Shown: positions 1-64,000, numbered from the stretch's first letter. The stretch is 64,000 bases of DNA from an uncultured Dehalococcoidia bacterium (GCA_964421985.1 CAYQZE010000108.1:2224-66223); one strand, 5' to 3'. Translations and numbers: made by a program. Notes: generated by a model not told the origin, from the sequence alone.

Positions 1-834
1 CGCATCTTCGCCGCGCAGGGAGTACGCAAGCTGCGCCTCACCGGCGGCGAGCCGTTACTGCGCCACGCTGTGCCGTCGCTGGTGCGGATGCTTGCGGCGA
101 TCCCGAACATCGACATCGCCCTGACGACGAACGGGTCGCTGCTCGCCGACCAGGCCGTCGCGCTTGCCGATGCGGGACTCAAGCGCATCACGGTCAGCCT
201 CGATTCGCTCGACGACGCCGTCTTCCGCAGCATGAACGACGCCGGCTTCCCGGTCGCGCGCGTGCTCGACGGGATCGCCGCCGCGGACGCCGCGGGCCTC
301 AAGCCCCTGAAGATCAACGCGGTCGTGCGCCGCGGCGTCAACGACCATACAGTCGTCGACCTCGCGCGCCACTTCCGCGGCGCCGGCCACATCGTCCGCT
401 TCATCGAGTACATGGACGTGGGACACAGCAACGGCTGGCGGCTCGACGACGTTGTACCCGGCGACGAGATCGTGCGGATGATCGGCGCCGAGATGCCGCT
501 GGAGCGCGCGGACGCCAGCTACGGCGGCGAAGTGGCACAGCGCTGGCGCTATGCGGATGGCGGCGGCGAGATCGGGGTGATCACGTCGGTCACACAACCG
601 TTCTGCGGGAGCTGCACCCGCGCGCGCATCTCCGCTGAAGGAAAGCTCTACACGTGCCTGTTCGCGACCGAAGGGACCGACCTGCGCGCGCTCCTGCGCG
701 CCGGAAGCGATAACGCTGCCATCGCCGCCGCCATCGCCGCCGTGTGGGGCGCACGGGACGACCGGTACTCAGAACTGCGCTCGCAGGCGACGGCAGCCCT
801 GCCGAAGATCGAGATGTCCTACATTGGCGGCTGA
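1..834 (+). CDS. moaA: GTP 3',8-cyclase MoaA, C-terminal part (5' end lies outside the window)
   Basis: Frame 1 is open from nt 1 ([20 protein letters not shown]...) and runs into ORF 70..834. It carries the C-terminal auxiliary-cluster region [21 protein letters not shown] typical of MoaA, and moaC follows. Confidence 0.9.
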
Positions 835-911
835 CGCCGGCAAATGTTCGCGTCCCGCCCTTCCGCGAAATCCGTGTAATCCTTGTTTCCTCGCCGTGAT
901 ACCCTGCCGAC

Positions 912-1421
912 ATGACGGCTGCACCAGACCCCGACGAGGCGTTCGGCAAGCTCTCGCACATCGGCGCATCCGGCCGTGCGAAGATGGTCGACGTCACCGC
1001 GAAGGACGACACGAAGCGGGAAGCAACAGCACGCGGCCGCATCGTCATGCGCCGCGAGACGCTCGCGCTGATCCAGCACGCCGGCCTCCCGAAGGGCGAC
1101 GTGCTGGCCGTCGCGCAGATCGCCGGCGTTATGGCCGCGAAGCGCACGCACGAGCTGATCCCCATGTGCCATCCGCTCCTGCTCACGGGCATCGCCGTCA
1201 CACTGACGCCGAATGAGGCGCGCTCCTGCGTCGAGATAGAGGCCACAGTGCGCACGACGGGCAAGACCGGCGTAGAGATGGAAGCGCTGACGGCGGTGTC
1301 GATCGCCGCCCTCACCGTGTACGACATGTGCAAAGCCGTCGACCGCGGCATGCGCATCGAGCAGACGAAGCTCGTCCGTAAGGCGGGCGGCAAGTCCGGC
1401 GAGTGGACCGCCCCGCGCTGA
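912..1421 (+). CDS. moaC: cyclic pyranopterin monophosphate synthase MoaC
   Basis: The 169-aa ORF contains [13 protein letters not shown] and [23 protein letters not shown], the MoaC family signature regions. It lies directly after moaA. Confidence 0.92.
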
Positions 1422-1427
1422 CGGGCG

Positions 1428-2792
1428 CTACGCCTCGCGCCAGCGCACCTCATGGAGGCGTACGGGGTCCTCGAAACCGCGCAGCTCGTGCTCGCCGCGG
1501 TCGGCGAACATAAACTCTTTGCCCGCGCAGAGCTCCCGCACGACGTTCGAGACAAAGATCTCCGCGCCTGCGGCCTTCGACATGATCCGCGCCGCCAGCG
1601 TCACCGCCGCACCGAACAGATCACCGCCCTCGGCGATCGGCTCGCCGGCGTTGAGCCCGATGCGGACGCGGATCGGCTCGGCCGGATGCGCCGCATCGTG
1701 TCGCTGGAACGCCCGCTGCAGGGCGATCGCGCATTCCAGCGCGCGTGTCGCGGAGCCAAAGCTGGTCATAAATCCGTCGCCGGTGGCTTTGATCTCGCTG
1801 CCGCCGTGCGCCTTGAACAATTCACGCATGATGCGGTCGTGCTCGCGCAGCACCGCTCGCCCCTTCGCGTCGCCCAGACGCGTCATGATCTCCGTGTGGC
1901 TCTCGACGTCCGTGAACAGCACCGTCACCAACGCCCTGGCGTCGGTGACGCGCTCCGCATGCGGCAGCACCCTCGCCGCCGTCGCCGTGCCGCCATCGCC
2001 GATGAACTCGTCGAACGCGGCCAGCAACTGCGGCTCCATCTCGTTCGACCAATGCGTGACCGACTCGAGGATCCGCAGTTGCGCGCCCGGGATCGTCGCC
2101 GCCAACCGCCGCGCCATGTCCAGGGTAGGCGCCGCCACTCCGCGCGCCTGCAAAATCAGCGTCGGTACACGCAGGCGCGGCAAAAGCGGGGTGACGTCAT
2201 ACTGCTGCGCTGCCACGTAGAAGCGCCGCGCTTCTTCGATGGTTGTGCACGTACGGGCGAACGCCCCCATCTCCCGCGCGACACCTGCAAGATCCCACCC
2301 CATCTGTCCGAGCGCCCAGGTGTCCGTGAACAGCTCCCAGTCCCCCCGCTCCAGGAGGGAGAGCAACGACTGCCAGCGAGGGTGCGCGAAGTACTCCTCG
2401 CCGCTCGCCGCGCCGTCGTGCAGCACGAGGTGTGACACACGTTCGGGATTCCGAGCGGCGTAGGCGATCGCGACGGGTGCGCCGTGCTGCTCGCCGTAGA
2501 GCACGAAACGATCGAGCCCGAGTGCGTCGACCACCGCCGCGATGTCCAGCGCCATCGCGTCCACCCTGTAGTCTGCGGCATCGCGCTGCGAACAGCCGCT
2601 GCCGCGCGTATCGAAGCGGATGAGCCGCCGCCGTGACGCCATGATGCGGTACCACTCCCATTCGCGGAACTCGACCTCGATGTTGCTAAATGGCGGCACA
2701 TGCGCCGCAACGAACGGCGTCCCTGCGCCGGCCTCGCAGTAGGCGATGCTGACGCCGTCGGCGGTCGTGGCGTAACGAAGGTGGGGTTCCAT
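1428..2792 (-). CDS. alpha/beta-hydrolase fused to a class III adenylate/guanylate cyclase domain
   Basis: The N-terminal half looks like an alpha/beta hydrolase (FVLYGEQHGAP). The C-terminal half has the cyclase homology domain (VTVLFTDVESHTEIM...KATGDGFMTSF...RIGLNAGEP). The architecture resembles mycobacterial LipJ/Rv1900c. Confidence 0.85.
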   Translation of the reverse strand: MEPHLRYATTADGVSIAYCEAGAGTPFVAAHVPPFSNIEVEFREWEWYRIMASRRRLIRFDTRGSGCSQRDAADYRVDAMALDIAAVVDALGLDRFVLYGEQHGAPVAIAYAARNPERVSHLVLHDGAASGEEYFAHPRWQSLLSLLERGDWELFTDTWALGQMGWDLAGVAREMGAFARTCTTIEEARRFYVAAQQYDVTPLLPRLRVPTLILQARGVAAPTLDMARRLAATIPGAQLRILESVTHWSNEMEPQLLAAFDEFIGDGGTATAARVLPHAERVTDARALVTVLFTDVESHTEIMTRLGDAKGRAVLREHDRIMRELFKAHGGSEIKATGDGFMTSFGSATRALECAIALQRAFQRHDAAHPAEPIRVRIGLNAGEPIAEGGDLFGAAVTLAARIMSKAAGAEIFVSNVVRELCAGKEFMFADRGEHELRGFEDPVRLHEVRWREA

Positions 2793-2834
2793 ATCACCCT
2801 ATGCTACTCGACCGGCGGCCGCTGAATCGCCCGC

Positions 2835-3428
2835 CTACGATTCGGCGCGACCGATCCACTTCGCGACGGTGGGTGGCTCGTACGTGGCCAGCCGTTCCAG
2901 CAGGCGATCGGGCGCGGTGTCGTACACGAGCATCGCGCGATTCTCCGCCAGCAGGAATTGGTCGGCGACGGCGCGGTCCAGCAGCGCCATCAGGGGTTCG
3001 TAGTAGCCGTCGACGTCAAGGATGCCGCAGGGCTTCGCGTGCATCCCCAGTTGACCCCACGTCAGGACTTCGAAGAACTCCTCAAGCGTTCCCAGGCCGC
3101 CCGGCAGCGCGACGAACGCGTCGGAGAAGTCGTGCATCATCTGCTTGCGTTCGTGCATCGTCCGCACCACGTGCAGCTGCGTCAGCCCCGCGTGCGTCAC
3201 CTCCCGGTCGACGAGCGACCGTGGGATCACACCGATCACTTCGCCGCCCGCTGCGAGCGCCGCATCCGAGATGACCCCCATCAACCCGACATTGCCGCCA
3301 CCATAGACCAGCCGGATACCGCGTTGGGCAAGCAAAGCGCCGAGCTCCTTCGCCGCGGACGCGTACGCCGGCCGGTTGCCGGTGCTCGATCCGCAGAAGA
3401 CGCAGATGCTGGTGATACGCTCGACCAT
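2835..3428 (-). CDS. LOG family protein (TIGR00730-type nucleotide 5'-monophosphate nucleosidase)
   Basis: LOG hallmarks are present: YGGGNVGLMG and LPGGLGTLEEFFE (PGGxGTxxE). Confidence 0.9.
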   Translation of the reverse strand: MVERITSICVFCGSSTGNRPAYASAAKELGALLAQRGIRLVYGGGNVGLMGVISDAALAAGGEVIGVIPRSLVDREVTHAGLTQLHVVRTMHERKQMMHDFSDAFVALPGGLGTLEEFFEVLTWGQLGMHAKPCGILDVDGYYEPLMALLDRAVADQFLLAENRAMLVYDTAPDRLLERLATYEPPTVAKWIGRAES

Positions 3429-3570
3429 GGTGGCGCCATCTCATACTGACGTAGAAGGACGCCCAATCGTACAGGATGGGCGGAGCCGGCACGTCGCTTG
3501 AGCACCCCTTGTGATCGATCGTCATGGATGCGACGATGCTCCCGGCGGGCGCTCACACGCTGGAGGACGC

Positions 3571-4134
3571 ATGACCGCGGATGCAACACAGGCCGGACCG
3601 CCGCGCAAAGACGGCGCGCTCCACTTTCCTTTGCAGGAACACGAGCGGGTGCTCTCGGTGTGCCGCAAGCACTGGATCTACCTGTGGCCGCGCACGGTGT
3701 TCCTCGCCCTCTTCGCGATCGTCCCGGTGATCGTCGGCGCTGTGGTGATGTCGAAGACCGCGGGCTTTGACGGCACGCCGGGCAAGGTGTTCTGGATCGT
3801 CGCGCTCCTCTATCTCGCGTACGGCGCTCTCCGCGCGTACCTGAACTGGTACCGCTACCACAACGACATCTGGGTGGTGACGGACCAGCGGATCATCGAC
3901 AGCACGAAGGCGAACCCGTTCAGCCTCAAGATTTCCACGGCCGACCTGGTGAACGTGCAGGACATGACCGTCGAGCGCAGCGGCATCCTCCGCACGATGC
4001 TCAACTACGGCGACGTGATCTGCCAGACGGCCGCCGACATCCAGGAGTTTCGCCTCGCCGGGATCCCCGATCCGCAATCGGTCCAACTCCTCGTCGACAA
4101 AGAGCGCGATCGCGAGCGCACCCGGGGGCGTTAA
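3571..4134 (+). CDS. membrane-flanked bacterial PH (bPH_2/YdbT-like) domain protein
   Basis: Two predicted TM helices (IYLWPRTVFLALFAIVPVIVGAVVM, VFWIVALLYLAYGAL) are followed by a PH-like region (WVVTDQRIID...). I chose the internal ATG at 3571 because a GGAGGA Shine-Dalgarno lies 5 nt upstream. The track ORF begins at 3511. Confidence 0.7.
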   Translation: MTADATQAGPPRKDGALHFPLQEHERVLSVCRKHWIYLWPRTVFLALFAIVPVIVGAVVMSKTAGFDGTPGKVFWIVALLYLAYGALRAYLNWYRYHNDIWVVTDQRIIDSTKANPFSLKISTADLVNVQDMTVERSGILRTMLNYGDVICQTAADIQEFRLAGIPDPQSVQLLVDKERDRERTRGR

Positions 4135-4158
4135 GGCACAGTCGAAAGGAGGCATCAG

Positions 4159-4959
4159 TTGCCATTCGCCACGAACGCCATCGATGGACTCCGCGTCTAC
4201 TACGAGGACGACGGCGGCGCCGGACCGCCCGTCGTCTTCCTGTCCGGGCTAAGCGGTCCCGTATCGCTCTTCCGCAGCTGGGGCATCTCGATGGCGCTAG
4301 GGGGAGATTCCCGCCGCATCTACATTGACCATCGCGGCCACGGCCGGAGCGACAAGCCACACGCGCCGGAAGCGTACGCGACGCCTCTACGCGTAGCCGA
4401 CGTCGTTGCAGCCCTGGACGCCATCGGAGTCGAACAGGCTCATTTCATCGGAGCGTCGTGGGGCGCACGACTGGCGTTCGGCGTTGGCGATCACGCAAGC
4501 GAGCGAGTCCTATCCCTGACAATGGGCGGCCAAACGCCCTACGCAATGAATCCTGACGGACCGCTCGTCAGGGCGGTGACAAAATCGATGGAGGCCGCAC
4601 CGGCCGAGAGAATGGGCGCGTGGGTGAGCGTCCTCGTCGCGTTCGGCATGGACGAGACCGCCGCGCGGGAGTTGGAAGACAACGACGCGCAGGCGATCAG
4701 CGCCGCGTGGCGTGGCGCCCTGACGGAGGGTGCTGCGGCGCGGAACCTCTCGGCGTGGAACGTGCCTTGCCTTGTGTACGCCGGCTCGGAGGACGCCGAC
4801 TTCTTCGCCGGAGCGAAGCGGGCGGCAGGTGAGATACCGGGCGCGCACTTCGTGGCACTCGAGGGGCTGAATCACGTGCAGGCGCATGCGAACGTCGACG
4901 AGGTGCTGCCGCACATCAGGAGCATGATCAACGGATCGACGGCGGGAAGGCGAGACTAA
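4159..4959 (+). CDS. alpha/beta hydrolase
   Basis: Contains HRGHGRSD and the nucleophile elbow GASWG. It uses a TTG start preceded by GAAAGGAGG. Confidence 0.8.
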   Translation: MPFATNAIDGLRVYYEDDGGAGPPVVFLSGLSGPVSLFRSWGISMALGGDSRRIYIDHRGHGRSDKPHAPEAYATPLRVADVVAALDAIGVEQAHFIGASWGARLAFGVGDHASERVLSLTMGGQTPYAMNPDGPLVRAVTKSMEAAPAERMGAWVSVLVAFGMDETAARELEDNDAQAISAAWRGALTEGAAARNLSAWNVPCLVYAGSEDADFFAGAKRAAGEIPGAHFVALEGLNHVQAHANVDEVLPHIRSMINGSTAGRRD

Positions 4960-5040
4960 CGCCTCGAACGGTTCGTTCAAAGGCGTCGTCCGTGTACGCT
5001 GTCATCCCTCGCTGACGTTCACACACAAGGAGGTTGCATC

Positions 5041-5892
5041 ATGAAGGACCTGCGCGGCGCCAACGCCATCGTTACGGGCGCATCACGCGGCATCGGGCCG
5101 TATATCGCCAGGACGCTCGCGGCACAGGGCGTCAATGTCGCCCTCGCCGCCCGCTCCGCGGACAAGCTCGAGGAGACGCGGCGGGCCTGTGAGTCGCTGG
5201 GCGTGAAAGCGATCGCCGTCGCCACCGATGTCACATCGATGGACGCGTTGCGCCGCCTCGTCGCGACAGCGGAAGCCGAACTCGGCGCGATCGACATTCT
5301 CGTGAACAATGCCGGCATCGAGACGACGGGCGCGCTGGAGACCCTCACCTTCGAGCAGATCGACGATCTGTTGCGGACGAATCTCAACGCACCGATCTGG
5401 TTGTCGAAGATGGTGCTGCCAGGCATGTTGGCCCGCAAGCGCGGCGCCGTCGTGCACGTGTCGTCGATGGCAGGCAAGTCCGGCGCGCCGTACAACTCGA
5501 CATATTCGGCGAGCAAGTTCGGGCTAAACGGATTCTCCGACTCCGTGAATTTTGAACTCGATGGCACGGGCGTCCACATGAGCGTCGTCTGTCCCGGCTT
5601 CGTCAGCGAGGCCGGCATGTGGAAGAACCGGGGCGGCAAGGCCCCCAGGATGGCGCGTGAAGTATCGCCCCAGAAGGTCGCGGACAGCGTGCTGAAGGCG
5701 GTCCGGGGCGCCCGGGAAGTGCTAGTGATGCCGACGCCGATCCGGCCGCTGCTGGCGCTCGCCCAACTGGCGCCAGGTGTGGAGCGGGCGATCGTCAAGC
5801 GGATGGGCATCGTCGCCGCGATGCGCGACAACCCGCAGCCCGCCCCCGCCGCACGCGAACGCGAAACCTCGGATACCGCTTCGCGCCAGTGA
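5041..5892 (+). CDS. SDR family oxidoreductase
   Basis: Has the TGASRGIG cofactor motif, NNAG, and the YSASK (YxxxK) catalytic motif. A strong AAGGAGG RBS precedes the start. Confidence 0.9.
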   Translation: MKDLRGANAIVTGASRGIGPYIARTLAAQGVNVALAARSADKLEETRRACESLGVKAIAVATDVTSMDALRRLVATAEAELGAIDILVNNAGIETTGALETLTFEQIDDLLRTNLNAPIWLSKMVLPGMLARKRGAVVHVSSMAGKSGAPYNSTYSASKFGLNGFSDSVNFELDGTGVHMSVVCPGFVSEAGMWKNRGGKAPRMAREVSPQKVADSVLKAVRGAREVLVMPTPIRPLLALAQLAPGVERAIVKRMGIVAAMRDNPQPAPAARERETSDTASRQ

Positions 5893-5947
5893 ACGGCCGA
5901 CCGCCGCTGCGGCATCGTGCCCGAAACCGTGCTGACAGCGCCGCAAG

Positions 5948-6388
5948 ATGCCGATGCTTCAGGTGATGGATGACGTTCGGCCACGATTGAGCCACGCCGT
6001 AGATGAGATGCTTGCCGCCGGCATTGAGCCGGTGTTCCTGGTCGTCGAATTGCTCGGCGCGGAGTACCTCAGGCCTCAGCTCGGCGGCGAGAGCCTCAGC
6101 AAGTTCCACACAGCGGTCGCGGACGCGATCGTCAGTGCGGCGCGGGGCGGGGCGGCGTTGTCATACGACGATACCTGCATCATCGGCATCCTGCCTGGCC
6201 CCGACCGTCTCAAGACCTTCGCATTGATCGAGAAACTGCGTCGCGCACTGCCAATCCAGGCGCAGTCCTTCGACTGCGTTTTGCAGCCGGACTTCGACGT
6301 GCTGGAGTACGATCCGGGGACGGGCATCGGGGGCGTCATGGCCCAGGTCGTCACGAGACGGCTGATGGCGACGCGCGAAGCCGCCTGA
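5948..6388 (+). CDS. hypothetical protein, possibly a degenerate stand-alone GGDEF-like domain
   Basis: The 146-aa ORF resembles the GGDEF fold pattern (VFLVVELLG...FHTAVADAIV...YDDTCIIGILPG...), but YDDTC replaces GGDEF. No clear RBS. Confidence 0.5.
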   Translation: MPMLQVMDDVRPRLSHAVDEMLAAGIEPVFLVVELLGAEYLRPQLGGESLSKFHTAVADAIVSAARGGAALSYDDTCIIGILPGPDRLKTFALIEKLRRALPIQAQSFDCVLQPDFDVLEYDPGTGIGGVMAQVVTRRLMATREAA

Positions 6389-6539
6389 AGGCGCTGCGGA
6401 AACCGCATCGGGGACACGCTTGTCGCCGCTGCACTCGACCGCCACAATCCCAACTATGATACGGCGCTCCATTGAACGCCCTCACCTGGTCGGCTGACCA
6501 CTTGACCGAACGGCCGCCACGATCTCACAATTGCCAAAG

Positions 6540-6553
6540 TTAGCGAGCGCTAA
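6540..6553. promoter_or_regulatory. palindrome TTAGC-N4-GCTAA, candidate operator upstream of ferritin-like gene 1
   Basis: TTAGCgagcGCTAA lies 27-40 nt upstream of the ATG at 6580 and just downstream of a possible TTGACC-N18-CACAAT promoter. The same half-sites recur at 25998..26015. Confidence 0.4.
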
Positions 6554-6579
6554 GCTAAGGACATCAGGAGGGTCGCCTC

Positions 6580-7941
6580 ATGGCAGAGACCATCACCATC
6601 CCCGCCGATCTCGTCGCGAAAGCGCGGGAAAAGGGCTGGCCCGACGACCTTGTGCAGCAGGCGCTGGGTGCGGGTGCATCGGCCGAACAGATCATCGGCT
6701 ACCTCGACCAGGGAGTGACCGCCGAGCAGGCGCGCGGCTTCCTCGCGGCGCAGGCGGGAGCCGGCCCTGAACCGTCGGCCGAACTGAAGACGGCGGCGGC
6801 GGCGGCGCAGTGGCCGGACGACTTGATCAAGCAGGCGCTCGCGGCGGGCGCCTCTGAGACTGACTTGATGAACTTCATAAACATGGGCATCACCGCCGAC
6901 CAGGCGCGCGAGTTCATGGCGCAGGGCGGCCCGCCGCAACTCGACTTGAGCTGGATGCACGTGCCGACCGAGTGGAACACGCGGGCCAAACCGACGAAGC
7001 ACGGGCTGACGCTGGAAGCGATCAACATCGGCAAGTACGGCGAGATCCCCGACGAGTGGCCGTATCAGACGGAGATGCCGCGCGGCGCGGTCCCCATCCC
7101 GGGCGTCGAGTCGATGGGGTACTCCATCTTCCAGAAGCAAGAGGTCTGGTCGGACAACTGCGCTCGCTTGTACGAAGAGGCGATCCAACGCCGCTGGCGC
7201 CCGGCCACAGACGTGCCGTGGGCGTCGATCGAGCCGCTCGCGGAGGACGTCGAGAGGGCGATCTGCCAGATCTGCACGCATATCTCGGAAAAGGAGCAGA
7301 TGGAGGCCGACGTCCTCAGTCGATGGGAGCCCGACATCTCCTACGGCTACCACGAGGTCAAGCTCTACCTGGCGACAACGATCTTCGAGAACGTGCGGGC
7401 GGTTGAGGTGTTTCGCAAGCGCGCCCTCTCGAACGGTGGCGGGCTCGGAGTGCAATCGCCCGGCTGGGGGTTCCGCTCCATCGTCGACGCTCGGAACTTC
7501 ACCGAGATGGTGGCGATCCAGATGGTGCTGCAGGACAGCCTTACGCTGGCGCAGTACCAGTACCTCGAGAAGTACGCCAAGAACCCGGCGGAGCAGTACA
7601 TCGCCGCGCACGCCATGCAGGACAAGGCGCGCCACCTCGCATACGCGGTCAGCCACCTGCAGTACGTGATGATGCATCGTTCGGAGCGGCGAGAGGAGAT
7701 CATGCGCTACCTCGACAAGGGCGAGGGCATGATGCTCCAGGACGACAAGAAAGGCCCCGCCACGCGCGAGGCGTTCGCGGTCTACTTCGGCGGCGGCAAG
7801 GACAACATCCAGGACGGCATGCGGATCTACCGCGAGATGCGCAAGCGGGCCGTCGAGCAGTACCTTGCGCGGCTGAAGTGGGCTACGATTGAGCGCGCGG
7901 ATCGGCTCGCCCCGGAACTGCGGGCCTACCTCGAGTCATAA
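6580..7941 (+). CDS. ferritin-like four-helix-bundle domain protein, paralog 1 (metal-ligand motif degenerate)
   Basis: 453 aa with an AGGAGGG RBS. It is a paralog of the 44511 and 45803 genes, sharing LDLSW, YEEAIQRRWRPATDVPW and FRKRALxNGxGL. It also has an N-terminal tandem ~40-aa repeat (WPDDL[VI].QAL.AGAS...G[VI]TA[ED]QAR.F). Confidence 0.8.
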   Translation: MAETITIPADLVAKAREKGWPDDLVQQALGAGASAEQIIGYLDQGVTAEQARGFLAAQAGAGPEPSAELKTAAAAAQWPDDLIKQALAAGASETDLMNFINMGITADQAREFMAQGGPPQLDLSWMHVPTEWNTRAKPTKHGLTLEAINIGKYGEIPDEWPYQTEMPRGAVPIPGVESMGYSIFQKQEVWSDNCARLYEEAIQRRWRPATDVPWASIEPLAEDVERAICQICTHISEKEQMEADVLSRWEPDISYGYHEVKLYLATTIFENVRAVEVFRKRALSNGGGLGVQSPGWGFRSIVDARNFTEMVAIQMVLQDSLTLAQYQYLEKYAKNPAEQYIAAHAMQDKARHLAYAVSHLQYVMMHRSERREEIMRYLDKGEGMMLQDDKKGPATREAFAVYFGGGKDNIQDGMRIYREMRKRAVEQYLARLKWATIERADRLAPELRAYLES

Positions 7942-8011
7942 GGACGCAGGCGGACGCAGTCCGCGTAACCGGCCGCACTCCAACGTGCGCCCGCAGCAGG
8001 AGGACACCGAC

Positions 8012-8452
8012 ATGCCATCGTTCCCGTCCGTCGACTGGTTCAACGCGATCAAGGACATCGTCAACAAGGATCCGGACTTCCGGGCGCTCGGCACCGTCGA
8101 CTGCCTCATGGGCGTGAGAGTCGGGAACAAGATCTTCGAGCTGACATTCGACGCATTCGAGTGCACGACGGTCCGCGAAGCCGGCGAAAACGACCTGCGC
8201 GACATGGACTTCTGGCTCGAGCAGCCGTATGACAAATGGGTGGAGATGATCGAGAACATCAAGAAGCACGGCAAGTCGGACCTTTCTCACACGCTCAACA
8301 CCATCGACCTGAGCATGCCCGAGGGTCTGGCGCGCGCTCACGACGGCTACCGCCGCGACGCGTTCTACCGGTTCAACCAGTCGATCCAGGACTTCTTCAA
8401 CGCCTCGGCGAAGATCGATACGAAGTTCCTGGCCGAAGCCGCCGTCGCCTAA
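8012..8452 (+). CDS. SCP2/sterol-carrier-like domain protein (tentative)
   Basis: I chose the internal ATG at 8012 within track ORF 7889..8452, preceded by GCAGGAGGA. The sequence pattern (DWFNAIKDIVNKDPDFRALGTVDCLMGVRVGNKIFELTFD...) resembles SCP2-type lipid-binding domains. Confidence 0.6.
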   Translation: MPSFPSVDWFNAIKDIVNKDPDFRALGTVDCLMGVRVGNKIFELTFDAFECTTVREAGENDLRDMDFWLEQPYDKWVEMIENIKKHGKSDLSHTLNTIDLSMPEGLARAHDGYRRDAFYRFNQSIQDFFNASAKIDTKFLAEAAVA

Positions 8453-8574
8453 GCGGCGACGCACCACGCGGACACGCAGAGAACCCCGGCGACCTCCGCC
8501 GGGGCCTTCCTTACCTCCTGAGCGCATCGCCTTCACCGCCGCGCCTCGTCCGGGCTGTGCTACGATGCGCCGCC

Positions 8575-9372
8575 ATGAGCAACGCCCAGTCCCATCTCGC
8601 CCGCCGCGCGCTCGCCGTCAATCAGGCGAACCTGGCGATTGGGCACGAGACCTTCATGGCCGACGGTGCGACGTTTGTGCGTAACCGCGCGTACCCGCGC
8701 GTCTACGACGCCAACCACCTGGCTCACATCACTGCCGCGACGACGGAGCAGATCGATCGCTTGCTGGCGCGAGCCGATGCAGAGTTCGCGCACTGCACGC
8801 ATCGCCGGTACCAAATCGATTTCATGACACCGCCGGCGTTCGAGGCGCGGATGCAACTGGATGGCTACACCCATACGGATGCGCTCGTCATGCTGCTTGA
8901 AGGTGAGCTCAGCGGCACGCCCACGTCGTGCGATATCCGCTCCATCGACAGCGACGCCGCACGGGAGGCATTCTTCGTGCTCAACGCGCAGGACTGGCAC
9001 GAGTACGCCACCCGCCTCGGCAAGAGCGAAGGCGAGACAGCGGGCATCGACCTCGCGCACACCCAGATGCGGAAGTCGCCGCCGGTGCGCTACTGGCTCG
9101 TCTACGCCGATGGCGAGCCGCGAGGCTACTTCAGCGCCTGGGAGGGCGTCGACGGCGTCGGGCAGGTCGAGAACCTCTTCGTGCAGGCCGAGTATCGCCA
9201 CCGCGGCCTCGCAACGGCGCTGATCCACCACTGCGTCGCGGATGCGCGCGCTCACGGCGCCGGCCCCGTCGTCATCGTCGCCGACGCGTCGGACACGCCG
9301 AAGCAGATGTACGCCTCGGTGGGCTTCCGTCCCGTTGCGACTAAGCGCGAGTACTTGAAGGTGATTGGTTAG
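8575..9372 (+). CDS. GNAT family N-acetyltransferase
   Basis: Uses the internal ATG at 8575 of track ORF 8236..9372. The acetyl-CoA-binding motif region is present (VENLFVQAEYRHRGLATALI). Confidence 0.8.
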   Translation: MSNAQSHLARRALAVNQANLAIGHETFMADGATFVRNRAYPRVYDANHLAHITAATTEQIDRLLARADAEFAHCTHRRYQIDFMTPPAFEARMQLDGYTHTDALVMLLEGELSGTPTSCDIRSIDSDAAREAFFVLNAQDWHEYATRLGKSEGETAGIDLAHTQMRKSPPVRYWLVYADGEPRGYFSAWEGVDGVGQVENLFVQAEYRHRGLATALIHHCVADARAHGAGPVVIVADASDTPKQMYASVGFRPVATKREYLKVIG

Positions 9373-9390
9373 TCGCCCGCCGTCGGTCGC

Positions 9391-9484
9391 CGGTTCTCGG
9401 TTCTCGGTTCTCGGTTCTCGGTTCTCGGTTCTCGGTTCTCGGTTCTCGGTTCTCGGTTCTCGGTTCTCGGTTCTCGGTTCTCGG
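9391..9484. repeat. perfect heptanucleotide microsatellite (CGGTTCT)x13 plus a partial copy
   Basis: I counted 13 identical 7-bp units over 9391..9481, followed by CGG. A degenerate copy CGGTCGC lies at 9384..9390. The array is intergenic, between the GNAT stop (9372) and the phosphotransferase ATG (9501). Confidence 0.97.
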
Positions 9485-9500
9485 AAGCTACACTGCCCAC

Positions 9501-10523
9501 ATGCCGGAAACGGATCTCAGTGCGGCGTCCCATCCCCTTACGCGGGAATATTCGCAGCGGCTCGGCGTGCTCACTGCTACGCAGCTGCAGGCCGCGCTCG
9601 ATCGCTTCGATCTGGGCACGCTGGTCGATGCGCAGCCGGCGCCGGGCGGTCTCTTCGGGCAGAATGTGCTGCTCACGTCCACCGCGGGTGAGTATGTGCT
9701 GCGAGGCGCACCGCACTACGACGGGCAGTTCGCGAAGGAGCGATTCTTCTCGCGACTGGTCCACGAGCGCACGGAGGCGAACGCGCCGTGGCCCTTCCTG
9801 ATCGAGCGGTCGCCGGATCTCTTCGGCTGGAGCTATGCGCTGATGCCGAGGCTCCCGGGTGAGCACCTCCCTGACCCGTTTCAGCGCGCGGTGCCGCTCG
9901 ATGACCACATCGGCCTCGCGTGGGCCATGGGCGAACACCTCGCGCTCATGCAGACGGCGACATGGGACGCACCGGGCGAGTACGACCACGCGGCTGACGA
10001 ACTGGCGCCGCTCGGATTGCCGTTCCCCGAATGGTTCGTCGCGCGTACGCGTGCATGGCTTGCGCAGTGCTTGCGGGCATCGACCGAGACGACCCCGGCC
10101 GATGTCGACTGGATCGAATCGATCATCGCGTCCGCCGCCGAAGCGCTCGCTGTCCCTTTCGCACCCGTCATCGTCCACACCGATTACGCCGAAGGGAACG
10201 TGGTCGCGGAACGCGGCGGCGACGGCTGGCGCGTCACGGGCGTCTTCGACCTGGGCGACGCGTTCGTGGGCGACGGCGAGTACGACCTGGCGCGGCTCGC
10301 CACCTGGTACGGGCGCCTGAGCCCGGAGATCCTGCATGCGTTCATCGAAGCATACGCCGCGCGACGTCCTCTACGAGACAGATTCGCGACCCGCATGCAG
10401 CTCTACATCCTGGCGGAGCGCCTGATCATCTGGGAGTACGGTCAGCGCAACAAGATCTGGTTCAAGGAGGGGATGTCCTTCCGGACGTGGGCGGAGCAGT
10501 TCGTCGGCCTCGATCTAGCGTAG
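9501..10523 (+). CDS. phosphotransferase enzyme family protein (APH/ChoK-like kinase)
   Basis: Carries the catalytic loop HTDYAEGN (HxDxxxxN) and DLGDAFVGDGEYDLA. There is no Shine-Dalgarno. A TACACT box lies 7 nt upstream of the ATG, which suggests a leaderless mRNA. Confidence 0.85.
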   Translation: MPETDLSAASHPLTREYSQRLGVLTATQLQAALDRFDLGTLVDAQPAPGGLFGQNVLLTSTAGEYVLRGAPHYDGQFAKERFFSRLVHERTEANAPWPFLIERSPDLFGWSYALMPRLPGEHLPDPFQRAVPLDDHIGLAWAMGEHLALMQTATWDAPGEYDHAADELAPLGLPFPEWFVARTRAWLAQCLRASTETTPADVDWIESIIASAAEALAVPFAPVIVHTDYAEGNVVAERGGDGWRVTGVFDLGDAFVGDGEYDLARLATWYGRLSPEILHAFIEAYAARRPLRDRFATRMQLYILAERLIIWEYGQRNKIWFKEGMSFRTWAEQFVGLDLA

Positions 10524-10698
10524 CCGGCATCGTTGGCAGCGACGCGCGGAGCAGGTGCGCCGCTACCGACAGCGCTATGTCTGGCGTGGCATAACCCGTT
10601 AAGCAAGCTCGGGCTGTATAATCCACTCCACTCGGCGGCTGCGGGACGGGGTTCAGAGAGGCCCTACCTGATCAGCAGTTGAAAAGGAGACGATCCCC

Positions 10699-12720
10699 AT
10701 GATGAACGGCGCCATCAACGGCAAGATGCTCAACGTCCGCCTCAATGCGGGTAGCGTTGAGGTCGAGCAGATCCCGGAGGAGATGTACCGCAAATACCTG
10801 GGCGGCTACGGCATCGGCTCGCGGCTGATGTTCGACCGCATCCCGAAGGGTGCGGACCCGCTGGGTCCCGACAACGTTCTGGGGCTGTTCCCCGGCTTGC
10901 TCACCGGTACACCGTTCTTCGGCATCCGCTACCAGGCAGTCGCTAAATCACCGAAAACGGGCGGCTGGGGCGACGCGAACGCCGGCGGCGATTTCGGCCC
11001 ATACCTCAAGAACGCCGGCTGGGACGGCATCATGCTGTACGAGAAGTCCAGCAAGCCTGTCTACATCCACATCGACGACGACAAGGTCGAGATCAAGGAC
11101 GCCAGCGACATCTGGGGCATGCAGGCGATTGATGTCGAAATGAAGCTGAAGGAACGACACGGCAAGAAGGCCAGCGTCGCCTGTATCGGCCCCGCCGGCG
11201 AGAAGCTGTCACTGATGGCGGGCATCTGCAACGAGCGCGGCCGGCTCGCCGCGCGCAGCGGACTGGGCGCCGTCATGGGCTCCAAGAACGTGAAAGCGAT
11301 CGTCGTCAACGCTTCGAAGAACATCATCGGCTCCAGCCCGGAGATCATGAAGCAGGTGCGCACGTCGCTCGACGAGTTCGCCAAGCCGATCACGAACTTC
11401 TTCCGCACCTACGGCACGACCGGCATCACGTTCCCGTCGGCGATGTCGGGCGATGCGCCGGTGAAGAACTGGGGCGGCGTCGGCATGGTCGAATTCCCGC
11501 AGGCCAACGTGCTCACCGGCGACCAGTTCAATCTGCGCATGGACAAGAAGTACGCCTGCTGGCACTGCCCCGTCGCCTGTGGCGGAGAGTCGTACGCGTG
11601 GAACGAACAAGAGAACCAGGCGAAGGTCCGCATCGCCAAGCGCGAGGGCGACATCGCCGAGTTGAGGACGCAGCTGGCGGCGGCGGCCGACGATGCGAAG
11701 CAGCCGATCGAGGCGAACATCGCCAAACTCACGAACCAAAACGCCGCCGATGGCAAGGTGAAGAACGACGAACGCTACCCGTACCCGCACCACACCCACC
11801 GCGCCGAGTACGAGACGACGACCGCGTTCGGCACGATGATGCTGAACAACGACCTCAACTCGCTCCAGTACGCAAACCACCTCTGCAACCAGTATGGCCT
11901 CGACACGATCGCAGCCGGCGCGACACTCGCCTTCGCCACCGAGTGCTTCGAGAACGGCCTCATCACCAAGGAAGACACCGACGGCATCGACCTGCGGTGG
12001 GGCAACACCGGCGCGATCATGGCGGCCCTGCACAAGATCGGCACGAAGGACGGCGCGTTCGGCGAGTTGTTCGGCGACGGGGTGAAGGCCGCCGCCGCGA
12101 AGATCGGGCCGAAGTCGCTCGAGTTCGCGATGGAGATCGGCGGTGAGGAGCTGCCCATGCACGACCCGAAGCTCCAGCCCGAGTACTTCACCACTTACAA
12201 GCTGGACGCGACGCCTGCCCGCCACACGCAGTACGAGGCGGCACCGCGGCCACAGTGGAACTTCGTGAAGGCGCCGCAAGACCGCACGCAGGCGACGGAA
12301 CGCGGCAAGCATCACAAGGACTCGTCCGAGTACATGCACGTGGTCAACGCGACGGGCATGTGCCAGTTCATCATGATGGGCGCGCCCAACAACCGCCTCC
12401 CCGAGTGGATCAACACCGAGACCGGCTGGGACACCACGCACGAAGAGATGCGTGAGGCGGGCGAGCGCATCGCCAACATGCGCATGGCGTTCAACATCCG
12501 CGAGGGCGACATCCCGACGAAGCGTCGGATCCCCGGTCGGGTCTGGGGTGCATCCCCGCTCGAAGCCGGCCCGCACAAGGACCTCCAGATGGATGTCAAA
12601 ACGCTGGAGCAGGACTTCCTGGCCGCGTGCGACTGGGACGCGGCCACAGCCACGCCGCGCAAGAAGAAGCTCGAGTCGCTGGGGCTCGCGGACGTCGCCG
12701 AGACGATCGGCGCGCGCTAA
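10699..12720 (+). CDS. aldehyde:ferredoxin oxidoreductase family (tungstopterin) enzyme
   Basis: Has an AOR N-terminal domain (LNVRLNAGSVEVEQIPEEMYRKYLGGYGIGSRL...), the 4Fe-4S motif CWHCPVACGG, and EYETT. An AAAGGAG RBS precedes the start. Confidence 0.92.
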   Translation: MMNGAINGKMLNVRLNAGSVEVEQIPEEMYRKYLGGYGIGSRLMFDRIPKGADPLGPDNVLGLFPGLLTGTPFFGIRYQAVAKSPKTGGWGDANAGGDFGPYLKNAGWDGIMLYEKSSKPVYIHIDDDKVEIKDASDIWGMQAIDVEMKLKERHGKKASVACIGPAGEKLSLMAGICNERGRLAARSGLGAVMGSKNVKAIVVNASKNIIGSSPEIMKQVRTSLDEFAKPITNFFRTYGTTGITFPSAMSGDAPVKNWGGVGMVEFPQANVLTGDQFNLRMDKKYACWHCPVACGGESYAWNEQENQAKVRIAKREGDIAELRTQLAAAADDAKQPIEANIAKLTNQNAADGKVKNDERYPYPHHTHRAEYETTTAFGTMMLNNDLNSLQYANHLCNQYGLDTIAAGATLAFATECFENGLITKEDTDGIDLRWGNTGAIMAALHKIGTKDGAFGELFGDGVKAAAAKIGPKSLEFAMEIGGEELPMHDPKLQPEYFTTYKLDATPARHTQYEAAPRPQWNFVKAPQDRTQATERGKHHKDSSEYMHVVNATGMCQFIMMGAPNNRLPEWINTETGWDTTHEEMREAGERIANMRMAFNIREGDIPTKRRIPGRVWGASPLEAGPHKDLQMDVKTLEQDFLAACDWDAATATPRKKKLESLGLADVAETIGAR

Positions 12721-12746
12721 ACCCGCGAAGCGTCGCTTGTACGACG

Positions 12747-12780
12747 AGAGGAGGCTCCATATCCGGAGCCTCCTCTTTTT
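12747..12780 (+). terminator. rho-independent terminator after the AOR gene
   Basis: A 12-bp perfect stem (AGAGGAGGCTCC / GGAGCCTCCTCT) with a 6-nt loop is followed by TTTTT. Confidence 0.8.
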
Positions 12781-12813
12781 CGCCACCTCTTGGGCGAGTG
12801 CTACCATCGACCC

Positions 12814-13239
12814 GTGATCATCACGGACGATCTGCGGCGGTTCCTCGGCACACAGCGCGTCGCGCGCTTGGGCACCGTCGATGAGGCTGGGCGGCCGCAC
12901 CTCGTGCCGATCTGCTTCGCGCTTGGGGGCGACGTACTGTACAGCGCCATCGACGAGAAGCCGAAGCGCGGCGACTACGCCCGTCTGCGACGGCTCCGGA
13001 ACATCGCGGCGAACCCGCACGTACAGGTGCTGCTCGACGTGTACGACGATGATTGGTCGCGTTTGCGATACGTGCAGCTGCGCGGCGTCGCCCGCGTGAT
13101 CGAGCCCGGCGACACGCATAGCCGCGCAGTTTCGCTGTTGCGTGTGCGCTACGACCAGTACCGCGGGATGGCGCTGGAGTCGCGCCCGATCATCGCGGTG
13201 GACGTGCAGCGCGCGGTCGGCTGGCGGGCGCGGCCGTGA
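12814..13239 (+). CDS. PPOX-class F420-dependent oxidoreductase (TIGR03668-like)
   Basis: RVARLGTVDEAGRPHLVPICFAL...AIDEKPKR...LRNIAANPHV matches the pyridoxamine-phosphate-oxidase-like F420 family. The GTG start at 12814 is uncertain; the track ORF starts at 12790. Confidence 0.8.
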   Translation: MIITDDLRRFLGTQRVARLGTVDEAGRPHLVPICFALGGDVLYSAIDEKPKRGDYARLRRLRNIAANPHVQVLLDVYDDDWSRLRYVQLRGVARVIEPGDTHSRAVSLLRVRYDQYRGMALESRPIIAVDVQRAVGWRARP

Positions 13240-13370
13240 CCTGCGACGCCCGACCGCGGTCGTGCTCAACGGACCGTGACGCCCTCCGACCACGAAGCGT
13301 GCGGCCCGATACGAAGCTTCCAGGGACCGCCGCAGGCTCTGGTACGTTCCCCGAGCGTCGTGCGATCGCG

Positions 13371-13802
13371 TCACAGCTCGAACGTCATACGCACGCGAGC
13401 CCGCCGGGCGGCTGCCCACGCGGCCATGCGCTGCAGGTCGGCGAGACGCGCGGCGAGGCCGGGCGCATCCGCCGTGAGCCGGGCTATGCGTTCGTCGCCG
13501 GAGGCGAGCGCACCGTTTACGCCGGAGAGTGTATCCGCGAGCGGCCCGGCATCCTGCCACACGCGGTCCAGTTCGACCTGGTCGGCTTCGACCTCGACGT
13601 CGCGGTCGGCGAATGTCGTGAGCGGCCCGAGATCGATCTTCAGCTCGCCCCGCAAGAGCAAGGCGAGCTGCGAGAGCGGGTGAAGCGAGCCGTAGCGCGT
13701 CGAAAACGCCAGCGAAAGGAAGTAGACGAGGACGTCGCCCGCCCCGCCGAACTCGACCGGGCACGGCTCGGCAGCGTCCGTCTCAAAGAAAAAGCGCGGC
13801 AC
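13371..13802 (-). CDS. hypothetical protein
   Basis: The 143-aa ORF has a more protein-like composition than the Arg-rich plus-strand alternatives. I recognised no family. Confidence 0.45.
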   Translation of the reverse strand: MPRFFFETDAAEPCPVEFGGAGDVLVYFLSLAFSTRYGSLHPLSQLALLLRGELKIDLGPLTTFADRDVEVEADQVELDRVWQDAGPLADTLSGVNGALASGDERIARLTADAPGLAARLADLQRMAAWAAARRARVRMTFEL

Positions 13803-13897
13803 GCACCATGGTAACAGCGCACCCGCAGGGGGCGCCTACGCGCATCGCGACTATACTGCCATTGCGTTCCATCTGACCCAGATCGAAAGGATCCTGC

Positions 13898-15175
13898 GTG
13901 CCCATCGAGTGGCAGATCTCCACGCTCTCGAACGGCCTACGCGTCGTCACCACGCCGGTGCCTACGGCTCAGTCGGTCAGCGTCAACGTCTTCGTCGGCG
14001 TCGGTTCACGCGGCGAGGAGCGGCGGACCAACGGGCTGTCTCACTACATGGAACACATGTTGTTCAAGGGCACCGAACGCCGCCCGGATGCCATCGTCAT
14101 CGCCGAGGCGATCGAGGGCGCTGGCGGCGTCTTGAACGCCTACACGTCGAAGGAACTCACCTGCTACTGGAACCAGGTGCCCTTCGACAAGCTGGCACTC
14201 GCCATGGATGTGCTGGCGGACATGTATCGCAACTCGCTGCTCGCCCAGGCCGAGATCGACCGCGAGCGCACGGTCGTCCAGCAGGAGATCCGGCGCTCGT
14301 TCGACCAGCCCGGCGCCTGGGCGTCGGAGTTGTTGTCGGGCGCGACCTTCGGCGACCAGCCCATCGGCTGGCCGATCGCGGGCACGATCGAGACGGTGGA
14401 GGCGCTGCAGCGGGACGACTTCGTGGCGCACGTCGCAGCGAACTACGTGCCTTCGAACACCGTCGTGAGCGTCGCCGGCAACACGGGACACGCCGCGGTG
14501 CTGCGCCTTACAGAAGACCTCTTCGGAGATCGACCGCTCGGTGACGCGCCACGGGTGGCGCCAGCGCTCGCCCAATTCGCGCCCGATCGGGTGATCGTGG
14601 AGAAGCGCGAGATCGCCCAGTGCAACCTGGGGATCGCGCTGCACGCGCTGCCACGCAAAGACCTCGACCGCTACCCGCTGATGCTCCTCAACACGATCCT
14701 CGGGCGGGGGATGAGTTCGCGGCTGTTCAAAGAAGTACGCGAAAGGCGCGGCCTAGCATACTCCGTGGGCTCCGGCGTCGGGCGCTACAACGACATCGGC
14801 ACGATGAGCGTGAGCGCCGGCGTCACGCTGGAGAACCTCGAGGAGGCCACCCAGGTCATTCACAACGAGCTCTTCCGCCTGACGACGGAGCCGGCCGGCG
14901 AGGAGGAGATCACGAAGGCGCGCGACTCCTCCACCGGCAACTTCCGCCTCGGCCTGGAATCGACAATGGCGCTGGGGCAGCGCGCAGGAGAGTCGCTGCT
15001 GATGACGGGCGAGATCGAGCCCATCGAGGATGTCGTCGCCTCGATCGCCGCCGTCACCGCCGCCGACGTGCAACGCGTCGCGCAGCGATTGTTCAGGCCG
15101 GGCGCGTTCGCGATGGCCGTCGTCGGCCCGGGCGGCGACGCGGAGCGTTTGCGGGCGATACTCGAGGCCGCGTGA
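13898..15175 (+). CDS. M16 (pitrilysin/insulinase) family zinc peptidase
   Basis: Inverted zinc motif HYMEHMLFKGT (HxxEH). It starts at a GTG preceded by GAAAGGA. Confidence 0.9.
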   Translation: MPIEWQISTLSNGLRVVTTPVPTAQSVSVNVFVGVGSRGEERRTNGLSHYMEHMLFKGTERRPDAIVIAEAIEGAGGVLNAYTSKELTCYWNQVPFDKLALAMDVLADMYRNSLLAQAEIDRERTVVQQEIRRSFDQPGAWASELLSGATFGDQPIGWPIAGTIETVEALQRDDFVAHVAANYVPSNTVVSVAGNTGHAAVLRLTEDLFGDRPLGDAPRVAPALAQFAPDRVIVEKREIAQCNLGIALHALPRKDLDRYPLMLLNTILGRGMSSRLFKEVRERRGLAYSVGSGVGRYNDIGTMSVSAGVTLENLEEATQVIHNELFRLTTEPAGEEEITKARDSSTGNFRLGLESTMALGQRAGESLLMTGEIEPIEDVVASIAAVTAADVQRVAQRLFRPGAFAMAVVGPGGDAERLRAILEAA

Positions 15176-15302
15176 CGATTCCCATCTCACACCACCTGCG
15201 GTTTCCGCAACAATGCCTCGTAGACGAAGGCCCGCCCGGCTCGCTACGCTGCCGCGAGTTATGCAAAGCGTGGCCGGTAACGCACGCCCAGGAGGGGGTC
15301 CG

Positions 15303-16052
15303 GTGGCAGTAGAGGATATCGCGCTGGCCGCAACATCGTCGCGGGACGGCGCCGACCTGATCATCGATGCGCGCGACGTGGTGAAGACATACCGCACCGA
15401 CGACGTGGAGGTGAAGGCGCTGCGCGGCGTATCGCTGCATGTGCCTCGCGGCGAAATGGTGGCGATCATGGGGCCGTCCGGCTGCGGCAAGACGACGCTC
15501 CTTAACTGCCTCAGCGGCCTGGACACGATCAATGGCGGCCTCATCCTCATCAACAACGAAGACATCAACAAGATGTCAGACAACAAGCGCACCGAGTTCC
15601 GTGCGACGCAGATGGGGTTCGTCTTCCAGTTCTACAACCTCCTGCCAGTGCTCAGCGCCATCGAAAACGTCGAGCTGCCGTTGCTGGTCTCCGGCACAAA
15701 GAGCCGCGAAGCGCGTGCAAAGGCGGAAGCGGCGTTGGATCTGGTGCACCTGAGGGAGTGGGCGAAGCACAAGCCGTCGCAGCTCTCGGGCGGTCAGCGC
15801 CAGCGCATCACAATCGCCCGGGCCCTCGTGAATCGGCCGGCGATCGTCTGGGGCGACGAACCAACGGGTGATCTGGACACGGCGAACGCGGACGAGATCA
15901 TGGCGCTGATCACCGACTTGAACCGCAGGCACAACCAGACGTTCGTCATCGTCACGCACGCACCGGAAGTTGCGGCACGATGCCACCGCATCGTCTTCAT
16001 GAAGGACGGCGAGATTGTGCGCGCGGAGACGCCTCAGGGACGGGCTCCGTGA
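15303..16052 (+). CDS. ABC transporter ATP-binding protein (MacB/LolD-like)
   Basis: Has Walker A GPSGCGKTT, signature LSGGQRQR and Walker B IVWGDEPT. I chose the GTG at 15303 because a GGAGG lies 7 nt upstream. The track ORF begins at 15030, inside the previous gene. Confidence 0.9.
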   Translation: MAVEDIALAATSSRDGADLIIDARDVVKTYRTDDVEVKALRGVSLHVPRGEMVAIMGPSGCGKTTLLNCLSGLDTINGGLILINNEDINKMSDNKRTEFRATQMGFVFQFYNLLPVLSAIENVELPLLVSGTKSREARAKAEAALDLVHLREWAKHKPSQLSGGQRQRITIARALVNRPAIVWGDEPTGDLDTANADEIMALITDLNRRHNQTFVIVTHAPEVAARCHRIVFMKDGEIVRAETPQGRAP

Positions 16053-19000
16053 ACGAACTCTTTGGCCTTTCGATGACGATCATCATGCTCGTGCTGCTCG
16101 CACTGCTCGCGCTGTGCGCCGCCACGGTCGCCTGGGTCCTGCTGCAGAACCGAGTGATGTTCTTCATCGGCGTACGCAACATCCCGCGGCGCCGCGCCCA
16201 GACCGTGCTGATCATCATCGGACTGATGCTCAGCACGCTCATCATCGCGACTGCCTTCAGCATCGGCGACACCGTGGACTACAGCATTACGAACACTTCC
16301 TACGAACGGCTGCACAGCGTCGACGAGCTGGTGCTGACGAAGGCCGAATCCGATGAGGGCGCCTTCGGGGACAGCGCCTCGCTCATCTCCGCGCTCAGCG
16401 TGCCGCAGGCCGACGCCGACGCATACGTAGCGGCGATCAGGCGGACGGACGGCGTAGATGGCGCCATCAGCATCGTGCGCGGCGCGGCCGCGGCGCAGAA
16501 CGAAGCAAAGGGCCAGACCGAGCCAACGGTCGTGTTGTTCGGCATCGATCCCGCGCAGCTCGCCGGCTTCGTCTCGGACGTCGAGACGCTGGACGGGCGA
16601 CAGGTGTCACCCGCCGATCTTGACTCGGGCGAGATCTACGCGAACAAGTCCGCCGCCGAGAAACTGGACATCGCGAAGGGCGACCAGATCAAGCTCTTCG
16701 TGAGCAACAAGGAGCACGCGTTTACTGTCAAAGAGATCGTGAAGGATCGCGTGCTGACGGGCGCGGTCTTCGGCAGACCAGAGGGCTTCCTCGTCAGCCT
16801 GAGCCGCGCCCAGGAATTGTTCGGGCGGCCGGGCGAGGTCGACACGATCGCCGTCTCGAACGCCGGAGGCGTGCGCGACGGCCTCGAAGGATCGAAGGAA
16901 GTGACGACGCGACTCAACACGACGGTGTTTCTCGGCCAGAAGGTCGCGGCGACGCCGACCAAGCGTGACTTCGTCGATCAGGCTGCCGAGACCTCCAGCA
17001 TCTTCACGACGTTCTTCATCGTGCTCGGATTGTTCTCCATCGCCGCCGGGCTGCTGCTGATCTTCCTCATCTTCGTCATGCTCGCCGCGGAGCGAAAGAT
17101 GGAGATGGGCATGATGCGCGCGGTCGGCACCAAGCGCCGTCACCTCGTGCAGATCTTCATGTCCGAAGGCATGGTGTACAACGTTGGCGCCGCCGCCGTG
17201 GGTTGCGGACTCGGCATCGGCGTGGCGGTCGTGATGATCCGGGTCATGCAGATGATCTTCGCCGGTCTGGACCTGCAGATCATCTTCCACGTCACGTTGC
17301 GCAGCCTGATCGTCTCGTATTCCGTTGGCGTTGTGTTGACGTTCCTTACGGTCACGTTCTCGTCCTGGCGCATCGGCAACATCAACATCGTCAGCGCCAT
17401 CCGTGATACCGCCGAGCCACTCGCCATGCGCGACCGGCCGGCGCGAGGCGGCCTGCTCGGCACGATCTTCCGGAACATCTACTGGATCGTCTTCAAGCCG
17501 GCGACGAAAGGCGAATGGCTGCGCGTGGCGGCGCTGGTGGGCGTTATCGCGGTCGAAGCCGTGCTGGCATTCGCGCTGGGAAGCCTAGCCACGTGGCTGC
17601 TGGTCATCGGCATCGTCGTCATAACACTGACGGCGCTCGTGCTCGCGTTCCAGATCTTCCAGGCTGGCGCGATGCTGCTCACGGTCGGTGGCGCACTGGC
17701 TATCACCGGGTTGGCATCAGGGCAGGCGGGGCCGTTTGGGCTGGGGTTCTCGGCAGTCGTGTTCGGGGCGGCCATCGTCCTCGCCCAACTGCGCTTCCCC
17801 GCCCGGCCCGTCTATACGACGGCGGGGCTGCTGCTGCTCGTGGCGTGGCTGCTGCTGGCGGGCGGCAACACGCCCATCGGCTACATCAATGACCTCGACG
17901 GCGACATCGAGATGTTCTTCATCAGCGGCGTTTCCATGGTGCTGGCATCGACCTTCGTGCTGGTCTACAACACGGACCGCCTGCTGGGCGTGCTGACCCT
18001 CGCCGGGGCGGCCTTCCCCTCCCTTGTGCCGGCGATCCGGACCGCCATTGCGTACCCGCTCTCGAACAAGTTCCGCACCGGCATGACGATCGCGATGATC
18101 TCGCTGGTTATGTTCGCGCTGGTCATGATGTCGACGATGAACAGCAACTTCGACCGCATCTTCCTCAGCGACAAAGCGCTCGGCGGCTACGAGGTCGTCG
18201 CCACAGAGAACGCCGGCAACCCGATCGGCGACCTGAAGGAGGACCTTGCGATTCAGGGATTCGATGTGAGTGATATCGCCCGAGTCGACAAGATCGACGA
18301 GGCGAACACGAGCGTCTCGGACGTCAAGCAGTTGCTCGTTTCGGGCGAAACGACCAGCTACGACTCGTACGCGGTGCATGGACTCGGTGCGGGATTCATC
18401 GCGAACAACGGGTTGAACTTTCAGGCGCGCGCCAACGGATTCGACAGCGACGCGGCCGTATGGCAGGCGATGGCACAGAACCCGGACTACGCCGTCATCG
18501 ATGCCTTCGCCATGCCCAGCGGCGGGTTCGGCGACGGCGGAGGCGGGTTCACGCTGACCGGCATCAAGGCAACCGACCGGACGTTCGATCCGATCCAGGT
18601 CAGTGTGCGCGACAGCGCGAACCAGACGTTGCGGAACGTCAAGATCATCGGCGTGCTCTCGACGGAGGCCAGCGGTCTGTACTCAGGCCTCCTGCTGTCG
18701 AAGCCGGCGTTCGACGATGTGTTCGCGAAGCCGGGCGCGTCGCTACACTACGTGAGGCTCGAACCAGGGGTCGACGCCAACGCGACGGCGAAGGCGATCG
18801 AGAAGACGTTGCTCTTCCGGGGCGTGCAGGCGGACTCACTTCGGAAGCTGATCGATGACTACCAGGCGCAGAGCCGCGGCTTCCTCTACCTCATCCAGGG
18901 CTTCATGGGCATCGGGCTGTTCGTCGGCATCGCCGCCGTCGGCGTCATCGCCTTTCGGACGGTGGTCGAGCGACGGCAACAGATCGGTATGCTCCGCGCC

Positions 19001-19282
19001 ATCGGCTACACGCGCCGCGCTGTGGCGATCAGTTTCCTGATGGAGTCGTCCTTCACGGCACTGCTCGGCATCGGCAGCGGCATCGGGCTGGGGCTGCTGC
19101 TCGCCTACCAGCTCGTCAGCACCGACGAATTCGTGCCCGGCGGCGTTCGCGGGTTCTACATCCCGTGGATGCAGATCCTCGCGATCGGCGGATTCGCGTT
19201 CGTAGCGTCGTTCGTCATGACGCTGATCCCGGCGCGGCAGGCATCGGGCATTCCGATCGCCGACGCGCTTCGCTATGAGTAG
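16049..19282 (+). CDS. large ABC transporter permease with duplicated FtsX-type domains
   Basis: The GTG start forms a GTGA overlap with the ATPase stop. The protein is about 1077 aa with many TM helices and two FtsX-like modules (..LAAERKMEMGMMRAVG.. and ..ERRQQIGMLRAIGY..). Confidence 0.88.
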   Translation: MNELFGLSMTIIMLVLLALLALCAATVAWVLLQNRVMFFIGVRNIPRRRAQTVLIIIGLMLSTLIIATAFSIGDTVDYSITNTSYERLHSVDELVLTKAESDEGAFGDSASLISALSVPQADADAYVAAIRRTDGVDGAISIVRGAAAAQNEAKGQTEPTVVLFGIDPAQLAGFVSDVETLDGRQVSPADLDSGEIYANKSAAEKLDIAKGDQIKLFVSNKEHAFTVKEIVKDRVLTGAVFGRPEGFLVSLSRAQELFGRPGEVDTIAVSNAGGVRDGLEGSKEVTTRLNTTVFLGQKVAATPTKRDFVDQAAETSSIFTTFFIVLGLFSIAAGLLLIFLIFVMLAAERKMEMGMMRAVGTKRRHLVQIFMSEGMVYNVGAAAVGCGLGIGVAVVMIRVMQMIFAGLDLQIIFHVTLRSLIVSYSVGVVLTFLTVTFSSWRIGNINIVSAIRDTAEPLAMRDRPARGGLLGTIFRNIYWIVFKPATKGEWLRVAALVGVIAVEAVLAFALGSLATWLLVIGIVVITLTALVLAFQIFQAGAMLLTVGGALAITGLASGQAGPFGLGFSAVVFGAAIVLAQLRFPARPVYTTAGLLLLVAWLLLAGGNTPIGYINDLDGDIEMFFISGVSMVLASTFVLVYNTDRLLGVLTLAGAAFPSLVPAIRTAIAYPLSNKFRTGMTIAMISLVMFALVMMSTMNSNFDRIFLSDKALGGYEVVATENAGNPIGDLKEDLAIQGFDVSDIARVDKIDEANTSVSDVKQLLVSGETTSYDSYAVHGLGAGFIANNGLNFQARANGFDSDAAVWQAMAQNPDYAVIDAFAMPSGGFGDGGGGFTLTGIKATDRTFDPIQVSVRDSANQTLRNVKIIGVLSTEASGLYSGLLLSKPAFDDVFAKPGASLHYVRLEPGVDANATAKAIEKTLLFRGVQADSLRKLIDDYQAQSRGFLYLIQGFMGIGLFVGIAAVGVIAFRTVVERRQQIGMLRAIGYTRRAVAISFLMESSFTALLGIGSGIGLGLLLAYQLVSTDEFVPGGVRGFYIPWMQILAIGGFAFVASFVMTLIPARQASGIPIADALRYE

Positions 19283-19362
19283 CGCTCGCCGCCGATTGCG
19301 CGAGCCGCTTCTGCGGCGCACACTATGATCACCAATCGACCATCGCACTCCGGAGCACTGCC

Positions 19363-20163
19363 ATGACCTATCGCGACCTTCTGTACGACGTTTCTGACAG
19401 CATCGCCACCATCACGCTCAACCGCCCGGACCGCCTCAACGCCATCAGCGGGCCCATGCTCGCCGCGTTCTCCGATGCCTTCCGGGAGGCCGACCGTGAC
19501 CGCCACGTCCGCGCGATCATCCTCACCGGCGCCGGGAAGGGGTTCTGCGCCGGGCTGGACCTCAAGGAGCAGGGCGCCTCGGCGAACAGCAGCAGCATCA
19601 ACGGCGCCGGCGGCCTGCCCGCGAAGTTCGACCTGGCGAACAGCCCTCCCGTCGTCCTGCATCAGACAGACAAGCCGGTGATCTGCGCGCTCAACGGCGC
19701 CGCCGCCGGCTACGGCCTGGACCTGGCGCTGGGCTGCGACATCATCATTGCCGCCGACACCGCGAAACTAGCCGCTGTCTTCACGAAACGCGGCGTGCTG
19801 CCCGAGAGCGGCGGCACCTGGCTGCTGCCCCGCCTCATCGGCTGGTCCAAGGCCTGTGAACTGGCGTTCACCGGCCGCACGCTCACCGCGCAGCAAGGAC
19901 TGGAGCTGGGGCTCGTCAGCCGCGTCGTGCCGGCCGCCACTCTCACGGACGAAGTGCGCGCTCTGGCGTCGGAGATCTGCGCGAACGCGCCGATGGCGGT
20001 GCAGGCGACAAAGCGCATGATGCGCCTCTCGATGGACGAGACGTTCGAGGCGAACGTCCACCATGTCTACCTGCAGCTACTGCCGCTCTTCCGCTCGCAC
20101 GATTTCGGCGAGGGCGTCAAGGCCTTCATCGAAAAGCGCGCTCCGCAGTTCGAGGGGCGATAG
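19363..20163 (+). CDS. enoyl-CoA hydratase/isomerase (crotonase) family protein
   Basis: Shows the crotonase fold pattern: ITLNRPDRLNAI, GKGFCAGLDL and ALNGAAAGYGLDLAL. Confidence 0.9.
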   Translation: MTYRDLLYDVSDSIATITLNRPDRLNAISGPMLAAFSDAFREADRDRHVRAIILTGAGKGFCAGLDLKEQGASANSSSINGAGGLPAKFDLANSPPVVLHQTDKPVICALNGAAAGYGLDLALGCDIIIAADTAKLAAVFTKRGVLPESGGTWLLPRLIGWSKACELAFTGRTLTAQQGLELGLVSRVVPAATLTDEVRALASEICANAPMAVQATKRMMRLSMDETFEANVHHVYLQLLPLFRSHDFGEGVKAFIEKRAPQFEGR

Positions 20164-20324
20164 CGGCGACGGCGTACGCCAGTCTCCCCGAACGGGCGTT
20201 CCCGATGAGTCCCGTTGTCAACACCCGCGCTGGAATCGTCCGCAATCCGCGCATATCGCGCGCATCTCCCATCCGCGTGCGTTGACCCCGTCGTCGCCAG
20301 CCGCGACGCTGCGCTGGAGGATCG

Positions 20325-21356
20325 ATGGAGTATCGCCAACTCGGTCACACGACACTGCGCCCCTCCGTCGTGGGCTTTGGGCTCTGGACGCTCAGCACCG
20401 GCTGGTGGGGTGACTACACGGACGCCGAAGCAGTGAAGCTGCTGCGCGAGGCGCGGGCGCTGGGCATCAACTTGTTCGACGCGTCGGACAGCTACGGAAA
20501 CGGCCGCTCGGAGGAGCAGTTGGGCGAGGCGTTCGGCAACGACGCTGGCGTGATCGTCGCGACGAAGGTGGGGTACGACTTCTACACCCATGGCAATGAG
20601 CGGCGCGGCCAGCGTGAAATCCTGCAAGACTTCAGCCCGTCACACATTCGCCGGGCATGCGAGCAGAGCCTGCGCCGCCTGCGCCGCGACCGCATCGACC
20701 TCTATCAGCTCCACAATCCCAAGATGGACACGATCGAGCGCGACGAGGCATTCGCCTGCCTGGACGACCTGGTGCGCGAGGGCAAGATCGCATCGTACGG
20801 CGTCGCGCTGGGTCCGGCCATCGGCTGGGAGCAGGAAGGGGTGAAGGTTGCGCGCGAGCGGACGATCGTCGCGCTGCAGATCATCTACAACATGCTGGAG
20901 CAGGATCCCGGGCGCGCGCACATCGCCGCCTGCCGCGATGCCGGCGCGAGCGTAATCGCGCGTGTGCCGCACAGCTCCGGCCTGCTGGAAGGGCACTACA
21001 CGGCCGACACCCAGTTCGCCGAGAACGACCATCGCCGGCACCGCCCGCGCGCATGGCTCATCGACGGGCTGCTGAAAGTCGAACAACTGCAGTTCCTCGT
21101 CAACGCGCGTCCGCGCGCGACGATCGGCCAGATCGCGTTGCAATGGATCCTGTCCGATCCAGTGGTGGCTACCACATTGCCGAACATCTACAACCGGGAA
21201 CAGATCGCTGAGTTCGCCGCAGCGAGCGACGTCGCGCCGTTGACGCCGGACGAGCTCGCGCGCGTGCAGGCGTTGTACGAGACGAACTTCGGAATCGCAC
21301 CATCGACCGGGAACGCGCGGGCGGAGGATGCACAAGCCGCGGCGGCGCCGCGATGA
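20325..21356 (+). CDS. aldo/keto reductase
   Basis: MEYRQLG...FGLW...GINLFDASDSYGNGRSE, LYQLHNP. A GGAGGA RBS precedes the start. Confidence 0.9.
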   Translation: MEYRQLGHTTLRPSVVGFGLWTLSTGWWGDYTDAEAVKLLREARALGINLFDASDSYGNGRSEEQLGEAFGNDAGVIVATKVGYDFYTHGNERRGQREILQDFSPSHIRRACEQSLRRLRRDRIDLYQLHNPKMDTIERDEAFACLDDLVREGKIASYGVALGPAIGWEQEGVKVARERTIVALQIIYNMLEQDPGRAHIAACRDAGASVIARVPHSSGLLEGHYTADTQFAENDHRRHRPRAWLIDGLLKVEQLQFLVNARPRATIGQIALQWILSDPVVATTLPNIYNREQIAEFAAASDVAPLTPDELARVQALYETNFGIAPSTGNARAEDAQAAAAPR

Positions 21357-22426
21357 CGATGACTGCCGGGACTACCATCGACGACCTGGGCCAGCGGCTG
21401 CTGAACGAGATGCAGGACCGATTCCCGCTCGTGCGCGAGCCCTTTCAAGAACTGGCTGAGCGGACCGGCGCGACCGAGGACGGCGTGCTTCGCCGCCTGC
21501 AGGCTATGCGCGACTCCGGCGTGCTGCGGCAGGTGAGCCCCATCTTCGATACCAAGGCGCTGGGGTACGCGACATCACTCGTGGCGATGCACGTGCCAGA
21601 GGACGGCCTCGCAGCGGCAGCCGAGGTCGTGAACGGCCATCCGGGCGTCAGTCACAACTATCGGCGCACCCATGAGTTCAACCTGTGGTTCACGATCGCC
21701 GTCCCGGCGGGCTCCGACCTGCAAGCGCACGTAGACGCGCTGCACCGGGACGCCGGCGCCGTCTCGACGAGGATGCTTCCCACGCTGCGGCTCTTCAAGA
21801 TCGGCGTCACGCTGGACATGACAGGCCAGCGGGAGATGGACCACCAGTCGCGCCCGCAGTACACCCACGAGCAGCGCGAAACCGCCGCGTCGCACACGTT
21901 GACCGCACGCGACATTGAGGTCGTGCGCGCCGTGCAAGGCGATCTGCCGCTGGAGCCGGATCCCTTTGCCGCGCCCGCGCGACTGCTCGGCCTGAGCGTT
22001 GATGAGCTGATCGCGACGCTCGGAGATCTGGAGAAGCGCGGCTACCTCCGGCGGTTCGCGGCTATCCTGCGGCACCGCAAGGCGGGGTTCGGCGCGAACG
22101 GCATGGCTGTGTGGAAGGTGGACGAAGGCGCGATCTCGGCCATCGGCCAAACGATGGCCGGCTACACGTCGATCAGCCATTGTTACCAGCGCCCGGTCTA
22201 TGCGGACTGGAGGTACAACCTGTTCACGATGATCCACGCGCGCAAGAAGAGCGATTGCGAAGCCTTCGTCGCCCAGTTGGCGCGCGAACACGGGCTGGTA
22301 GAGTTCGACGTGCTGTACAGCACTACCGAGTACAAGAAGGTCCGGCTGGCATACTTCACGCCGGAGTTCGAGGCGTGGGAGCGCGCCCACCTGGGCGCCG
22401 CAGCGCGAGCCGCCGATGCCCGCTGA
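21353..22426 (+). CDS. fused AsnC/Lrp-like siroheme decarboxylase (AhbA/AhbB, NirDL-type)
   Basis: There are two tandem halves, each with the family pattern (LLNEMQDRFPLVREPF..., GVSHNYRRTHEFNLWFTI and SISHCYQRPVYADWRYNLFTMIHA). The ATGA start overlaps the upstream AKR stop. Confidence 0.8.
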   Translation: MTMTAGTTIDDLGQRLLNEMQDRFPLVREPFQELAERTGATEDGVLRRLQAMRDSGVLRQVSPIFDTKALGYATSLVAMHVPEDGLAAAAEVVNGHPGVSHNYRRTHEFNLWFTIAVPAGSDLQAHVDALHRDAGAVSTRMLPTLRLFKIGVTLDMTGQREMDHQSRPQYTHEQRETAASHTLTARDIEVVRAVQGDLPLEPDPFAAPARLLGLSVDELIATLGDLEKRGYLRRFAAILRHRKAGFGANGMAVWKVDEGAISAIGQTMAGYTSISHCYQRPVYADWRYNLFTMIHARKKSDCEAFVAQLAREHGLVEFDVLYSTTEYKKVRLAYFTPEFEAWERAHLGAAARAADAR

Positions 22427-23132
22427 GACGGGACCGCGTGAGTACTTCCGCTTCGCCTTCTACCGGTTCGCCGAGAGCTGGCGAGCGCTCGACGACCGGG
22501 CACAGGCGCTTGCGCTCGATGAGTTGGAGCAGCTGCTCGCGGCACCGGTCGCACCGTGGCAGTACTGCTACAGCCTGTCAGGACTGCGCGCCGACGTCGA
22601 CTTCGCCGTCTGGCTGAAGACGACGGAGGGAGTCGGGCCGCTGCAGGCGTTCGAACGAGGGATCCGGGCGACGGAGTGCGGCCGCCACCTCATCCTGAGC
22701 CACAACTTCATTTCGATGACGAAGCCCTCGCCCTACGCGCGCGGCGCGTCCGACGCCGAGCGCGAGGCACTGCGCGCATATCCGGACGGCGCGCCGTACG
22801 TGTTCGTCTATCCGATGGTGAAGACGCGCGCCTGGTACCTGCTGCCGCCGGAAGAGCGGGGCCGCATCATGCGGGGACACATCGCCGTCGGACATAAATA
22901 TCCGAAGGTCCGCATCAACACGTCATACAGCTATGGCATCGACGACCAGGAGTTCATCGTGGCCTTCGAGGGCGACGATCCGGCGGAGTTCCTCGATCTC
23001 GTCCACGACCTGAGGTACACTGCGGCAAGTTCGTACACCCTGCGCGACACGCCGATGTTCACCTGCGTTCTGCGCACGCCCGCGTCGCTGGCCAACGAGT
23101 TCCGGCGGGCCGCCGCCATCGCCGCATCGTAG
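22416..23132 (+). CDS. chlorite dismutase family protein, coproheme decarboxylase-like (ChdC/HemQ)
   Basis: YVFVYPMVKTRAWYLLPPEERGRIMRGHIAVG...INTSYSYGIDDQEFIVAFE is typical of the Cld/HemQ family. The start overlaps the AhbAB 3' end by 11 nt. Confidence 0.85.
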   Translation: MPAETGPREYFRFAFYRFAESWRALDDRAQALALDELEQLLAAPVAPWQYCYSLSGLRADVDFAVWLKTTEGVGPLQAFERGIRATECGRHLILSHNFISMTKPSPYARGASDAEREALRAYPDGAPYVFVYPMVKTRAWYLLPPEERGRIMRGHIAVGHKYPKVRINTSYSYGIDDQEFIVAFEGDDPAEFLDLVHDLRYTAASSYTLRDTPMFTCVLRTPASLANEFRRAAAIAAS

Positions 23133-23188
23133 TTCGGCATCCGAGCGCCGTACAGCGTACACCTTGAATGCCAACTGCCGGCATCGAC

Positions 23189-23222
23189 GAAAAAACGGGC
23201 CTCGATCGTATCGAGGCCCGTT
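23189..23222 (-). terminator. rho-independent terminator downstream of csrA (hairpin possibly bidirectional)
   Basis: A 13-bp perfect stem (AACGGGCCTCGAT / ATCGAGGCCCGTT) with a 3-nt loop is followed on the minus strand by TTTTT. Confidence 0.75.
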
Positions 23223-23359
23223 CACTACCGGGGATCGAGGTGGCTGCGATCCCGGATCGTGCACGTCCCGCGCCGAACGGCGCCCTCACGTGCGCAGCGC
23301 TCCGGCCGGGAGATGTCGCCTCGCAGCGACATGGCCGCCCGCCGGCCGGGACGCTGCGC

Positions 23360-23599
23360 CTAAGGTAACGCGCTGGAGCCGCCGGCTAGGTGATGCCCGG
23401 CGCCGTTCGATGGCGTATCACCGCCCACCAGGACCGCCGGGGGGTCCGCATCTGCCAGCAGCTCCTGCCGCATCACCTTCACGTTACTGGGGGCGGTGAT
23501 CCCGAGCTTCACCCGGTCCCGCTCGATGGCCAGCACCTGGATGGAGATCTCTCCCTCGATCCAGATCACCTGTTGCACTTTTCGTACGAGAATCAGCAT
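23360..23599 (-). CDS. csrA: carbon storage regulator CsrA with a C-terminal extension
   Basis: From internal Met16 of track ORF 23360..23644, the sequence MLILVRKVQQVIWIEGEISIQVLAIERDRVKLGITAPSNVKVMRQEL aligns by eye with canonical CsrA (MLILTRK...V.LGI.AP..V.V.R.E). A GGAAGG RBS precedes it. Confidence 0.85.
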   Translation of the reverse strand: MLILVRKVQQVIWIEGEISIQVLAIERDRVKLGITAPSNVKVMRQELLADADPPAVLVGGDTPSNGAGHHLAGGSSALP

Positions 23600-23733
23600 C
23601 CTGCCTGGCCTTCCGTTGCCCGCTCCAGCCGGCGACCCATCCACGGCGAGCTCCGCCGCTTCTCATTTCCCCTGGAGACCATTCCCGCTGGCCTCGCGCC
23701 GATCAATTCGAGTGTTTGGTGCTTGACATTGGA

Positions 23734-23768
23734 CCAGCATTCAGGCTAACTAGGAACCTGAATGCTGG
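23734..23768. promoter_or_regulatory. 12-bp perfect inverted repeat in the csrA/HTH-regulator divergent region (candidate operator or leader hairpin)
   Basis: CCAGCATTCAGG-N11-CCTGAATGCTGG. A TTGACA hexamer at 23723..23728 lies just upstream. Related half-sites (CCTGAATTGCCGG, CATTGCTGG) follow at about 23798..23828. Confidence 0.5.
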
Positions 23769-23897
23769 ATGTCAGAAGCCGGAAATCAGACGCTACACCT
23801 GAATTGCCGGAATTTCATTGCTGGTATCTTACTTCTGTTCTCGGTCCGTGTCAATAGCCCCGCCCATGAAAATTCTCGGTCAAGGAAGGCCCACGCG

Positions 23898-24275
23898 ATG
23901 ACGGCGAAGTGGGGACTGCTCACAAATCATGCGCTCGTGCTGATCCACGTCGTCGAGCACCCGCGCTCAACGCTGCGCGATATCGCTGACAACGTCGGCA
24001 TCACGGAGCGCGCCGCGCTGTCGCTGCTCCGCGCGCTCGAGGCCGACGACATCGTCGCTCGCCGCAGGGACGGCCGGCGCAATGTCTACACCGTGGATGT
24101 CGATGCGCTGATGTCGCACCGCACGCATGGCACCTACAGCATCGCGGAGATCGTCAGCGCGCTCTTCGCGCTCTCGGGACGCATACCGGGGCAAGATCTC
24201 CCGCCCGGCATGCAGATCACCGGTGGCGCATCCAACCGTCCGCCGTCTCGTCAGCGGCCAGCCCGCGTCACGTGA
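23898..24275 (+). CDS. winged-helix (MarR/ArsR-like) transcriptional regulator
   Basis: From internal Met44 of track ORF 23769..24275, preceded by AAGGAAGG. The HTH region is RSTLRDIADNVGITERAALSLLRALEADDIV. Confidence 0.7.
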   Translation: MTAKWGLLTNHALVLIHVVEHPRSTLRDIADNVGITERAALSLLRALEADDIVARRRDGRRNVYTVDVDALMSHRTHGTYSIAEIVSALFALSGRIPGQDLPPGMQITGGASNRPPSRQRPARVT

Positions 24276-24281
24276 GCCGCC

Positions 24282-25040
24282 TTACTGAACCACGAAAGCC
24301 GTGTGCATGCCCTGCTGGTAATGGTCCACCGTGCTACCCGCCTCGCCGATCGTGATCAGGCACGCGAGCTGGTAGGTCCCGGGTGTAAGATCCAGCACGA
24401 TCGACCCACCCTTCTGGGGCTCGATATCCTCGACCTCGCCCGCGTTGTCGAACGAGCCATCGGTCTTCGTCTTCCGTACCGCCAGCTCGTGCACCTGGGT
24501 GGCGCTTGTGTTCGTCGCGATAAAGCGAATCTTCCCGGCCTTCACGGTGGATCTGTCCGCGGTCACGACGTACTCCGTGAGCGTCACAGCGACGGATGTG
24601 TCCGCGGATCCCGTGTCCGCCGTGGCCTTCGCCGATGGCGAACCGGCATCCCTGGCGCTAGCCGAAGGCGCAGCAGCACCGCCGTTCGCGACGAGCTCGA
24701 TAATCGTCGACGGACCGGCGGGTACATAGCACTTGATCTTGTGCACTCCGGCTCCAGACGGAACGGCGTATCCGACGCTCAGCGTCTTCCCCTTGCGCAC
24801 CACGACTTCCTCGAGCTTCGTGCCTTCGATGCCTTCGACCTCGTAGGTATCCTGTCTGCTCTCATTTTTCACGAGAAGATTCAGCTTCTCCCCTTGCGTT
24901 ACCACGATGGACGTCGGGCTGCAGCCGTCGTCCGTCTGGGTGATCTCGACCTCCCGTCCTCCGGAGCCGCTGCTGGCACATGCGACGCCGAAGGCAAGGA
25001 TCCCCGCCGCGGCCATCAACAGGCCGCTCACGTTCGTCAT
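24282..25040 (-). CDS. cupredoxin-domain lipoprotein associated with the FTR1 iron permease
   Basis: Has a signal peptide plus lipobox (LAFGVACAS). There are two cupredoxin-like modules, and the second carries His/Cys/His/Met candidates (VHELAV, YQLACLITIG, VDHYQQGM). It lies immediately downstream of FTR1. Confidence 0.75.
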   Translation of the reverse strand: MTNVSGLLMAAAGILAFGVACASSGSGGREVEITQTDDGCSPTSIVVTQGEKLNLLVKNESRQDTYEVEGIEGTKLEEVVVRKGKTLSVGYAVPSGAGVHKIKCYVPAGPSTIIELVANGGAAAPSASARDAGSPSAKATADTGSADTSVAVTLTEYVVTADRSTVKAGKIRFIATNTSATQVHELAVRKTKTDGSFDNAGEVEDIEPQKGGSIVLDLTPGTYQLACLITIGEAGSTVDHYQQGMHTAFVVQ

Positions 25041-25060
25041 GACAACTTCCTCCCGTCAGA

Positions 25061-25942
25061 TCAGGTGTTCGTGGCTGTGAGTTTGCGCGCCAAGTCCGGC
25101 GGCGACGTGGATGATGCTTCAACGCGCAGCACCTGCGGCGGCTTACCAGAAGGGAGCAGCACATACGCTCCCAACACGATGCCGATGTAGCCCCAGTAGA
25201 GGATGATCTGCGCCATGGCCGGCGCCGCGTCGTAACCGAGCACGGTGTGGAGAAACTTACCGAGTGTCGATGTCATAGAGAGCGTCGCTTCGAAATCCCA
25301 CGGCCGCGAGCCGAGATCGGTGATGATCGCCGCTTCCTGTAACTCGTTGAGCCCGTTTGACAGCAGCCCTGCCGCCAGCACGATGACAACGATGCCCGAT
25401 GCCAGGAAGAACTGCTTGAGCGGCAGTCTGGCTGCACCGTAGTAGATGGCCACGCCGGCGACGGCCGCAATAACAAACCCGCCGAGCCCGCCGAGCACGA
25501 ACTGCGTACCGGAAGCGTTCGTCGATCCGGCGAAGAGAAAGAGCGCCGTCTCGAAGCCCTCGCGCCCGACCGCACTGAACGCGAGCAGCGCGAGCGCGGC
25601 GACCGAGCCACCGGAGAGTGCGTGGTCGATCTGGTGGCGCAGGTCGTACGAGATGCCTGCCGACTGGCGCTTCATCCAGAACACCATCCATGTCAGCACA
25701 GCCACGGCGAAGAGCATGGTGAAGCCTTCAAAGGCCTCCAACACGCGGCCGCTCAATTCGCGGGAGGTGATCTCAAGCAGCGCGGCGAACGCGACCGAGA
25801 GCATCGCCGCAGCTCCCACGCCAAGCCAGATCTCGCGGAAATGCTTCTTTTGGTCGATCTTACGCAGGTACCCGAGTAAGATCGTTACGACGAGCGCAAT
25901 CTCGATGCCTTCGCGGAGCGTGACGAGAAGAGAGAACAGCAT
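25061..25942 (-). CDS. FTR1/EfeU family high-affinity iron permease
   Basis: Two REGxE motifs are present (LREGIEIALV and GREGFETALF), and the protein is polytopic. Confidence 0.9.
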   Translation of the reverse strand: MLFSLLVTLREGIEIALVVTILLGYLRKIDQKKHFREIWLGVGAAAMLSVAFAALLEITSRELSGRVLEAFEGFTMLFAVAVLTWMVFWMKRQSAGISYDLRHQIDHALSGGSVAALALLAFSAVGREGFETALFLFAGSTNASGTQFVLGGLGGFVIAAVAGVAIYYGAARLPLKQFFLASGIVVIVLAAGLLSNGLNELQEAAIITDLGSRPWDFEATLSMTSTLGKFLHTVLGYDAAPAMAQIILYWGYIGIVLGAYVLLPSGKPPQVLRVEASSTSPPDLARKLTATNT

Positions 25943-25997
25943 AGGTCGCCCGTGATTGTCCCAGTGCCGCCGGCTCAGTCCGGCATCTCTAGGTCGA

Positions 25998-26015
25998 TAT
26001 TAGCCTATGCTAATA
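25998..26015. promoter_or_regulatory. AT-rich 18-bp palindrome TATTAGC-N4-GCTAATA, candidate metalloregulator operator
   Basis: It has perfect 7-bp arms and lies 56 nt upstream of the FTR1 start, in the divergent region shared with sodN. Its core TTAGC-N4-GCTAA is identical to the site at 6540..6553. Confidence 0.4.
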
Positions 26016-26229
26016 CTCCACTATAGTCAAGGCTAAATAACAGGCCTCGGGCGGGCCATCTGGCACATTGCATCTCGTCCGCTGGCTCGCTATGCGCGCG
26101 GTCGCCTGGATTGACCGCGCCGTCCGCCGCAGCGGCAGCCGGCGGCTATTCCTCGACCCTCGCGCCGTGATTAGACTGTCCCTACCGAACGAGTCACCTC
26201 GCATCAATCTACAGAAGGAGTCGGACCAC

Positions 26230-26763
26230 ATGACACGGCATCTCGTCACCTCTCTCATCTCCCGTGGGCTGCGGAGCATCGACCGTGTCGCGGTCCCCGC
26301 TGTCGCCGAGGCGCACTGCGACATCCCCTGCGGCATCTACGACCCGCATCTCATGCAGATCGCCGCGCTCACGGTGATCCGCATGCATCAGCTGATCGAC
26401 GCTCTCGAGCGGCCGGCGGCGGACGCACCCGTCGACGCCCGCAACAGGGCCGGCAACTCGATCGTCCGTTACATCGCCGCCAAGGAAGAGCACTCCGAGA
26501 TCGTCAAGAAAGAAGTGCGCATCATCTGGGGCGACTACTTCAAGCCGGAGCACCTGGAGAAGTATCCCGACCTCCATGACGTTGTCTGGGGCATCTTGAA
26601 GCTCGCCGGCAAGACGCGCCAGGAGATCAACATGCAGTTCGCCCAAGACCTGCTCGCGCAGACGCAGAAGTTCGCGGAGATCTTCTGGGACACAAAGGGC
26701 GTGAAGACGAAGCGAGCACCCTCGAATCAGGCCGTCGGAGGCGAACTGGTCGTGCCGGCGTAG
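26230..26763 (+). CDS. sodN: nickel superoxide dismutase precursor
   Basis: The Ni-hook HCDIPCGIYDP is preceded by a 28-aa leader. A GAAGGAG RBS lies before the ATG at 26230; the track ORF starts at 26068. Confidence 0.93.
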   Translation: MTRHLVTSLISRGLRSIDRVAVPAVAEAHCDIPCGIYDPHLMQIAALTVIRMHQLIDALERPAADAPVDARNRAGNSIVRYIAAKEEHSEIVKKEVRIIWGDYFKPEHLEKYPDLHDVVWGILKLAGKTRQEINMQFAQDLLAQTQKFAEIFWDTKGVKTKRAPSNQAVGGELVVPA

Positions 26764-26785
26764 TACCACCGGCGCTCCAACGATC

Positions 26786-27184
26786 ATGGGCAATGCACAG
26801 CGCGCTCGGCGAGCGGTCTACGCACTGGTGATCCTGGCGCTGACAGTGCGCGCTTTGCGCGCCTTGGGCGCCCCACCGGTCTCCCGCTACGTTGTCGAAG
26901 GGTCGAGCATGGAGCCGTCGTTCCGCGCCGGTGACCGCGTGCTGGTGAATCGGCGGGCCTTCCGGTCGCGACCCCCGCGCGCGGGCGAAGTCGTGGTGCT
27001 GCGCGATCCGCAGCGTGACGGTCACGTCCTGATCAAGCGCGTCGGCGACGTTCCCACAGGTGACGAAGCGGCGCCGCACGCCGTGTACGTACTGGGCGAC
27101 AACGCGAGCGAGAGCCGGGACTCGCGCGCATTCGGTGCCGTCGCGGCGGATCAGATCATCGGCCGAGCGTGGCTGAAGTACTGA
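26786..27184 (+). CDS. sodX: S26 signal-peptidase-like Ni-SOD maturation protease
   Basis: S26 motifs are present (GSSMEPSF, LIKRV, GDNASESRDSR). It lies directly downstream of sodN. Confidence 0.85.
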   Translation: MGNAQRARRAVYALVILALTVRALRALGAPPVSRYVVEGSSMEPSFRAGDRVLVNRRAFRSRPPRAGEVVVLRDPQRDGHVLIKRVGDVPTGDEAAPHAVYVLGDNASESRDSRAFGAVAADQIIGRAWLKY

Positions 27185-27205
27185 GGACGGAGGGCCAACG
27201 CGCCC

Positions 27206-28591
27206 GTGAGCCGGCCGAACATACTCCTCATCGTCGCCGATGACATGGGCTACGGCGACTTCGCCGCCTTCAACGGCGGGTTGTCGCAGACGCCCGCGCT
27301 CGACGCGCTGATCGATCACAGCGTGTGCTTGACGCAGCACTACTCGGCCTCGCCAGTGTGCGCGCCAGCCCGCGCATCGCTGCTCACCGGGCGCTATCCG
27401 CATCGCACGGGCGCGATCGACACGTTGGAGATGCGCGGCCTCGATCGCCTCGCACTGCGAGAGCGCACCATCGCCGACTACCTCCACGCCGCCGGCTACG
27501 CCACCGGGCTTGTCGGCAAGTGGCACAACGGCGCGCTGGACCCGCGCTACCACCCGAACCAGCGCGGCTTCGACGAGTTCGCAGGCTTCTCCGGCGGATG
27601 GTCGCCCTACATCGACTATCGCCTCGACCGTAACGGCAGCGTGACGAAGAGCGACGGGCGTTACATGACGGACGTGTTGACCGATGAGGCCGTCCATTTC
27701 GTCGAGCGTCATCATCGTGAGCCGTTCTTTCTGATGCTCGCGTACAGTGCCCCGCACTATCCGTTCCACGCATTGGCGGACGACCTCGCGCCGTTTCGCG
27801 ACACAGGCGCTTTCACGCCTGCCGTCAGCAACATCTACGGCATGATCCGCAGCATGGACCGCGGCGTGGGACGCGTCCTGGACGCGCTCGATGGCCTCGG
27901 CCTCGCCGACAACACGATCGTGCTGTTCACGAGCGACAACGGGCCGCAGTTCACCGGCTCGGGCGACGCGGATTCGCGACGGTTCAACTGCGGGTTCGCG
28001 GGCGCCAAGCTGCTGGTGTACGAGGGCGGCATCCGCGTGCCGATGATCGTCCGCTGGCCCGCCAGGATCGCGGGAGCAAGGCAGCTCGACAACATCGTGC
28101 ACTTCACCGACTGGCTGCCGACGCTACTCACCGCTGCGGGCCTCGAGCGCCCGCGCGATCTGCAACTGGATGGCATCGACGTGCTACCCCTGCTGCTCGG
28201 TGAGCGGAGCGCGGCACCGCCGCCGCGGTTCTGGCAGTGGAATCGATACACACCGGTCGCGGAGTGCAACGCCGCAATGCGCGACGGACGCTGGAAGCTG
28301 GTGCTGCCGGCAGTCGACGAACTGCTGCGCGTGACACCGGCGGACCTGCAGATCGACGTGCTGTCCAAAGTGCAGCCGCACCAGCACACATCGCTCACGC
28401 GCACCCCCGAGCCTGAGCGCATCGCGACCACACCACCGGCTGCGCAGCTCTTCGACGTCGCCGCGGATCCGTCGGAGGTGAACGATCTCGCCGCGGCCGA
28501 GCCGGTGCGCACGCGGCGCATGCAAGCGGAGCTGGCAGCGTGGTTCGAAGCCGTCGACGAGGAGCGGCGTTCGATCGACGACGTGCCGTAG
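27206..28591 (+). CDS. arylsulfatase (formylglycine-dependent sulfatase family)
   Basis: PNILLIVADDMGYGD and the CxPxR motif SPVCAPARASLLTGR. Confidence 0.9.
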   Translation: MSRPNILLIVADDMGYGDFAAFNGGLSQTPALDALIDHSVCLTQHYSASPVCAPARASLLTGRYPHRTGAIDTLEMRGLDRLALRERTIADYLHAAGYATGLVGKWHNGALDPRYHPNQRGFDEFAGFSGGWSPYIDYRLDRNGSVTKSDGRYMTDVLTDEAVHFVERHHREPFFLMLAYSAPHYPFHALADDLAPFRDTGAFTPAVSNIYGMIRSMDRGVGRVLDALDGLGLADNTIVLFTSDNGPQFTGSGDADSRRFNCGFAGAKLLVYEGGIRVPMIVRWPARIAGARQLDNIVHFTDWLPTLLTAAGLERPRDLQLDGIDVLPLLLGERSAAPPPRFWQWNRYTPVAECNAAMRDGRWKLVLPAVDELLRVTPADLQIDVLSKVQPHQHTSLTRTPEPERIATTPPAAQLFDVAADPSEVNDLAAAEPVRTRRMQAELAAWFEAVDEERRSIDDVP

Positions 28592-28674
28592 GGCGCGTCC
28601 GACGACTCGCTCGCAGTGGCGACGCACTTGTGATCGTGATGCGCCGCAGCGTGATCCCTTGCCGTCGCACGCCA

Positions 28675-28890
28675 CTAGCGACGGCCCCGCCAGCGCTGCA
28701 CCGCGACGCCGGACCAGATAAGCTCGACGACGCCAAACGGCCACGCGCCCTGCAGGAATCCGTAACCGGACGACGCGAGACATGCCGCGGCGAGCGCCAG
28801 CACGAAAAAGCGGGCGCGCGCTTCTAGCGCGTAGAAGACGAGCATCGCACCGACGGCGATCACGCCGTAGAACGTGAGCGCGTCCGTCAC
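28675..28890 (-). CDS. small hydrophobic membrane protein (about 71 aa)
   Basis: The GTG at 28890 forms a GTGA overlap with the upstream gene's stop. There are 2-3 predicted TM segments (FYGVIAVGAMLVFYAL, FFVLALAAACLASSGYGFL). Confidence 0.55.
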   Translation of the reverse strand: MTDALTFYGVIAVGAMLVFYALEARARFFVLALAAACLASSGYGFLQGAWPFGVVELIWSGVAVQRWRGRR

Positions 28891-29216
28891 GTCTGTCGAA
28901 AGAGTTGCTCGATGCCATCGAGCTGCACGGGCGAGGCCGTGATCGTGAGGACGAGGGGAGCTCGCTGCACGTCGAAGCCGAGGCCCGAGCAACAGATGCG
29001 CTCCGCCGCCGCGAACGCGTCTACGTCAGCAACGGCTTCGGCGGCGAAGCTGATCTTCAGCGTCGCGCCGGCGCGCGTCATCCCGAGGATATGGGGCACC
29101 AGCGCTGCGGGCATGGGCGCGTCCTGCGGACGTGCGGCGATGCCACACGCAACGAGTTCGATCAGTTCGCCGATCGCGATTGGCTTCTTCACGTGCTGAT
29201 TCCTCCTCGTCTCCAT
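28887..29216 (-). CDS. hypothetical protein with a vicinal Cys-Cys pair, co-operonic with arsC
   Basis: 109 aa, 7 nt downstream of arsC, containing ERICCSGLGF and a further Cys24. I recognised no family. Confidence 0.55.
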   Translation of the reverse strand: METRRNQHVKKPIAIGELIELVACGIAARPQDAPMPAALVPHILGMTRAGATLKISFAAEAVADVDAFAAAERICCSGLGFDVQRAPLVLTITASPVQLDGIEQLFRQT

Positions 29217-29223
29217 GCTGGGG

Positions 29224-29667
29224 TCAAGGGGCGGCGCACGCCGCGGCCCGCTTCGCGGCTGCGACGAATGTGCTGAGACGCGTCTCCATCTCTCCCAGCG
29301 TGAGCTGAAACGCGCGCAGCTTGTCCTCGTCGGAGCCTCTCACTGCAGCGGGATCGACGACGCTCCAGTGGGTGCGTTCGGGGGTGCCCGGAAACACCGG
29401 ACACTCCGCGGCGGCGGTGTCGCAGACGGTGATGACGTAGTCGAAGTGCTGGCCAGCGTACTCCCCGACGTCCTTCGAGCGTTCGCCGGACAGGTCGATC
29501 CCCAGCGGTGCCAGCACGCGCACGGTGTACGGATTGATCCCCTTCGGATGGGTACCGGCGCTGCACACGTCGAATGCGTCACCGCCCATTCGCCAGAGCA
29601 GCGCCGCGCCGATGATGCTGCGCGCCGAATTACCGGTGCAGAGAAACAACACGCGTATCTTGCTCAT
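29224..29667 (-). CDS. arsC: arsenate reductase, LMW-PTP (thioredoxin-coupled) type
   Basis: P-loop VLFLCTGNSARS (CxxNxxRS), plus downstream Cys residues and DYVITVCD. Uses the internal ATG at 29667. Confidence 0.9.
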   Translation of the reverse strand: MSKIRVLFLCTGNSARSIIGAALLWRMGGDAFDVCSAGTHPKGINPYTVRVLAPLGIDLSGERSKDVGEYAGQHFDYVITVCDTAAAECPVFPGTPERTHWSVVDPAAVRGSDEDKLRAFQLTLGEMETRLSTFVAAAKRAAACAAP

Positions 29668-29704
29668 GCGTGGCCTCCCGCGACGCCTTCCCAACGGACG
29701 TTCA

Positions 29705-29983
29705 TCACAGGGCGATCACATTCTGCTTCAGCCAGAGCAGCGCCTCGCGGTTGAGGCAATACCCGGAGCGCGGCGTCGGACCGCACTGGCGGATCAGTCC
29801 GGCTTCCTTGAGGACGCGCAGATGCTCCGACACGGTGGACTGAGCGAGGTCGATATGCCTGCTAAGGTTCATGCAGTTCGCATCTCCCTCTGCCATCGTG
29901 CGAATGATGCCAACGCGCGCCGGATGACCGAGCGCTCGGAGCATCGTCGCGAGCCTATCTGTGTCCAATGCGGGAGCGATCAT
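29705..29983 (-). CDS. arsR: ArsR/SmtB family metalloregulator
   Basis: LRALGHPARVGIIRTM...LAQSTVSEHLRVLKEAGLI. Confidence 0.9.
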   Translation of the reverse strand: MIAPALDTDRLATMLRALGHPARVGIIRTMAEGDANCMNLSRHIDLAQSTVSEHLRVLKEAGLIRQCGPTPRSGYCLNREALLWLKQNVIAL

Positions 29984-30030
29984 TCCATCGTCATCTTACG
30001 ATGGTGCACAGCAGTTCGCAAGGCGCCTGG

Positions 30031-30462
30031 TTAGCTCGCGGTCGGCTGCGACTGGCAGTAGGCGTAGAGCGCATCATAGACGGGGAGTTCTGCCAGCAAT
30101 TGCTCGTGGTCGTCCGCGTAGACTGCCTGGAAGCCGGCGGCGATCGCCTCCAGCCCTCGCGACTCAGCGGTCAAGTCTTTGGCGGAGGTGTCCGCGCCAC
30201 GCACAATCAACGCCATTCGCTCCAGGGCCGCGCCACCCAGCCCGTACTTCCTCATGACGGCGTCGAAGGTGCATTCCGGCCCGACGTGGCCCAACTCAAC
30301 GTTCGGGACGTCGTATGGGATCGCTCCGTCGCGCTCGACGACAGCCATCACATCGGCCGCCGCGACGTACAAGAACTCGGCCTCCGGGTCCACGAACTTG
30401 CGGATCAGCCAGGGACACGCAACCCGGTCGACCTTTGGATTCGCTCGTGTGACCCACTTCAT
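30031..30462 (-). CDS. ChrB C-terminal-domain-like (chromate resistance) protein
   Basis: MKWVTRANPKVDRVACPWLIRKFVDPEAEFLYV resembles the short ChrB-domain family. Uses the internal ATG at 30462. Confidence 0.7.
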   Translation of the reverse strand: MKWVTRANPKVDRVACPWLIRKFVDPEAEFLYVAAADVMAVVERDGAIPYDVPNVELGHVGPECTFDAVMRKYGLGGAALERMALIVRGADTSAKDLTAESRGLEAIAAGFQAVYADDHEQLLAELPVYDALYAYCQSQPTAS

Positions 30463-30567
30463 CGCGCAGTCCTCCGGACTCTCGTGCAACCTAGTCTAAC
30501 CGCTCACGACCGTACAGCAATACGCCAGGCGAGACGGGCGGCGATCGAGTTGGCCGGTGGATCCGGA

Positions 30568-31905
30568 CTATCCCGCCAATGCGGACACCGCCGCGGGAGC
30601 CGCCGGCGCGGCAGCGATCGCGTCCGCTACCTCCATCGCCGCCGACAGCGTGATCAGCGTCAGGTCGTGCGGGATGTCGCGCGCATCGCCGGCGAAAAAG
30701 AGATTATCGACCGCGGCGGCGCGCAGCGGCACCATATGCGTGCGATTCTCCGGCGTCTGCCGCGCGGCGACGACGCGCGCGGCCGGCAGCGTACGCTCCA
30801 CCACGGTCGCGTCGCGCCAGCCGGCGAAGTGCAGGTCGAGGCCGGTCACCAACTCCTCCTTGCGCCCGGCGAGCAGAGCGTCATCCGCAGCCTCCTCCGG
30901 CGAGAGATACGCCATGGCGTGCAGGAGTTGGCCGGCTGCCGGCGCCAGGTCGGGCGTGGTGAACGAGTGCACGCTGTAGTAGAGATCCCGCTCAATGTCG
31001 AAGATGAGCGCGAGGTCGTCTCGCACCTTGCGGTCGAACCCCAGATCCATGCAGAGTGCCCGCACATCGATCAGGCCCTGCCACTGCTCCATCTCCGCGC
31101 GCAGCGGCGAACCCTCCGGTGCGACGGCGGGCGCGTCCTGCGGCGGCAGCGTGCAGACGAAGGCATCAGCTGCGTATCGCGCGCCTGACGAGACGGCCGC
31201 TGTGATGCGGCCATCCACGATCTCCAGCCGGTCGATGCGTTCGCCCGTGATCAGCGCGCCGCCGTTCGACTCGAGCTCTTCGATGAAGACGTCGTACATC
31301 GAACGCCAGCCGCCGCACATGTAGCCGACGTAGTCCCTGGCGAAGAGCGTGCGCTTGAAGTGCGCGAGCAACCACGCCGCGTCGAGATCGGCAGCAGGCC
31401 GCGTGTACGTATTCACGGTGCCGAGCGCCATCGCGAAGCGGCGCACGGCGGCCTCGCCGGTGTGTTCGTCGACCCACCGGCGCCACGTCGTGCCCGGCGC
31501 GACGTTCTCCGGCTTCGCCGACCTGATGGCGAGCATGATCTTGACGACCTGGAGGCGCTCGCCAAGCGAGAAGAGCCTCGTCGTCAGTACCTGGTGCGGT
31601 TTCGAGCCGATGGAGGCGAGACGATCGCCATCCGCCCAGTACGCGAACGTGTTATCGACGTAGTTGCATTTCGGCGACGACCGGCCCAGGCGGCGCATCA
31701 CCTCCGCCAGTTCGCCGGACTCGGGCAGATACATGGCGTGCGGGCCGTAGTTGAGGGTGAACCCTTTCTCCTCGTACGTATAGGCACGGCCGCCCGGCTG
31801 GTTGCCCTTCTCGATCACCGTCACGCGCTTGCCTTGCTTCGCCAGCAAGGCGCCCGTGCTGAGGCCGGCGATGCCGCCGCCGATGATCACAACGTCGCTC
31901 TTCAT
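30568..31905 (-). CDS. FAD-dependent oxidoreductase (phytoene desaturase/amine oxidase superfamily)
   Basis: Dinucleotide-binding motif VVIIGGGIAGLSTGALLAKQGKRVTVIEK. Its ATGA start overlaps the sigma gene stop. Confidence 0.85.
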   Translation of the reverse strand: MKSDVVIIGGGIAGLSTGALLAKQGKRVTVIEKGNQPGGRAYTYEEKGFTLNYGPHAMYLPESGELAEVMRRLGRSSPKCNYVDNTFAYWADGDRLASIGSKPHQVLTTRLFSLGERLQVVKIMLAIRSAKPENVAPGTTWRRWVDEHTGEAAVRRFAMALGTVNTYTRPAADLDAAWLLAHFKRTLFARDYVGYMCGGWRSMYDVFIEELESNGGALITGERIDRLEIVDGRITAAVSSGARYAADAFVCTLPPQDAPAVAPEGSPLRAEMEQWQGLIDVRALCMDLGFDRKVRDDLALIFDIERDLYYSVHSFTTPDLAPAAGQLLHAMAYLSPEEAADDALLAGRKEELVTGLDLHFAGWRDATVVERTLPAARVVAARQTPENRTHMVPLRAAAVDNLFFAGDARDIPHDLTLITLSAAMEVADAIAAAPAAPAAVSALAG

Positions 31906-32933
31906 CGTCCACGTCCCTTCTTGCCGAAGATCGCTCCGGCTATTACATCGACCGGTTCCCTGTCGTAGCTGTCGTCCATCATCGCGCGCGTGAAATCGCT
32001 GTACTCGCTGCCCGGCGTGCCCGGATCGAGCGCGGTATTCCCGTGCGCGCGGACGAACCGCACCGTGCGCTTCATCGCCCGGTACGAGGCCGCGCAGCCG
32101 TCGCAGGACGCGAGGTGCAGCTCGACGCCAGCCCGCGCGGCATGCGGGAGTTCATCCGCCAGCAGATCGGAGAACAGCTCATCGATCTGGTCGCACGTGA
32201 AGGCCCCCGACGTGGTAGCGGCCGGCGCGGATGAACGTGTCGCTGCGGTCAACGGAGTGACCGCTCCGGGTGCGGCCGTTCGCGTCTGCTTGTGCTGGAT
32301 GCGGGCGGCGACGATGCAGCCGTCGCACTCGTTCTGGTCATCGACGAGCTGGCAGCGCGTCTCGTACACGTCGGTCATCTTCTTCCGCGCGCGGTGCAGC
32401 TCGGTCTTCAGTGAGGCGACGGAGGCGCCGATGGACTTCGCGGCTTCCTCCCGCGAGAGCCCCATCTGGTCGCACAGCACAATCGCCGCCCGCTGCTTCT
32501 CCGGCAGCGACATGGTGATGCAGTTGACGCACGTAGCGGCTACCTCTTTGACCTCGGCGGCTCTCTCGGGCGAGAGATAGAGGTTCTGCTCCATCTGCTT
32601 GGCAAGCTCGCCATTTTCGCGGAACCATTGCCAGCGCTTGTCCAGGTCCCAGGGCTTCTTGCCGCGCCTGCTGTCGAGGCACGTGTTCGTGGCGATGCGG
32701 AACAGCCATGTCGAAAGCGAGGAGCGCAACTCGAAGTCGGCGATCTTCGTGTACGCCTTGAGCAGCGTCTCCTGGACGAGATCTTCGGACTCTTCGTGCG
32801 AACCCGTCATCTTGAAGCAGAGGCGCTGGAGGGCTTGCCGGTGCTCCTCGGCGAGCAGGCCGAACGCGTCTTTGTCGCCGGCGCGAGCGCGCTCCAGGAG
32901 TGCGACTGCCGTGTCCCGGCTCCGGTCATCCAC
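31902..32933 (-). CDS. ECF-type sigma-70 family factor with Cys-rich inserts and a fused C-terminal ZAS (zf-HC2 anti-sigma-like) domain
   Basis: Sigma-2 region (DLVQETLLKAY...STWLFRIATN) and sigma-4 region (LPEKQRAAIVL...SLKTELHRARKKM) are present. C-terminal residues 247-280 give C-x25-H-x3-C-x2-C (FTCDQI...HLASCDGC). GTG start. Confidence 0.85.
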   Translation of the reverse strand: MDDRSRDTAVALLERARAGDKDAFGLLAEEHRQALQRLCFKMTGSHEESEDLVQETLLKAYTKIADFELRSSLSTWLFRIATNTCLDSRRGKKPWDLDKRWQWFRENGELAKQMEQNLYLSPERAAEVKEVAATCVNCITMSLPEKQRAAIVLCDQMGLSREEAAKSIGASVASLKTELHRARKKMTDVYETRCQLVDDQNECDGCIVAARIQHKQTRTAAPGAVTPLTAATRSSAPAATTSGAFTCDQIDELFSDLLADELPHAARAGVELHLASCDGCAASYRAMKRTVRFVRAHGNTALDPGTPGSEYSDFTRAMMDDSYDREPVDVIAGAIFGKKGRGR

Positions 32934-33076
32934 GCCATTCCCCTTTCACTGAGTTAGACGCGCGCAGGCACGGAAAGGTTACATCGGGTCGTCAGTCGTC
33001 GGTCGTCAGTCGTTGGGGACCGGTTCTCTGGGGGCACTTGACGGATGGAGGGGCGAATGGCCAGGGGCTCGCCTCG

Positions 33077-34390
33077 CTAGAAGCCGTATACGCGCGTGGC
33101 CTCGGCGCGCAATTCGGCGCGGAAGTCCGGATGCGCGATGGCGATCAATTCCTCGACGCGCCGACGAAGCGTAGCGCCTTTGATCCGCGCGATGCCGTAT
33201 TCGGTGACGATGATGTCGGCGTAGCCGCGAGGCACCGTGACGGCGCTTCCCTGAGGGAACATCGCCACGATGCGCGAGCGCCGTTCGCCGGCGACCGGGG
33301 ATGCGGGCGGCAGCACGGTGACGCTGCGCCCACCCGTCGCGTGCAGCGCGCCGATGGCGAACGCGAACGCGCCGCCCGTGCCGCTGTAGATCTCCGGGCC
33401 GATCGTTTCGCCATTGATCTGGCCGGTGAGGTCGACGAGCAGCGCGTTGTTGATGACGCACATATTGTCGTGCGCGGCGATCACCTGAATGTCGTTCGTA
33501 TGGCTCATCGTGTACAGCTCATAGCGAGGGTCGCCGTCGACCTGCGCGAATTCGTCCGCCGATAGCGGCCCGAAGGACGCACCGACGATCTTGCCCGCGT
33601 GCACGGTCTTTCGCGCGCCGGTGATCACACCCTGCTCCACCAGCGCCGGGATGCCACCGAAGATCAACTCTGTATGCACGCCGAGATCGTGCTTCTCGGA
33701 CAAGAACGGCGCCATCGCGGCGGACACTGTGCCGGTGCCCAGTTGAAACGTGTCGCCGTCGCGCACGATCTCGCTTGCCACCAGGGAACAGATGACTGCC
33801 GCCAGTTCGTCCTCCTCGGCCGTGCGAGGCGGCCGCTGAAGGAACTTCCAGATGTGCGCCGGCACCACCAGCTTCTCGATGGCGGAGACGTGGATGCGGT
33901 TGTTGCCGCCGGTGCGGATGAAGCGCTCGTTCACTTCGGCGATGACGTGTGCCGCCTCCGAGGCGACCTCCGGCGCGCCCCATACGCTCATCCCAAAACT
34001 GCACCAGCCGTCGGCGTCCGGCGGCGAGACGCTGGTGAGGAAGACGTCCGGCTTGCGGCTTAGCCAGTAACTTTCGTCAGCCCGCGTGGGCGGCGCGATC
34101 ACGTAGTCCAGCAATCCCTGCCGCATAGCCGGGCGGTCGATCGATTGCAGGAAGAACGAACGAACGTTGAAGCCGTTCGAAGCGTCGTCCTTCCACCAGG
34201 ACGCGAACGTAGCGATGGAGTTCTCGATCTCGACGTCGCGGAGTTCGCCCGCACGCGCGGCCAGCGCCCGGCACAGGCTCACGGGCGTCTGGTAGTGCAT
34301 ACCGATAACGACCCGGTCGCCGTCGCGGACCACCCGCACGGCATCCTCAGGCGTCGTCAGCTTGTCGGCGTACCGCTCGCGCCAGTCCAT
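33077..34390 (-). CDS. acetyl-CoA hydrolase/transferase family protein (4-hydroxybutyrate CoA-transferase-like)
   Basis: Uses the internal ATG at 34390, preceded by GAGGAG. The family pattern is present, including INGETIGPEIYSGTGG. Confidence 0.9.
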   Translation of the reverse strand: MDWRERYADKLTTPEDAVRVVRDGDRVVIGMHYQTPVSLCRALAARAGELRDVEIENSIATFASWWKDDASNGFNVRSFFLQSIDRPAMRQGLLDYVIAPPTRADESYWLSRKPDVFLTSVSPPDADGWCSFGMSVWGAPEVASEAAHVIAEVNERFIRTGGNNRIHVSAIEKLVVPAHIWKFLQRPPRTAEEDELAAVICSLVASEIVRDGDTFQLGTGTVSAAMAPFLSEKHDLGVHTELIFGGIPALVEQGVITGARKTVHAGKIVGASFGPLSADEFAQVDGDPRYELYTMSHTNDIQVIAAHDNMCVINNALLVDLTGQINGETIGPEIYSGTGGAFAFAIGALHATGGRSVTVLPPASPVAGERRSRIVAMFPQGSAVTVPRGYADIIVTEYGIARIKGATLRRRVEELIAIAHPDFRAELRAEATRVYGF

Positions 34391-34463
34391 CACGTTCTCC
34401 TCGAACCGACGTGAGGCTATCATGCGGAGGATCCGCGAGCGAGCAGCGAAGGAGGGAATCCGC

Positions 34464-35546
34464 ATGACCCCCGTCACGCATCCCGCACCAGATCCGGAGC
34501 GGTTGAGGCAGAAGGTCGGCTTGATCGCCGGCTTGATGACCGGCGCGCACGTGGCCGCCATGATCGCGCTCGGCCTGCGCCTTGGGCTGTATCAGCGGCT
34601 CGCGGGGGTAGGGGCGATCACCAGCATCGACCTCGCGCAGCTCTCCGGTCTGCACGAACGCTGGCTGCGCGAGTGGCTGCGCGGGCAGGCCTCGGCGGGG
34701 ATCCTGGAGTACCGCGGCGACGAACATTTTGAGCTGTCGCCCGAGGTAGCCGCGTTACTCGCGGACGCCGACAACATGCGGTACCTGGGCGGGGCCTTCG
34801 CCGCCCTCCCTCACCGCATGCGAACCGTGGAAGAGCTGCCCGAGGCGTTCCGCACCGGCATCGGCTTCACGTGGGACGACCGCGGCGCCGAGGGGGCATC
34901 CTTCTCGGAGCACCAGCTTCGTAACTGGTTCCGCGAGATACTCGTGCCGGTCGCCCTACCCCAACTCGGCGGCCTGGTGCAGCGGCTGACCGAAGGCGCG
35001 AAGGTTGCGGACATCGGCTGCGGCGCCGGCCTGGCGATCCTGCAGATGGCGCGGGCGTTCCCAAGGTCCGACTTCCACGGGTACGAGATCTCCGCGCATG
35101 CGCTGGCGCGTGCTGCCGAGCACCTCTCCGCCGCCGGCCTCACGAACGCGGCGTTCCACAACGCCGCCACCGATCCGCTCCCGGCGGACGCCTCGTTCGA
35201 CTTGATCACGACGTTCGATTGCCTGCACGACATGACGCACCCGGAAGACGTCGCGCGCGCGATCCGTGCGGCAATCAAGCCGGACGGCGTGTGGTTCATC
35301 GCCGACATCGCCGTCGCGCCTACCTTCGAAGAGCAACTCAAGAGCCCGCAGACACCGATGCTCTACGCGATGTCCGTGCTCGGCTGCATGTCGTCGTCGC
35401 TCTCCGAACCGGGCGGCGCCGGCCTCGGCACCCTCGGCCTGCCGGAGCCCGCGATGCGCAAGCTCGTCGAATCCGCCGGCTTCACGCGCTTCCGTCGCGT
35501 CGACCTCCCGCATCCGATCAACGCCTTCTACGAGGCGCGGCCCTAA
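34464..35546 (+). CDS. class I SAM-dependent methyltransferase, Rv2258c-like (N-terminal winged helix)
   Basis: Uses the internal ATG at 34464, preceded by GAAGGAGGG. Has the SAM motif VADIGCGAG and an N-terminal dimerisation/wHTH-like region (ERWLREWLRGQASAGILEY). Confidence 0.85.
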   Translation: MTPVTHPAPDPERLRQKVGLIAGLMTGAHVAAMIALGLRLGLYQRLAGVGAITSIDLAQLSGLHERWLREWLRGQASAGILEYRGDEHFELSPEVAALLADADNMRYLGGAFAALPHRMRTVEELPEAFRTGIGFTWDDRGAEGASFSEHQLRNWFREILVPVALPQLGGLVQRLTEGAKVADIGCGAGLAILQMARAFPRSDFHGYEISAHALARAAEHLSAAGLTNAAFHNAATDPLPADASFDLITTFDCLHDMTHPEDVARAIRAAIKPDGVWFIADIAVAPTFEEQLKSPQTPMLYAMSVLGCMSSSLSEPGGAGLGTLGLPEPAMRKLVESAGFTRFRRVDLPHPINAFYEARP

Positions 35547-35550
35547 CAGA

Positions 35551-35576
35551 AAGGACGCCCGCAATCGGGCGTCCTT
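35551..35576. terminator. GC-rich hairpin between the convergent methyltransferase genes (putative bidirectional terminator, no U-tract)
   Basis: An 11-bp perfect stem (AAGGACGCCCG / CGGGCGTCCTT) with a 4-nt loop. Confidence 0.5.
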
Positions 35577-35600
35577 CTCGATCCGGGGCGCGCCGCCCTG

Positions 35601-36671
35601 CTACTTCGTCGCGATGTAGTAGTTGTTCATGATGTCGCCTTCGACCTGCTTCACGCCGATGTCGCGAAATCCCGCCTCGGTCATAAGCTCCCGGGCCTTC
35701 TGCTCGCCCCACGCCGTGCCCAGCCCCTCGCCGCCCAGCGCCAGCGACACCGTCATGCAGTGCATCGTGGAGATGGTGTAGAGGAACGCGCCGAGCGGGT
35801 GATCTTTGTTCTCCTCCACGTTACTGGAGGCTGCGATATCCACGCAGAAGTACGTCCCGCCTTGTTTGAGCGCTTCGTAGATGCCCTTCAGCACGCGGCG
35901 TGGGTGAGCCTGGTCGTGCACCGAATCGAACGTGGTGATCAGGTCGAACTTCTTCGAACCGTCGAGCGTGGCGGCGTCTTTCACCTCGAACGCCGCATTT
36001 GTCAGACCCAATTCCTTCGCCTCCGCGCGCCCCCGTGCCACGCCTTCGTCCGAGAAGTCGTACCCGGTGAAGCGGCTCTTCGGGAACGCCTTCGCCATCA
36101 AGTTGATCGCGTGTCCCGCACCGCATCCGACATCGGCCACGTCAATGCCGCTCTGCAAACGCTCCACGAGCCCCGGCGCCAGCGGCAGCGTGCTCTGCAG
36201 CAGCGTGGCGTCGAATACAGCGGTGCTCTCTTCCCGCATCAGTTCCTGGAAGCGCGGGAACTGCGAATAGGGGACGCCGCCGCCGTTCTTGAACGCGCCC
36301 ACGATGCCGGTCTCGACGTTGCCGATCTCGGAGAAGAACAGTGCGAACGCGGCGAGGTTACCGGGGCCAGCCGCCCGCGTGATCGACATCGCATGTTCCG
36401 CCGGCAGCTCGTACTTCTTCGACGCCGGGTCGTAGTCGACGATGCCGCCGGCGAGCATGGCACCCAACCACTCCCGCACATAGCGCTCGTTCAGTCCCGT
36501 CGCGGCGGCGATCTGCTCACTCGTGGACGGCGGCAGCACGGCCATCTTGTCGAACAACTCCGTGCGGTGGCCAATGCTGACCATGAACGCCAGGGATGCA
36601 CCGTTCATGATGCCTATCATCTTTCCGCCGAACGCCGCCGCCTTCTCCGCATCGATCGTCTGCGTCGTCAT
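35601..36671 (-). CDS. class I SAM-dependent methyltransferase, Rv2258c-like paralog
   Basis: VADVGCGAG and the N-terminal region ERYVREWLGAMLAGGIVDY match the architecture of the 34464 gene. Confidence 0.85.
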   Translation of the reverse strand: MTTQTIDAEKAAAFGGKMIGIMNGASLAFMVSIGHRTELFDKMAVLPPSTSEQIAAATGLNERYVREWLGAMLAGGIVDYDPASKKYELPAEHAMSITRAAGPGNLAAFALFFSEIGNVETGIVGAFKNGGGVPYSQFPRFQELMREESTAVFDATLLQSTLPLAPGLVERLQSGIDVADVGCGAGHAINLMAKAFPKSRFTGYDFSDEGVARGRAEAKELGLTNAAFEVKDAATLDGSKKFDLITTFDSVHDQAHPRRVLKGIYEALKQGGTYFCVDIAASSNVEENKDHPLGAFLYTISTMHCMTVSLALGGEGLGTAWGEQKARELMTEAGFRDIGVKQVEGDIMNNYYIATK

Positions 36672-36864
36672 CGTTCCTCCTTGCGTATTGCCGATTCAAG
36701 ACTTCCTGCCACCAGTATCGGACAGGTTACACCCCTACACCTGTGAACGCGTTCACAGCCCAAGAACGCCGCCGCGCCTTGGCCGCCCCGGCCCCCCACC
36801 GGGGTACGCACCTTGCACCGCGCTCCTCCTCGCGCGAAGCTACGCGAGAGGAGGAGCGCATCAG

Positions 36865-37587
36865 GTGTCGAAGCTGTCGTCCAACATCCGCGACCGCCCC
36901 CCAGATTCTTCGGCCCTCTTGGGCTCGCCGCTGCTGGCAGCCATCCGGGCCTCCGATCTCCAAGCGCTCGTGAAGCTCGCGCGGGTCCGTTCCTGGGAGG
37001 CGGAGCAAGTGCTATTTCAGCGCGGCGACGCGGGCGACGGCCTCTACGCGATCGTCTCCGGTCAAGTGCGCATCGTGCTCGAAGGCGCCAGCGGTTCGGA
37101 AGTCATCGTGCGTGTGCTCGCTACGGGCGACGTCTTCGGCGAGTTTTCGGCGCTCGACGGCCTACCGCGCAGCGCGACCGCGATCGCCAGCACCGGCGTG
37201 CGCGGTCTGCACATCAGCTCACGAGACTTCGACCGCTGGCTGGAGATGCACCCGGCCGTGGCGCGACCAATGCTGGCTCTGCTGGCGCAACGGGTGCGAA
37301 CAACCAACGACCAGCTCGCGGAGATCGGCCTGCTCGGACTGGAAGGGCGCATCGCTCGGCGGCTGTGGCAACGTTTTGCCGATGCTTGCCACGGCCGTCC
37401 GCGTGACGGCATGCGGCTCGCTGTCAACCAGCGCGAGTTCGCCGCCGAGATGGGGATCACGCGGGAGAGCGTCAACAAACACCTGGCCCGCTGGAAGGCG
37501 CGCGGCGTACTCTCCATCGAGAAGGGCGAAGTCGTGCTGCTCGACGCTCGGGCGTTCTACGGCGAGGCCGGCTCCGCTATCGCCTGA
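36865..37587 (+). CDS. Crp/Fnr family transcriptional regulator
   Basis: The GTG at 36865 is preceded by GAGGAGGA. Has a cNMP-binding domain (LFQRGDAGDGLYAIVSGQVRI) and an HTH (QREFAAEMGITRESVNKHLARW). Confidence 0.85.
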   Translation: MSKLSSNIRDRPPDSSALLGSPLLAAIRASDLQALVKLARVRSWEAEQVLFQRGDAGDGLYAIVSGQVRIVLEGASGSEVIVRVLATGDVFGEFSALDGLPRSATAIASTGVRGLHISSRDFDRWLEMHPAVARPMLALLAQRVRTTNDQLAEIGLLGLEGRIARRLWQRFADACHGRPRDGMRLAVNQREFAAEMGITRESVNKHLARWKARGVLSIEKGEVVLLDARAFYGEAGSAIA

Positions 37588-37594
37588 CGAGCCG

Positions 37595-38464
37595 TCACCC
37601 CGCAACACTGCTTTCGGACGCATCGACGACACCAGCGCGCGCGTCGAGCCAGTCAACGATGTCGCCGAGCACTTGGTCCTTCTCCGGCTCGTTAAGAATC
37701 TCGTGAAACAGCCCTCGATAGAGCTTCAGCGTCTTGTCGGTCGATGCGGAACGCTGGTAGAGAGCTTCGCTGCCCTCCGGACGCGTGAGCGCGTCCTCGG
37801 TCCCGTGCATGATCAGCAATGGGTAGTCGATCGTCTCCCTCCGCTCATTCACGATGCGCGCGGCGCGGATCATCGCCGCCACGAGTCCGGCCGGCATCTT
37901 GCCGCGGAAGTTCAGCGGGTCCGCGTCGTACCAGGCAACAACCTCCGGGTCACGCGACACCGTGGCGGCTGCGAGCTTCCGCAGCCGCAGGCGCGGCGTA
38001 AAGCGTCCCAGCAGCAACAGGATGCGGGTGATCAGCCGCGGCGTCTTCGTCGGCGCGCCGAGCCCAGCCCCGCTGAGCAACAGGCCGCGCACGGCGGGCC
38101 GCCGGGTCACCGCCGCCAGCGCGACGATCGATCCGCCCATGCTGTGCCCCAGCAGCCACGGCGCTGCGCCGCCATGCTGCGCGCGCACCCGTGCAAGAAA
38201 CGCATTGACATCGTCCAGATACTCGTTGAACGAACGCACGAAGACCCTCTCGCCTTCGGACCGGCCGTGCCCGCGCAGGTCGAGTGCATGCACGGCGTAC
38301 CCGCGCTTCGCCAGCCACGTGCCCACGTAGTCGTAGCGGCCGCTGTGCTCGGCGTAGCCGTGCACGATGACAAGCACGCCTTTCTCGTCGCCGTCCGGCA
38401 GCCACGACCGCTCGAACAGCCTCAGCCCCCCGGTCGTTTGAAACGTACCCTCTCGCTTCTGCAT
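37595..38464 (-). CDS. alpha/beta hydrolase (lysophospholipase/monoacylglycerol lipase-like)
   Basis: VIVHGYAEHSGRY, RGHGRSEG and the GHSMGG nucleophile elbow. Confidence 0.85.
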   Translation of the reverse strand: MQKREGTFQTTGGLRLFERSWLPDGDEKGVLVIVHGYAEHSGRYDYVGTWLAKRGYAVHALDLRGHGRSEGERVFVRSFNEYLDDVNAFLARVRAQHGGAAPWLLGHSMGGSIVALAAVTRRPAVRGLLLSGAGLGAPTKTPRLITRILLLLGRFTPRLRLRKLAAATVSRDPEVVAWYDADPLNFRGKMPAGLVAAMIRAARIVNERRETIDYPLLIMHGTEDALTRPEGSEALYQRSASTDKTLKLYRGLFHEILNEPEKDQVLGDIVDWLDARAGVVDASESSVAG

Positions 38465-38582
38465 CTCACCCTCGATCCCGATCGTTCCTGCCAGCACGCG
38501 TCAGTATCGGGCTTTCGGCCGCGATCCTCCACCCGGCCGTTCGCTACACTCCGACCACACGTTCGATGGCAACGAGCTGCAT

Positions 38583-41500
38583 ATGTCCGCATTCGACTCC
38601 TTTCATCCCGCGGTACGGGCCTGGTTTGCGAGCCGCTTTGAAGGACCAACGAGCGCCCAACTCGACGGCTGGGATGCGCTCGCCGCCGGCCGCGACGCGC
38701 TGATCGCGGCGCCGACCGGGTCCGGCAAGACGCTGGCGGCGTTCCTGTCGAGCATCGACTCCCTGATCAAACGCGGGCTCGCCGGCGAGTTGCCGGCGGG
38801 CATCGACGTCGTCTACGTCTCGCCGTTGAAGGCGCTGAGCAGCGACATCCAGCGCAACCTCGAAGCGCCGCTGGCGGGCATCCGCGACGCGGCCCGCGAG
38901 ATGGGGATCGCGCCGCCGGACATCCGAGCAGCGCTGCGCACTGGCGACACGCCGCAGGCGGCACGCGCGGCGATCCTCCGCCATGCGCCGCACATCCTGA
39001 TCACGACGCCGGAGTCGCTCTACCTGATGCTCACGGCCGAGCGCAGCCGGGCGCTGCTGACCAACGTGGGCACAGTGATCGTCGACGAATTGCACGCGCT
39101 GATGCGCGACAAGCGCGGCAGCCACCTGATGCTCACGCTCGCCCGCCTCGACGCGCTGTGCGAGCGGCGGCCGATCCGCATCGGACTTTCGGCCACCGTG
39201 CATCCGATCGAGGACGCGGCGCGCTACCTCGTGGGAACCGCGACGGCCGAAGACGATCGCGCGCCCGGCTGCACCATCGTCGACGCCGGCCATCGCCGTG
39301 ACCTCGATCTGGCGATCGAAGTGCCGCCCGCCGACCTTCAAGCCGTGGCCGCGCACGAGCAGTGGGCCGACATCTACGACCGCATCGCAGCCCTCATCAA
39401 CGAGCACCGCACCACGCTCGTCTTCGTCAACACGCGGCGCATGGCGGAGCGCATCGCACACAATCTGGGCGCGCGTCTGGGCGAAGAGCACGTCGCCGCG
39501 CACCACGGCAGCCTCTCGAAAGACAGGCGGCTCCGCCTCGAACAGCGGCTGAAGGCGGGCGAAATGCGCGCCATCGTCGCGACGGCGTCGCTCGAGCTGG
39601 GCATCGACGTCGGCACGGTCGACCTCGTATGCCAGATCGGTTCGCCGCGGGCGATCACGACCTTCCTCCAGCGGATCGGCCGCTCCGGCCACGCACTCGG
39701 CCTGACCTCGCGCGGCCGCCTGTTCGCCACCACGCGCGACGAGCTGCTGGAGTGCGCGGCGCTGGTGCGCGCCGTGCGTGCCGGCCGGCTCGACCGCGTG
39801 GAGCCGCCCGTCGCGCCGCTCGACATCCTGGCGCAGCAGATCGTCGCCGAGTGCGCCTGCCGCGAGTGGGACGAGGACGCGCTCTACCATCTGGTGCGAA
39901 CCGCGACGCCCTTCGCCGCGCTGACGCGTGCGGACTACGAGGACGTACTGGAGATGTTGAGCGAGGGCGCCGCGCCACGCGTCGGACGCGGCCGCGCCCT
40001 CCTGCACCGCGACCGCATCAACCGCACGTTGCGCGGCCGCCGCGCCGCCCGCATCACTGCGATCACCTGCGGCGGCGCCATCCCGGAAGTCGCCGACTAT
40101 CGCGTCATTTTGGATCCGGACGAGACCTTCATCGGCACGGTAAACGAAGACTGGGCGATCGAGAGTATGGCTGGCGACATCTTCCTGCTCGGCTCGCACT
40201 CGTGGAAGATCCGCCGCGTGGAGTCGGCGCGCGGCGTGCTGCGCGTAGAGGACGCGCAGGGGCGGCCGCCCAGCGTGCCATTCTGGCTCGGCGAAGCGCC
40301 GGGACGCACGTGGGAGCTGTCCGAAGAGGTAAGCCGTCTTCGGCGCGACATCGCGGAGCGCCTCGATCCGCCGCAGGACGCCGCCGGCTGGCTGCAGCGC
40401 GAGTGCGCGCTCGACGCCGCCGGAGCATCGCAGATCGTCGAGTACGTCGCCGCCGAACGGGCGGCGCTCGGCATCGTGCCGTCGGACAGCGATATCGTGT
40501 TCGAGCGCTTCTTCGACGACGCGGGCGGCATGCAACTCGTCGTGCACGCACCGTTCGGTGGGCGCGTCAACCGCGGCTTCGGCCTGGCGCTGCGCAAGCG
40601 CTTCTGCGTGAACTTCGACTTCGAGCTGCAGGCAGCGGCGACCGACGACGCGGTCGTGCTGTCGATGGGCCCCCAGCACAGCTTCCCGCTGGAGGATGCG
40701 TTCTCGTTCGTGCGCGCCGCGAACGTCCGCTCGTCGCTCGAACAGGCGATCCTGTACGCGCCGATGTGGGGCGCGCGCTGGCGCTGGAACGCGACGCGTT
40801 CGCTACAGGTGCTGCGCAGCAACGGCGGCAAGCAGGTGCCGCCGCCCATCCAGCGGATGCGGTCCGACGATCTGCTCGCGGCTGTCTTCCCCGAACAGGT
40901 CGGCTGCCAGGAGAACCTGACCGGCCCGCTGCAGATTCCCGATCACCCGCTGACGCGCCAGACCGTGCGCGATTGCCTGCACGAGGCGATGGACGTCGAC
41001 CGGCTCGAAACGGTATTCGAGCGGATCGAACGCGGCGAGATCCGCATGCACGCACGCGACACCACCGAGCCGTCACCATTCGCCCACGAGATCTTGAACG
41101 CGAAGCCATACGCGTACCTCGACGACGCACCGCTGGAGGAACGCCGCACGCGCGCGGTCATGCTGCGCCGCACGCTGCCCCAAAGCCAGCGCGACCTCGG
41201 GCAACTGGATGCCGCCGCCATCGCTCGCGTCCGCGACGAGGCGCGCCCGGAGCCGCGTGACTCGGACGAACTGCACGACCTGCTGCTCAACCTGGTCGCG
41301 TGCAGCCCCTCCGGAGAATGGGGCGCATGGCTTGACGAGCTGATCACCGCCGGCCGCGCCTCCGTGGTACAGACGCAGGCAGGCGACCTCTGGTTCGCCG
41401 CCGAGCATGTGCGCGCTGTCGAAGAGCTCTATCTCGGGGCGCACATCGATCCGCCCGTCGTGCTGCCCGCGCACATCGAAGCGCCATCAGGCACACGGGA

Positions 41501-42896
41501 GGACGCGGTGCTCGCGGTCGTCCGCGGCCATATGGAGTACCTTGGGCCCGCCACCGCCGACGGCATCGCCGCGATGCTCGCGCTGGGCGCGGGCGAAGTC
41601 GCCTCAGCGCTGGCGCACCTCGAGGGCGAGGGCCTCGTGCTCCGCGGTTCATTCACGCCGGAAACGAGCGGAGAAGAGTGGTGCGACCGCCGCTTGCTGG
41701 CGCGCATCCACCGCCTCACGCTCGACCGCTTGCGCAGCGAGATCGAGCCCGTGACGGCGCAGGACTTCATGCGCTATCTCTTCGTGCGGCAGCACGTAGC
41801 CAGCCAGCGACGGTTGGAGGGAAAGCGCGGCGTGCTCGAAGCGGTCGCGCAACTGCAGGGTTTCGAGATTGCTGCGGCGGCCTGGGAACGCGACGTGCTG
41901 CCGATGCGCGTCAGCAACTACAACCCGCAGTGGCTCGACGAACTGTGCCTCGCCGGCGACGTCGCCTGGGCGCGGCTGTCGCTCAAAAAGACAACCGCGC
42001 GCAGCGGCCGCGGCGCAACACCTCATCGGGCAACACCGATCACTCTCGCGCTCCGCCGCGATCTCGGCCGCTTGCTCGAGGTCGTGCGTGGCTCGCAGCA
42101 GCCTGAAGATCCGCCTACGGGCGCCGCTGCAGCAACGCTGGACGCGCTGCGCCAGCATGGCGCGCTGTTTTTCGAAGACCTCGCCGCCGCGAGCCGGCAG
42201 CTCCCCGCGCAGCTCGAAGAGGCGCTCTGGGATCTCGTCGCGCGCGGCCTGGCGGCCGGCGACGGCTTTCAATCGCTGCGACAGATCATGACGCCGGCCG
42301 GGTCGGCGCGCGCCCGCTCGGCGCGGCGGCACAGCCGTCAATCCGGCCCCCGCCTGCCACGCTCGACATCGCCGCACGGCCGGTGGGCCGTCGTTCACCG
42401 CTTCCAGCCGGAGCCGTCGCCCGCGGACGAGCTGGCGGAATCCGTCGCCGAGCAGCTGCTCGCACGGTACGGCGTCGTCTTCCGCGATCTCGTCGCGCGG
42501 GAGAACTTCAGCACGCCCTGGCGCGACGTCGTGCGGGCTCTGCGCCGGATGGAGGCGCGCGGCACCGCCCGTGGCGGGCGATTCGTCGCCGGATTCATGG
42601 GCGAGCAGTACGCCCTGCCCGAGGCGGTGGAAGGCCTGCGCCGCGTCCGTCGCGAGGAGCGCAGCGGGGAGCTCGTGCGGATCAGCGCCGCGGATCCACT
42701 GAACCTCGCGGGCATCATCACGCCGGGCGCGCGCGTGCCGGCCCTGCACACGAACGCCGTCATCTTCCGCGACGGGCTGCCGATCGCCATCGAGGAGGGC
42801 AAGCACACCCTCATCCGTCCCGAGGCCGGTGACGTCGATCTGCGCGACGTGCTGGGGAGTCGTCGAGCGCTGCCGATCCCTGCCGCCCGACCGTGA
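38583..42896 (+). CDS. lhr: Lhr-type large ATP-dependent DEAD/DEAH helicase
   Basis: 1437 aa with motif I APTGSGKT, motif II VDELH and a long Lhr-like C-terminal region. Confidence 0.92.
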   Translation: MSAFDSFHPAVRAWFASRFEGPTSAQLDGWDALAAGRDALIAAPTGSGKTLAAFLSSIDSLIKRGLAGELPAGIDVVYVSPLKALSSDIQRNLEAPLAGIRDAAREMGIAPPDIRAALRTGDTPQAARAAILRHAPHILITTPESLYLMLTAERSRALLTNVGTVIVDELHALMRDKRGSHLMLTLARLDALCERRPIRIGLSATVHPIEDAARYLVGTATAEDDRAPGCTIVDAGHRRDLDLAIEVPPADLQAVAAHEQWADIYDRIAALINEHRTTLVFVNTRRMAERIAHNLGARLGEEHVAAHHGSLSKDRRLRLEQRLKAGEMRAIVATASLELGIDVGTVDLVCQIGSPRAITTFLQRIGRSGHALGLTSRGRLFATTRDELLECAALVRAVRAGRLDRVEPPVAPLDILAQQIVAECACREWDEDALYHLVRTATPFAALTRADYEDVLEMLSEGAAPRVGRGRALLHRDRINRTLRGRRAARITAITCGGAIPEVADYRVILDPDETFIGTVNEDWAIESMAGDIFLLGSHSWKIRRVESARGVLRVEDAQGRPPSVPFWLGEAPGRTWELSEEVSRLRRDIAERLDPPQDAAGWLQRECALDAAGASQIVEYVAAERAALGIVPSDSDIVFERFFDDAGGMQLVVHAPFGGRVNRGFGLALRKRFCVNFDFELQAAATDDAVVLSMGPQHSFPLEDAFSFVRAANVRSSLEQAILYAPMWGARWRWNATRSLQVLRSNGGKQVPPPIQRMRSDDLLAAVFPEQVGCQENLTGPLQIPDHPLTRQTVRDCLHEAMDVDRLETVFERIERGEIRMHARDTTEPSPFAHEILNAKPYAYLDDAPLEERRTRAVMLRRTLPQSQRDLGQLDAAAIARVRDEARPEPRDSDELHDLLLNLVACSPSGEWGAWLDELITAGRASVVQTQAGDLWFAAEHVRAVEELYLGAHIDPPVVLPAHIEAPSGTREDAVLAVVRGHMEYLGPATADGIAAMLALGAGEVASALAHLEGEGLVLRGSFTPETSGEEWCDRRLLARIHRLTLDRLRSEIEPVTAQDFMRYLFVRQHVASQRRLEGKRGVLEAVAQLQGFEIAAAAWERDVLPMRVSNYNPQWLDELCLAGDVAWARLSLKKTTARSGRGATPHRATPITLALRRDLGRLLEVVRGSQQPEDPPTGAAAATLDALRQHGALFFEDLAAASRQLPAQLEEALWDLVARGLAAGDGFQSLRQIMTPAGSARARSARRHSRQSGPRLPRSTSPHGRWAVVHRFQPEPSPADELAESVAEQLLARYGVVFRDLVARENFSTPWRDVVRALRRMEARGTARGGRFVAGFMGEQYALPEAVEGLRRVRREERSGELVRISAADPLNLAGIITPGARVPALHTNAVIFRDGLPIAIEEGKHTLIRPEAGDVDLRDVLGSRRALPIPAARP

Positions 42897-43019
42897 CACG
42901 GGACCCGGACCTCGTCACCATCGCCCGGATCGCCAACCGCGACGTCCATCGCGTCGCCTCGCCCATAACCGCCGCCTGATCTACGCTCACGCCACATTCG
43001 CGCAGCAGGAGGCACCGCC

Positions 43020-44330
43020 ATGGCTGACATCCGCGATCTGGCCGAACGACTGTGGAACGGTACGCTCACGACCCGTGAGGTGCACCCCGTGACGGAGCAG
43101 TTCCGCGAAGGGGTCGAGATCTTGCCCGGCGTGCTCTTCTACAAGGGGTTCGCCAGCGCCAACACCATCGACACGGGCGAAGCGCTCGTCATGCTGGACA
43201 CAGGCGCCGTGACCGATACGAAGGCGCTGTTCGAGGCCGTGCGCAAGTGGCGCCCGGACACACCGCTCGCAGCCGCCGTCTTTTCGCACCATCACGTCGA
43301 CCACATCTTCGGCGTCGGACCATTCGAGCGCGAAGCCGGCGAGAAGCGCTGGACGCGCCCGCTCGTCTACGGGCACGCCGGGCTCGCGCCAAACTTCGAC
43401 CGTTACAAGAAGACGCGCGGCTGGAACGCCGCGCTCAACGTACGCCAGTTCGCGTTTCCGGTCGCGCGCCCGGACGGGCGCCCGCCTGGGCGCTTCGAAT
43501 GGCCGGAACACTACCGCTACCCTGACGTGTCGTATCACGACCGCATGACCTTTCGCAGCGGCGACCTCACGTTCGAGCTGAATCACGGCCGCGGCGAGAC
43601 CGACGACGCGACGTGGACGTGGATCCCGGAGCGAAAGATTCTGGCGCCCGGCGACTTGTTCATCTGGGCCGTGCCGAACGCCGGTAACCCACAGAAGGTG
43701 CAGCGCTTCGCCGGCGAATGGGCGGCGGCGCTGCGCAAGATGTGCGCCCTGGGCGCAGACACCATGATCCCCGGCCACGGCCTGCCGATCTTCGGCGACG
43801 ATCGCATCCGGACGGCGCTCACCGACACCGCCGACTTGCTTGATTCGCTTGAGGCGCAGGTTCTGGCGCTGATGAGCGCCGGTGCGCCGCTCGACCGCGT
43901 GCTGCACGAAGTGCAGATGCCGGAACATCTGCTCGCGAAGCCCTACCTGCGGCCGGTGTACGACCACCCGCAGTTCATCCTGCGCAACATCTGGCGCCTC
44001 TACGGCGGCTGGTACGACGGCGAGCCCGACAATCTGCTGCCGGCGCCTCGCGCCGAGCAGGCGCGCGAATGGGTGTCGCTCGCGGGCGGCCTGGACAGCG
44101 TGCTGGAGCGCGGGGCTGCGCTGAAAGCCGCGGGCAACCTCCGCCTCGCGTGCCACATCGTAGAGTTCGCCGTGCTCGCCGAGCCTTCCTCGAAGGAGGC
44201 ACACGCGCTTCGAGCCGAGGTGTACGGCGCCCGATCGAAGCTGGAAGAGTCGTCGATGTCCCGCAACATCCTCAACCACGCCGCCCTCGCCAGCCAGCAG
44301 GGCAAGCGGGACCTCGCCGGCGAGTACTGA
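43020..44330 (+). CDS. MBL-fold alkyl/aryl-sulfatase-like hydrolase lacking the C-terminal SCP2 domain
   Basis: Contains HHHVDH (HxHxDH) and a region resembling the alkyl-sulfatase dimerisation domain (NIWRLYGGWYDGEPDNLLP...AAGNLRLACHIVEF). The protein ends right after it. A CAGGAGG RBS precedes the start. Confidence 0.85.
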   Translation: MADIRDLAERLWNGTLTTREVHPVTEQFREGVEILPGVLFYKGFASANTIDTGEALVMLDTGAVTDTKALFEAVRKWRPDTPLAAAVFSHHHVDHIFGVGPFEREAGEKRWTRPLVYGHAGLAPNFDRYKKTRGWNAALNVRQFAFPVARPDGRPPGRFEWPEHYRYPDVSYHDRMTFRSGDLTFELNHGRGETDDATWTWIPERKILAPGDLFIWAVPNAGNPQKVQRFAGEWAAALRKMCALGADTMIPGHGLPIFGDDRIRTALTDTADLLDSLEAQVLALMSAGAPLDRVLHEVQMPEHLLAKPYLRPVYDHPQFILRNIWRLYGGWYDGEPDNLLPAPRAEQAREWVSLAGGLDSVLERGAALKAAGNLRLACHIVEFAVLAEPSSKEAHALRAEVYGARSKLEESSMSRNILNHAALASQQGKRDLAGEY

Positions 44331-44510
44331 CGCGCGGGTGCGCCGGCCACCGTCCGGCGCCGCCACCCCCGTCGGACTGCGCCTCAACCGGGGAAAAGAT
44401 TAGGCCATGTGGCGCTGGATCGGATCCCGTGCGAGGCCGTATGCTATGGGCACGCACCGGAGCCCCTGCGGCCGATGCTGCTACTAGACCGCACCCTGAG
44501 GAGGCGCAGC

Positions 44511-45593
44511 ATGCAGTCCAATATCCTGGAAGAACTTCGCAAGGAGTCGGGCGGCGAAGACCTCGACCTGTCGTGGCTCGACAAGCCGGCAGCGGAACGC
44601 GGACTGCGCGTCGCCCCGGGCCGCCGCGGGCTGACGCTCGAGGACATCGCCACCCAGTCGTACGGCGATATCCCTGACCACACCAGCAACCAGAGCGGTC
44701 GCATGCGCGGCGCCGCCCCACGCAAAGACCAGCAGCGCACGTCGAACCACTGGGGCGACAAGTCTGCCTCGTGGTCCGACTCGGCGATGCTCCTCTACGA
44801 AGAGGCCGTGCAGCGCCAGTGGAGCAGCGCCACCGACATCCCGTGGGCGGAGCTGCCGGACCTGCCGGAGGAGATGGAGCTGGCAATGTCGCAGCTCTGC
44901 ACCTTCCTTACCCAGGTCGAATTCATCGCCGGCGACGTGCCCGGCATGTACGCGCCGAACATCAGCGGTGAATTCTTCGAAGTTGGCATGTTCCTCGCCA
45001 GCCAGATCATGGACGAAGCGCGTCACCTTGATGTGTTCCGAAAGCGCGCGCTCGCCAACGGCATCGGCCTGCTGAAGGCCGGGCCGGGTGCGATCGGGCT
45101 CCTCGTCGCGCAAGACTTCACCGAGATGGCCTCGACACTGCACCTGGTCGGCGAGGGCTTTGTGCAGTCGATGTTCCGCATGGGCGAGATGTTCGCCCAG
45201 AGCGAAGTCGACAAGCGCATGTTTCGCCTCGCTGCACAGGACGAGAGCCGGCACGTCGCATTCGGGGTCATGCACATGAAGCACGTGATGGAGACGCAGC
45301 CCGAACGGCGCGACGAGATCCACACCTACCTCGACCGCATGGAGGGCAACCTCGGCACCGGTTCGACGCAAGCGGGGCTGACGGGCGGCGGCGAGACGGG
45401 CGAGGCACTGGCGATCCTGCTCGGCGGCGGCACCAGCGAGGCTCAACTCCGCGAGGGGTACGGCAAGCTGCTGGCGATCCGCAAGCGCCAGGTGAACGAG
45501 TACATGCACCGGCTGGAGGTCGTGGGACTGGGCGACCGCCGCCAGCGCATGAATCCCTTCATGGCGATGCTGCTGGACCCGCCGAAGAATTAG
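44511..45593 (+). CDS. ferritin-like diiron-carboxylate protein, paralog 2 (complete E..ExxH..E..ExxH motif)
   Basis: The ATG at 44511 is preceded by GAGGAGG. Ligand-like pattern: QVEF ... (32 aa) ... DEARH ... VGEGF ... (30 aa) ... DESRH. It shares LDLSW, LYEEAVQRQWSSATDIPW and FRKRALANG with the other two paralogs. Confidence 0.8.
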   Translation: MQSNILEELRKESGGEDLDLSWLDKPAAERGLRVAPGRRGLTLEDIATQSYGDIPDHTSNQSGRMRGAAPRKDQQRTSNHWGDKSASWSDSAMLLYEEAVQRQWSSATDIPWAELPDLPEEMELAMSQLCTFLTQVEFIAGDVPGMYAPNISGEFFEVGMFLASQIMDEARHLDVFRKRALANGIGLLKAGPGAIGLLVAQDFTEMASTLHLVGEGFVQSMFRMGEMFAQSEVDKRMFRLAAQDESRHVAFGVMHMKHVMETQPERRDEIHTYLDRMEGNLGTGSTQAGLTGGGETGEALAILLGGGTSEAQLREGYGKLLAIRKRQVNEYMHRLEVVGLGDRRQRMNPFMAMLLDPPKN

Positions 45594-45802
45594 AGGTTGG
45601 AGGGCAGACGTTGGAGGTTGGATCGCCAACCCAGACCGTCCGCCTGGAGATCGAACTGTGGGGGCACGCGGCGGTCGAAGAGTCGCCGCAGGAGACCGTG
45701 CCCTTGCTCTGACCAGTAACGCAGCAGCGAAAGCACAGGTAGGGGCGCAGCCCGCTGCGCCCGCATCGGGCGATGACGCCCGAACAGACAGGACACAAAC
45801 GG

Positions 45803-46894
45803 ATGGCTGACGCAGACACGAAGACCGAAGCGCCCGCGGCGGAAGACCCGTTAGCGCCGCAGATCCCCGGGATCATCACGCCGCCGGCGCTGGACATGAG
45901 CTGGGCGAAGGTGCCGACCGAGCGGCCGCCGAAGCCGAAGATCGGCGCCGAGGGCTTCACCCTCCGTCTCGCCGACGCCGGCGCCTACGCCTGGGTGCCT
46001 GACCACTGGCCGTACGAGAACGACACACCGCGCGGCTCCTACCCCTCCAAGGATATGGGGCTTCCGGCTCCCTACACCATCTACGACAAGGCCGAGTGTT
46101 GGGCCGACAACGCCGCCGACCTCTACGAACTCGGTATCAAGGAGCAGTGGAAGCCGGCAACGCAGATCTCCTGGGGCTCGATCGAGCCACTTGCCGACCA
46201 CATCGAAGCGGCGATCGATCAGATCGTCTCGAACTTCTCCGAACAGGCCTACAACTCGAACGCGGCGCTGATGGGCCGGCTCAAGGATCTCTCGTACGGG
46301 TTCCACGAGGTGAAGCTCTACCTGGCCACGCAGGTGTTCGACCACGCGCGTCACGTCGAGGCGTTCCGCAAACGCGCCCTCGCCAACGGCGGCGGCCTCG
46401 GTGTGCAGACGCCGGGCTTCTTCAATCGCACCGTGTCCGCGTCGTTCAAGTTCACCGAGCTCGTCGTCTACACGAATATCATCCGCGGCTCGTTTCTCCT
46501 CGCGGTGTGCGAGGCCGGCGACAAGATCGGCCGCTCCCAGGCCGACCGGCAGCTCTTCGAGTTGACGGCGAACGACTTGCGGCGCCACCTCGCATTCGGC
46601 ATCGAGCACCTCCGCTACTACTTGCTCCAGGGCAGCGAAGCGAAGCGCCGCAACGTGCGCGTCTGGCTGGAGCGCGCCGAGATCATGATGGCCGCCGACC
46701 TCAAACGCGACACGCCGCTGCGCGAGGCGTTCATCCTCGCCCTCGGCGACACGGTCGCGAAGGGCAAGATCGGGCTGAAGGCCTTGCGCGATGCGCAGCT
46801 CCGCAAGTACCTCCTGACGCTCGAAGCAGCGACATACCGCGGGCACGAGAAGTTCGTCACGCAGTCGATGCGCGAGGCCGTCGACAACCCGTAG
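45803..46894 (+). CDS. ferritin-like domain protein, paralog 3 (ligand motif degenerate)
   Basis: It is closest to paralog 1 (HEVKLYLAT, FRKRALANGGGLGVQ). The equivalent ligand positions read A / HxxH / G / LxxH. The start at 45803 is tentative; the track ORF starts at 45773. Confidence 0.78.
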   Translation: MADADTKTEAPAAEDPLAPQIPGIITPPALDMSWAKVPTERPPKPKIGAEGFTLRLADAGAYAWVPDHWPYENDTPRGSYPSKDMGLPAPYTIYDKAECWADNAADLYELGIKEQWKPATQISWGSIEPLADHIEAAIDQIVSNFSEQAYNSNAALMGRLKDLSYGFHEVKLYLATQVFDHARHVEAFRKRALANGGGLGVQTPGFFNRTVSASFKFTELVVYTNIIRGSFLLAVCEAGDKIGRSQADRQLFELTANDLRRHLAFGIEHLRYYLLQGSEAKRRNVRVWLERAEIMMAADLKRDTPLREAFILALGDTVAKGKIGLKALRDAQLRKYLLTLEAATYRGHEKFVTQSMREAVDNP

Positions 46895-46930
46895 TTGGTC
46901 TGGGTGAGTGATTCGTCATTGGTGACTGGT

Positions 46931-46960
46931 GTCGAGGGCAGACCGCGGTCTGCCCTCGAC
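46931..46960. terminator. strong GC-rich hairpin after ferritin-like paralog 3 (putative terminator or RNA-stability element, no U-tract)
   Basis: Perfect inverted repeat GTCGAGGGCAGACC-GC-GGTCTGCCCTCGAC (13-14 bp stem), 37 nt after the stop. Confidence 0.5.
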
Positions 46961-47022
46961 CGTGCACTGCCCCTCACACAAACGGTCCGCACTCGTCGAG
47001 CAATTCGGTTCGGAGGCACACG

Positions 47023-47788
47023 ATGACCACCTACACCCACCTCCAGACGCGCCGCGATGGCAGCGTCCTCATCGTGACGATGGCGAACCCGCCGAAGAAC
47101 CTGCTCAACGCCGCCATGGTGGCGGAACTGCTCGCCCTGGTCGACACGCTGCCGGACGACGAGCAGACGCGCGTGCTCGTACTCGCCGGCGGCGCCGACG
47201 GCATCTTCATCACCCACTACGATGTCGGTGAGCTCACAACGCTCTCAGCGCGACCTGCATCCGCTCAACCGGCTTTCGCTGAAGTTAGGGGCGCTGCCGC
47301 AGCCGGTGATCGCCGCGGTCAACGGCACGGCGATGGGCGGCGGCTGCGAACTGGCCCTCGCCTGCGACTTCCGCATCATCGCGCGCGGCGGCGTGTTCGG
47401 GCTGCCGGAGGCGCGCATCGGCCTGCTGCCCGGAGCCGGCGGCACGCAGCGGATGGCGCGCATGCTCGGCACTGCGAAGGCGATGGAGTTGATCATGCTC
47501 GGCAACGCCATCGACGCCGACACGGCCGAGCGCCTCGGCCTCGCCTACCGCGCGGTCGACGCAGATCGCCTGATGCCCGAGGTGATGGCGCTGGCCAACG
47601 AGCTGGCCGCCCGCCCGCCGCTCAGCCTCGCGCTGATCAAGCAGTGCATCCGCCGGGGCATCGAGATGCCGCTCGAGGACGCCCTGCGCTTCGAGTCCGA
47701 CGCCTTCATCCAGACATTGCGCTCCGACGACGCCTCGCGCCTGATGCGCGCCTACCTGTCGAGCGCACGCCCGCTCAACGAACAGTGA
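47023..47788 (+). pseudogene. enoyl-CoA hydratase/isomerase family gene interrupted by a single +1 frameshift
   Basis: The N-terminal 75 aa (frame of ORF 47023..) read as crotonase (VLIVTMANPPKNLLN...FITHYDVGEL). The rest of the fold (LPQPVIAAVNGTAMGGGCELALACDFRI...) continues in the frame of ORF 47222..47788. The junction lies within about 47236..47255. Confidence 0.8.
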
Positions 47789-47896
47789 GCCTCACGCTTG
47801 GAAGCGCGAATCGAGCTTGACGCACCCTCCAGTTCTGAGCCCTTGCACCGATAAAGTTGTTGACGGATCGGCTATAATGGTATTACCTTTGATACC

Positions 47897-48163
47897 ATGC
47901 CGTCACAAAAGGCACTGCTGGACCGAATCGATGGGCTGCGAGCCAAACGAAACAACGTCCACGGTAGGGAGCTTTTTCCGATCGCGCTGGCGGTTGGGCG
48001 GGTTGAGTCGAGGCGGGGAAAGCACCGGGTGTTCGAAAGGCCGGGACGCCCGCCCTTGCCGATACCGGATCACCCGCGGGCCATGGCGGGTCGTACCGTG
48101 ATGAACATCCTGCAGATTCTAGAGGACGATATCCGCAGTGACCACAGCAGCTGGACGGAGTGA
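47897..48163 (+). CDS. hicA: HicA-like toxin (type II TA)
   Basis: RRGKHRVFERPGRPPLPIPDHPRAMAGRTVMNILQ resembles the HicA core (G-S/K-H...P.H). It overlaps the downstream hicB and lies in a low-GC islet. Confidence 0.7.
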   Translation: MPSQKALLDRIDGLRAKRNNVHGRELFPIALAVGRVESRRGKHRVFERPGRPPLPIPDHPRAMAGRTVMNILQILEDDIRSDHSSWTE

Positions 48164-48735
48164 TGGAGAACCTATCAGTGCTTGCTACTAATGACATTCT
48201 TCGCAAGCCGTACAGCCGTGTGATCCTTCCGGACGACACAGGCCTGTACGCAGCCGAGCTGCTGGAGTTTCCGGGTTGCTACGCGGATGGCGCGACTCCA
48301 GAAGAGGCTTATCTCAATCTCGAAGACGTGGCCGAAGCATGGATTGAGAGCGCGAGAGCACAAGGGTTTCCAGTTCCGGAACCATTCGCCGATGCAGAAC
48401 ATAGTGGGACTGTTTCGCTTCGTTTACCCAAGAGCATCCACAGCCGCGCTGTCCAATTTGCCTATCGTGACGGCGTAAGTCTTAACACGTTCTTGGTCTC
48501 CGCAGTGTCTGTAGCGGTTGGCGCCGAGGAATTGGCCACCAGGGCGACCAATTTGATCAGCGAGGCGCTCGCAACGATCGAGGCACGACAGACGACCTAC
48601 TCTGTGTACACGGAGGCGATGTCGATCCTTAGTCAGGCTCAACTTCCGAGCGGAGAATCGAAGTCGTTGTTCCTCCAGTATGGGCAGCACTCGCTAGATC
48701 TTCGTGACCGGACAAGTATGCAGATCCGAGGGTAG
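48160..48735 (+). CDS. hicB: HicB family antitoxin (N-terminal HicB fold plus RHH-like DNA-binding region, long C-terminus)
   Basis: YAAELLEFPGCYADGATPEEAYLNLEDVAEAWIESARAQGFPVPEP and SLRLPKSIHSRAVQFAYRDGVSLNTFLVSAV. The start overlaps the hicA stop (GTGATG). Confidence 0.8.
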   Translation: MMENLSVLATNDILRKPYSRVILPDDTGLYAAELLEFPGCYADGATPEEAYLNLEDVAEAWIESARAQGFPVPEPFADAEHSGTVSLRLPKSIHSRAVQFAYRDGVSLNTFLVSAVSVAVGAEELATRATNLISEALATIEARQTTYSVYTEAMSILSQAQLPSGESKSLFLQYGQHSLDLRDRTSMQIRG

Positions 48736-48741
48736 GCGAAC

Positions 48742-49065
48742 ATGGCACAAGCACAGCAATACACATTCACCTATGCCGAACTCGTCGCGTTGATGCTGCG
48801 CGCGCAAGGAATCACGTCAGGCATTTGGTCGCTCTACGTGAAGTTCGGTCTTGCGGCGGCCAATGTCGGTCCAAATCCCGAGTCGCTTCAGCCAGCCGCG
48901 ATACTCCCCATCTTGGAGGTTGGCATTCAACGAGCCGAGGCATTGACGAGTATTGCCGTTGACGCCGGCGCGCTCCAACGCAGCGCAGGCAAACGGTCAA
49001 CGTCCGCCAAGAAAAAGGCTCCGCCGAGAGCAGCCACTAAGAAACCGGCGTCCCAGCGGCGCTGA
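48742..49065 (+). CDS. hypothetical protein with a Lys/Arg/Pro-rich basic tail
   Basis: 107 aa, 6 nt after hicB, within the same low-GC islet. The tail reads SAGKRSTSAKKKAPPRAATKKPASQRR. Confidence 0.5.
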   Translation: MAQAQQYTFTYAELVALMLRAQGITSGIWSLYVKFGLAAANVGPNPESLQPAAILPILEVGIQRAEALTSIAVDAGALQRSAGKRSTSAKKKAPPRAATKKPASQRR

Positions 49066-49084
49066 CCGCAAATGCGCTTATTTC

Positions 49085-50035
49085 TCACGCGTCACGCACC
49101 TTCGTGATCTTGTCGACTTCGGCCATCTCCTCCGGCGTGAGCTTCCACGCGGCGGCCGCGACGTTCTGCTCCACCTGCTCCGGCTTCGTGGCGCCGGCGA
49201 TCACGCTGGGCACGTACGCATGGCTCGCCAGCCACCCGATCGCCAGCTCGATCATCGTGTGTCCGTGCGTCTGCGCGAACTCCTCGAGCTTCCCGAGCAT
49301 CGCGAAGTTCGTCTCGCTGAGCATGCTCTCGCCACGCGCGCCCCACGCCGCCAGCCGCGTCCCTTCCGCGGCCTTCTCGCCCGGGCGGTACTTGCCGGTG
49401 AGGAAGCCGCTTGCCAGCGGAAAATACGGCAGGATGCCGAGCCCGTACTTCTCGCACGCGGGCGCCAGCTCGCGCTCGATGCGGCGGTCCAGCAGGTTGT
49501 ACTGGTTCTGCGCCGATACGAACGGCGACAGGTTCTGCGTGCGGGCGATCCATTGCGACTCCACCACCTGCCAGCCCGCGAAGTTCGAGCAGCCGACGTA
49601 GCGCACTTTGCCGGCACGAACCACGTCATCGAGCGCACGCATCGTCTCTTCGATCGGCGTCTTCGCGTCGGGGAAGTGCACCTGGTACAGGTCGATGTAG
49701 TCGGTGCCCAGGCGCCGCAGACTGTCGTCCACCGCCTCAAAGATGTAGCGGCGCGACGCGCCTCCCCAGAGCGGCCCCTCGCCCATCGGTGCGAAGAACT
49801 TCGTCGCGACGACAACGTTGCGGCGATGGCCCTTCAGGGCCTCGCCGAGCATCTCTTCCGACTTGCCGCGCCCACCGTAGATGTCGGCCGTGTCGAAGAA
49901 GTTGATGCCGCACTCGATCGCCTTCCCGACGACGGCTTTCGACTGCGCCAGGTCGCAGCGCATGCCGAAGTTGTTGCAGCCGAGCCCGACGGCGGACACC
50001 TGTAGTCCCGACCGTCCGAGATTCTTGTACTCCAT
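49085..50035 (-). CDS. aldo/keto reductase
   Basis: Uses the internal ATG at 50035 (MEYKNLGRSGLQVSAVGLGCNNFG...). Also has DTADIYG and LYQVHFPD. Confidence 0.9.
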   Translation of the reverse strand: MEYKNLGRSGLQVSAVGLGCNNFGMRCDLAQSKAVVGKAIECGINFFDTADIYGGRGKSEEMLGEALKGHRRNVVVATKFFAPMGEGPLWGGASRRYIFEAVDDSLRRLGTDYIDLYQVHFPDAKTPIEETMRALDDVVRAGKVRYVGCSNFAGWQVVESQWIARTQNLSPFVSAQNQYNLLDRRIERELAPACEKYGLGILPYFPLASGFLTGKYRPGEKAAEGTRLAAWGARGESMLSETNFAMLGKLEEFAQTHGHTMIELAIGWLASHAYVPSVIAGATKPEQVEQNVAAAAWKLTPEEMAEVDKITKVRDA

Positions 50036-50162
50036 CACGAAACCTCTCGCTACCGCTATCCCTGCATAACGGATGGCGATTGTAGCAAGGCGTACCCGCG
50101 AGCCATAGGCGCCGCCGTTCAGGCGTGGCTCAAGACGTATACCGGCGTTACGCTGCCTGCGA

Positions 50163-50918
50163 ATGCTCAGCTCAGCGAGGGTACCGGGACCACCCGCCAC
50201 GAGAGGTACGCATCGCATCGATTCACCGACGTCCGCCCGCCCGCTCGTCATCGCCCATCGCGCCGGGAACACCCTGGCGCGTGCGCGCTCAGCCTACGAG
50301 GCTGGCGCTGACCTGATCGAGGCGGACGTGTGGTTGTATCGTGGCCGCCTCGAAGTGCGGCACACCAAGACTGTGCGCGCACTTCCGCTGCTCTGGGACC
50401 GCTGGAGCCTCGCACCAGCCTGGACGCCACGGCTCCTCCTGCAGGATGTGCTCGGCGTCCTCCCTCCCGAAGCAGGACTCATGCTCGACCTCAAGGGCAA
50501 CGACCCGCATCTGCCGGAAGCGGTGCTACAGGCACTCCACGCGCTTCCGCGTACTGGTCACGTCGCCGTCTGCTCGCGTAACCGGGCTCAGGTCGACGCG
50601 CTCGCCGGCCAGCACGGCATCACGGCGATCCATTCCGTTGGCAAGACCCATCACCTGCGCCGGGTGCTGGATCACCTGACCACCGGCGGCGCTCAATGCA
50701 AGACGGGGATCAGCATCCACCAACGGCTGCTCGGCCCGGCGAGGATCAGCGAACTTCGATCCCTCGCGACCCCGATCATCACGTGGCCGGTAAACGACGC
50801 CGGTCTGGCGCGCCGGCTGGTGTCGTGGGGTGTGGACGGCGTGATCAGCGACGACCTCGGGCTCGTGCGGGAGATCGTCGCGGCGAGGCGGGAAGGGCGC
50901 TACACGTCCAGCCAGTAG
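50163..50918 (+). CDS. glycerophosphodiester phosphodiesterase family protein
   Basis: VIAHRAGN...GADLIEADVW...LEVRH is typical of GDPD. The start is uncertain. Confidence 0.72.
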   Translation: MLSSARVPGPPATRGTHRIDSPTSARPLVIAHRAGNTLARARSAYEAGADLIEADVWLYRGRLEVRHTKTVRALPLLWDRWSLAPAWTPRLLLQDVLGVLPPEAGLMLDLKGNDPHLPEAVLQALHALPRTGHVAVCSRNRAQVDALAGQHGITAIHSVGKTHHLRRVLDHLTTGGAQCKTGISIHQRLLGPARISELRSLATPIITWPVNDAGLARRLVSWGVDGVISDDLGLVREIVAARREGRYTSSQ

Positions 50919-52588
50919 CTGTTCAGCAGGTAGCTCGATGTGCCGACGCCGGCTGGAATGTTCTTCAGCGCCTTCGAGTACGCCCAATAGCCGTACGGGC
51001 TGACGAGCGGAAAGAACGCAGGATCCTTCGTGTAGATCAGCTGTTGGGCCTCGTGTACCGCGGCGAGCCGCGCATCCATCGGCAGCGTCCGATTCACCTT
51101 CAGCACCGCGGCATCGATCTCCGCATCGCCCGTACCCTGGATGTACGACTTGTCACCGAACGGACCGCCGCCGGTGTGAAATGCCAGCGGCAGCTCGGGC
51201 GTCTCATAGATCTGGTTCAGCGCCAGCGACGAGTCGTACTTGAGCCCGTGGTAGTCGTCAATCCATTTGCCAAAGTCGAGGCCATCCTGCTCGACCTCGA
51301 TGCCCGCAGCCCGCATCTGCTCGATGAAGATCGGCAGGTGCTGGAGGTGCTGCCAGATCGTCGTACTGCCGGGAAACATCATCCTGAACTTGATGCCGCC
51401 GGCCGCGCTCACCAACGCCTTCGCATCCGCCAGGTCGAACGGCTGGTACTTCGTCGCCAGCTCGTCCTCTGGCAGCGCATAGGAGCCGAGCGGCCAATGC
51501 ACGAGGCCGTTCGGCCGCGCATCGCCGTCGTAGATGAGCCGCACGTAGTCGCGACGGTCAATCGCCCGCGAGATCGCCCGCCGCACGCGCACATCGTCGA
51601 ACGGCTTGCGCTCCGGGTTCATCGTGAACGAGATGTACGCGAACACCGGATCGCGCGCCAGCGGCACGTCGCCAAGCGTCCTCGCCTCGCTGCCCGTACT
51701 CACCTGGTAGACGTGGATCTGACCGGACTGGAACGCCGCACGCTGCGTGGAACCGTCGAAGACGACGCGCACGTCCAACTCATCGATGTACGGCAACTGT
51801 TCGCCTGTGTCGGCGTCCTTCCTGTAGTAGTTCGGATTTCGCAGGAACGTCGCCCGCTCGCCTTCCGTGACCGAGACCAGCCGATAGGGCCCGGCGCCCG
51901 CCGTCTTGTCGGAGAGCCGCGACACGTCGCCAGCCAGCAGCTCGCGCGGGGCGATACAGTTGAGGAAGAGGCCGATCCGGTTGATCAGCCATGCATACGG
52001 CGCCTTGGTCTTGATGGTCACGGTATCGCCCGCCGCCGTCACACTGTCGATGTTCTGATGCGCGAAGGCGTACTGGGTGGTGACGGGATCCGTCATCATC
52101 CGCTCGAGGTTCGCCTTCACGTCCTCCGCGTCAAGGTCGCGCTCCGGTACGCCCAACTCGTTGGGCGCAACCTTCACGCCGGGCCGGATCTTGAACACGT
52201 AGGTGAGGTCGTCCGGAGTCTCGAACGATGTCGCCAGGTCGAAGTGCAAGAACTCCGGCTTCGTCGCCGACTGGTTCACCAGCACGTTGTAGACGCGCGG
52301 GAAGTACGCCGATGCAACGGCAACACCCTGGTGCGGGTCAAACGTGCCGAAGTTGGCGGAGTTCGCGGAAACCAGCGTGCCGCCGTGTCGCGGCGGGCCG
52401 CCCGGGTTGAGGATGTCGGGTTGATCGGGGCGTCCCTCGATCGGCGACGCCGACGCCTGTGGCTCCTTCGTCCCCGAGCCACCGCAGGCGGCGAACACAA
52501 CCGCTCCCGCCGCGCCGGCGCATGCGCCGCGCAACCATCTGCGGCGCGTGACGCGCGCCTGGCGGTAGCGATCCCAATACGATGCCAT
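50900..52588 (-). CDS. ABC transporter substrate-binding lipoprotein (family 5, peptide/nickel type) with a Tat signal
   Basis: Uses the internal ATG at 52588. Has the twin-arginine motif TRRRWLRG and the lipobox VFAACGG, and its length and pattern resemble SBP_bac_5. Confidence 0.88.
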   Translation of the reverse strand: MASYWDRYRQARVTRRRWLRGACAGAAGAVVFAACGGSGTKEPQASASPIEGRPDQPDILNPGGPPRHGGTLVSANSANFGTFDPHQGVAVASAYFPRVYNVLVNQSATKPEFLHFDLATSFETPDDLTYVFKIRPGVKVAPNELGVPERDLDAEDVKANLERMMTDPVTTQYAFAHQNIDSVTAAGDTVTIKTKAPYAWLINRIGLFLNCIAPRELLAGDVSRLSDKTAGAGPYRLVSVTEGERATFLRNPNYYRKDADTGEQLPYIDELDVRVVFDGSTQRAAFQSGQIHVYQVSTGSEARTLGDVPLARDPVFAYISFTMNPERKPFDDVRVRRAISRAIDRRDYVRLIYDGDARPNGLVHWPLGSYALPEDELATKYQPFDLADAKALVSAAGGIKFRMMFPGSTTIWQHLQHLPIFIEQMRAAGIEVEQDGLDFGKWIDDYHGLKYDSSLALNQIYETPELPLAFHTGGGPFGDKSYIQGTGDAEIDAAVLKVNRTLPMDARLAAVHEAQQLIYTKDPAFFPLVSPYGYWAYSKALKNIPAGVGTSSYLLNSYWLDV

Positions 52589-52640
52589 GCGCGATCCCTG
52601 CGTTACCAACCGGAAACACGACCCTACCGGAATCGAAGCG

Positions 52641-53468
52641 TTACGCGATCGCCGGATGGCGTCCGCTAAAGAGCACCCGCTCGGCGTTGGCGTAGAGGAA
52701 CTTGTCCAGCACACCTTCCCGCAAGTCCAGCTCCTGTGCTTCCTTCACACAGCGTTCGAACGATAGCACAGGATGGTCGGAAGCGAACATGATCTTGTCC
52801 TGCCCGCGCGTGTTCATGAAGTGGATGAGCTGCGGCGGGAAGTAGCGCGGCGCATAGGCCGAGGTCTGCATGTAAAGATTGCGGTACTTGATCATCAGCC
52901 GGATCGCCACGTCCCACCACGGGTCGGCGCCGTGACACATGATCAGCTTCAGTTCGGGGAAGAAGACGCAGACCTCATCGAGATACATCGGGTCCTGGCA
53001 CTTGCCCGGCATCGGTGGGCCGGGAAGGCCAGTGTTGATAGCGATCGGCAGGTCCAGGTCGATGCACTTGGCGTAGACGGGATAGTACTCCTTCTCGTTG
53101 GGCGGGATCGCCCCCATCATGAACGGCGTGATGCGGGCCTGCACCACCGGCTCGTTGCGGACGAGATGCTCCAGCGCCCGCAGCGCCGTCATGCCGTTGC
53201 GCGGATCCAGATCGATTGCGAGCGCGAACTTGTCGGGATGCGCCCGCGGAAACTTCAGCACGTGCTCGTCAGGCGCCTCGGCGTACGTAGATAGCACGCA
53301 CTTCTCGACGCCCACGCGGTCCATCGCCTCTATCAGCTCCGGGACCTCGATGTCTTTGAAGATCGCGTCGGCACGTTTGAAGTAGTCCTCTGCGACGCGC
53401 ACCATCCACGGCGGCCGCTCCAAGTGACCCATGTTCACGCCGACGAACGTGTCGATCACCCTGACCAT
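52641..53468 (-). CDS. amidohydrolase 2 (ACMSD-like) family protein
   Basis: VIDTFVGVNMG..., IMCHGADPWW and FASDHP are typical of the metal-dependent amidohydrolase_2 family. Confidence 0.82.
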   Translation of the reverse strand: MVRVIDTFVGVNMGHLERPPWMVRVAEDYFKRADAIFKDIEVPELIEAMDRVGVEKCVLSTYAEAPDEHVLKFPRAHPDKFALAIDLDPRNGMTALRALEHLVRNEPVVQARITPFMMGAIPPNEKEYYPVYAKCIDLDLPIAINTGLPGPPMPGKCQDPMYLDEVCVFFPELKLIMCHGADPWWDVAIRLMIKYRNLYMQTSAYAPRYFPPQLIHFMNTRGQDKIMFASDHPVLSFERCVKEAQELDLREGVLDKFLYANAERVLFSGRHPAIA

Positions 53469-53565
53469 GCCGCGTTACTCCGTTCCGCTGTTGATGCCCA
53501 TCACGTGCCGATGATGGACGACAGCACATCCATCCTCGACGTTCCATCTTGCATCGTCGCGCCTC

Positions 53566-54606
53566 TCAGCGCCTTACGCTCGTCCCGAGATCCGCGCCGT
53601 CCGCCGGCACCATGTCCGGCGCCGTGACGTAGAACTGCTTCGCCCAGCGGCGGAAGATGCCCACGGGGCCGTCACCATCGCACAACACAGGCGGCGACTT
53701 CATCACCTTGTTCTCCCAGATCGGGATGTCCTGCCCCAACTGCCGCTCGATCTCCTTGATGAAAGCGCGGCTCACGCCGGCCGTCGCGTCGTCGTTTGCC
53801 ATCCGCTTCACCGTGAAGGAGAAGCGCGTGTCCACGTACTCGCCGTCGATCGGCGTCACCGAGACGACCAGCAGCGTCTCGACGATGCCCGTGAAGCGCG
53901 TCGTGCTGAACCCGAAGCCGTGCGAGTCGGAAGCGATGCCGCCCTCCACGGTGCCCTGCGGCGTCACATAGTTCACCGGCGACCGCGCGCGGAGGATGTG
54001 CCCGTCTATCTCGGCTCGCGTCATCGGCTGCTCCGGCGTGCCGTGCACGTACTTGAAATGCGCCGAATCGACGGCGTTTTCCGCCATCTCCTGGTTGTGC
54101 GTGCGGATCTTCCAGCGCTTCTTCACGTACGGCGTCCACCCGGGATCGCCGTACTCGGGCAACACCGGCACCTCAAACGCGGGCGGCCGGCCGTCCATGT
54201 GGTGCCAGACCATGATCAGGCCGTTCTCTTCGCAGACCGTCCACGCATCCAGTCTCGCAAGCGGCGGGATCTTGTTCGCGTACGGCACATCGACGCAACG
54301 GCCGCCACCGTCGAATCTCCATGCGTGGAACGGGCAGCGGATGGTGTTCTCCTGCACGAGGCCGCCGTACCCAAGGTGTGCGCCCAGGTGCGGGCAAAAG
54401 GCATCGAGCACGCGCGCCTTGCCGTCGTCTCCGCGGAACAACACCAGCTCCCGGCCGAAGTAGCGCAGCGGCAGCACCGCGCTCGGCTCAAGCTCATCGC
54501 TGTAGGCGACCTGGAACCAACCGTTGGGGAACGGCGGGATATCGTAGCGATAGTTCGCCGGTGCCTCCCAGCCGCGCTCCTGTTCGGCCTGCGCAACCGT
54601 CGTCAT
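53566..54606 (-). CDS. Rieske [2Fe-2S] non-heme-iron oxygenase, KshA-like alpha subunit
   Basis: Uses the internal ATG at 54606, preceded by GAAGGAG. Has the Rieske motif CPHLGAHL...CPFHAWRF and the mononuclear iron motif NAVDSAHFKYVHG. Confidence 0.88.
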   Translation of the reverse strand: MTTVAQAEQERGWEAPANYRYDIPPFPNGWFQVAYSDELEPSAVLPLRYFGRELVLFRGDDGKARVLDAFCPHLGAHLGYGGLVQENTIRCPFHAWRFDGGGRCVDVPYANKIPPLARLDAWTVCEENGLIMVWHHMDGRPPAFEVPVLPEYGDPGWTPYVKKRWKIRTHNQEMAENAVDSAHFKYVHGTPEQPMTRAEIDGHILRARSPVNYVTPQGTVEGGIASDSHGFGFSTTRFTGIVETLLVVSVTPIDGEYVDTRFSFTVKRMANDDATAGVSRAFIKEIERQLGQDIPIWENKVMKSPPVLCDGDGPVGIFRRWAKQFYVTAPDMVPADGADLGTSVRR

Positions 54607-55286
54607 GGTGTTACTCCTTCCTCTGCTGCCGCCAGGCGGCCAACGAGCGCCGGACCATCCGGCGTCAACTGGCGAAAGATCCGATCGACGAGGAACTCCC
54701 GGCGCGCGATCAGCGACTCTACCGAGTACGGATCGACGCCCGGCCGCAGCCGTTCGAGCAGCTCGCGGTGGCAAAAGTAACCGATCAGGGCGATATGCGT
54801 GTCGTGGATGAAGAACGCCGGATCGACTTGCCGGATCAGCCCCGCCCGCATCGCCCGGTCGAAACTCGCTACGGCAGGTATGTAGATCGGCTCGACAAAA
54901 CGTGCAAGGTACGCATTGCTGCCCCCCGGCTCCATGAACTCGCGCTGCAGCAGCCGGGCAAGCGCAGGATGCTCGGCGTAGAAGGCGTGCATCTGGTCCA
55001 GCAGGAACGCCACCCGCTCGCGCTTGAACTCCCCCGCAAGGAACTCGCGCGTCACTTCGACAACCCGCCCCAGCGCCTCATCCAGCACCGCCTCGTGCAG
55101 CGCGTCCTTCGTCGCGAAGTGATACAGCACCGTCGTCTTGTGGGTGCCTGCCGCGTCAGCGATCTCCTGCACCGACACGCCGGCAAACCCGCGTTCGGCG
55201 AACAACTCCGTCGCGGCATCGACGATGGCGAGGCGCCGGTCGGAGCGCTTCCGTCCCTGACCAACCAGTGGTGAGCTTGCAGCCAT
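54603..55286 (-). CDS. TetR/AcrR family transcriptional regulator
   Basis: Uses the internal ATG at 55286. HTH: FAERGFAGVSVQEIADAAGTHKTTVLYHF. Its stop overlaps the Rieske gene start (ATGA). Confidence 0.88.
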   Translation of the reverse strand: MAASSPLVGQGRKRSDRRLAIVDAATELFAERGFAGVSVQEIADAAGTHKTTVLYHFATKDALHEAVLDEALGRVVEVTREFLAGEFKRERVAFLLDQMHAFYAEHPALARLLQREFMEPGGSNAYLARFVEPIYIPAVASFDRAMRAGLIRQVDPAFFIHDTHIALIGYFCHRELLERLRPGVDPYSVESLIARREFLVDRIFRQLTPDGPALVGRLAAAEEGVTP

Positions 55287-55451
55287 TTGGTTAGTATCCG
55301 TCAGTTCCGCCGATCCTGTCAACCGGCCCGCGACGGGCAGCCCGCGTCCCTCAGCGCAGCCGGGGCCCTGGCCGTCCGCACTCCTGATATCCTCTGGGGG
55401 ACGCACCCGATGCCACTTCACGAGGCGCCAGAGGTCTTCAGGAGCATTGCC

Positions 55452-56936
55452 ATGCCAACGCGCACGCCCGCCCGCCCCCAGAACGCTCGTACGAAGCCGA
55501 CAGCCCGACCGGACGCATCCAAGAACGGGGCACCTGGCAAGATGAAGACTGCCGGCAGCCTCACCGTCACTGATAACCGCACGGGCAAGTCGTACGAGAT
55601 CCCGATCCAGGACGGCACGGTGCGGGCCATGGATTTCCGCCAGATCCGCACGAGCCCCGATGACTTTGGGCTGATGACGTACGACCCGGCCTTTACGAAC
55701 ACAGCGGCCTGTCGCAGCGCGATCACCTACATCGATGGCGACAAGGGCGTGCTGGAGTACCGCGGGTACCCCATTGAGCAACTTGCCGAGCGCAGCACGT
55801 ATCTCGAGACGGCGTACCTTCTCGTCTACGGCGAGCTACCGACGGCGAGCCAACTGGAGCAATGGACGCGCGACGTCAAGTACTCCACGATGGTCCACGA
55901 GAACATCAAGAAATTCATCGATGGCTTTAACTACGACTCTCATCCGATGGGAATGCTCATCGGCACGGTCGGCGCGCTCTCTACGTACTATCCGGACGCC
56001 CGCAACATCGACGATCCGGCGTCACGCGAGTTACAGACATGGCGGCTGATCGCGAAGGTGCCGACGATCGCCGCGTTCGCCTACCGGCACAGCCGCGGCC
56101 TTCCGTTCGTATATCCCGACAACGACCTGTCGTTCCCGGGAAACTTCCTCAGCATGCTCTGGAAGATGTCGGAAGCGAAATACGTACCTGATCCGGTGTT
56201 GGAGAAGGCGATCGACGTGCTCTTCATCCTGCACGCCGACCACGAACAGAACTGCAGCGCGAACGCGATGCGCGCAGTGGGCAGCTCGCGTCCCGACCCG
56301 TACTCGGCCACGGCAGCGGCGGCGGCGGCGCTGTACGGCCCGCTCCACGGCGGCGCCAACGAAGAGGTCCTCCGCATGCTGGAGGAGATCGGCGACAAGA
56401 AGCGCATCCCCGAGTTCATCAAGAAGTTCAAGGCAGGCGAGGGTCGCCTGATGGGCTTCGGACACCGCGTCTACAAGAACTACGACCCGCGCGCGAAGAT
56501 TATCAAGCGCACCGCCGAAGAGGTGTTCGATCTGACGGGGCGCAATCCGCTGATCGATGTCGCCCTGGAGCTCGAACGCATCGCGCTCGAAGACGACTAC
56601 TTCGTGTCCCGGAAGCTCTACCCGAACGTGGACTTCTACTCAGGCATCATCTACCAGGCGCTGGGCTTCCCGGTCGAGATGTTCCCGGTGCTCTTCGCTA
56701 TCCCCCGGACGGCCGGATGGATCGCCCAGTGGCGCGAGATGATCACCGACCCTGAGCAGAAGATCGCCCGGCCGCGCCAGATCTACACCGGCGAACGGAC
56801 GCGCAAATACACACCCGTCGCAAAGCGCCCCCGGCGCGATCCGGGTCACAACGAAGCGGATCACAAGCACCGCGCCGTACGGCTTGCACCGATGCCCTTC
56901 GCATCGGGTACTGCGAGTTCAGGCACGCGCTTCTGA
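55452..56936 (+). CDS. gltA: citrate synthase
   Basis: LTVTDNRTGKSYEIPI..., the signature GFGHRVYKNYDPR, and an AGGAG 7 nt before the ATG at 55452. An alternative start exists at 55542. Confidence 0.9.
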   Translation: MPTRTPARPQNARTKPTARPDASKNGAPGKMKTAGSLTVTDNRTGKSYEIPIQDGTVRAMDFRQIRTSPDDFGLMTYDPAFTNTAACRSAITYIDGDKGVLEYRGYPIEQLAERSTYLETAYLLVYGELPTASQLEQWTRDVKYSTMVHENIKKFIDGFNYDSHPMGMLIGTVGALSTYYPDARNIDDPASRELQTWRLIAKVPTIAAFAYRHSRGLPFVYPDNDLSFPGNFLSMLWKMSEAKYVPDPVLEKAIDVLFILHADHEQNCSANAMRAVGSSRPDPYSATAAAAAALYGPLHGGANEEVLRMLEEIGDKKRIPEFIKKFKAGEGRLMGFGHRVYKNYDPRAKIIKRTAEEVFDLTGRNPLIDVALELERIALEDDYFVSRKLYPNVDFYSGIIYQALGFPVEMFPVLFAIPRTAGWIAQWREMITDPEQKIARPRQIYTGERTRKYTPVAKRPRRDPGHNEADHKHRAVRLAPMPFASGTASSGTRF

Positions 56937-57078
56937 TTGGCGAGCAACCCCACTTGGCGTCGCTCCGGCTCGATTGCGACGACGCGGGACCGTGTTCGGG
57001 AGCGCGAGTCATAGATCACACAGAAGCGCCAGAATTCCCCTACGCGGCCGATGCTCCTAAGGGAGAGGAGCCGGAGCG

Positions 57079-57594
57079 TTGACCGCGTTGCCCGTGCCAC
57101 ATCGGCCAGGATCCGCCGCCGCCTTCGCGGTGGTGGCCTTTGCGCTGGCCGCGCTAGTGCTGATGACGGGTTGCACAGCCGAGGTCGACGCCGAGATGCA
57201 GACCTACGCCGGCGTCAATGCGATCCGCACGAAGGCCGGCCTGCCTCCGCTGCAGCCCGACTACAGGCTCGTCGCCGCCGCCCGGGAGCGCAGCACCGAC
57301 ATCGCGAAGACCCGCCACTTCGCCCACGACCGCATCGGCGGCTGTCCGCTGGAGTTCATGTGCGTGCTCGACCGCATGGGCGTGCCGTACGCCTACGCGG
57401 GAGAGAACATCGCATGGAACGACTGGCCCTGGCCGGCCAGCCCGGCGCACGCCGTGACGTCCTGGAGGAACAGCCCGACGCATCTCGAGAACATCATGAA
57501 CTGTCACTTCACCAAGTTCGGCACCGGCGCGGTGCGGTCTGACGACGGGAAGATCTGGTACACGATGATCTTCGAAGGCAACGCGCCCTGCTAG
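57079..57594 (+). CDS. CAP/SCP/PR1-like domain lipoprotein
   Basis: TTG start preceded by GGGAGAGGAG. Has the lipobox LMTGC and CAP motifs (HFAHD, GENIAW, SPTHLENIM). Confidence 0.8.
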   Translation: MTALPVPHRPGSAAAFAVVAFALAALVLMTGCTAEVDAEMQTYAGVNAIRTKAGLPPLQPDYRLVAAARERSTDIAKTRHFAHDRIGGCPLEFMCVLDRMGVPYAYAGENIAWNDWPWPASPAHAVTSWRNSPTHLENIMNCHFTKFGTGAVRSDDGKIWYTMIFEGNAPC

Positions 57595-57785
57595 CCGTCT
57601 CCCTCGCTCCCGCCCGCTCGGCAGAAACGATTGAGGATTGAGGACGGACGATGGAGAGCCGCCACCACGGATCCATCATCGACCTTCCATCGTCCATCCT
57701 CAGGCCTTGACGGCCGCTACTGCGCCATCCGGCGTCGCGATACACTCAGCCGTCACCCGCAGCCCACCTGGCGCCAAGGAGATGC

Positions 57786-59063
57786 ATGGAAGGCCACGGC
57801 TACCGCCGCACGACGCTCGATAACGGCCTGCGCGTCGTTACGGAAACGATGCCAAGCACGCGCTCGGTCGCCGTCAGCGTGTACGTGGGCGCAGGCTCAC
57901 GCTACGAGACGCCCGAGCAGGCCGGGATGTCGCACCTGCTCGAACACCTGCTCTTCAAGGGCACCGCGAAGAGGCCCACGCCTCAGGAGATCTCCGAACT
58001 GATCGAAGGCGTCGGCGGCGTCATGAACGCCGGCACGGACCGCGAACTGACCGTCTACTACGCCAAGGTCGCACGGGCGCACTTCGACCGCGCCGCCGAT
58101 GTGCTGACCGACATGGTGCGCCACCCGCTGATGGCCAACGAGGAGCTCGAGAAAGAGCGGAAGGTCGTCATTGAAGAGATCGCCTCGACGGGAGACTCGC
58201 CGGCGCAACTGGTCGATGTGCTGCTCGACGCCACGATGTGGCCCGGGCAGCCGCTCGGCCGCGACGTCGCCGGCACCGAAGAGTCGGTCGCCGGCCTGAC
58301 CCGCGACGGTACGGTCGAGTACTTGCGCCGTCAGTACGTGCCGAACAACATCGTCATCTCGGTCGCCGGCGCGATCGAGCACGACGTCGTCGTCGATGCG
58401 GTCAGTAGCGCGCTCGGCGACTGGCGCCCCGGGACGCCCTCGGCGTGGTTCCCGGCCGTGAATGGCCAGCACGAATCTCGCATCGCGGTGCAGTACAAGA
58501 ACACCGAGCAGGCGCACATCGAAATCGCCGTACCCGCTATCTCCGGGCGAGACCCTGATCGCTTCGCGCTTGACCTGATCAGCGTCATTCTCGGCGAAGG
58601 AATGAGCAGCCGGTTGTTCCTTGAGCTGCGCGAGAAGCGCGCCATTTGCTACGACGTCCACAGTTACGCCGCGCACTACCTCGACACCGGGTCGTTCGCG
58701 GTCTACGCGGCAGTTGACCCGAAGAAGACGGTCGAGGCTGTACGCGCACTGATGGGAGAGCTGGGCCGGCTGCGCGCTGACGGCGTCACCGAGGACGAGC
58801 TCCGCAAGGCAAAGGAACTCTCGAAAGGCCGCTTGCTGCTGCGGATGGAGGACACGCGGAGCGTCTCGGGCTGGCTGGGGGGACAGGAGATGCTGAACGG
58901 CGAGATCAAGACGCCTGACGAGGTCGTGGCGCTGGTCGAGGCCGTGACGATGGACGACACGCGCCGCGTGGCGAAGAAGGTGCTCGACGGCGACCGGCTG
59001 ACGATGGCCGTGGTCGGCCCCTTCCGCAGCGAGAAGAGATTCGCCCCGCTGCTGAAGTTCTAA
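57786..59063 (+). CDS. M16 family zinc peptidase (paralog of the 13898 gene)
   Basis: HLLEHLLFKGT (HxxEH), and an AAGGAG RBS. Confidence 0.9.
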   Translation: MEGHGYRRTTLDNGLRVVTETMPSTRSVAVSVYVGAGSRYETPEQAGMSHLLEHLLFKGTAKRPTPQEISELIEGVGGVMNAGTDRELTVYYAKVARAHFDRAADVLTDMVRHPLMANEELEKERKVVIEEIASTGDSPAQLVDVLLDATMWPGQPLGRDVAGTEESVAGLTRDGTVEYLRRQYVPNNIVISVAGAIEHDVVVDAVSSALGDWRPGTPSAWFPAVNGQHESRIAVQYKNTEQAHIEIAVPAISGRDPDRFALDLISVILGEGMSSRLFLELREKRAICYDVHSYAAHYLDTGSFAVYAAVDPKKTVEAVRALMGELGRLRADGVTEDELRKAKELSKGRLLLRMEDTRSVSGWLGGQEMLNGEIKTPDEVVALVEAVTMDDTRRVAKKVLDGDRLTMAVVGPFRSEKRFAPLLKF

Positions 59064-59082
59064 CCGCGGGTCGACTCGCTTC

Positions 59083-59385
59083 CTACACCATCACCACTTC
59101 CTCGACGACCATCAGTTGCGTCTTCTCGGCCAGATTCTGGGCATCGGCCCCCGCTACGGCCGACTCGGGCGAGGCGAGCGCCGCGTGCATCGACGCCGTA
59201 TCGTCGAACCACATCTCCGCGAACCCATCGAACGGCGCCCCATCCGCGAGGGCGTGGTTCTGGATGTACTTCCGCACCCCCGGCATCTTGGCGCCAAGAG
59301 GCCCGTGCACCTCGCGCCAGTATCGGCGGAACTCCTCGCGACTAAGATCCGCGCGCTTGTGCAAAAGGACGACGAGCTTAGTCAT
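59083..59385 (-). CDS. EthD family protein
   Basis: Uses the internal ATG at 59385. MTKLVVLLHKRADLSREEFRRYWREVHGPL matches the EthD (TIGR02118-like) pattern. Confidence 0.8.
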   Translation of the reverse strand: MTKLVVLLHKRADLSREEFRRYWREVHGPLGAKMPGVRKYIQNHALADGAPFDGFAEMWFDDTASMHAALASPESAVAGADAQNLAEKTQLMVVEEVVMV

Positions 59386-59529
59386 GCGAAGTCTCCTCCG
59401 TGAGCCAGCTTCAGAACGCCCATCGTACGTCCTACGACGCGCTCGATCCAACGAACCCTTCGCACGGCCGACGCGCCTCTGGAAGCGGTCTCGTGGCTCG
59501 CGGCAGGGCGACAGCGCATACTGAACACC

Positions 59530-60576
59530 ATGACCACCTCCGACATCCGCCTCACCTCACTCGCCTCCTGCGCCGGCTGCGCCGCCAAGGCCGGGTTGGC
59601 GACACTGGCGCAGGTGCTGCGCCCCATCACCGATACCTTCGACCCCGCGCGCTTCCCCGACCTGCTCGTGGGCCTCGACGGCCCCGACGACGCGGCGGTA
59701 TACCGGATCACGGACGATGTCGCGATCGTCCAGACGGTGGACTTCTTCCCGCCCGTGGTCGATGACCCCTATACGTTCGGCGCCATCGCCGCCGCCAATG
59801 CGATGAGCGACGTCTACGCCATGGGCGGCGACGTACTGATAGCGCTGAACATCGCCGCGTTCCCTCAAGACCTTGATCCCCAGATCCTCGCGCGCATCTT
59901 CCTGGGCGGCGCCGAAAAGATCGCCGAGGGCGGCGGCGTCATCGCCGGCGGCCACACCGTGTACGACGCCGAGCCAAAGTACGGCCTCGCCGTCACGGGC
60001 ATCATCCACCCGCAGCGGATCTTCGCGAAGGCAGGGGCGCAACCCGGCGACGCGCTGGTCCTTACGAAGCCGCTGGGCACGGGTCTGCTCCTCACCGCCG
60101 CACGCGACGATCGCGATCCCGCAGATCACGCGGCCGCCGCGATCGCGAGCATGCTGACCCTGAACCGCCACACATCGCACCTGGCCCGCGAAGCGGGCGC
60201 GCACGCGATGACGGACGTCACCGGCTTCGGCATCCTGGGCCATGCGCGAGAGATGGCTACTCGCAGCGGCATGCGCTTCGTCATCGAATCATCGCGTGTC
60301 CCGGCGTTCCCCGGCGCGCTGGAGTACGCCGCCGGAGGCATCGTCACCGGCGGCGCGAACCGCAACCGGGAGGGCCTCGCCGGTCACGTCGAGTTCGCCG
60401 CCGCGATCGACCCGGCGATCGCGGCGCTGCTCTTCGACCCGCAAACCTCGGGCGGCCTGCTGATCGCGCTCCCACCGAATGCCGCAGAGATGATGACGGC
60501 GCGCCTGCACAGCGACGACCTGCCAGGCGCGATCGTCGGGCGCGTGGAAGCGGGCGCCGGCGTACGCGTGGAGTGA
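59530..60576 (+). CDS. selD: selenide, water dikinase (selenophosphate synthetase), Cys-type
   Basis: The N-terminal motif LASCAGCAAKAG carries Cys and Lys at positions equivalent to E. coli C17/K20. AIR-synthase-like domains are present (DDAAVY, AANAMSDVYAMGG). Confidence 0.92.
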   Translation: MTTSDIRLTSLASCAGCAAKAGLATLAQVLRPITDTFDPARFPDLLVGLDGPDDAAVYRITDDVAIVQTVDFFPPVVDDPYTFGAIAAANAMSDVYAMGGDVLIALNIAAFPQDLDPQILARIFLGGAEKIAEGGGVIAGGHTVYDAEPKYGLAVTGIIHPQRIFAKAGAQPGDALVLTKPLGTGLLLTAARDDRDPADHAAAAIASMLTLNRHTSHLAREAGAHAMTDVTGFGILGHAREMATRSGMRFVIESSRVPAFPGALEYAAGGIVTGGANRNREGLAGHVEFAAAIDPAIAALLFDPQTSGGLLIALPPNAAEMMTARLHSDDLPGAIVGRVEAGAGVRVE

Positions 60577-60729
60577 CACAGGGACAGCGAACGACGCACG
60601 ACGGGGTCAGACGCATGTCTATCCTCTGCCCTCCACGGTCCATCCGCACTAGCGCGCCGCCCTGTTGCCGCGTTCAGGCTGATCCGCTACACATAGCCGA
60701 ATCGCGCCACACACACCGGGAACTCCTAC

Positions 60730-62187
60730 TTGAAGGTGATCTTCGCCGCCGTCGAAATGAGCCCGCTCGCCAAAGTCGGAGGGCTCGGCGATGTCGCAGG
60801 CTCATTGCCGCGCGCCCTGCGTTCGAACGGCGACGACGTGCGCGTCGCGATGCCCATGCACGGCGCCATCGAGCGCTCGGCGCTCTCCCTCACACATCTG
60901 TTGGCCGGCGTCCATGTACCGTTTACAGGGGGCGACGAGCGCGTTGACGTCTGGCAGGCCGAGGTACGCGGCGTACCGGTCTATCTGCTGGAGCATGCAC
61001 GCTATTTCGGGGGGACCAGCGTCTACGGTGGGAACGATAAGGAGCGCTTCCTGTTCTTCTGCGATGCCTTGCTCGCATGTGCTCCGCATCTGGGCTTTCG
61101 GCCCGATATTGTGCACGCACAGGACTGGCACACGGCCCTGCTGCTCAGCCGCCTCACCGCGGACGAAACACACGTCTGGGCGGACGCCGGCCGGGTCTAT
61201 ACCATCCACAACCTCGCGCTCCAGGGCGACTTTGACCGAACGTTCGAGCAGACCCACCACATCGCGCCGGTCGCGCTCATCCCGCCCGACGGGCTCGCCG
61301 CCGGCGCCTCGTACAGCGCCATGGCGCAGGGCATCATGCACGCGGACCGCGTCAACACCGTCAGCAACACATACGCCAGAGAGATCTTGACGCCAGAGTA
61401 CGGCGCCGGGCTCGACGGCCTCCTGCGCGCCCGCGCGAGGGTTGTCTCCGGTATCGTCAACGGCATTGACTACGAAGAGTTCAATCCCAAGACGGATCCC
61501 GCGCTTGCCAAACACTACAGCGTCGACACCCTCGACGACCGCGGGGCGAACAAGCGCGCGCTGCAGGAAGAGGCCGGCCTGCCTTTCGGCGGAAACGCGC
61601 TGCTCTTCGCGACGGTGACGCGGCTCTTCGCGCAGAAGGGCATCGACCTTGCCGCCGAAGCGTTCGACGCGATCCTCGCCGAGCACGATGCGCAGCTCGT
61701 AGTGCTGGGCACGGGCGATGAAGACGTGCACCGCATGCTCGCGCAGCTCGAAGCGAAGTACCCGCGCAAGGTGAAGGTGTGGTTCGACTTCAATGCCGGG
61801 CTGGGGCAGCAGATCTACGCCGGCTGCGATGTCTTCCTCATGCCGTCGCGCTACGAGCCGTGCGGTCTTGGACAGCTCATCGCCCTGCGCTATGGCGCCG
61901 TCCCGCTCGTCCGTCGCACGGGCGGATTGGCGGATACCGTGCGTGACGCGGATCTTGCACGCGGCTCTGGGGACGGTTTCGTCTTTGATGCTGCCAGCGC
62001 AGATGACCTGGCGCGGGCGGCTGGCCGCGCCCTGGTTGCGTACGAGGATCGCGCGGGCTGGCGCGCGTTGCAACAGCGCGGCATGCGGCAGGACTGGTCG
62101 TGGCGTCGCGCCGCCGGAACCTATCGAGAACTGTACGCGGAGGCGATCTCCGATCGGCGGCGAGCGCGCGAAGAGGCGTCCGCGTGA
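60730..62187 (+). CDS. glgA: glycogen synthase (ADP-glucose type)
   Basis: MKVIFAAVEMSPLAKVGGLGDV (KxGGL), and a C-terminal PSRYEPCGL. TTG start. Confidence 0.92.
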   Translation: MKVIFAAVEMSPLAKVGGLGDVAGSLPRALRSNGDDVRVAMPMHGAIERSALSLTHLLAGVHVPFTGGDERVDVWQAEVRGVPVYLLEHARYFGGTSVYGGNDKERFLFFCDALLACAPHLGFRPDIVHAQDWHTALLLSRLTADETHVWADAGRVYTIHNLALQGDFDRTFEQTHHIAPVALIPPDGLAAGASYSAMAQGIMHADRVNTVSNTYAREILTPEYGAGLDGLLRARARVVSGIVNGIDYEEFNPKTDPALAKHYSVDTLDDRGANKRALQEEAGLPFGGNALLFATVTRLFAQKGIDLAAEAFDAILAEHDAQLVVLGTGDEDVHRMLAQLEAKYPRKVKVWFDFNAGLGQQIYAGCDVFLMPSRYEPCGLGQLIALRYGAVPLVRRTGGLADTVRDADLARGSGDGFVFDAASADDLARAAGRALVAYEDRAGWRALQQRGMRQDWSWRRAAGTYRELYAEAISDRRRAREEASA

Positions 62188-63164
62188 GCCGCGGCGATAT
62201 CTTCGCTGGCATCGATCTCGGCGGTACGAAGATCCTGACCCTGCTCGCTGACGCTACCGGACGCGTCCTGGGACTAGCGCGCGTCCCCACCGGTACGGAG
62301 CAGGGGCCCGAAGCCGTCATTGCCCGCATCGCCGAGACCGTCCGCGCGGCGGCGGGCGATGCCCAGGTCGACCTCGCCGATGTACGCGCCGCCGGGGTGT
62401 CCGCGCCGGGGCCGATCGACGCGAGAGCCGGCATCATCACGGACCCGCCCAACCTGCCCGGCTGGCACAACGTCCCGCTCGCGAGTTCGCTGCACGAACG
62501 CCTCTCTGTCCCGACGCTGCTTGAGAACGACGCGAACTGCCAGGGGGTCGCGGAGCACCAGTTCGGCGCCGGCCGCGGCTACGCGCACATGATCTTCATC
62601 ACGGTCAGCACCGGCATCGGCGGCGGCATCATCCTCAACAACGAGCTGTACACGGGTGCATCGGGCGCGGCCGGCGAGATCGGCCACATCGGTGTCAGCA
62701 TCGACGGCCCGGCGTGCGGCGCCGGCCACGTCGGCTGCCTCGAGGCGTTCGCCTCGGGCACCGCCATCGCCGCCCGCGCGCGGGACATGATCGCCGCGGG
62801 CGGCCTCATCCGCACCGCGCGCCTGGCCGAGCATGATCCGCCTGTCTCCGCCAAGACGGTGTTCCTCGCCGGCCAGCAGGGCGAGGCCGAAGCGACGGCG
62901 ATCATCGAATCGGCGGGCCGCTACCTGGGCATCGGGCTCGCAAGTCTCATCAACATCTTCAATCCGCAGGCGATCGTGATCGGCGGCGGCGTCTCGAACA
63001 TGGGCGAGACGCTGCTGGGCCCTGCCGTCGAGACAGCGCGTTCGCGCGCGTTCGCCCAGTCGTTCGCAGACGTCCGCATCATCGAAGGCGCGCTGGGGGA
63101 ACGAGCCGGCGCGCTGGGGGCGCTCGCCGTCGCTCGCAATGCCGCCGCGCGGGGCACCATCTGA
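62184..63164 (+). CDS. ROK family sugar kinase (glucokinase-like)
   Basis: The GTG at 62184 forms a GTGA overlap with the glgA stop. Contains GIDLGGTK and the ROK zinc motif PACGAGHVGCLE. Confidence 0.85.
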   Translation: MSRGDIFAGIDLGGTKILTLLADATGRVLGLARVPTGTEQGPEAVIARIAETVRAAAGDAQVDLADVRAAGVSAPGPIDARAGIITDPPNLPGWHNVPLASSLHERLSVPTLLENDANCQGVAEHQFGAGRGYAHMIFITVSTGIGGGIILNNELYTGASGAAGEIGHIGVSIDGPACGAGHVGCLEAFASGTAIAARARDMIAAGGLIRTARLAEHDPPVSAKTVFLAGQQGEAEATAIIESAGRYLGIGLASLINIFNPQAIVIGGGVSNMGETLLGPAVETARSRAFAQSFADVRIIEGALGERAGALGALAVARNAAARGTI

Positions 63165-63195
63165 CGCCCGAACCAGCGACCGATATACTCACCAC

Positions 63196-64000
63196 GTGCC
63201 CCGTCCAGCGCACCACCTCGCATCGTTCGCGATTCTTTCGATCGCCGGCGCCGTATGCCTGACCGGCTGCGGCTTCGTCGGCGCGTCCCCCACCAGGACA
63301 CCGACGAACACCTCGACCGCCACGCCGACACCCACGCCCACACGCACGCCAACACCGAGCGTCACCCCAACGCCCACCGCCACGCCGACGCCGACCGCAA
63401 CGCCCGTGCCGCACGTCAGCGCATCGGCCGCCAGCGTGGCACAGGGCGGGACGATCGTGGTGCGCGTGACGCCCGCGGGCAGCGCGGCAACAGCATCCGT
63501 GCGCTTCCGTGCACGCGAGTACCCGCTCATCGAGGATGCCGACGGCTTGTGGGCCGTGATCGGCGCCGCCAATGACGCTGATCCTGGCGGCGACGCGATC
63601 ACCGTAACGCTCTTCGATACCGCCGACGAAGTCACCGGTGTCGTGTCGTTACCCGTCGAGATCGCGCCCACCGACTACCCGGTCGAGTACATCACCGTGC
63701 CGCCCATCGGCGATCCCAACGGCCTGCGCTCCGCCGATGACGTGCAGATCGAGCTGAACATCCGCGCCGAGGTCTACGCGCAGTTCACGCCTACGAAGCT
63801 CTGGAGCGGCGCGTTCACGCTCCCATCGAACGGACCGCTCACGACCGTGTTTGGCGCGGCGCGGAGCTACAACGGCGGCCCTGCCACGCTCCATCATAGC
63901 GGCACGGACTTCGCCGACGACGAAGGCTCCTCCGTCGTCGCTGCTGCCGCCGGGATCGTCGCGTACGTCGGTCTGCTCACGGTGCGCGGCAACTCGGTGA
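63196..64000 (+). CDS. M23 (LytM-type) metallopeptidase lipoprotein, 3'-truncated by the window edge
   Basis: Not in the ORF track because there is no stop in the window. My own translation from the GTG at 63196 gives VPRPAHHLASFAILSIAGAVCLTGC (lipobox), a Thr/Pro-rich linker, then ...GPATLHHSGTDFA (the HxxxD motif of M23). The frame stays open to nt 64000. Confidence 0.8.
   Translation, partial: MPRPAHHLASFAILSIAGAVCLTGCGFVGASPTRTPTNTSTATPTPTPTRTPTPSVTPTPTATPTPTATPVPHVSASAASVAQGGTIVVRVTPAGSAATASVRFRAREYPLIEDADGLWAVIGAANDADPGGDAITVTLFDTADEVTGVVSLPVEIAPTDYPVEYITVPPIGDPNGLRSADDVQIELNIRAEVYAQFTPTKLWSGAFTLPSNGPLTTVFGAARSYNGGPATLHHSGTDFADDEGSSVVAAAAGIVAYVGLLTVRGNSV

Follow-up and report, generated by a model that had tools for sequence, protein, structure and literature searches.

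Among the R2-like proteins, R2lox is known as a homodimer. In yeast Rnr2/Rnr4 and other R2 heterodimers a ligand-deficient paralog serves folding, cofactor assembly or structure, and in the metal-free class Ie R2 proteins a Lys takes the place of the Glu of the second motif. COQ7 is a ferritin-like diiron enzyme, and a lipid-binding accessory of the COQ9/UbiJ type presents the hydrophobic substrate to the hydroxylase. Long-chain fatty acids bind to R2lox, with which C16/C18 hydroxy fatty acids co-purify and whose substrate may have to be delivered by a partner protein or a membrane (PMC9314684); alkane hydroxylase activity has been reported for GkR2loxI (PMC10867098). The locus described here lies in a 64,000-nucleotide stretch of DNA, the whole of which is referred to as the window. 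A sequence-only reading had suggested that two adjacent genes in it, encoding a ligand-complete and a ligand-degenerate ferritin-like protein, specify a heteromeric diiron oxygenase for a hydrophobic or CoA-activated substrate. The explanation favoured here, with modest confidence, is that the two products, P1 and P2, together make up a heteromeric dimetal-carboxylate oxidase of R2-like type, in which P2 is a pseudo-enzyme partner.

The gene for P1, the putative alpha subunit (44511..45593, plus strand), has GGAGG as a Shine-Dalgarno sequence 7 nt ahead of its ATG and encodes 360 amino acids. P1, P2, the third paralog P3 and a 146-aa protein encoded at 8012-8452 are all open reading frames with sequence-identical proteins on record at NCBI, from one contig. 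Alignment identifies E137, E169, H172, E215, E245 and H248 as the predicted metal ligands of P1. Of 121 P1-family proteins (close homologs), 120 have this EEHEEH set, so the pattern is not due to chance, and it also occurs in all P1-like genes with readable ligand columns (about 100 loci). The complete pattern noticed in the sequence holds, with the spacing between carboxylates corrected to 31 and 29 intervening residues from 32 and 30. In the AlphaFold2 model (pLDDT 85.7) the ligands lie on four long helices, and homologs and model together support a predicted ferritin-like four-helix-bundle dimetal-carboxylate fold of R2-like type. Twenty-eight invariant residues are specific to the alpha type, among them H211, D142, D174 and K235, and most are on the ligand-bearing helices. 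F176, four residues after H172, occupies the position of the R2 radical tyrosine, and an N-terminal arm of about 85 aa is extra and conserved.

No Pfam family fits P1, P2 or P3, and P1/P2 belong to an unstudied Chloroflexota family that is distant kin of ribonucleotide-reductase R2 and R2lox. The nearest relatives by both sequence profile and fold are R2lox and the Mn/Fe class Ic R2 proteins, at 13-18% identity. A search of PDB profiles with the P1 family gave GkR2lox chains as the best match (E 6e-5) with both ExxH motifs aligned, DEARH of P1 to DEAKH and DESRH to DEGRH; in the profile alignment with R2lox, E137 is one residue off R2lox E69, E215 falls outside the aligned region and F176 is paired with the Phe in the HVEMF motif of R2lox. 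When the P1 model was submitted to Foldseek the top E-value (7.5e-5) was that of C. trachomatis Mn/Fe NrdB, while R2lox chains had a probability of 1.00 and target-normalised TM scores of 0.51-0.64, the best of these, about 0.63, being listed for GkR2lox. Scores against named families were below threshold: the best NCBIfam R2lox model for P1, NF006200, gave 40.9 bits against a cut-off of 194 (P2 16.3 and P3 17.9 bits), and Pfam Ribonuc_red_sm (PF00268) gave 16.7 bits for P1 against a gathering score of 33.6 and no match for P2 or P3. Phenol_Hydrox (PF02332) and PaaA_PaaC (PF05138) matched none of the three at E up to 0.1, and a weak P1-family match to phenol hydroxylase in the PDB profiles (E 0.017) covered the second ExxH motif. 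The profile and fold searches thus agree with a ferritin-like dimetal fold, but place its relatives among R2, R2lox and Mn/Fe NrdB and not with PaaA/PaaC or BoxB, the enzymes earlier invoked.

P2, a beta subunit in the proposed scheme (45803..46894, plus strand), is a 363-aa paralog without the metal carboxylates, and P3 (6580..7941, plus strand; 453 aa) is a second beta-type, ligand-degenerate paralog; both are assigned from alignment, homologs and gene order. Identities in the alignment are 29-32% for P1/P2, 33-35% for P1/P3 and 40% for P2/P3, and the LD[LM]SW, W..AT....W and FRKRALANG motifs are common to the paralogs, so that the relatedness of the adjacent genes had been recognised correctly. 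At the P1 ligand columns P2 has A, H, H, G, L and H, exactly the degeneracy first described, and P3 has E, N, A, D, K and H, a degeneracy of its own on which the sequence-only reading was silent. Within the P2 family L245 is found in 120/121 proteins and both His are retained, and within the P3 family K245 is invariant and A172 occurs in 119/121 homologs. Among the eight commonest P2-family patterns none shows a carboxylate at a ligand column, and in neither the P2 nor the P3 family is any of the eight most frequent patterns complete. The degenerate partners have conserved non-ligand residues at the ligand columns, and they are evidently under selection since they retain D168/R171, D244/R247 and FRKRALxNGxGL. 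P3 has an N-terminal extension that includes two repeats, each about 37 aa long. An N-terminal SnoaL_2 (NTF2-like) domain is present in some P2 homologs, which still lie downstream of a P1-sized gene (361 aa) without a Pfam match. P2 is proposed to be a non-catalytic partner of P1.

The survey of homologs that had been called for bore out conservation of the tandem pair. A degenerate paralog was the next same-strand gene after the complete subunit in 52 of the 66 loci with at least 1.3 kb of downstream DNA (51 counted together and L001 counted separately). It is of P2 type after the P1 ortholog wherever the DNA reaches in L001-L041, and of P3 type in about 25 loci within L042-L102 (e.g. L053-L055, L077, L080-L083, L086-L095 and L097-L102). 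Adjacency of alpha and beta persists to 47% identity, with gaps down to 1-13 nt in L002 (gene calls) and in L045, L092, L097 and L041 (ORF limits). Co-encoding that extends so widely in evolution would be expected of a catalytic-plus-structural heteromer, and this gene order suggests that P1 and P2 may associate physically. The intergenic gaps in the window are 180, 209 (P1-P2) and 128 nt, correcting the earlier values of 181, 210 and 129. The 209-nt spacing counts against a heteromeric oxidase, as do the want of a conserved reductase or ferredoxin gene nearby and the absence of the R2lox cross-link residues.

The same survey bears on whether P1 functions alone as a homodimer, with P2 and P3 as independent pseudo-enzymes (ligand-binding or regulatory) that are adjacent merely by tandem duplication. 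For 14 of the 66 alpha-type genes no paralog was found within the 1.4-10 kb of downstream DNA available, so that some lineages apparently manage with the catalytic subunit by itself. In the window, L107 and L108 P3 is separate from all alpha genes, in L007 it does not occur between the two genes that usually flank it, and the P1-P2 gap in the window points the same way. This explanation is nevertheless unlikely, as it has to be set against the reach of the adjacency, the very short gaps in several lineages, the existence of two distinct beta lineages each retained directly after an alpha gene, and the interface-type motifs common to alpha and beta.

P3 is directly followed by the gene for the 146-aa protein (8012..8452, plus strand), a candidate small accessory (gamma) protein recognised from gene order and faint fold signals. 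One or two homologous copies come after a P3-type gene in L010, L053, L092, L095, L097, L101, L102, L107 and L108. In distant relatives (L053, L092, L095, L097, L101 and L102) the order alpha, P3-type beta, small protein forms one operon, from which it follows that the system is split over two loci here; the P3/small-gene locus is 3-6 kb from P1-P2 in L010 and L007. The link of the third paralog and its small neighbour to the system, first suggested from the window, is therefore upheld by tight operons that include alpha. The label SCP2-like given to the small protein finds fainter backing. No Pfam match was obtained for it, with 13 homologs tried, and PDB profiles yielded only faint SCP2 matches (2cx7, E 1.8; TT1886, E 2.3). 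A single-sequence AlphaFold2 model was poor (pLDDT 44), its top Foldseek match being the SCP2-like TT1886 (E 0.038, probability 0.97) and the second UbiJ-SCP2 (6H6O). Sequence and fold signals are concordant though faint, and hint weakly that the predicted fold is SCP2-like. A further 146-aa protein of unknown fold and without a Pfam match (5948..6388, plus strand) is encoded just upstream of P3; its homologs are directly upstream of P3 in L010, L107 and L108 and adjoin the small gene in L007, a locus without P3, and on this gene order it is tentatively included in the system.

Neighbouring genes in some lineages raise the question of whether these are not substrate-oxidising enzymes but metal-handling or oxidative-stress proteins (ferroxidase, peroxidase or metal sensor) under the control of metal availability. 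In one subclade, comprising 14 loci, the adjacent divergent gene encodes a DtxR/IdeR/MntR-type regulator, and in eight of these a CMD/AhpD-family gene is also nearby; thioredoxin and peroxiredoxin-fold genes adjoin the pair in L001 and L002. The regulator is, however, limited to that one related group, where shared ancestry may explain it, and no redox neighbour is conserved family-wide. A 360-aa R2-type protein with an obligate degenerate partner fits oxygenases or R2 and not ferritin/Dps cages or rubrerythrins, and the alpha-specific invariant residues round the site suggest a defined substrate pocket, so that a role in metal handling or stress appears improbable.

The genes flanking the pair in the window had been taken as functional partners of a multi-component diiron oxygenase, PaaA/PaaC- or BoxB-like, acting on a CoA-activated substrate. 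The upstream gene (43020-44330) encodes a metallo-beta-lactamase-type (MBL) protein with Lactamase_B (E 2e-13) and Alkyl_sulf_dimr (E 1e-34) domains; alkyl sulfatases of the SdsA1/YjcS type have an MBL, a dimerisation and a C-terminal SCP2-like domain, whereas this protein ends at residue 436 and Pfam detects no SCP2-type C-terminal domain, in agreement with what had been read from the sequence. As a member of the system it fails, since only relatives at 94-98% identity have it together with the pair, and it is 5 kb away in L006 and is replaced directly upstream by an Lhr helicase gene in L017, L018, L021 and L032. A crotonase gene does follow P2 in the window, where it is split by a frameshift, and in 14 related loci, but these are confined to a sub-lineage of at least 84% identity; it is absent from L005, L009, L011, L015, L028, L001 and L002 and from all loci below about 80% identity. 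Its C-terminal part gave good but sub-cut-off scores against PaaF/PaaG-type and oxepin-CoA hydrolase models (NCBIfam). Between P2 and the crotonase gene is the strong hairpin previously noted (46931..46960, plus strand), found by RNA folding, a perfect 13-bp stem of inverted copies of GAGGGCAGACC with a CGCG loop, 37 nt after the P2 stop codon. It has no U-tract, and for want of a T-run an intrinsic-terminator scan did not call it; it is probably the 3' boundary of the P1-P2 transcript or an mRNA-stabilising element. The MBL hydrolase and crotonase are neighbours only, outside the P1/P2 system. With four adjacent genes on one strand and near-PaaF/PaaG crotonase scores in its favour, but with no PaaA_PaaC or Phenol_Hydrox match, fold kin in R2 and R2lox, flanking genes that are not conserved and a strong hairpin before the crotonase, a CoA-thioester enzyme is very unlikely, and conserved gene neighbourhoods lend the inference no support. 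A divergent ribonucleotide reductase small subunit, a beta/beta-prime pair like yeast Rnr2/Rnr4 with a class Ic-type Mn/Fe radical cofactor, is highly improbable, for although NrdB of C. trachomatis heads the Foldseek matches, F176 stands at H172 +4, the site of the radical Tyr in class Ia and of a Phe in class Ic, and P3 resembles class Ie in its Lys at the second-motif Glu column, the Ribonuc_red_sm score is sub-threshold, identity to R2 proteins is 13-17%, the conserved N-terminal extension is not described for R2, the pair is linked instead to a small, weakly SCP2-like protein, and the genes called in the five annotated contexts (L001, L002, L105, L107 and L108) include no large subunit (Ribonuc_red_lg).

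If P1 and P2 do form a heteromeric R2-like oxidase, P1 would activate O2 at a cofactor of two metals, Fe/Fe or Mn/Fe, bound within its four-helix core. P2 would be a duplicated copy, having lost the metal carboxylates, that takes the place of the second protomer of an R2/R2lox homodimer and may act as a structural or substrate-channelling pseudo-enzyme. P3 would be a second beta-type subunit, and the small accessory protein encoded alongside it may have a lipid-binding fold like that of SCP2. The substrate is likely to be hydrophobic, aliphatic or lipid-like and handed over by the small protein, and the chemistry is likely to be hydroxylation or a related two-electron oxidation. The hydrophobic substrate suggested earlier is plausible for reasons other than those then given, namely the R2lox relationship, the weakly SCP2-like partner and the SnoaL/NTF2 fusions on some P2 homologs.

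Compared with known systems, P1 most resembles R2lox, with which it shares the E/E/H/E/E/H ligands, a site-1 Glu and Phe at the radical-Tyr position. Identity is only 15-19%, and P1 differs in its conserved N-terminal arm, in being encoded with a ligand-degenerate paralog and linked to a small, weakly SCP2-like protein, and in having no Tyr near E215 for the Val-Tyr ether cross-link. In GkR2loxI the cross-linked pair is V72 and Y162 (numbers from PDB entry titles), Y162 being at -5 relative to the third ligand; in P1 the residues leading up to E215, FTEMASTLHLVGE, include no Tyr, with Leu at -5 and an alpha-invariant His at -4. Class Ic R2 (Chlamydia trachomatis NrdB, Mn/Fe) has in common with P1 the first-ligand Glu and the Phe replacing the radical Tyr, but P1 is below the Pfam R2 threshold, has different termini and belongs to a heteromeric gene pair with no large subunit in the neighbourhoods examined. 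Yeast Rnr2/Rnr4 likewise combine an R2-fold catalytic subunit with a paralog that has lost metal ligands, but are true RNR subunits, whereas P1/P2 are about 30% identical and have no link to nucleotide reduction. COQ7/COQ9, and UbiJ in the Ubi metabolon, offer a possible parallel of a hydroxylase with a lipid-binding accessory, although there is no sequence relationship to COQ7 or COQ9, the SCP2 assignment is weak and quinone-biosynthesis genes are lacking in the neighbourhood. P1 has weak matches in fold and sequence to phenol hydroxylase and MmoX, the latter much larger than the P1/P2 subunits, and no reductase, ferredoxin, MmoB-type effector or PaaB/D/E genes were present in annotated contexts or conserved neighbour clusters. 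What P1/P2 have in common with MmoX/MmoY, TmoA/TmoE and PaaA/PaaC is an EEHEEH alpha subunit beside an adjacent, ligand-degenerate homologous beta, a design shared with the multicomponent monooxygenases and PaaA/PaaC rather than membership of their families.

P1 (44511-45593, 360 aa) and P2 (45803-46894, 363 aa) belong to an uncharacterised, presumably heteromeric, R2lox-related dimetal-carboxylate system with a degenerate partner subunit. Across the family at large a small accessory protein is added to the system, and the MBL and crotonase genes flanking the pair in the window lie outside it. P1 and P2 are on the same strand as the MBL-fold protein gene (43020-44330) and the crotonase gene (47023-47788), and these four lie downstream of a helicase gene of Lhr type (38583-42896). 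The third paralog, P3 (6580-7941, 453 aa), is found 37 kb from this region and the next gene after it encodes a small protein of 146 aa (8012-8452). A single NCBI contig of 68,867 bp has database entries for proteins identical to P1, P2, P3 and this small protein, so that the starts used here agree with an independent gene call; the ATG of P1 is preceded by GGAGG at 7 nt. Mutual identity among the paralogs is 29-40%, P2 and P3 being the closest two, and the motifs LD[LM]SW, W..AT....W and FRKRALANG noted in the sequence-only reading are common to all three. The spacing it gave for the ligands (x32, x30) has to be corrected to 31 and 29 residues between carboxylates, and its intergenic gaps of 181, 210 and 129 nt to 180, 209 and 128 nt. 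The hairpin between P2 and the crotonase gene has a 13-bp perfect stem. The sequence GAGGGCAGACC is present in both intergenic regions and was ruled out as a dispersed repeat, with 3 matches where 1.7 would be expected; no Rfam family matched anywhere in the window.

Attempts to place the proteins by family models yielded no Pfam family for P1, P2 or P3. The sole Pfam trace was to Ribonuc_red_sm, with 16.7 bits where the cut-off is 33.6, and the NCBIfam matches to R2lox were also sub-threshold (40.9 bits against 194). A PDB search with a profile of 143 family members matched Geobacillus R2lox chains at E 6e-5, aligning DEARH with DEAKH and DESRH with DEGRH, and other R2lox entries, a VlmB homolog and phenol hydroxylase came next. 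The AF2 model of P1 is confident (pLDDT 85.7, pTM 0.85) and places the ligands on four long helices (residues 120-150, 153-179, 203-223 and 232-262). Foldseek comparison of this model with the PDB found the Mn/Fe NrdB of C. trachomatis at E 7.5e-5, R2lox with a target-normalised TM of up to 0.64, and other R2 proteins as well as MmoX, with identities of 13-19% throughout. Taken together, the sub-threshold models, the R2lox profile match and the structural relatives identify the family as a separate and distant branch within the R2/R2lox section of the ferritin-like superfamily. The ferritin-like dimetal fold that had been proposed from the sequence thus holds for P1, R2-type by model and R2lox by profile; PaaA/PaaC and BoxB, cited there as examples, are not its family. 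AibH1H2, a Mn/Fe heterodimer in the literature, was set aside because its kinship is with PtmU3, a dinuclear oxygenase related to amidohydrolases, and it is not ferritin-like. The family comprises 719 clusters at 50% identity (E up to 1e-3), and nearly all named members come from Chloroflexota/Dehalococcoidia MAGs, with one from an Acidimicrobiia MAG. It occurs widely among soil Chloroflexota that have not been cultured, and contigs of other metagenomes carry more distant copies. Database annotations of members read only 'ferritin-like domain-containing' or 'hypothetical', and a literature search found no description or experimental study of the P1/P2/P3 family.

The ligands of P1 are E137, E169, H172, E215, E245 and H248 (EEHEEH); the same columns read A, H, H, G, L, H in P2 and E, N, A, D, K, H in P3. 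Conservation counted over 120 database homologs of each protein showed EEHEEH in 120/121 P1-family sequences. In the P2 family both His are retained, Leu occupies column 245 in 120/121 sequences, and the eight commonest patterns contain no carboxylate at any ligand column. In the P3 family Lys 245 is invariant, column 172 is Ala and column 215 is Asp. A further 104 loci, taken from genomes and metagenomes, gave EEHEEH for all P1-like genes with readable ligand columns, and the genes that follow them showed 30 different degenerate patterns and never a complete set. The earlier description of a ligand-complete P1 and a ligand-degenerate P2 is therefore borne out well beyond the window. Twenty-eight invariant residues are specific to the alpha (P1-type) subunits, mostly on the ligand-bearing helices, among them H211, four residues before E215. 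The beta (P2- and P3-type) proteins have lost the ligands yet retain two second-sphere pairs, D168/R171 and D244/R247, and the motif FRKRALxNGxGL, so selection acts on them for something besides metal binding.

An unlikely rival explanation is that P1 and P2 are a ribonucleotide reductase beta/beta-prime pair. The R2 matches found by Foldseek agree with it, as does F176 of P1, which occupies the position of the radical Tyr of class Ia R2, where class Ic R2 and R2lox likewise have Phe; the Lys of P3 is reminiscent of class Ie R2, which carries Lys at a ligand position. However, the Ribonuc_red_sm model stays below its cut-off and no large-subunit gene is present among the called genes around the pair or P3 in L001, L002, L105, L107 and L108.

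Gene order across relatives was investigated by classing loci by tblastn and ligand pattern and by comparing neighbours with all-ORF clustering and tblastn. Sixty-six loci extend 1.3 kb or more beyond the complete subunit, and in 52 of them a degenerate paralog is the next same-strand gene (51 by automated count and L001 by its gene calls). Many of the loci come from related MAGs and are not phylogenetically independent, although the adjacency spans 47-98% identity and two beta lineages. The tandem pair of the window is thus a conserved arrangement, and adjacency persists down to 47% identity with P1. The alpha-beta gap is 1 nt in L002 by gene calls, and 1-13 nt in L045, L092, L097 and L041 by ORF limits. 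P2-type beta genes come after alpha genes 57-98% identical to P1 and P3-type genes after those 47-58% identical; in six loci (L053, L092, L095, L097, L101, L102) the P3-type gene is followed immediately by one or two small-protein homologs. The window lineage therefore has the system at two loci, P1-P2 at one and P3 with the small gene at the other. The distance between them is 3 kb in L010. L007 (P1 95% identical) lacks P3, and its small gene and that gene's upstream neighbour lie 5.5 kb downstream of P1-P2 (18017-19226, homologs of the 146-aa upstream protein and of the small gene 338 nt apart). That P1 and the beta proteins act independently is suggested by orphan P3 loci and by the alpha-type genes without a nearby paralog (14 of 66 loci), but the persistence of alpha-beta adjacency in two beta lineages argues against it. 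Around the singletons no conserved neighbour was found, only scattered TetR, ABC-2, SDR and acyl-CoA synthetase genes in 3-4 loci each.

The conserved order of the P3 locus, compared over window 5041-6388, L107 5496-7791 and L108 5583-7864, is one to three SDR genes, a ~140-aa protein (5948-6388 in the window, no Pfam match), P3 and the small protein. Having an SDR beside a putative hydroxylase system would be in keeping with hydroxylation followed by oxidation of the alcohol. The small protein has no Pfam match for any of 13 homologs. Its PDB profile search gave faint matches only, two of them SCP2-type (2cx7 at E 1.8, TT1886 at E 2.3), and its single-sequence AF2 model is poor (pLDDT 44), the best two Foldseek matches of that model being TT1886 (E 0.038, probability 0.97) and the UbiJ SCP2 domain. 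Since two weak but independent searches point to the same fold, an SCP2-like protein is plausible, if not established; of the earlier claim that P3 sits next to a stand-alone SCP2-like gene, the adjacency stands and the label is no more than plausible. Some P2-type subunits (P0205, P0206, P0212, P0217, P0229, P0233) carry an N-terminal SnoaL_2 (NTF2-like) domain of ~100 aa, and in L105 (2251-3606) and L106 such a fused gene comes directly after a 361-aa P1-sized gene that has no Pfam match. The N-terminal extension of P3 (6580-6960, residues 1-125) contains two ~37-aa repeats, WPDDL[VI].QAL.AGAS......I.A[ED]QAR.F, with faint Pfam SinI matches, and two homologs are annotated 'EF-1beta' by one source. 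Beyond the P3 locus, a heptanucleotide tandem repeat (CGGTTCT x 13.4, 100% matches, 9391-9484) that could act as a slipped-strand switch occupies an intergenic spacer; the GNAT acetyltransferase gene on one side ends at 9372 and the APH-family kinase gene on the other starts at 9501. A tungsten/molybdenum-type aldehyde:ferredoxin oxidoreductase gene (AFOR_N + AFOR_C, 10699-12720) lies 2.3 kb downstream of the P3 locus.

A role in metal homeostasis or stress is suggested only by the context of one subclade and of individual loci: a DtxR-type regulator and a CMD gene in the former, and thiol-peroxidase-fold neighbours in two loci. The subclade, with an 'ALHDRM'-type beta, consists of 14 loci (L071, L080-L082, L084-L090, L093, L094, L099) where a DtxR/IdeR/MntR-family regulator (Fe_dep_repress, Fe_dep_repr_C, FeoA) is encoded upstream of the pair; 13/14 have it on the opposite strand. 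Subsets also have a response-regulator/GGDEF-type gene (10), a CMD-family gene (8) or a downstream sortase gene (8).

The MBL protein consists of Lactamase_B and Alkyl_sulf_dimr domains and, as read from the sequence, has no SCP2-type C-terminus. Its gene accompanies the pair only in L005, L006, L007, L019, L025 and L031 (P1 94-98% identical), 5 kb away in L006; in L017, L018, L021 and L032 a helicase gene is directly upstream of P1. The crotonase gene follows P2 in 14 loci, all of at least 84% identity, and was not found in L005, L009, L011, L015, L028 or any more distant locus. In the window it is 62 nt shorter than intact 275-aa orthologs (e.g. L007 12405-13232), with a frame change near 47245 that leaves the N-terminal 74 and C-terminal 180 codons in different frames and the loss of the loop 'DAVR...ADRPRR', reflecting either a real pseudogene or an assembly error. 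The stretch between it and an aldo-keto reductase gene holds a toxin-antitoxin pair, HicA/HicB (47897-48163 and 48160-48735), and an ORF of 107 aa; in L007, L021 and L023 the reductase gene directly follows the crotonase gene, so the HicA/HicB segment (47897-48735) looks like an insertion. The MBL and crotonase genes were earlier considered as partners of the pair, but they are lineage-specific neighbours by descent, the crotonase disrupted as assembled, and a CoA-thioester pathway acting on an activated substrate lacks conserved genomic context and is unlikely. A misleading pathway inference is thereby removed.

In the R2lox-related system favoured here, P1 and a beta subunit would pair as a heterodimer where R2/R2lox proteins form a homodimer, with P1 alone activating O2 at an Fe/Fe or Mn/Fe site. 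The first-position Glu and the Phe at the Tyr position fit, but do not prove, a Mn/Fe site. No electron-transfer partner gene was found near P1-P2 or its relatives. The substrate may be hydrophobic and handed over by the small protein or the fused NTF2-like domain, as argued from publications on R2lox and GkR2loxI and by analogy with COQ9/COQ7 and UbiJ, lipid carriers that serve hydroxylases. C16/C18 hydroxy fatty acids co-purify with R2lox, for which partner-mediated substrate hand-over was proposed (PMC9314684), and alkane hydroxylase activity is reported for GkR2loxI (PMC10867098). It is possible, if rather doubtful, that the R2lox branch has here its first heteromeric member, outside any named family and combining a catalytic Mn/Fe or Fe/Fe alpha, a pseudo-enzyme beta in two lineages (P2-type and P3-type) and a dedicated SCP2-like carrier that delivers a lipid or hydrocarbon substrate. 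If true, it would supply a genetically defined substrate-delivery partner, the missing handle on the cellular role of R2lox-type oxidases. Little is known about oxidative metabolism in the Chloroflexota/Dehalococcoidia MAGs that contribute nearly all named members. The physiological function of the R2lox-type Mn/Fe oxidases was called unestablished in 2022 (PMC9314684). Unlike R2lox, the P1 family has genetic partners that give concrete experimental handles: its degenerate paralog and, across many lineages, a small protein that may bind lipid.
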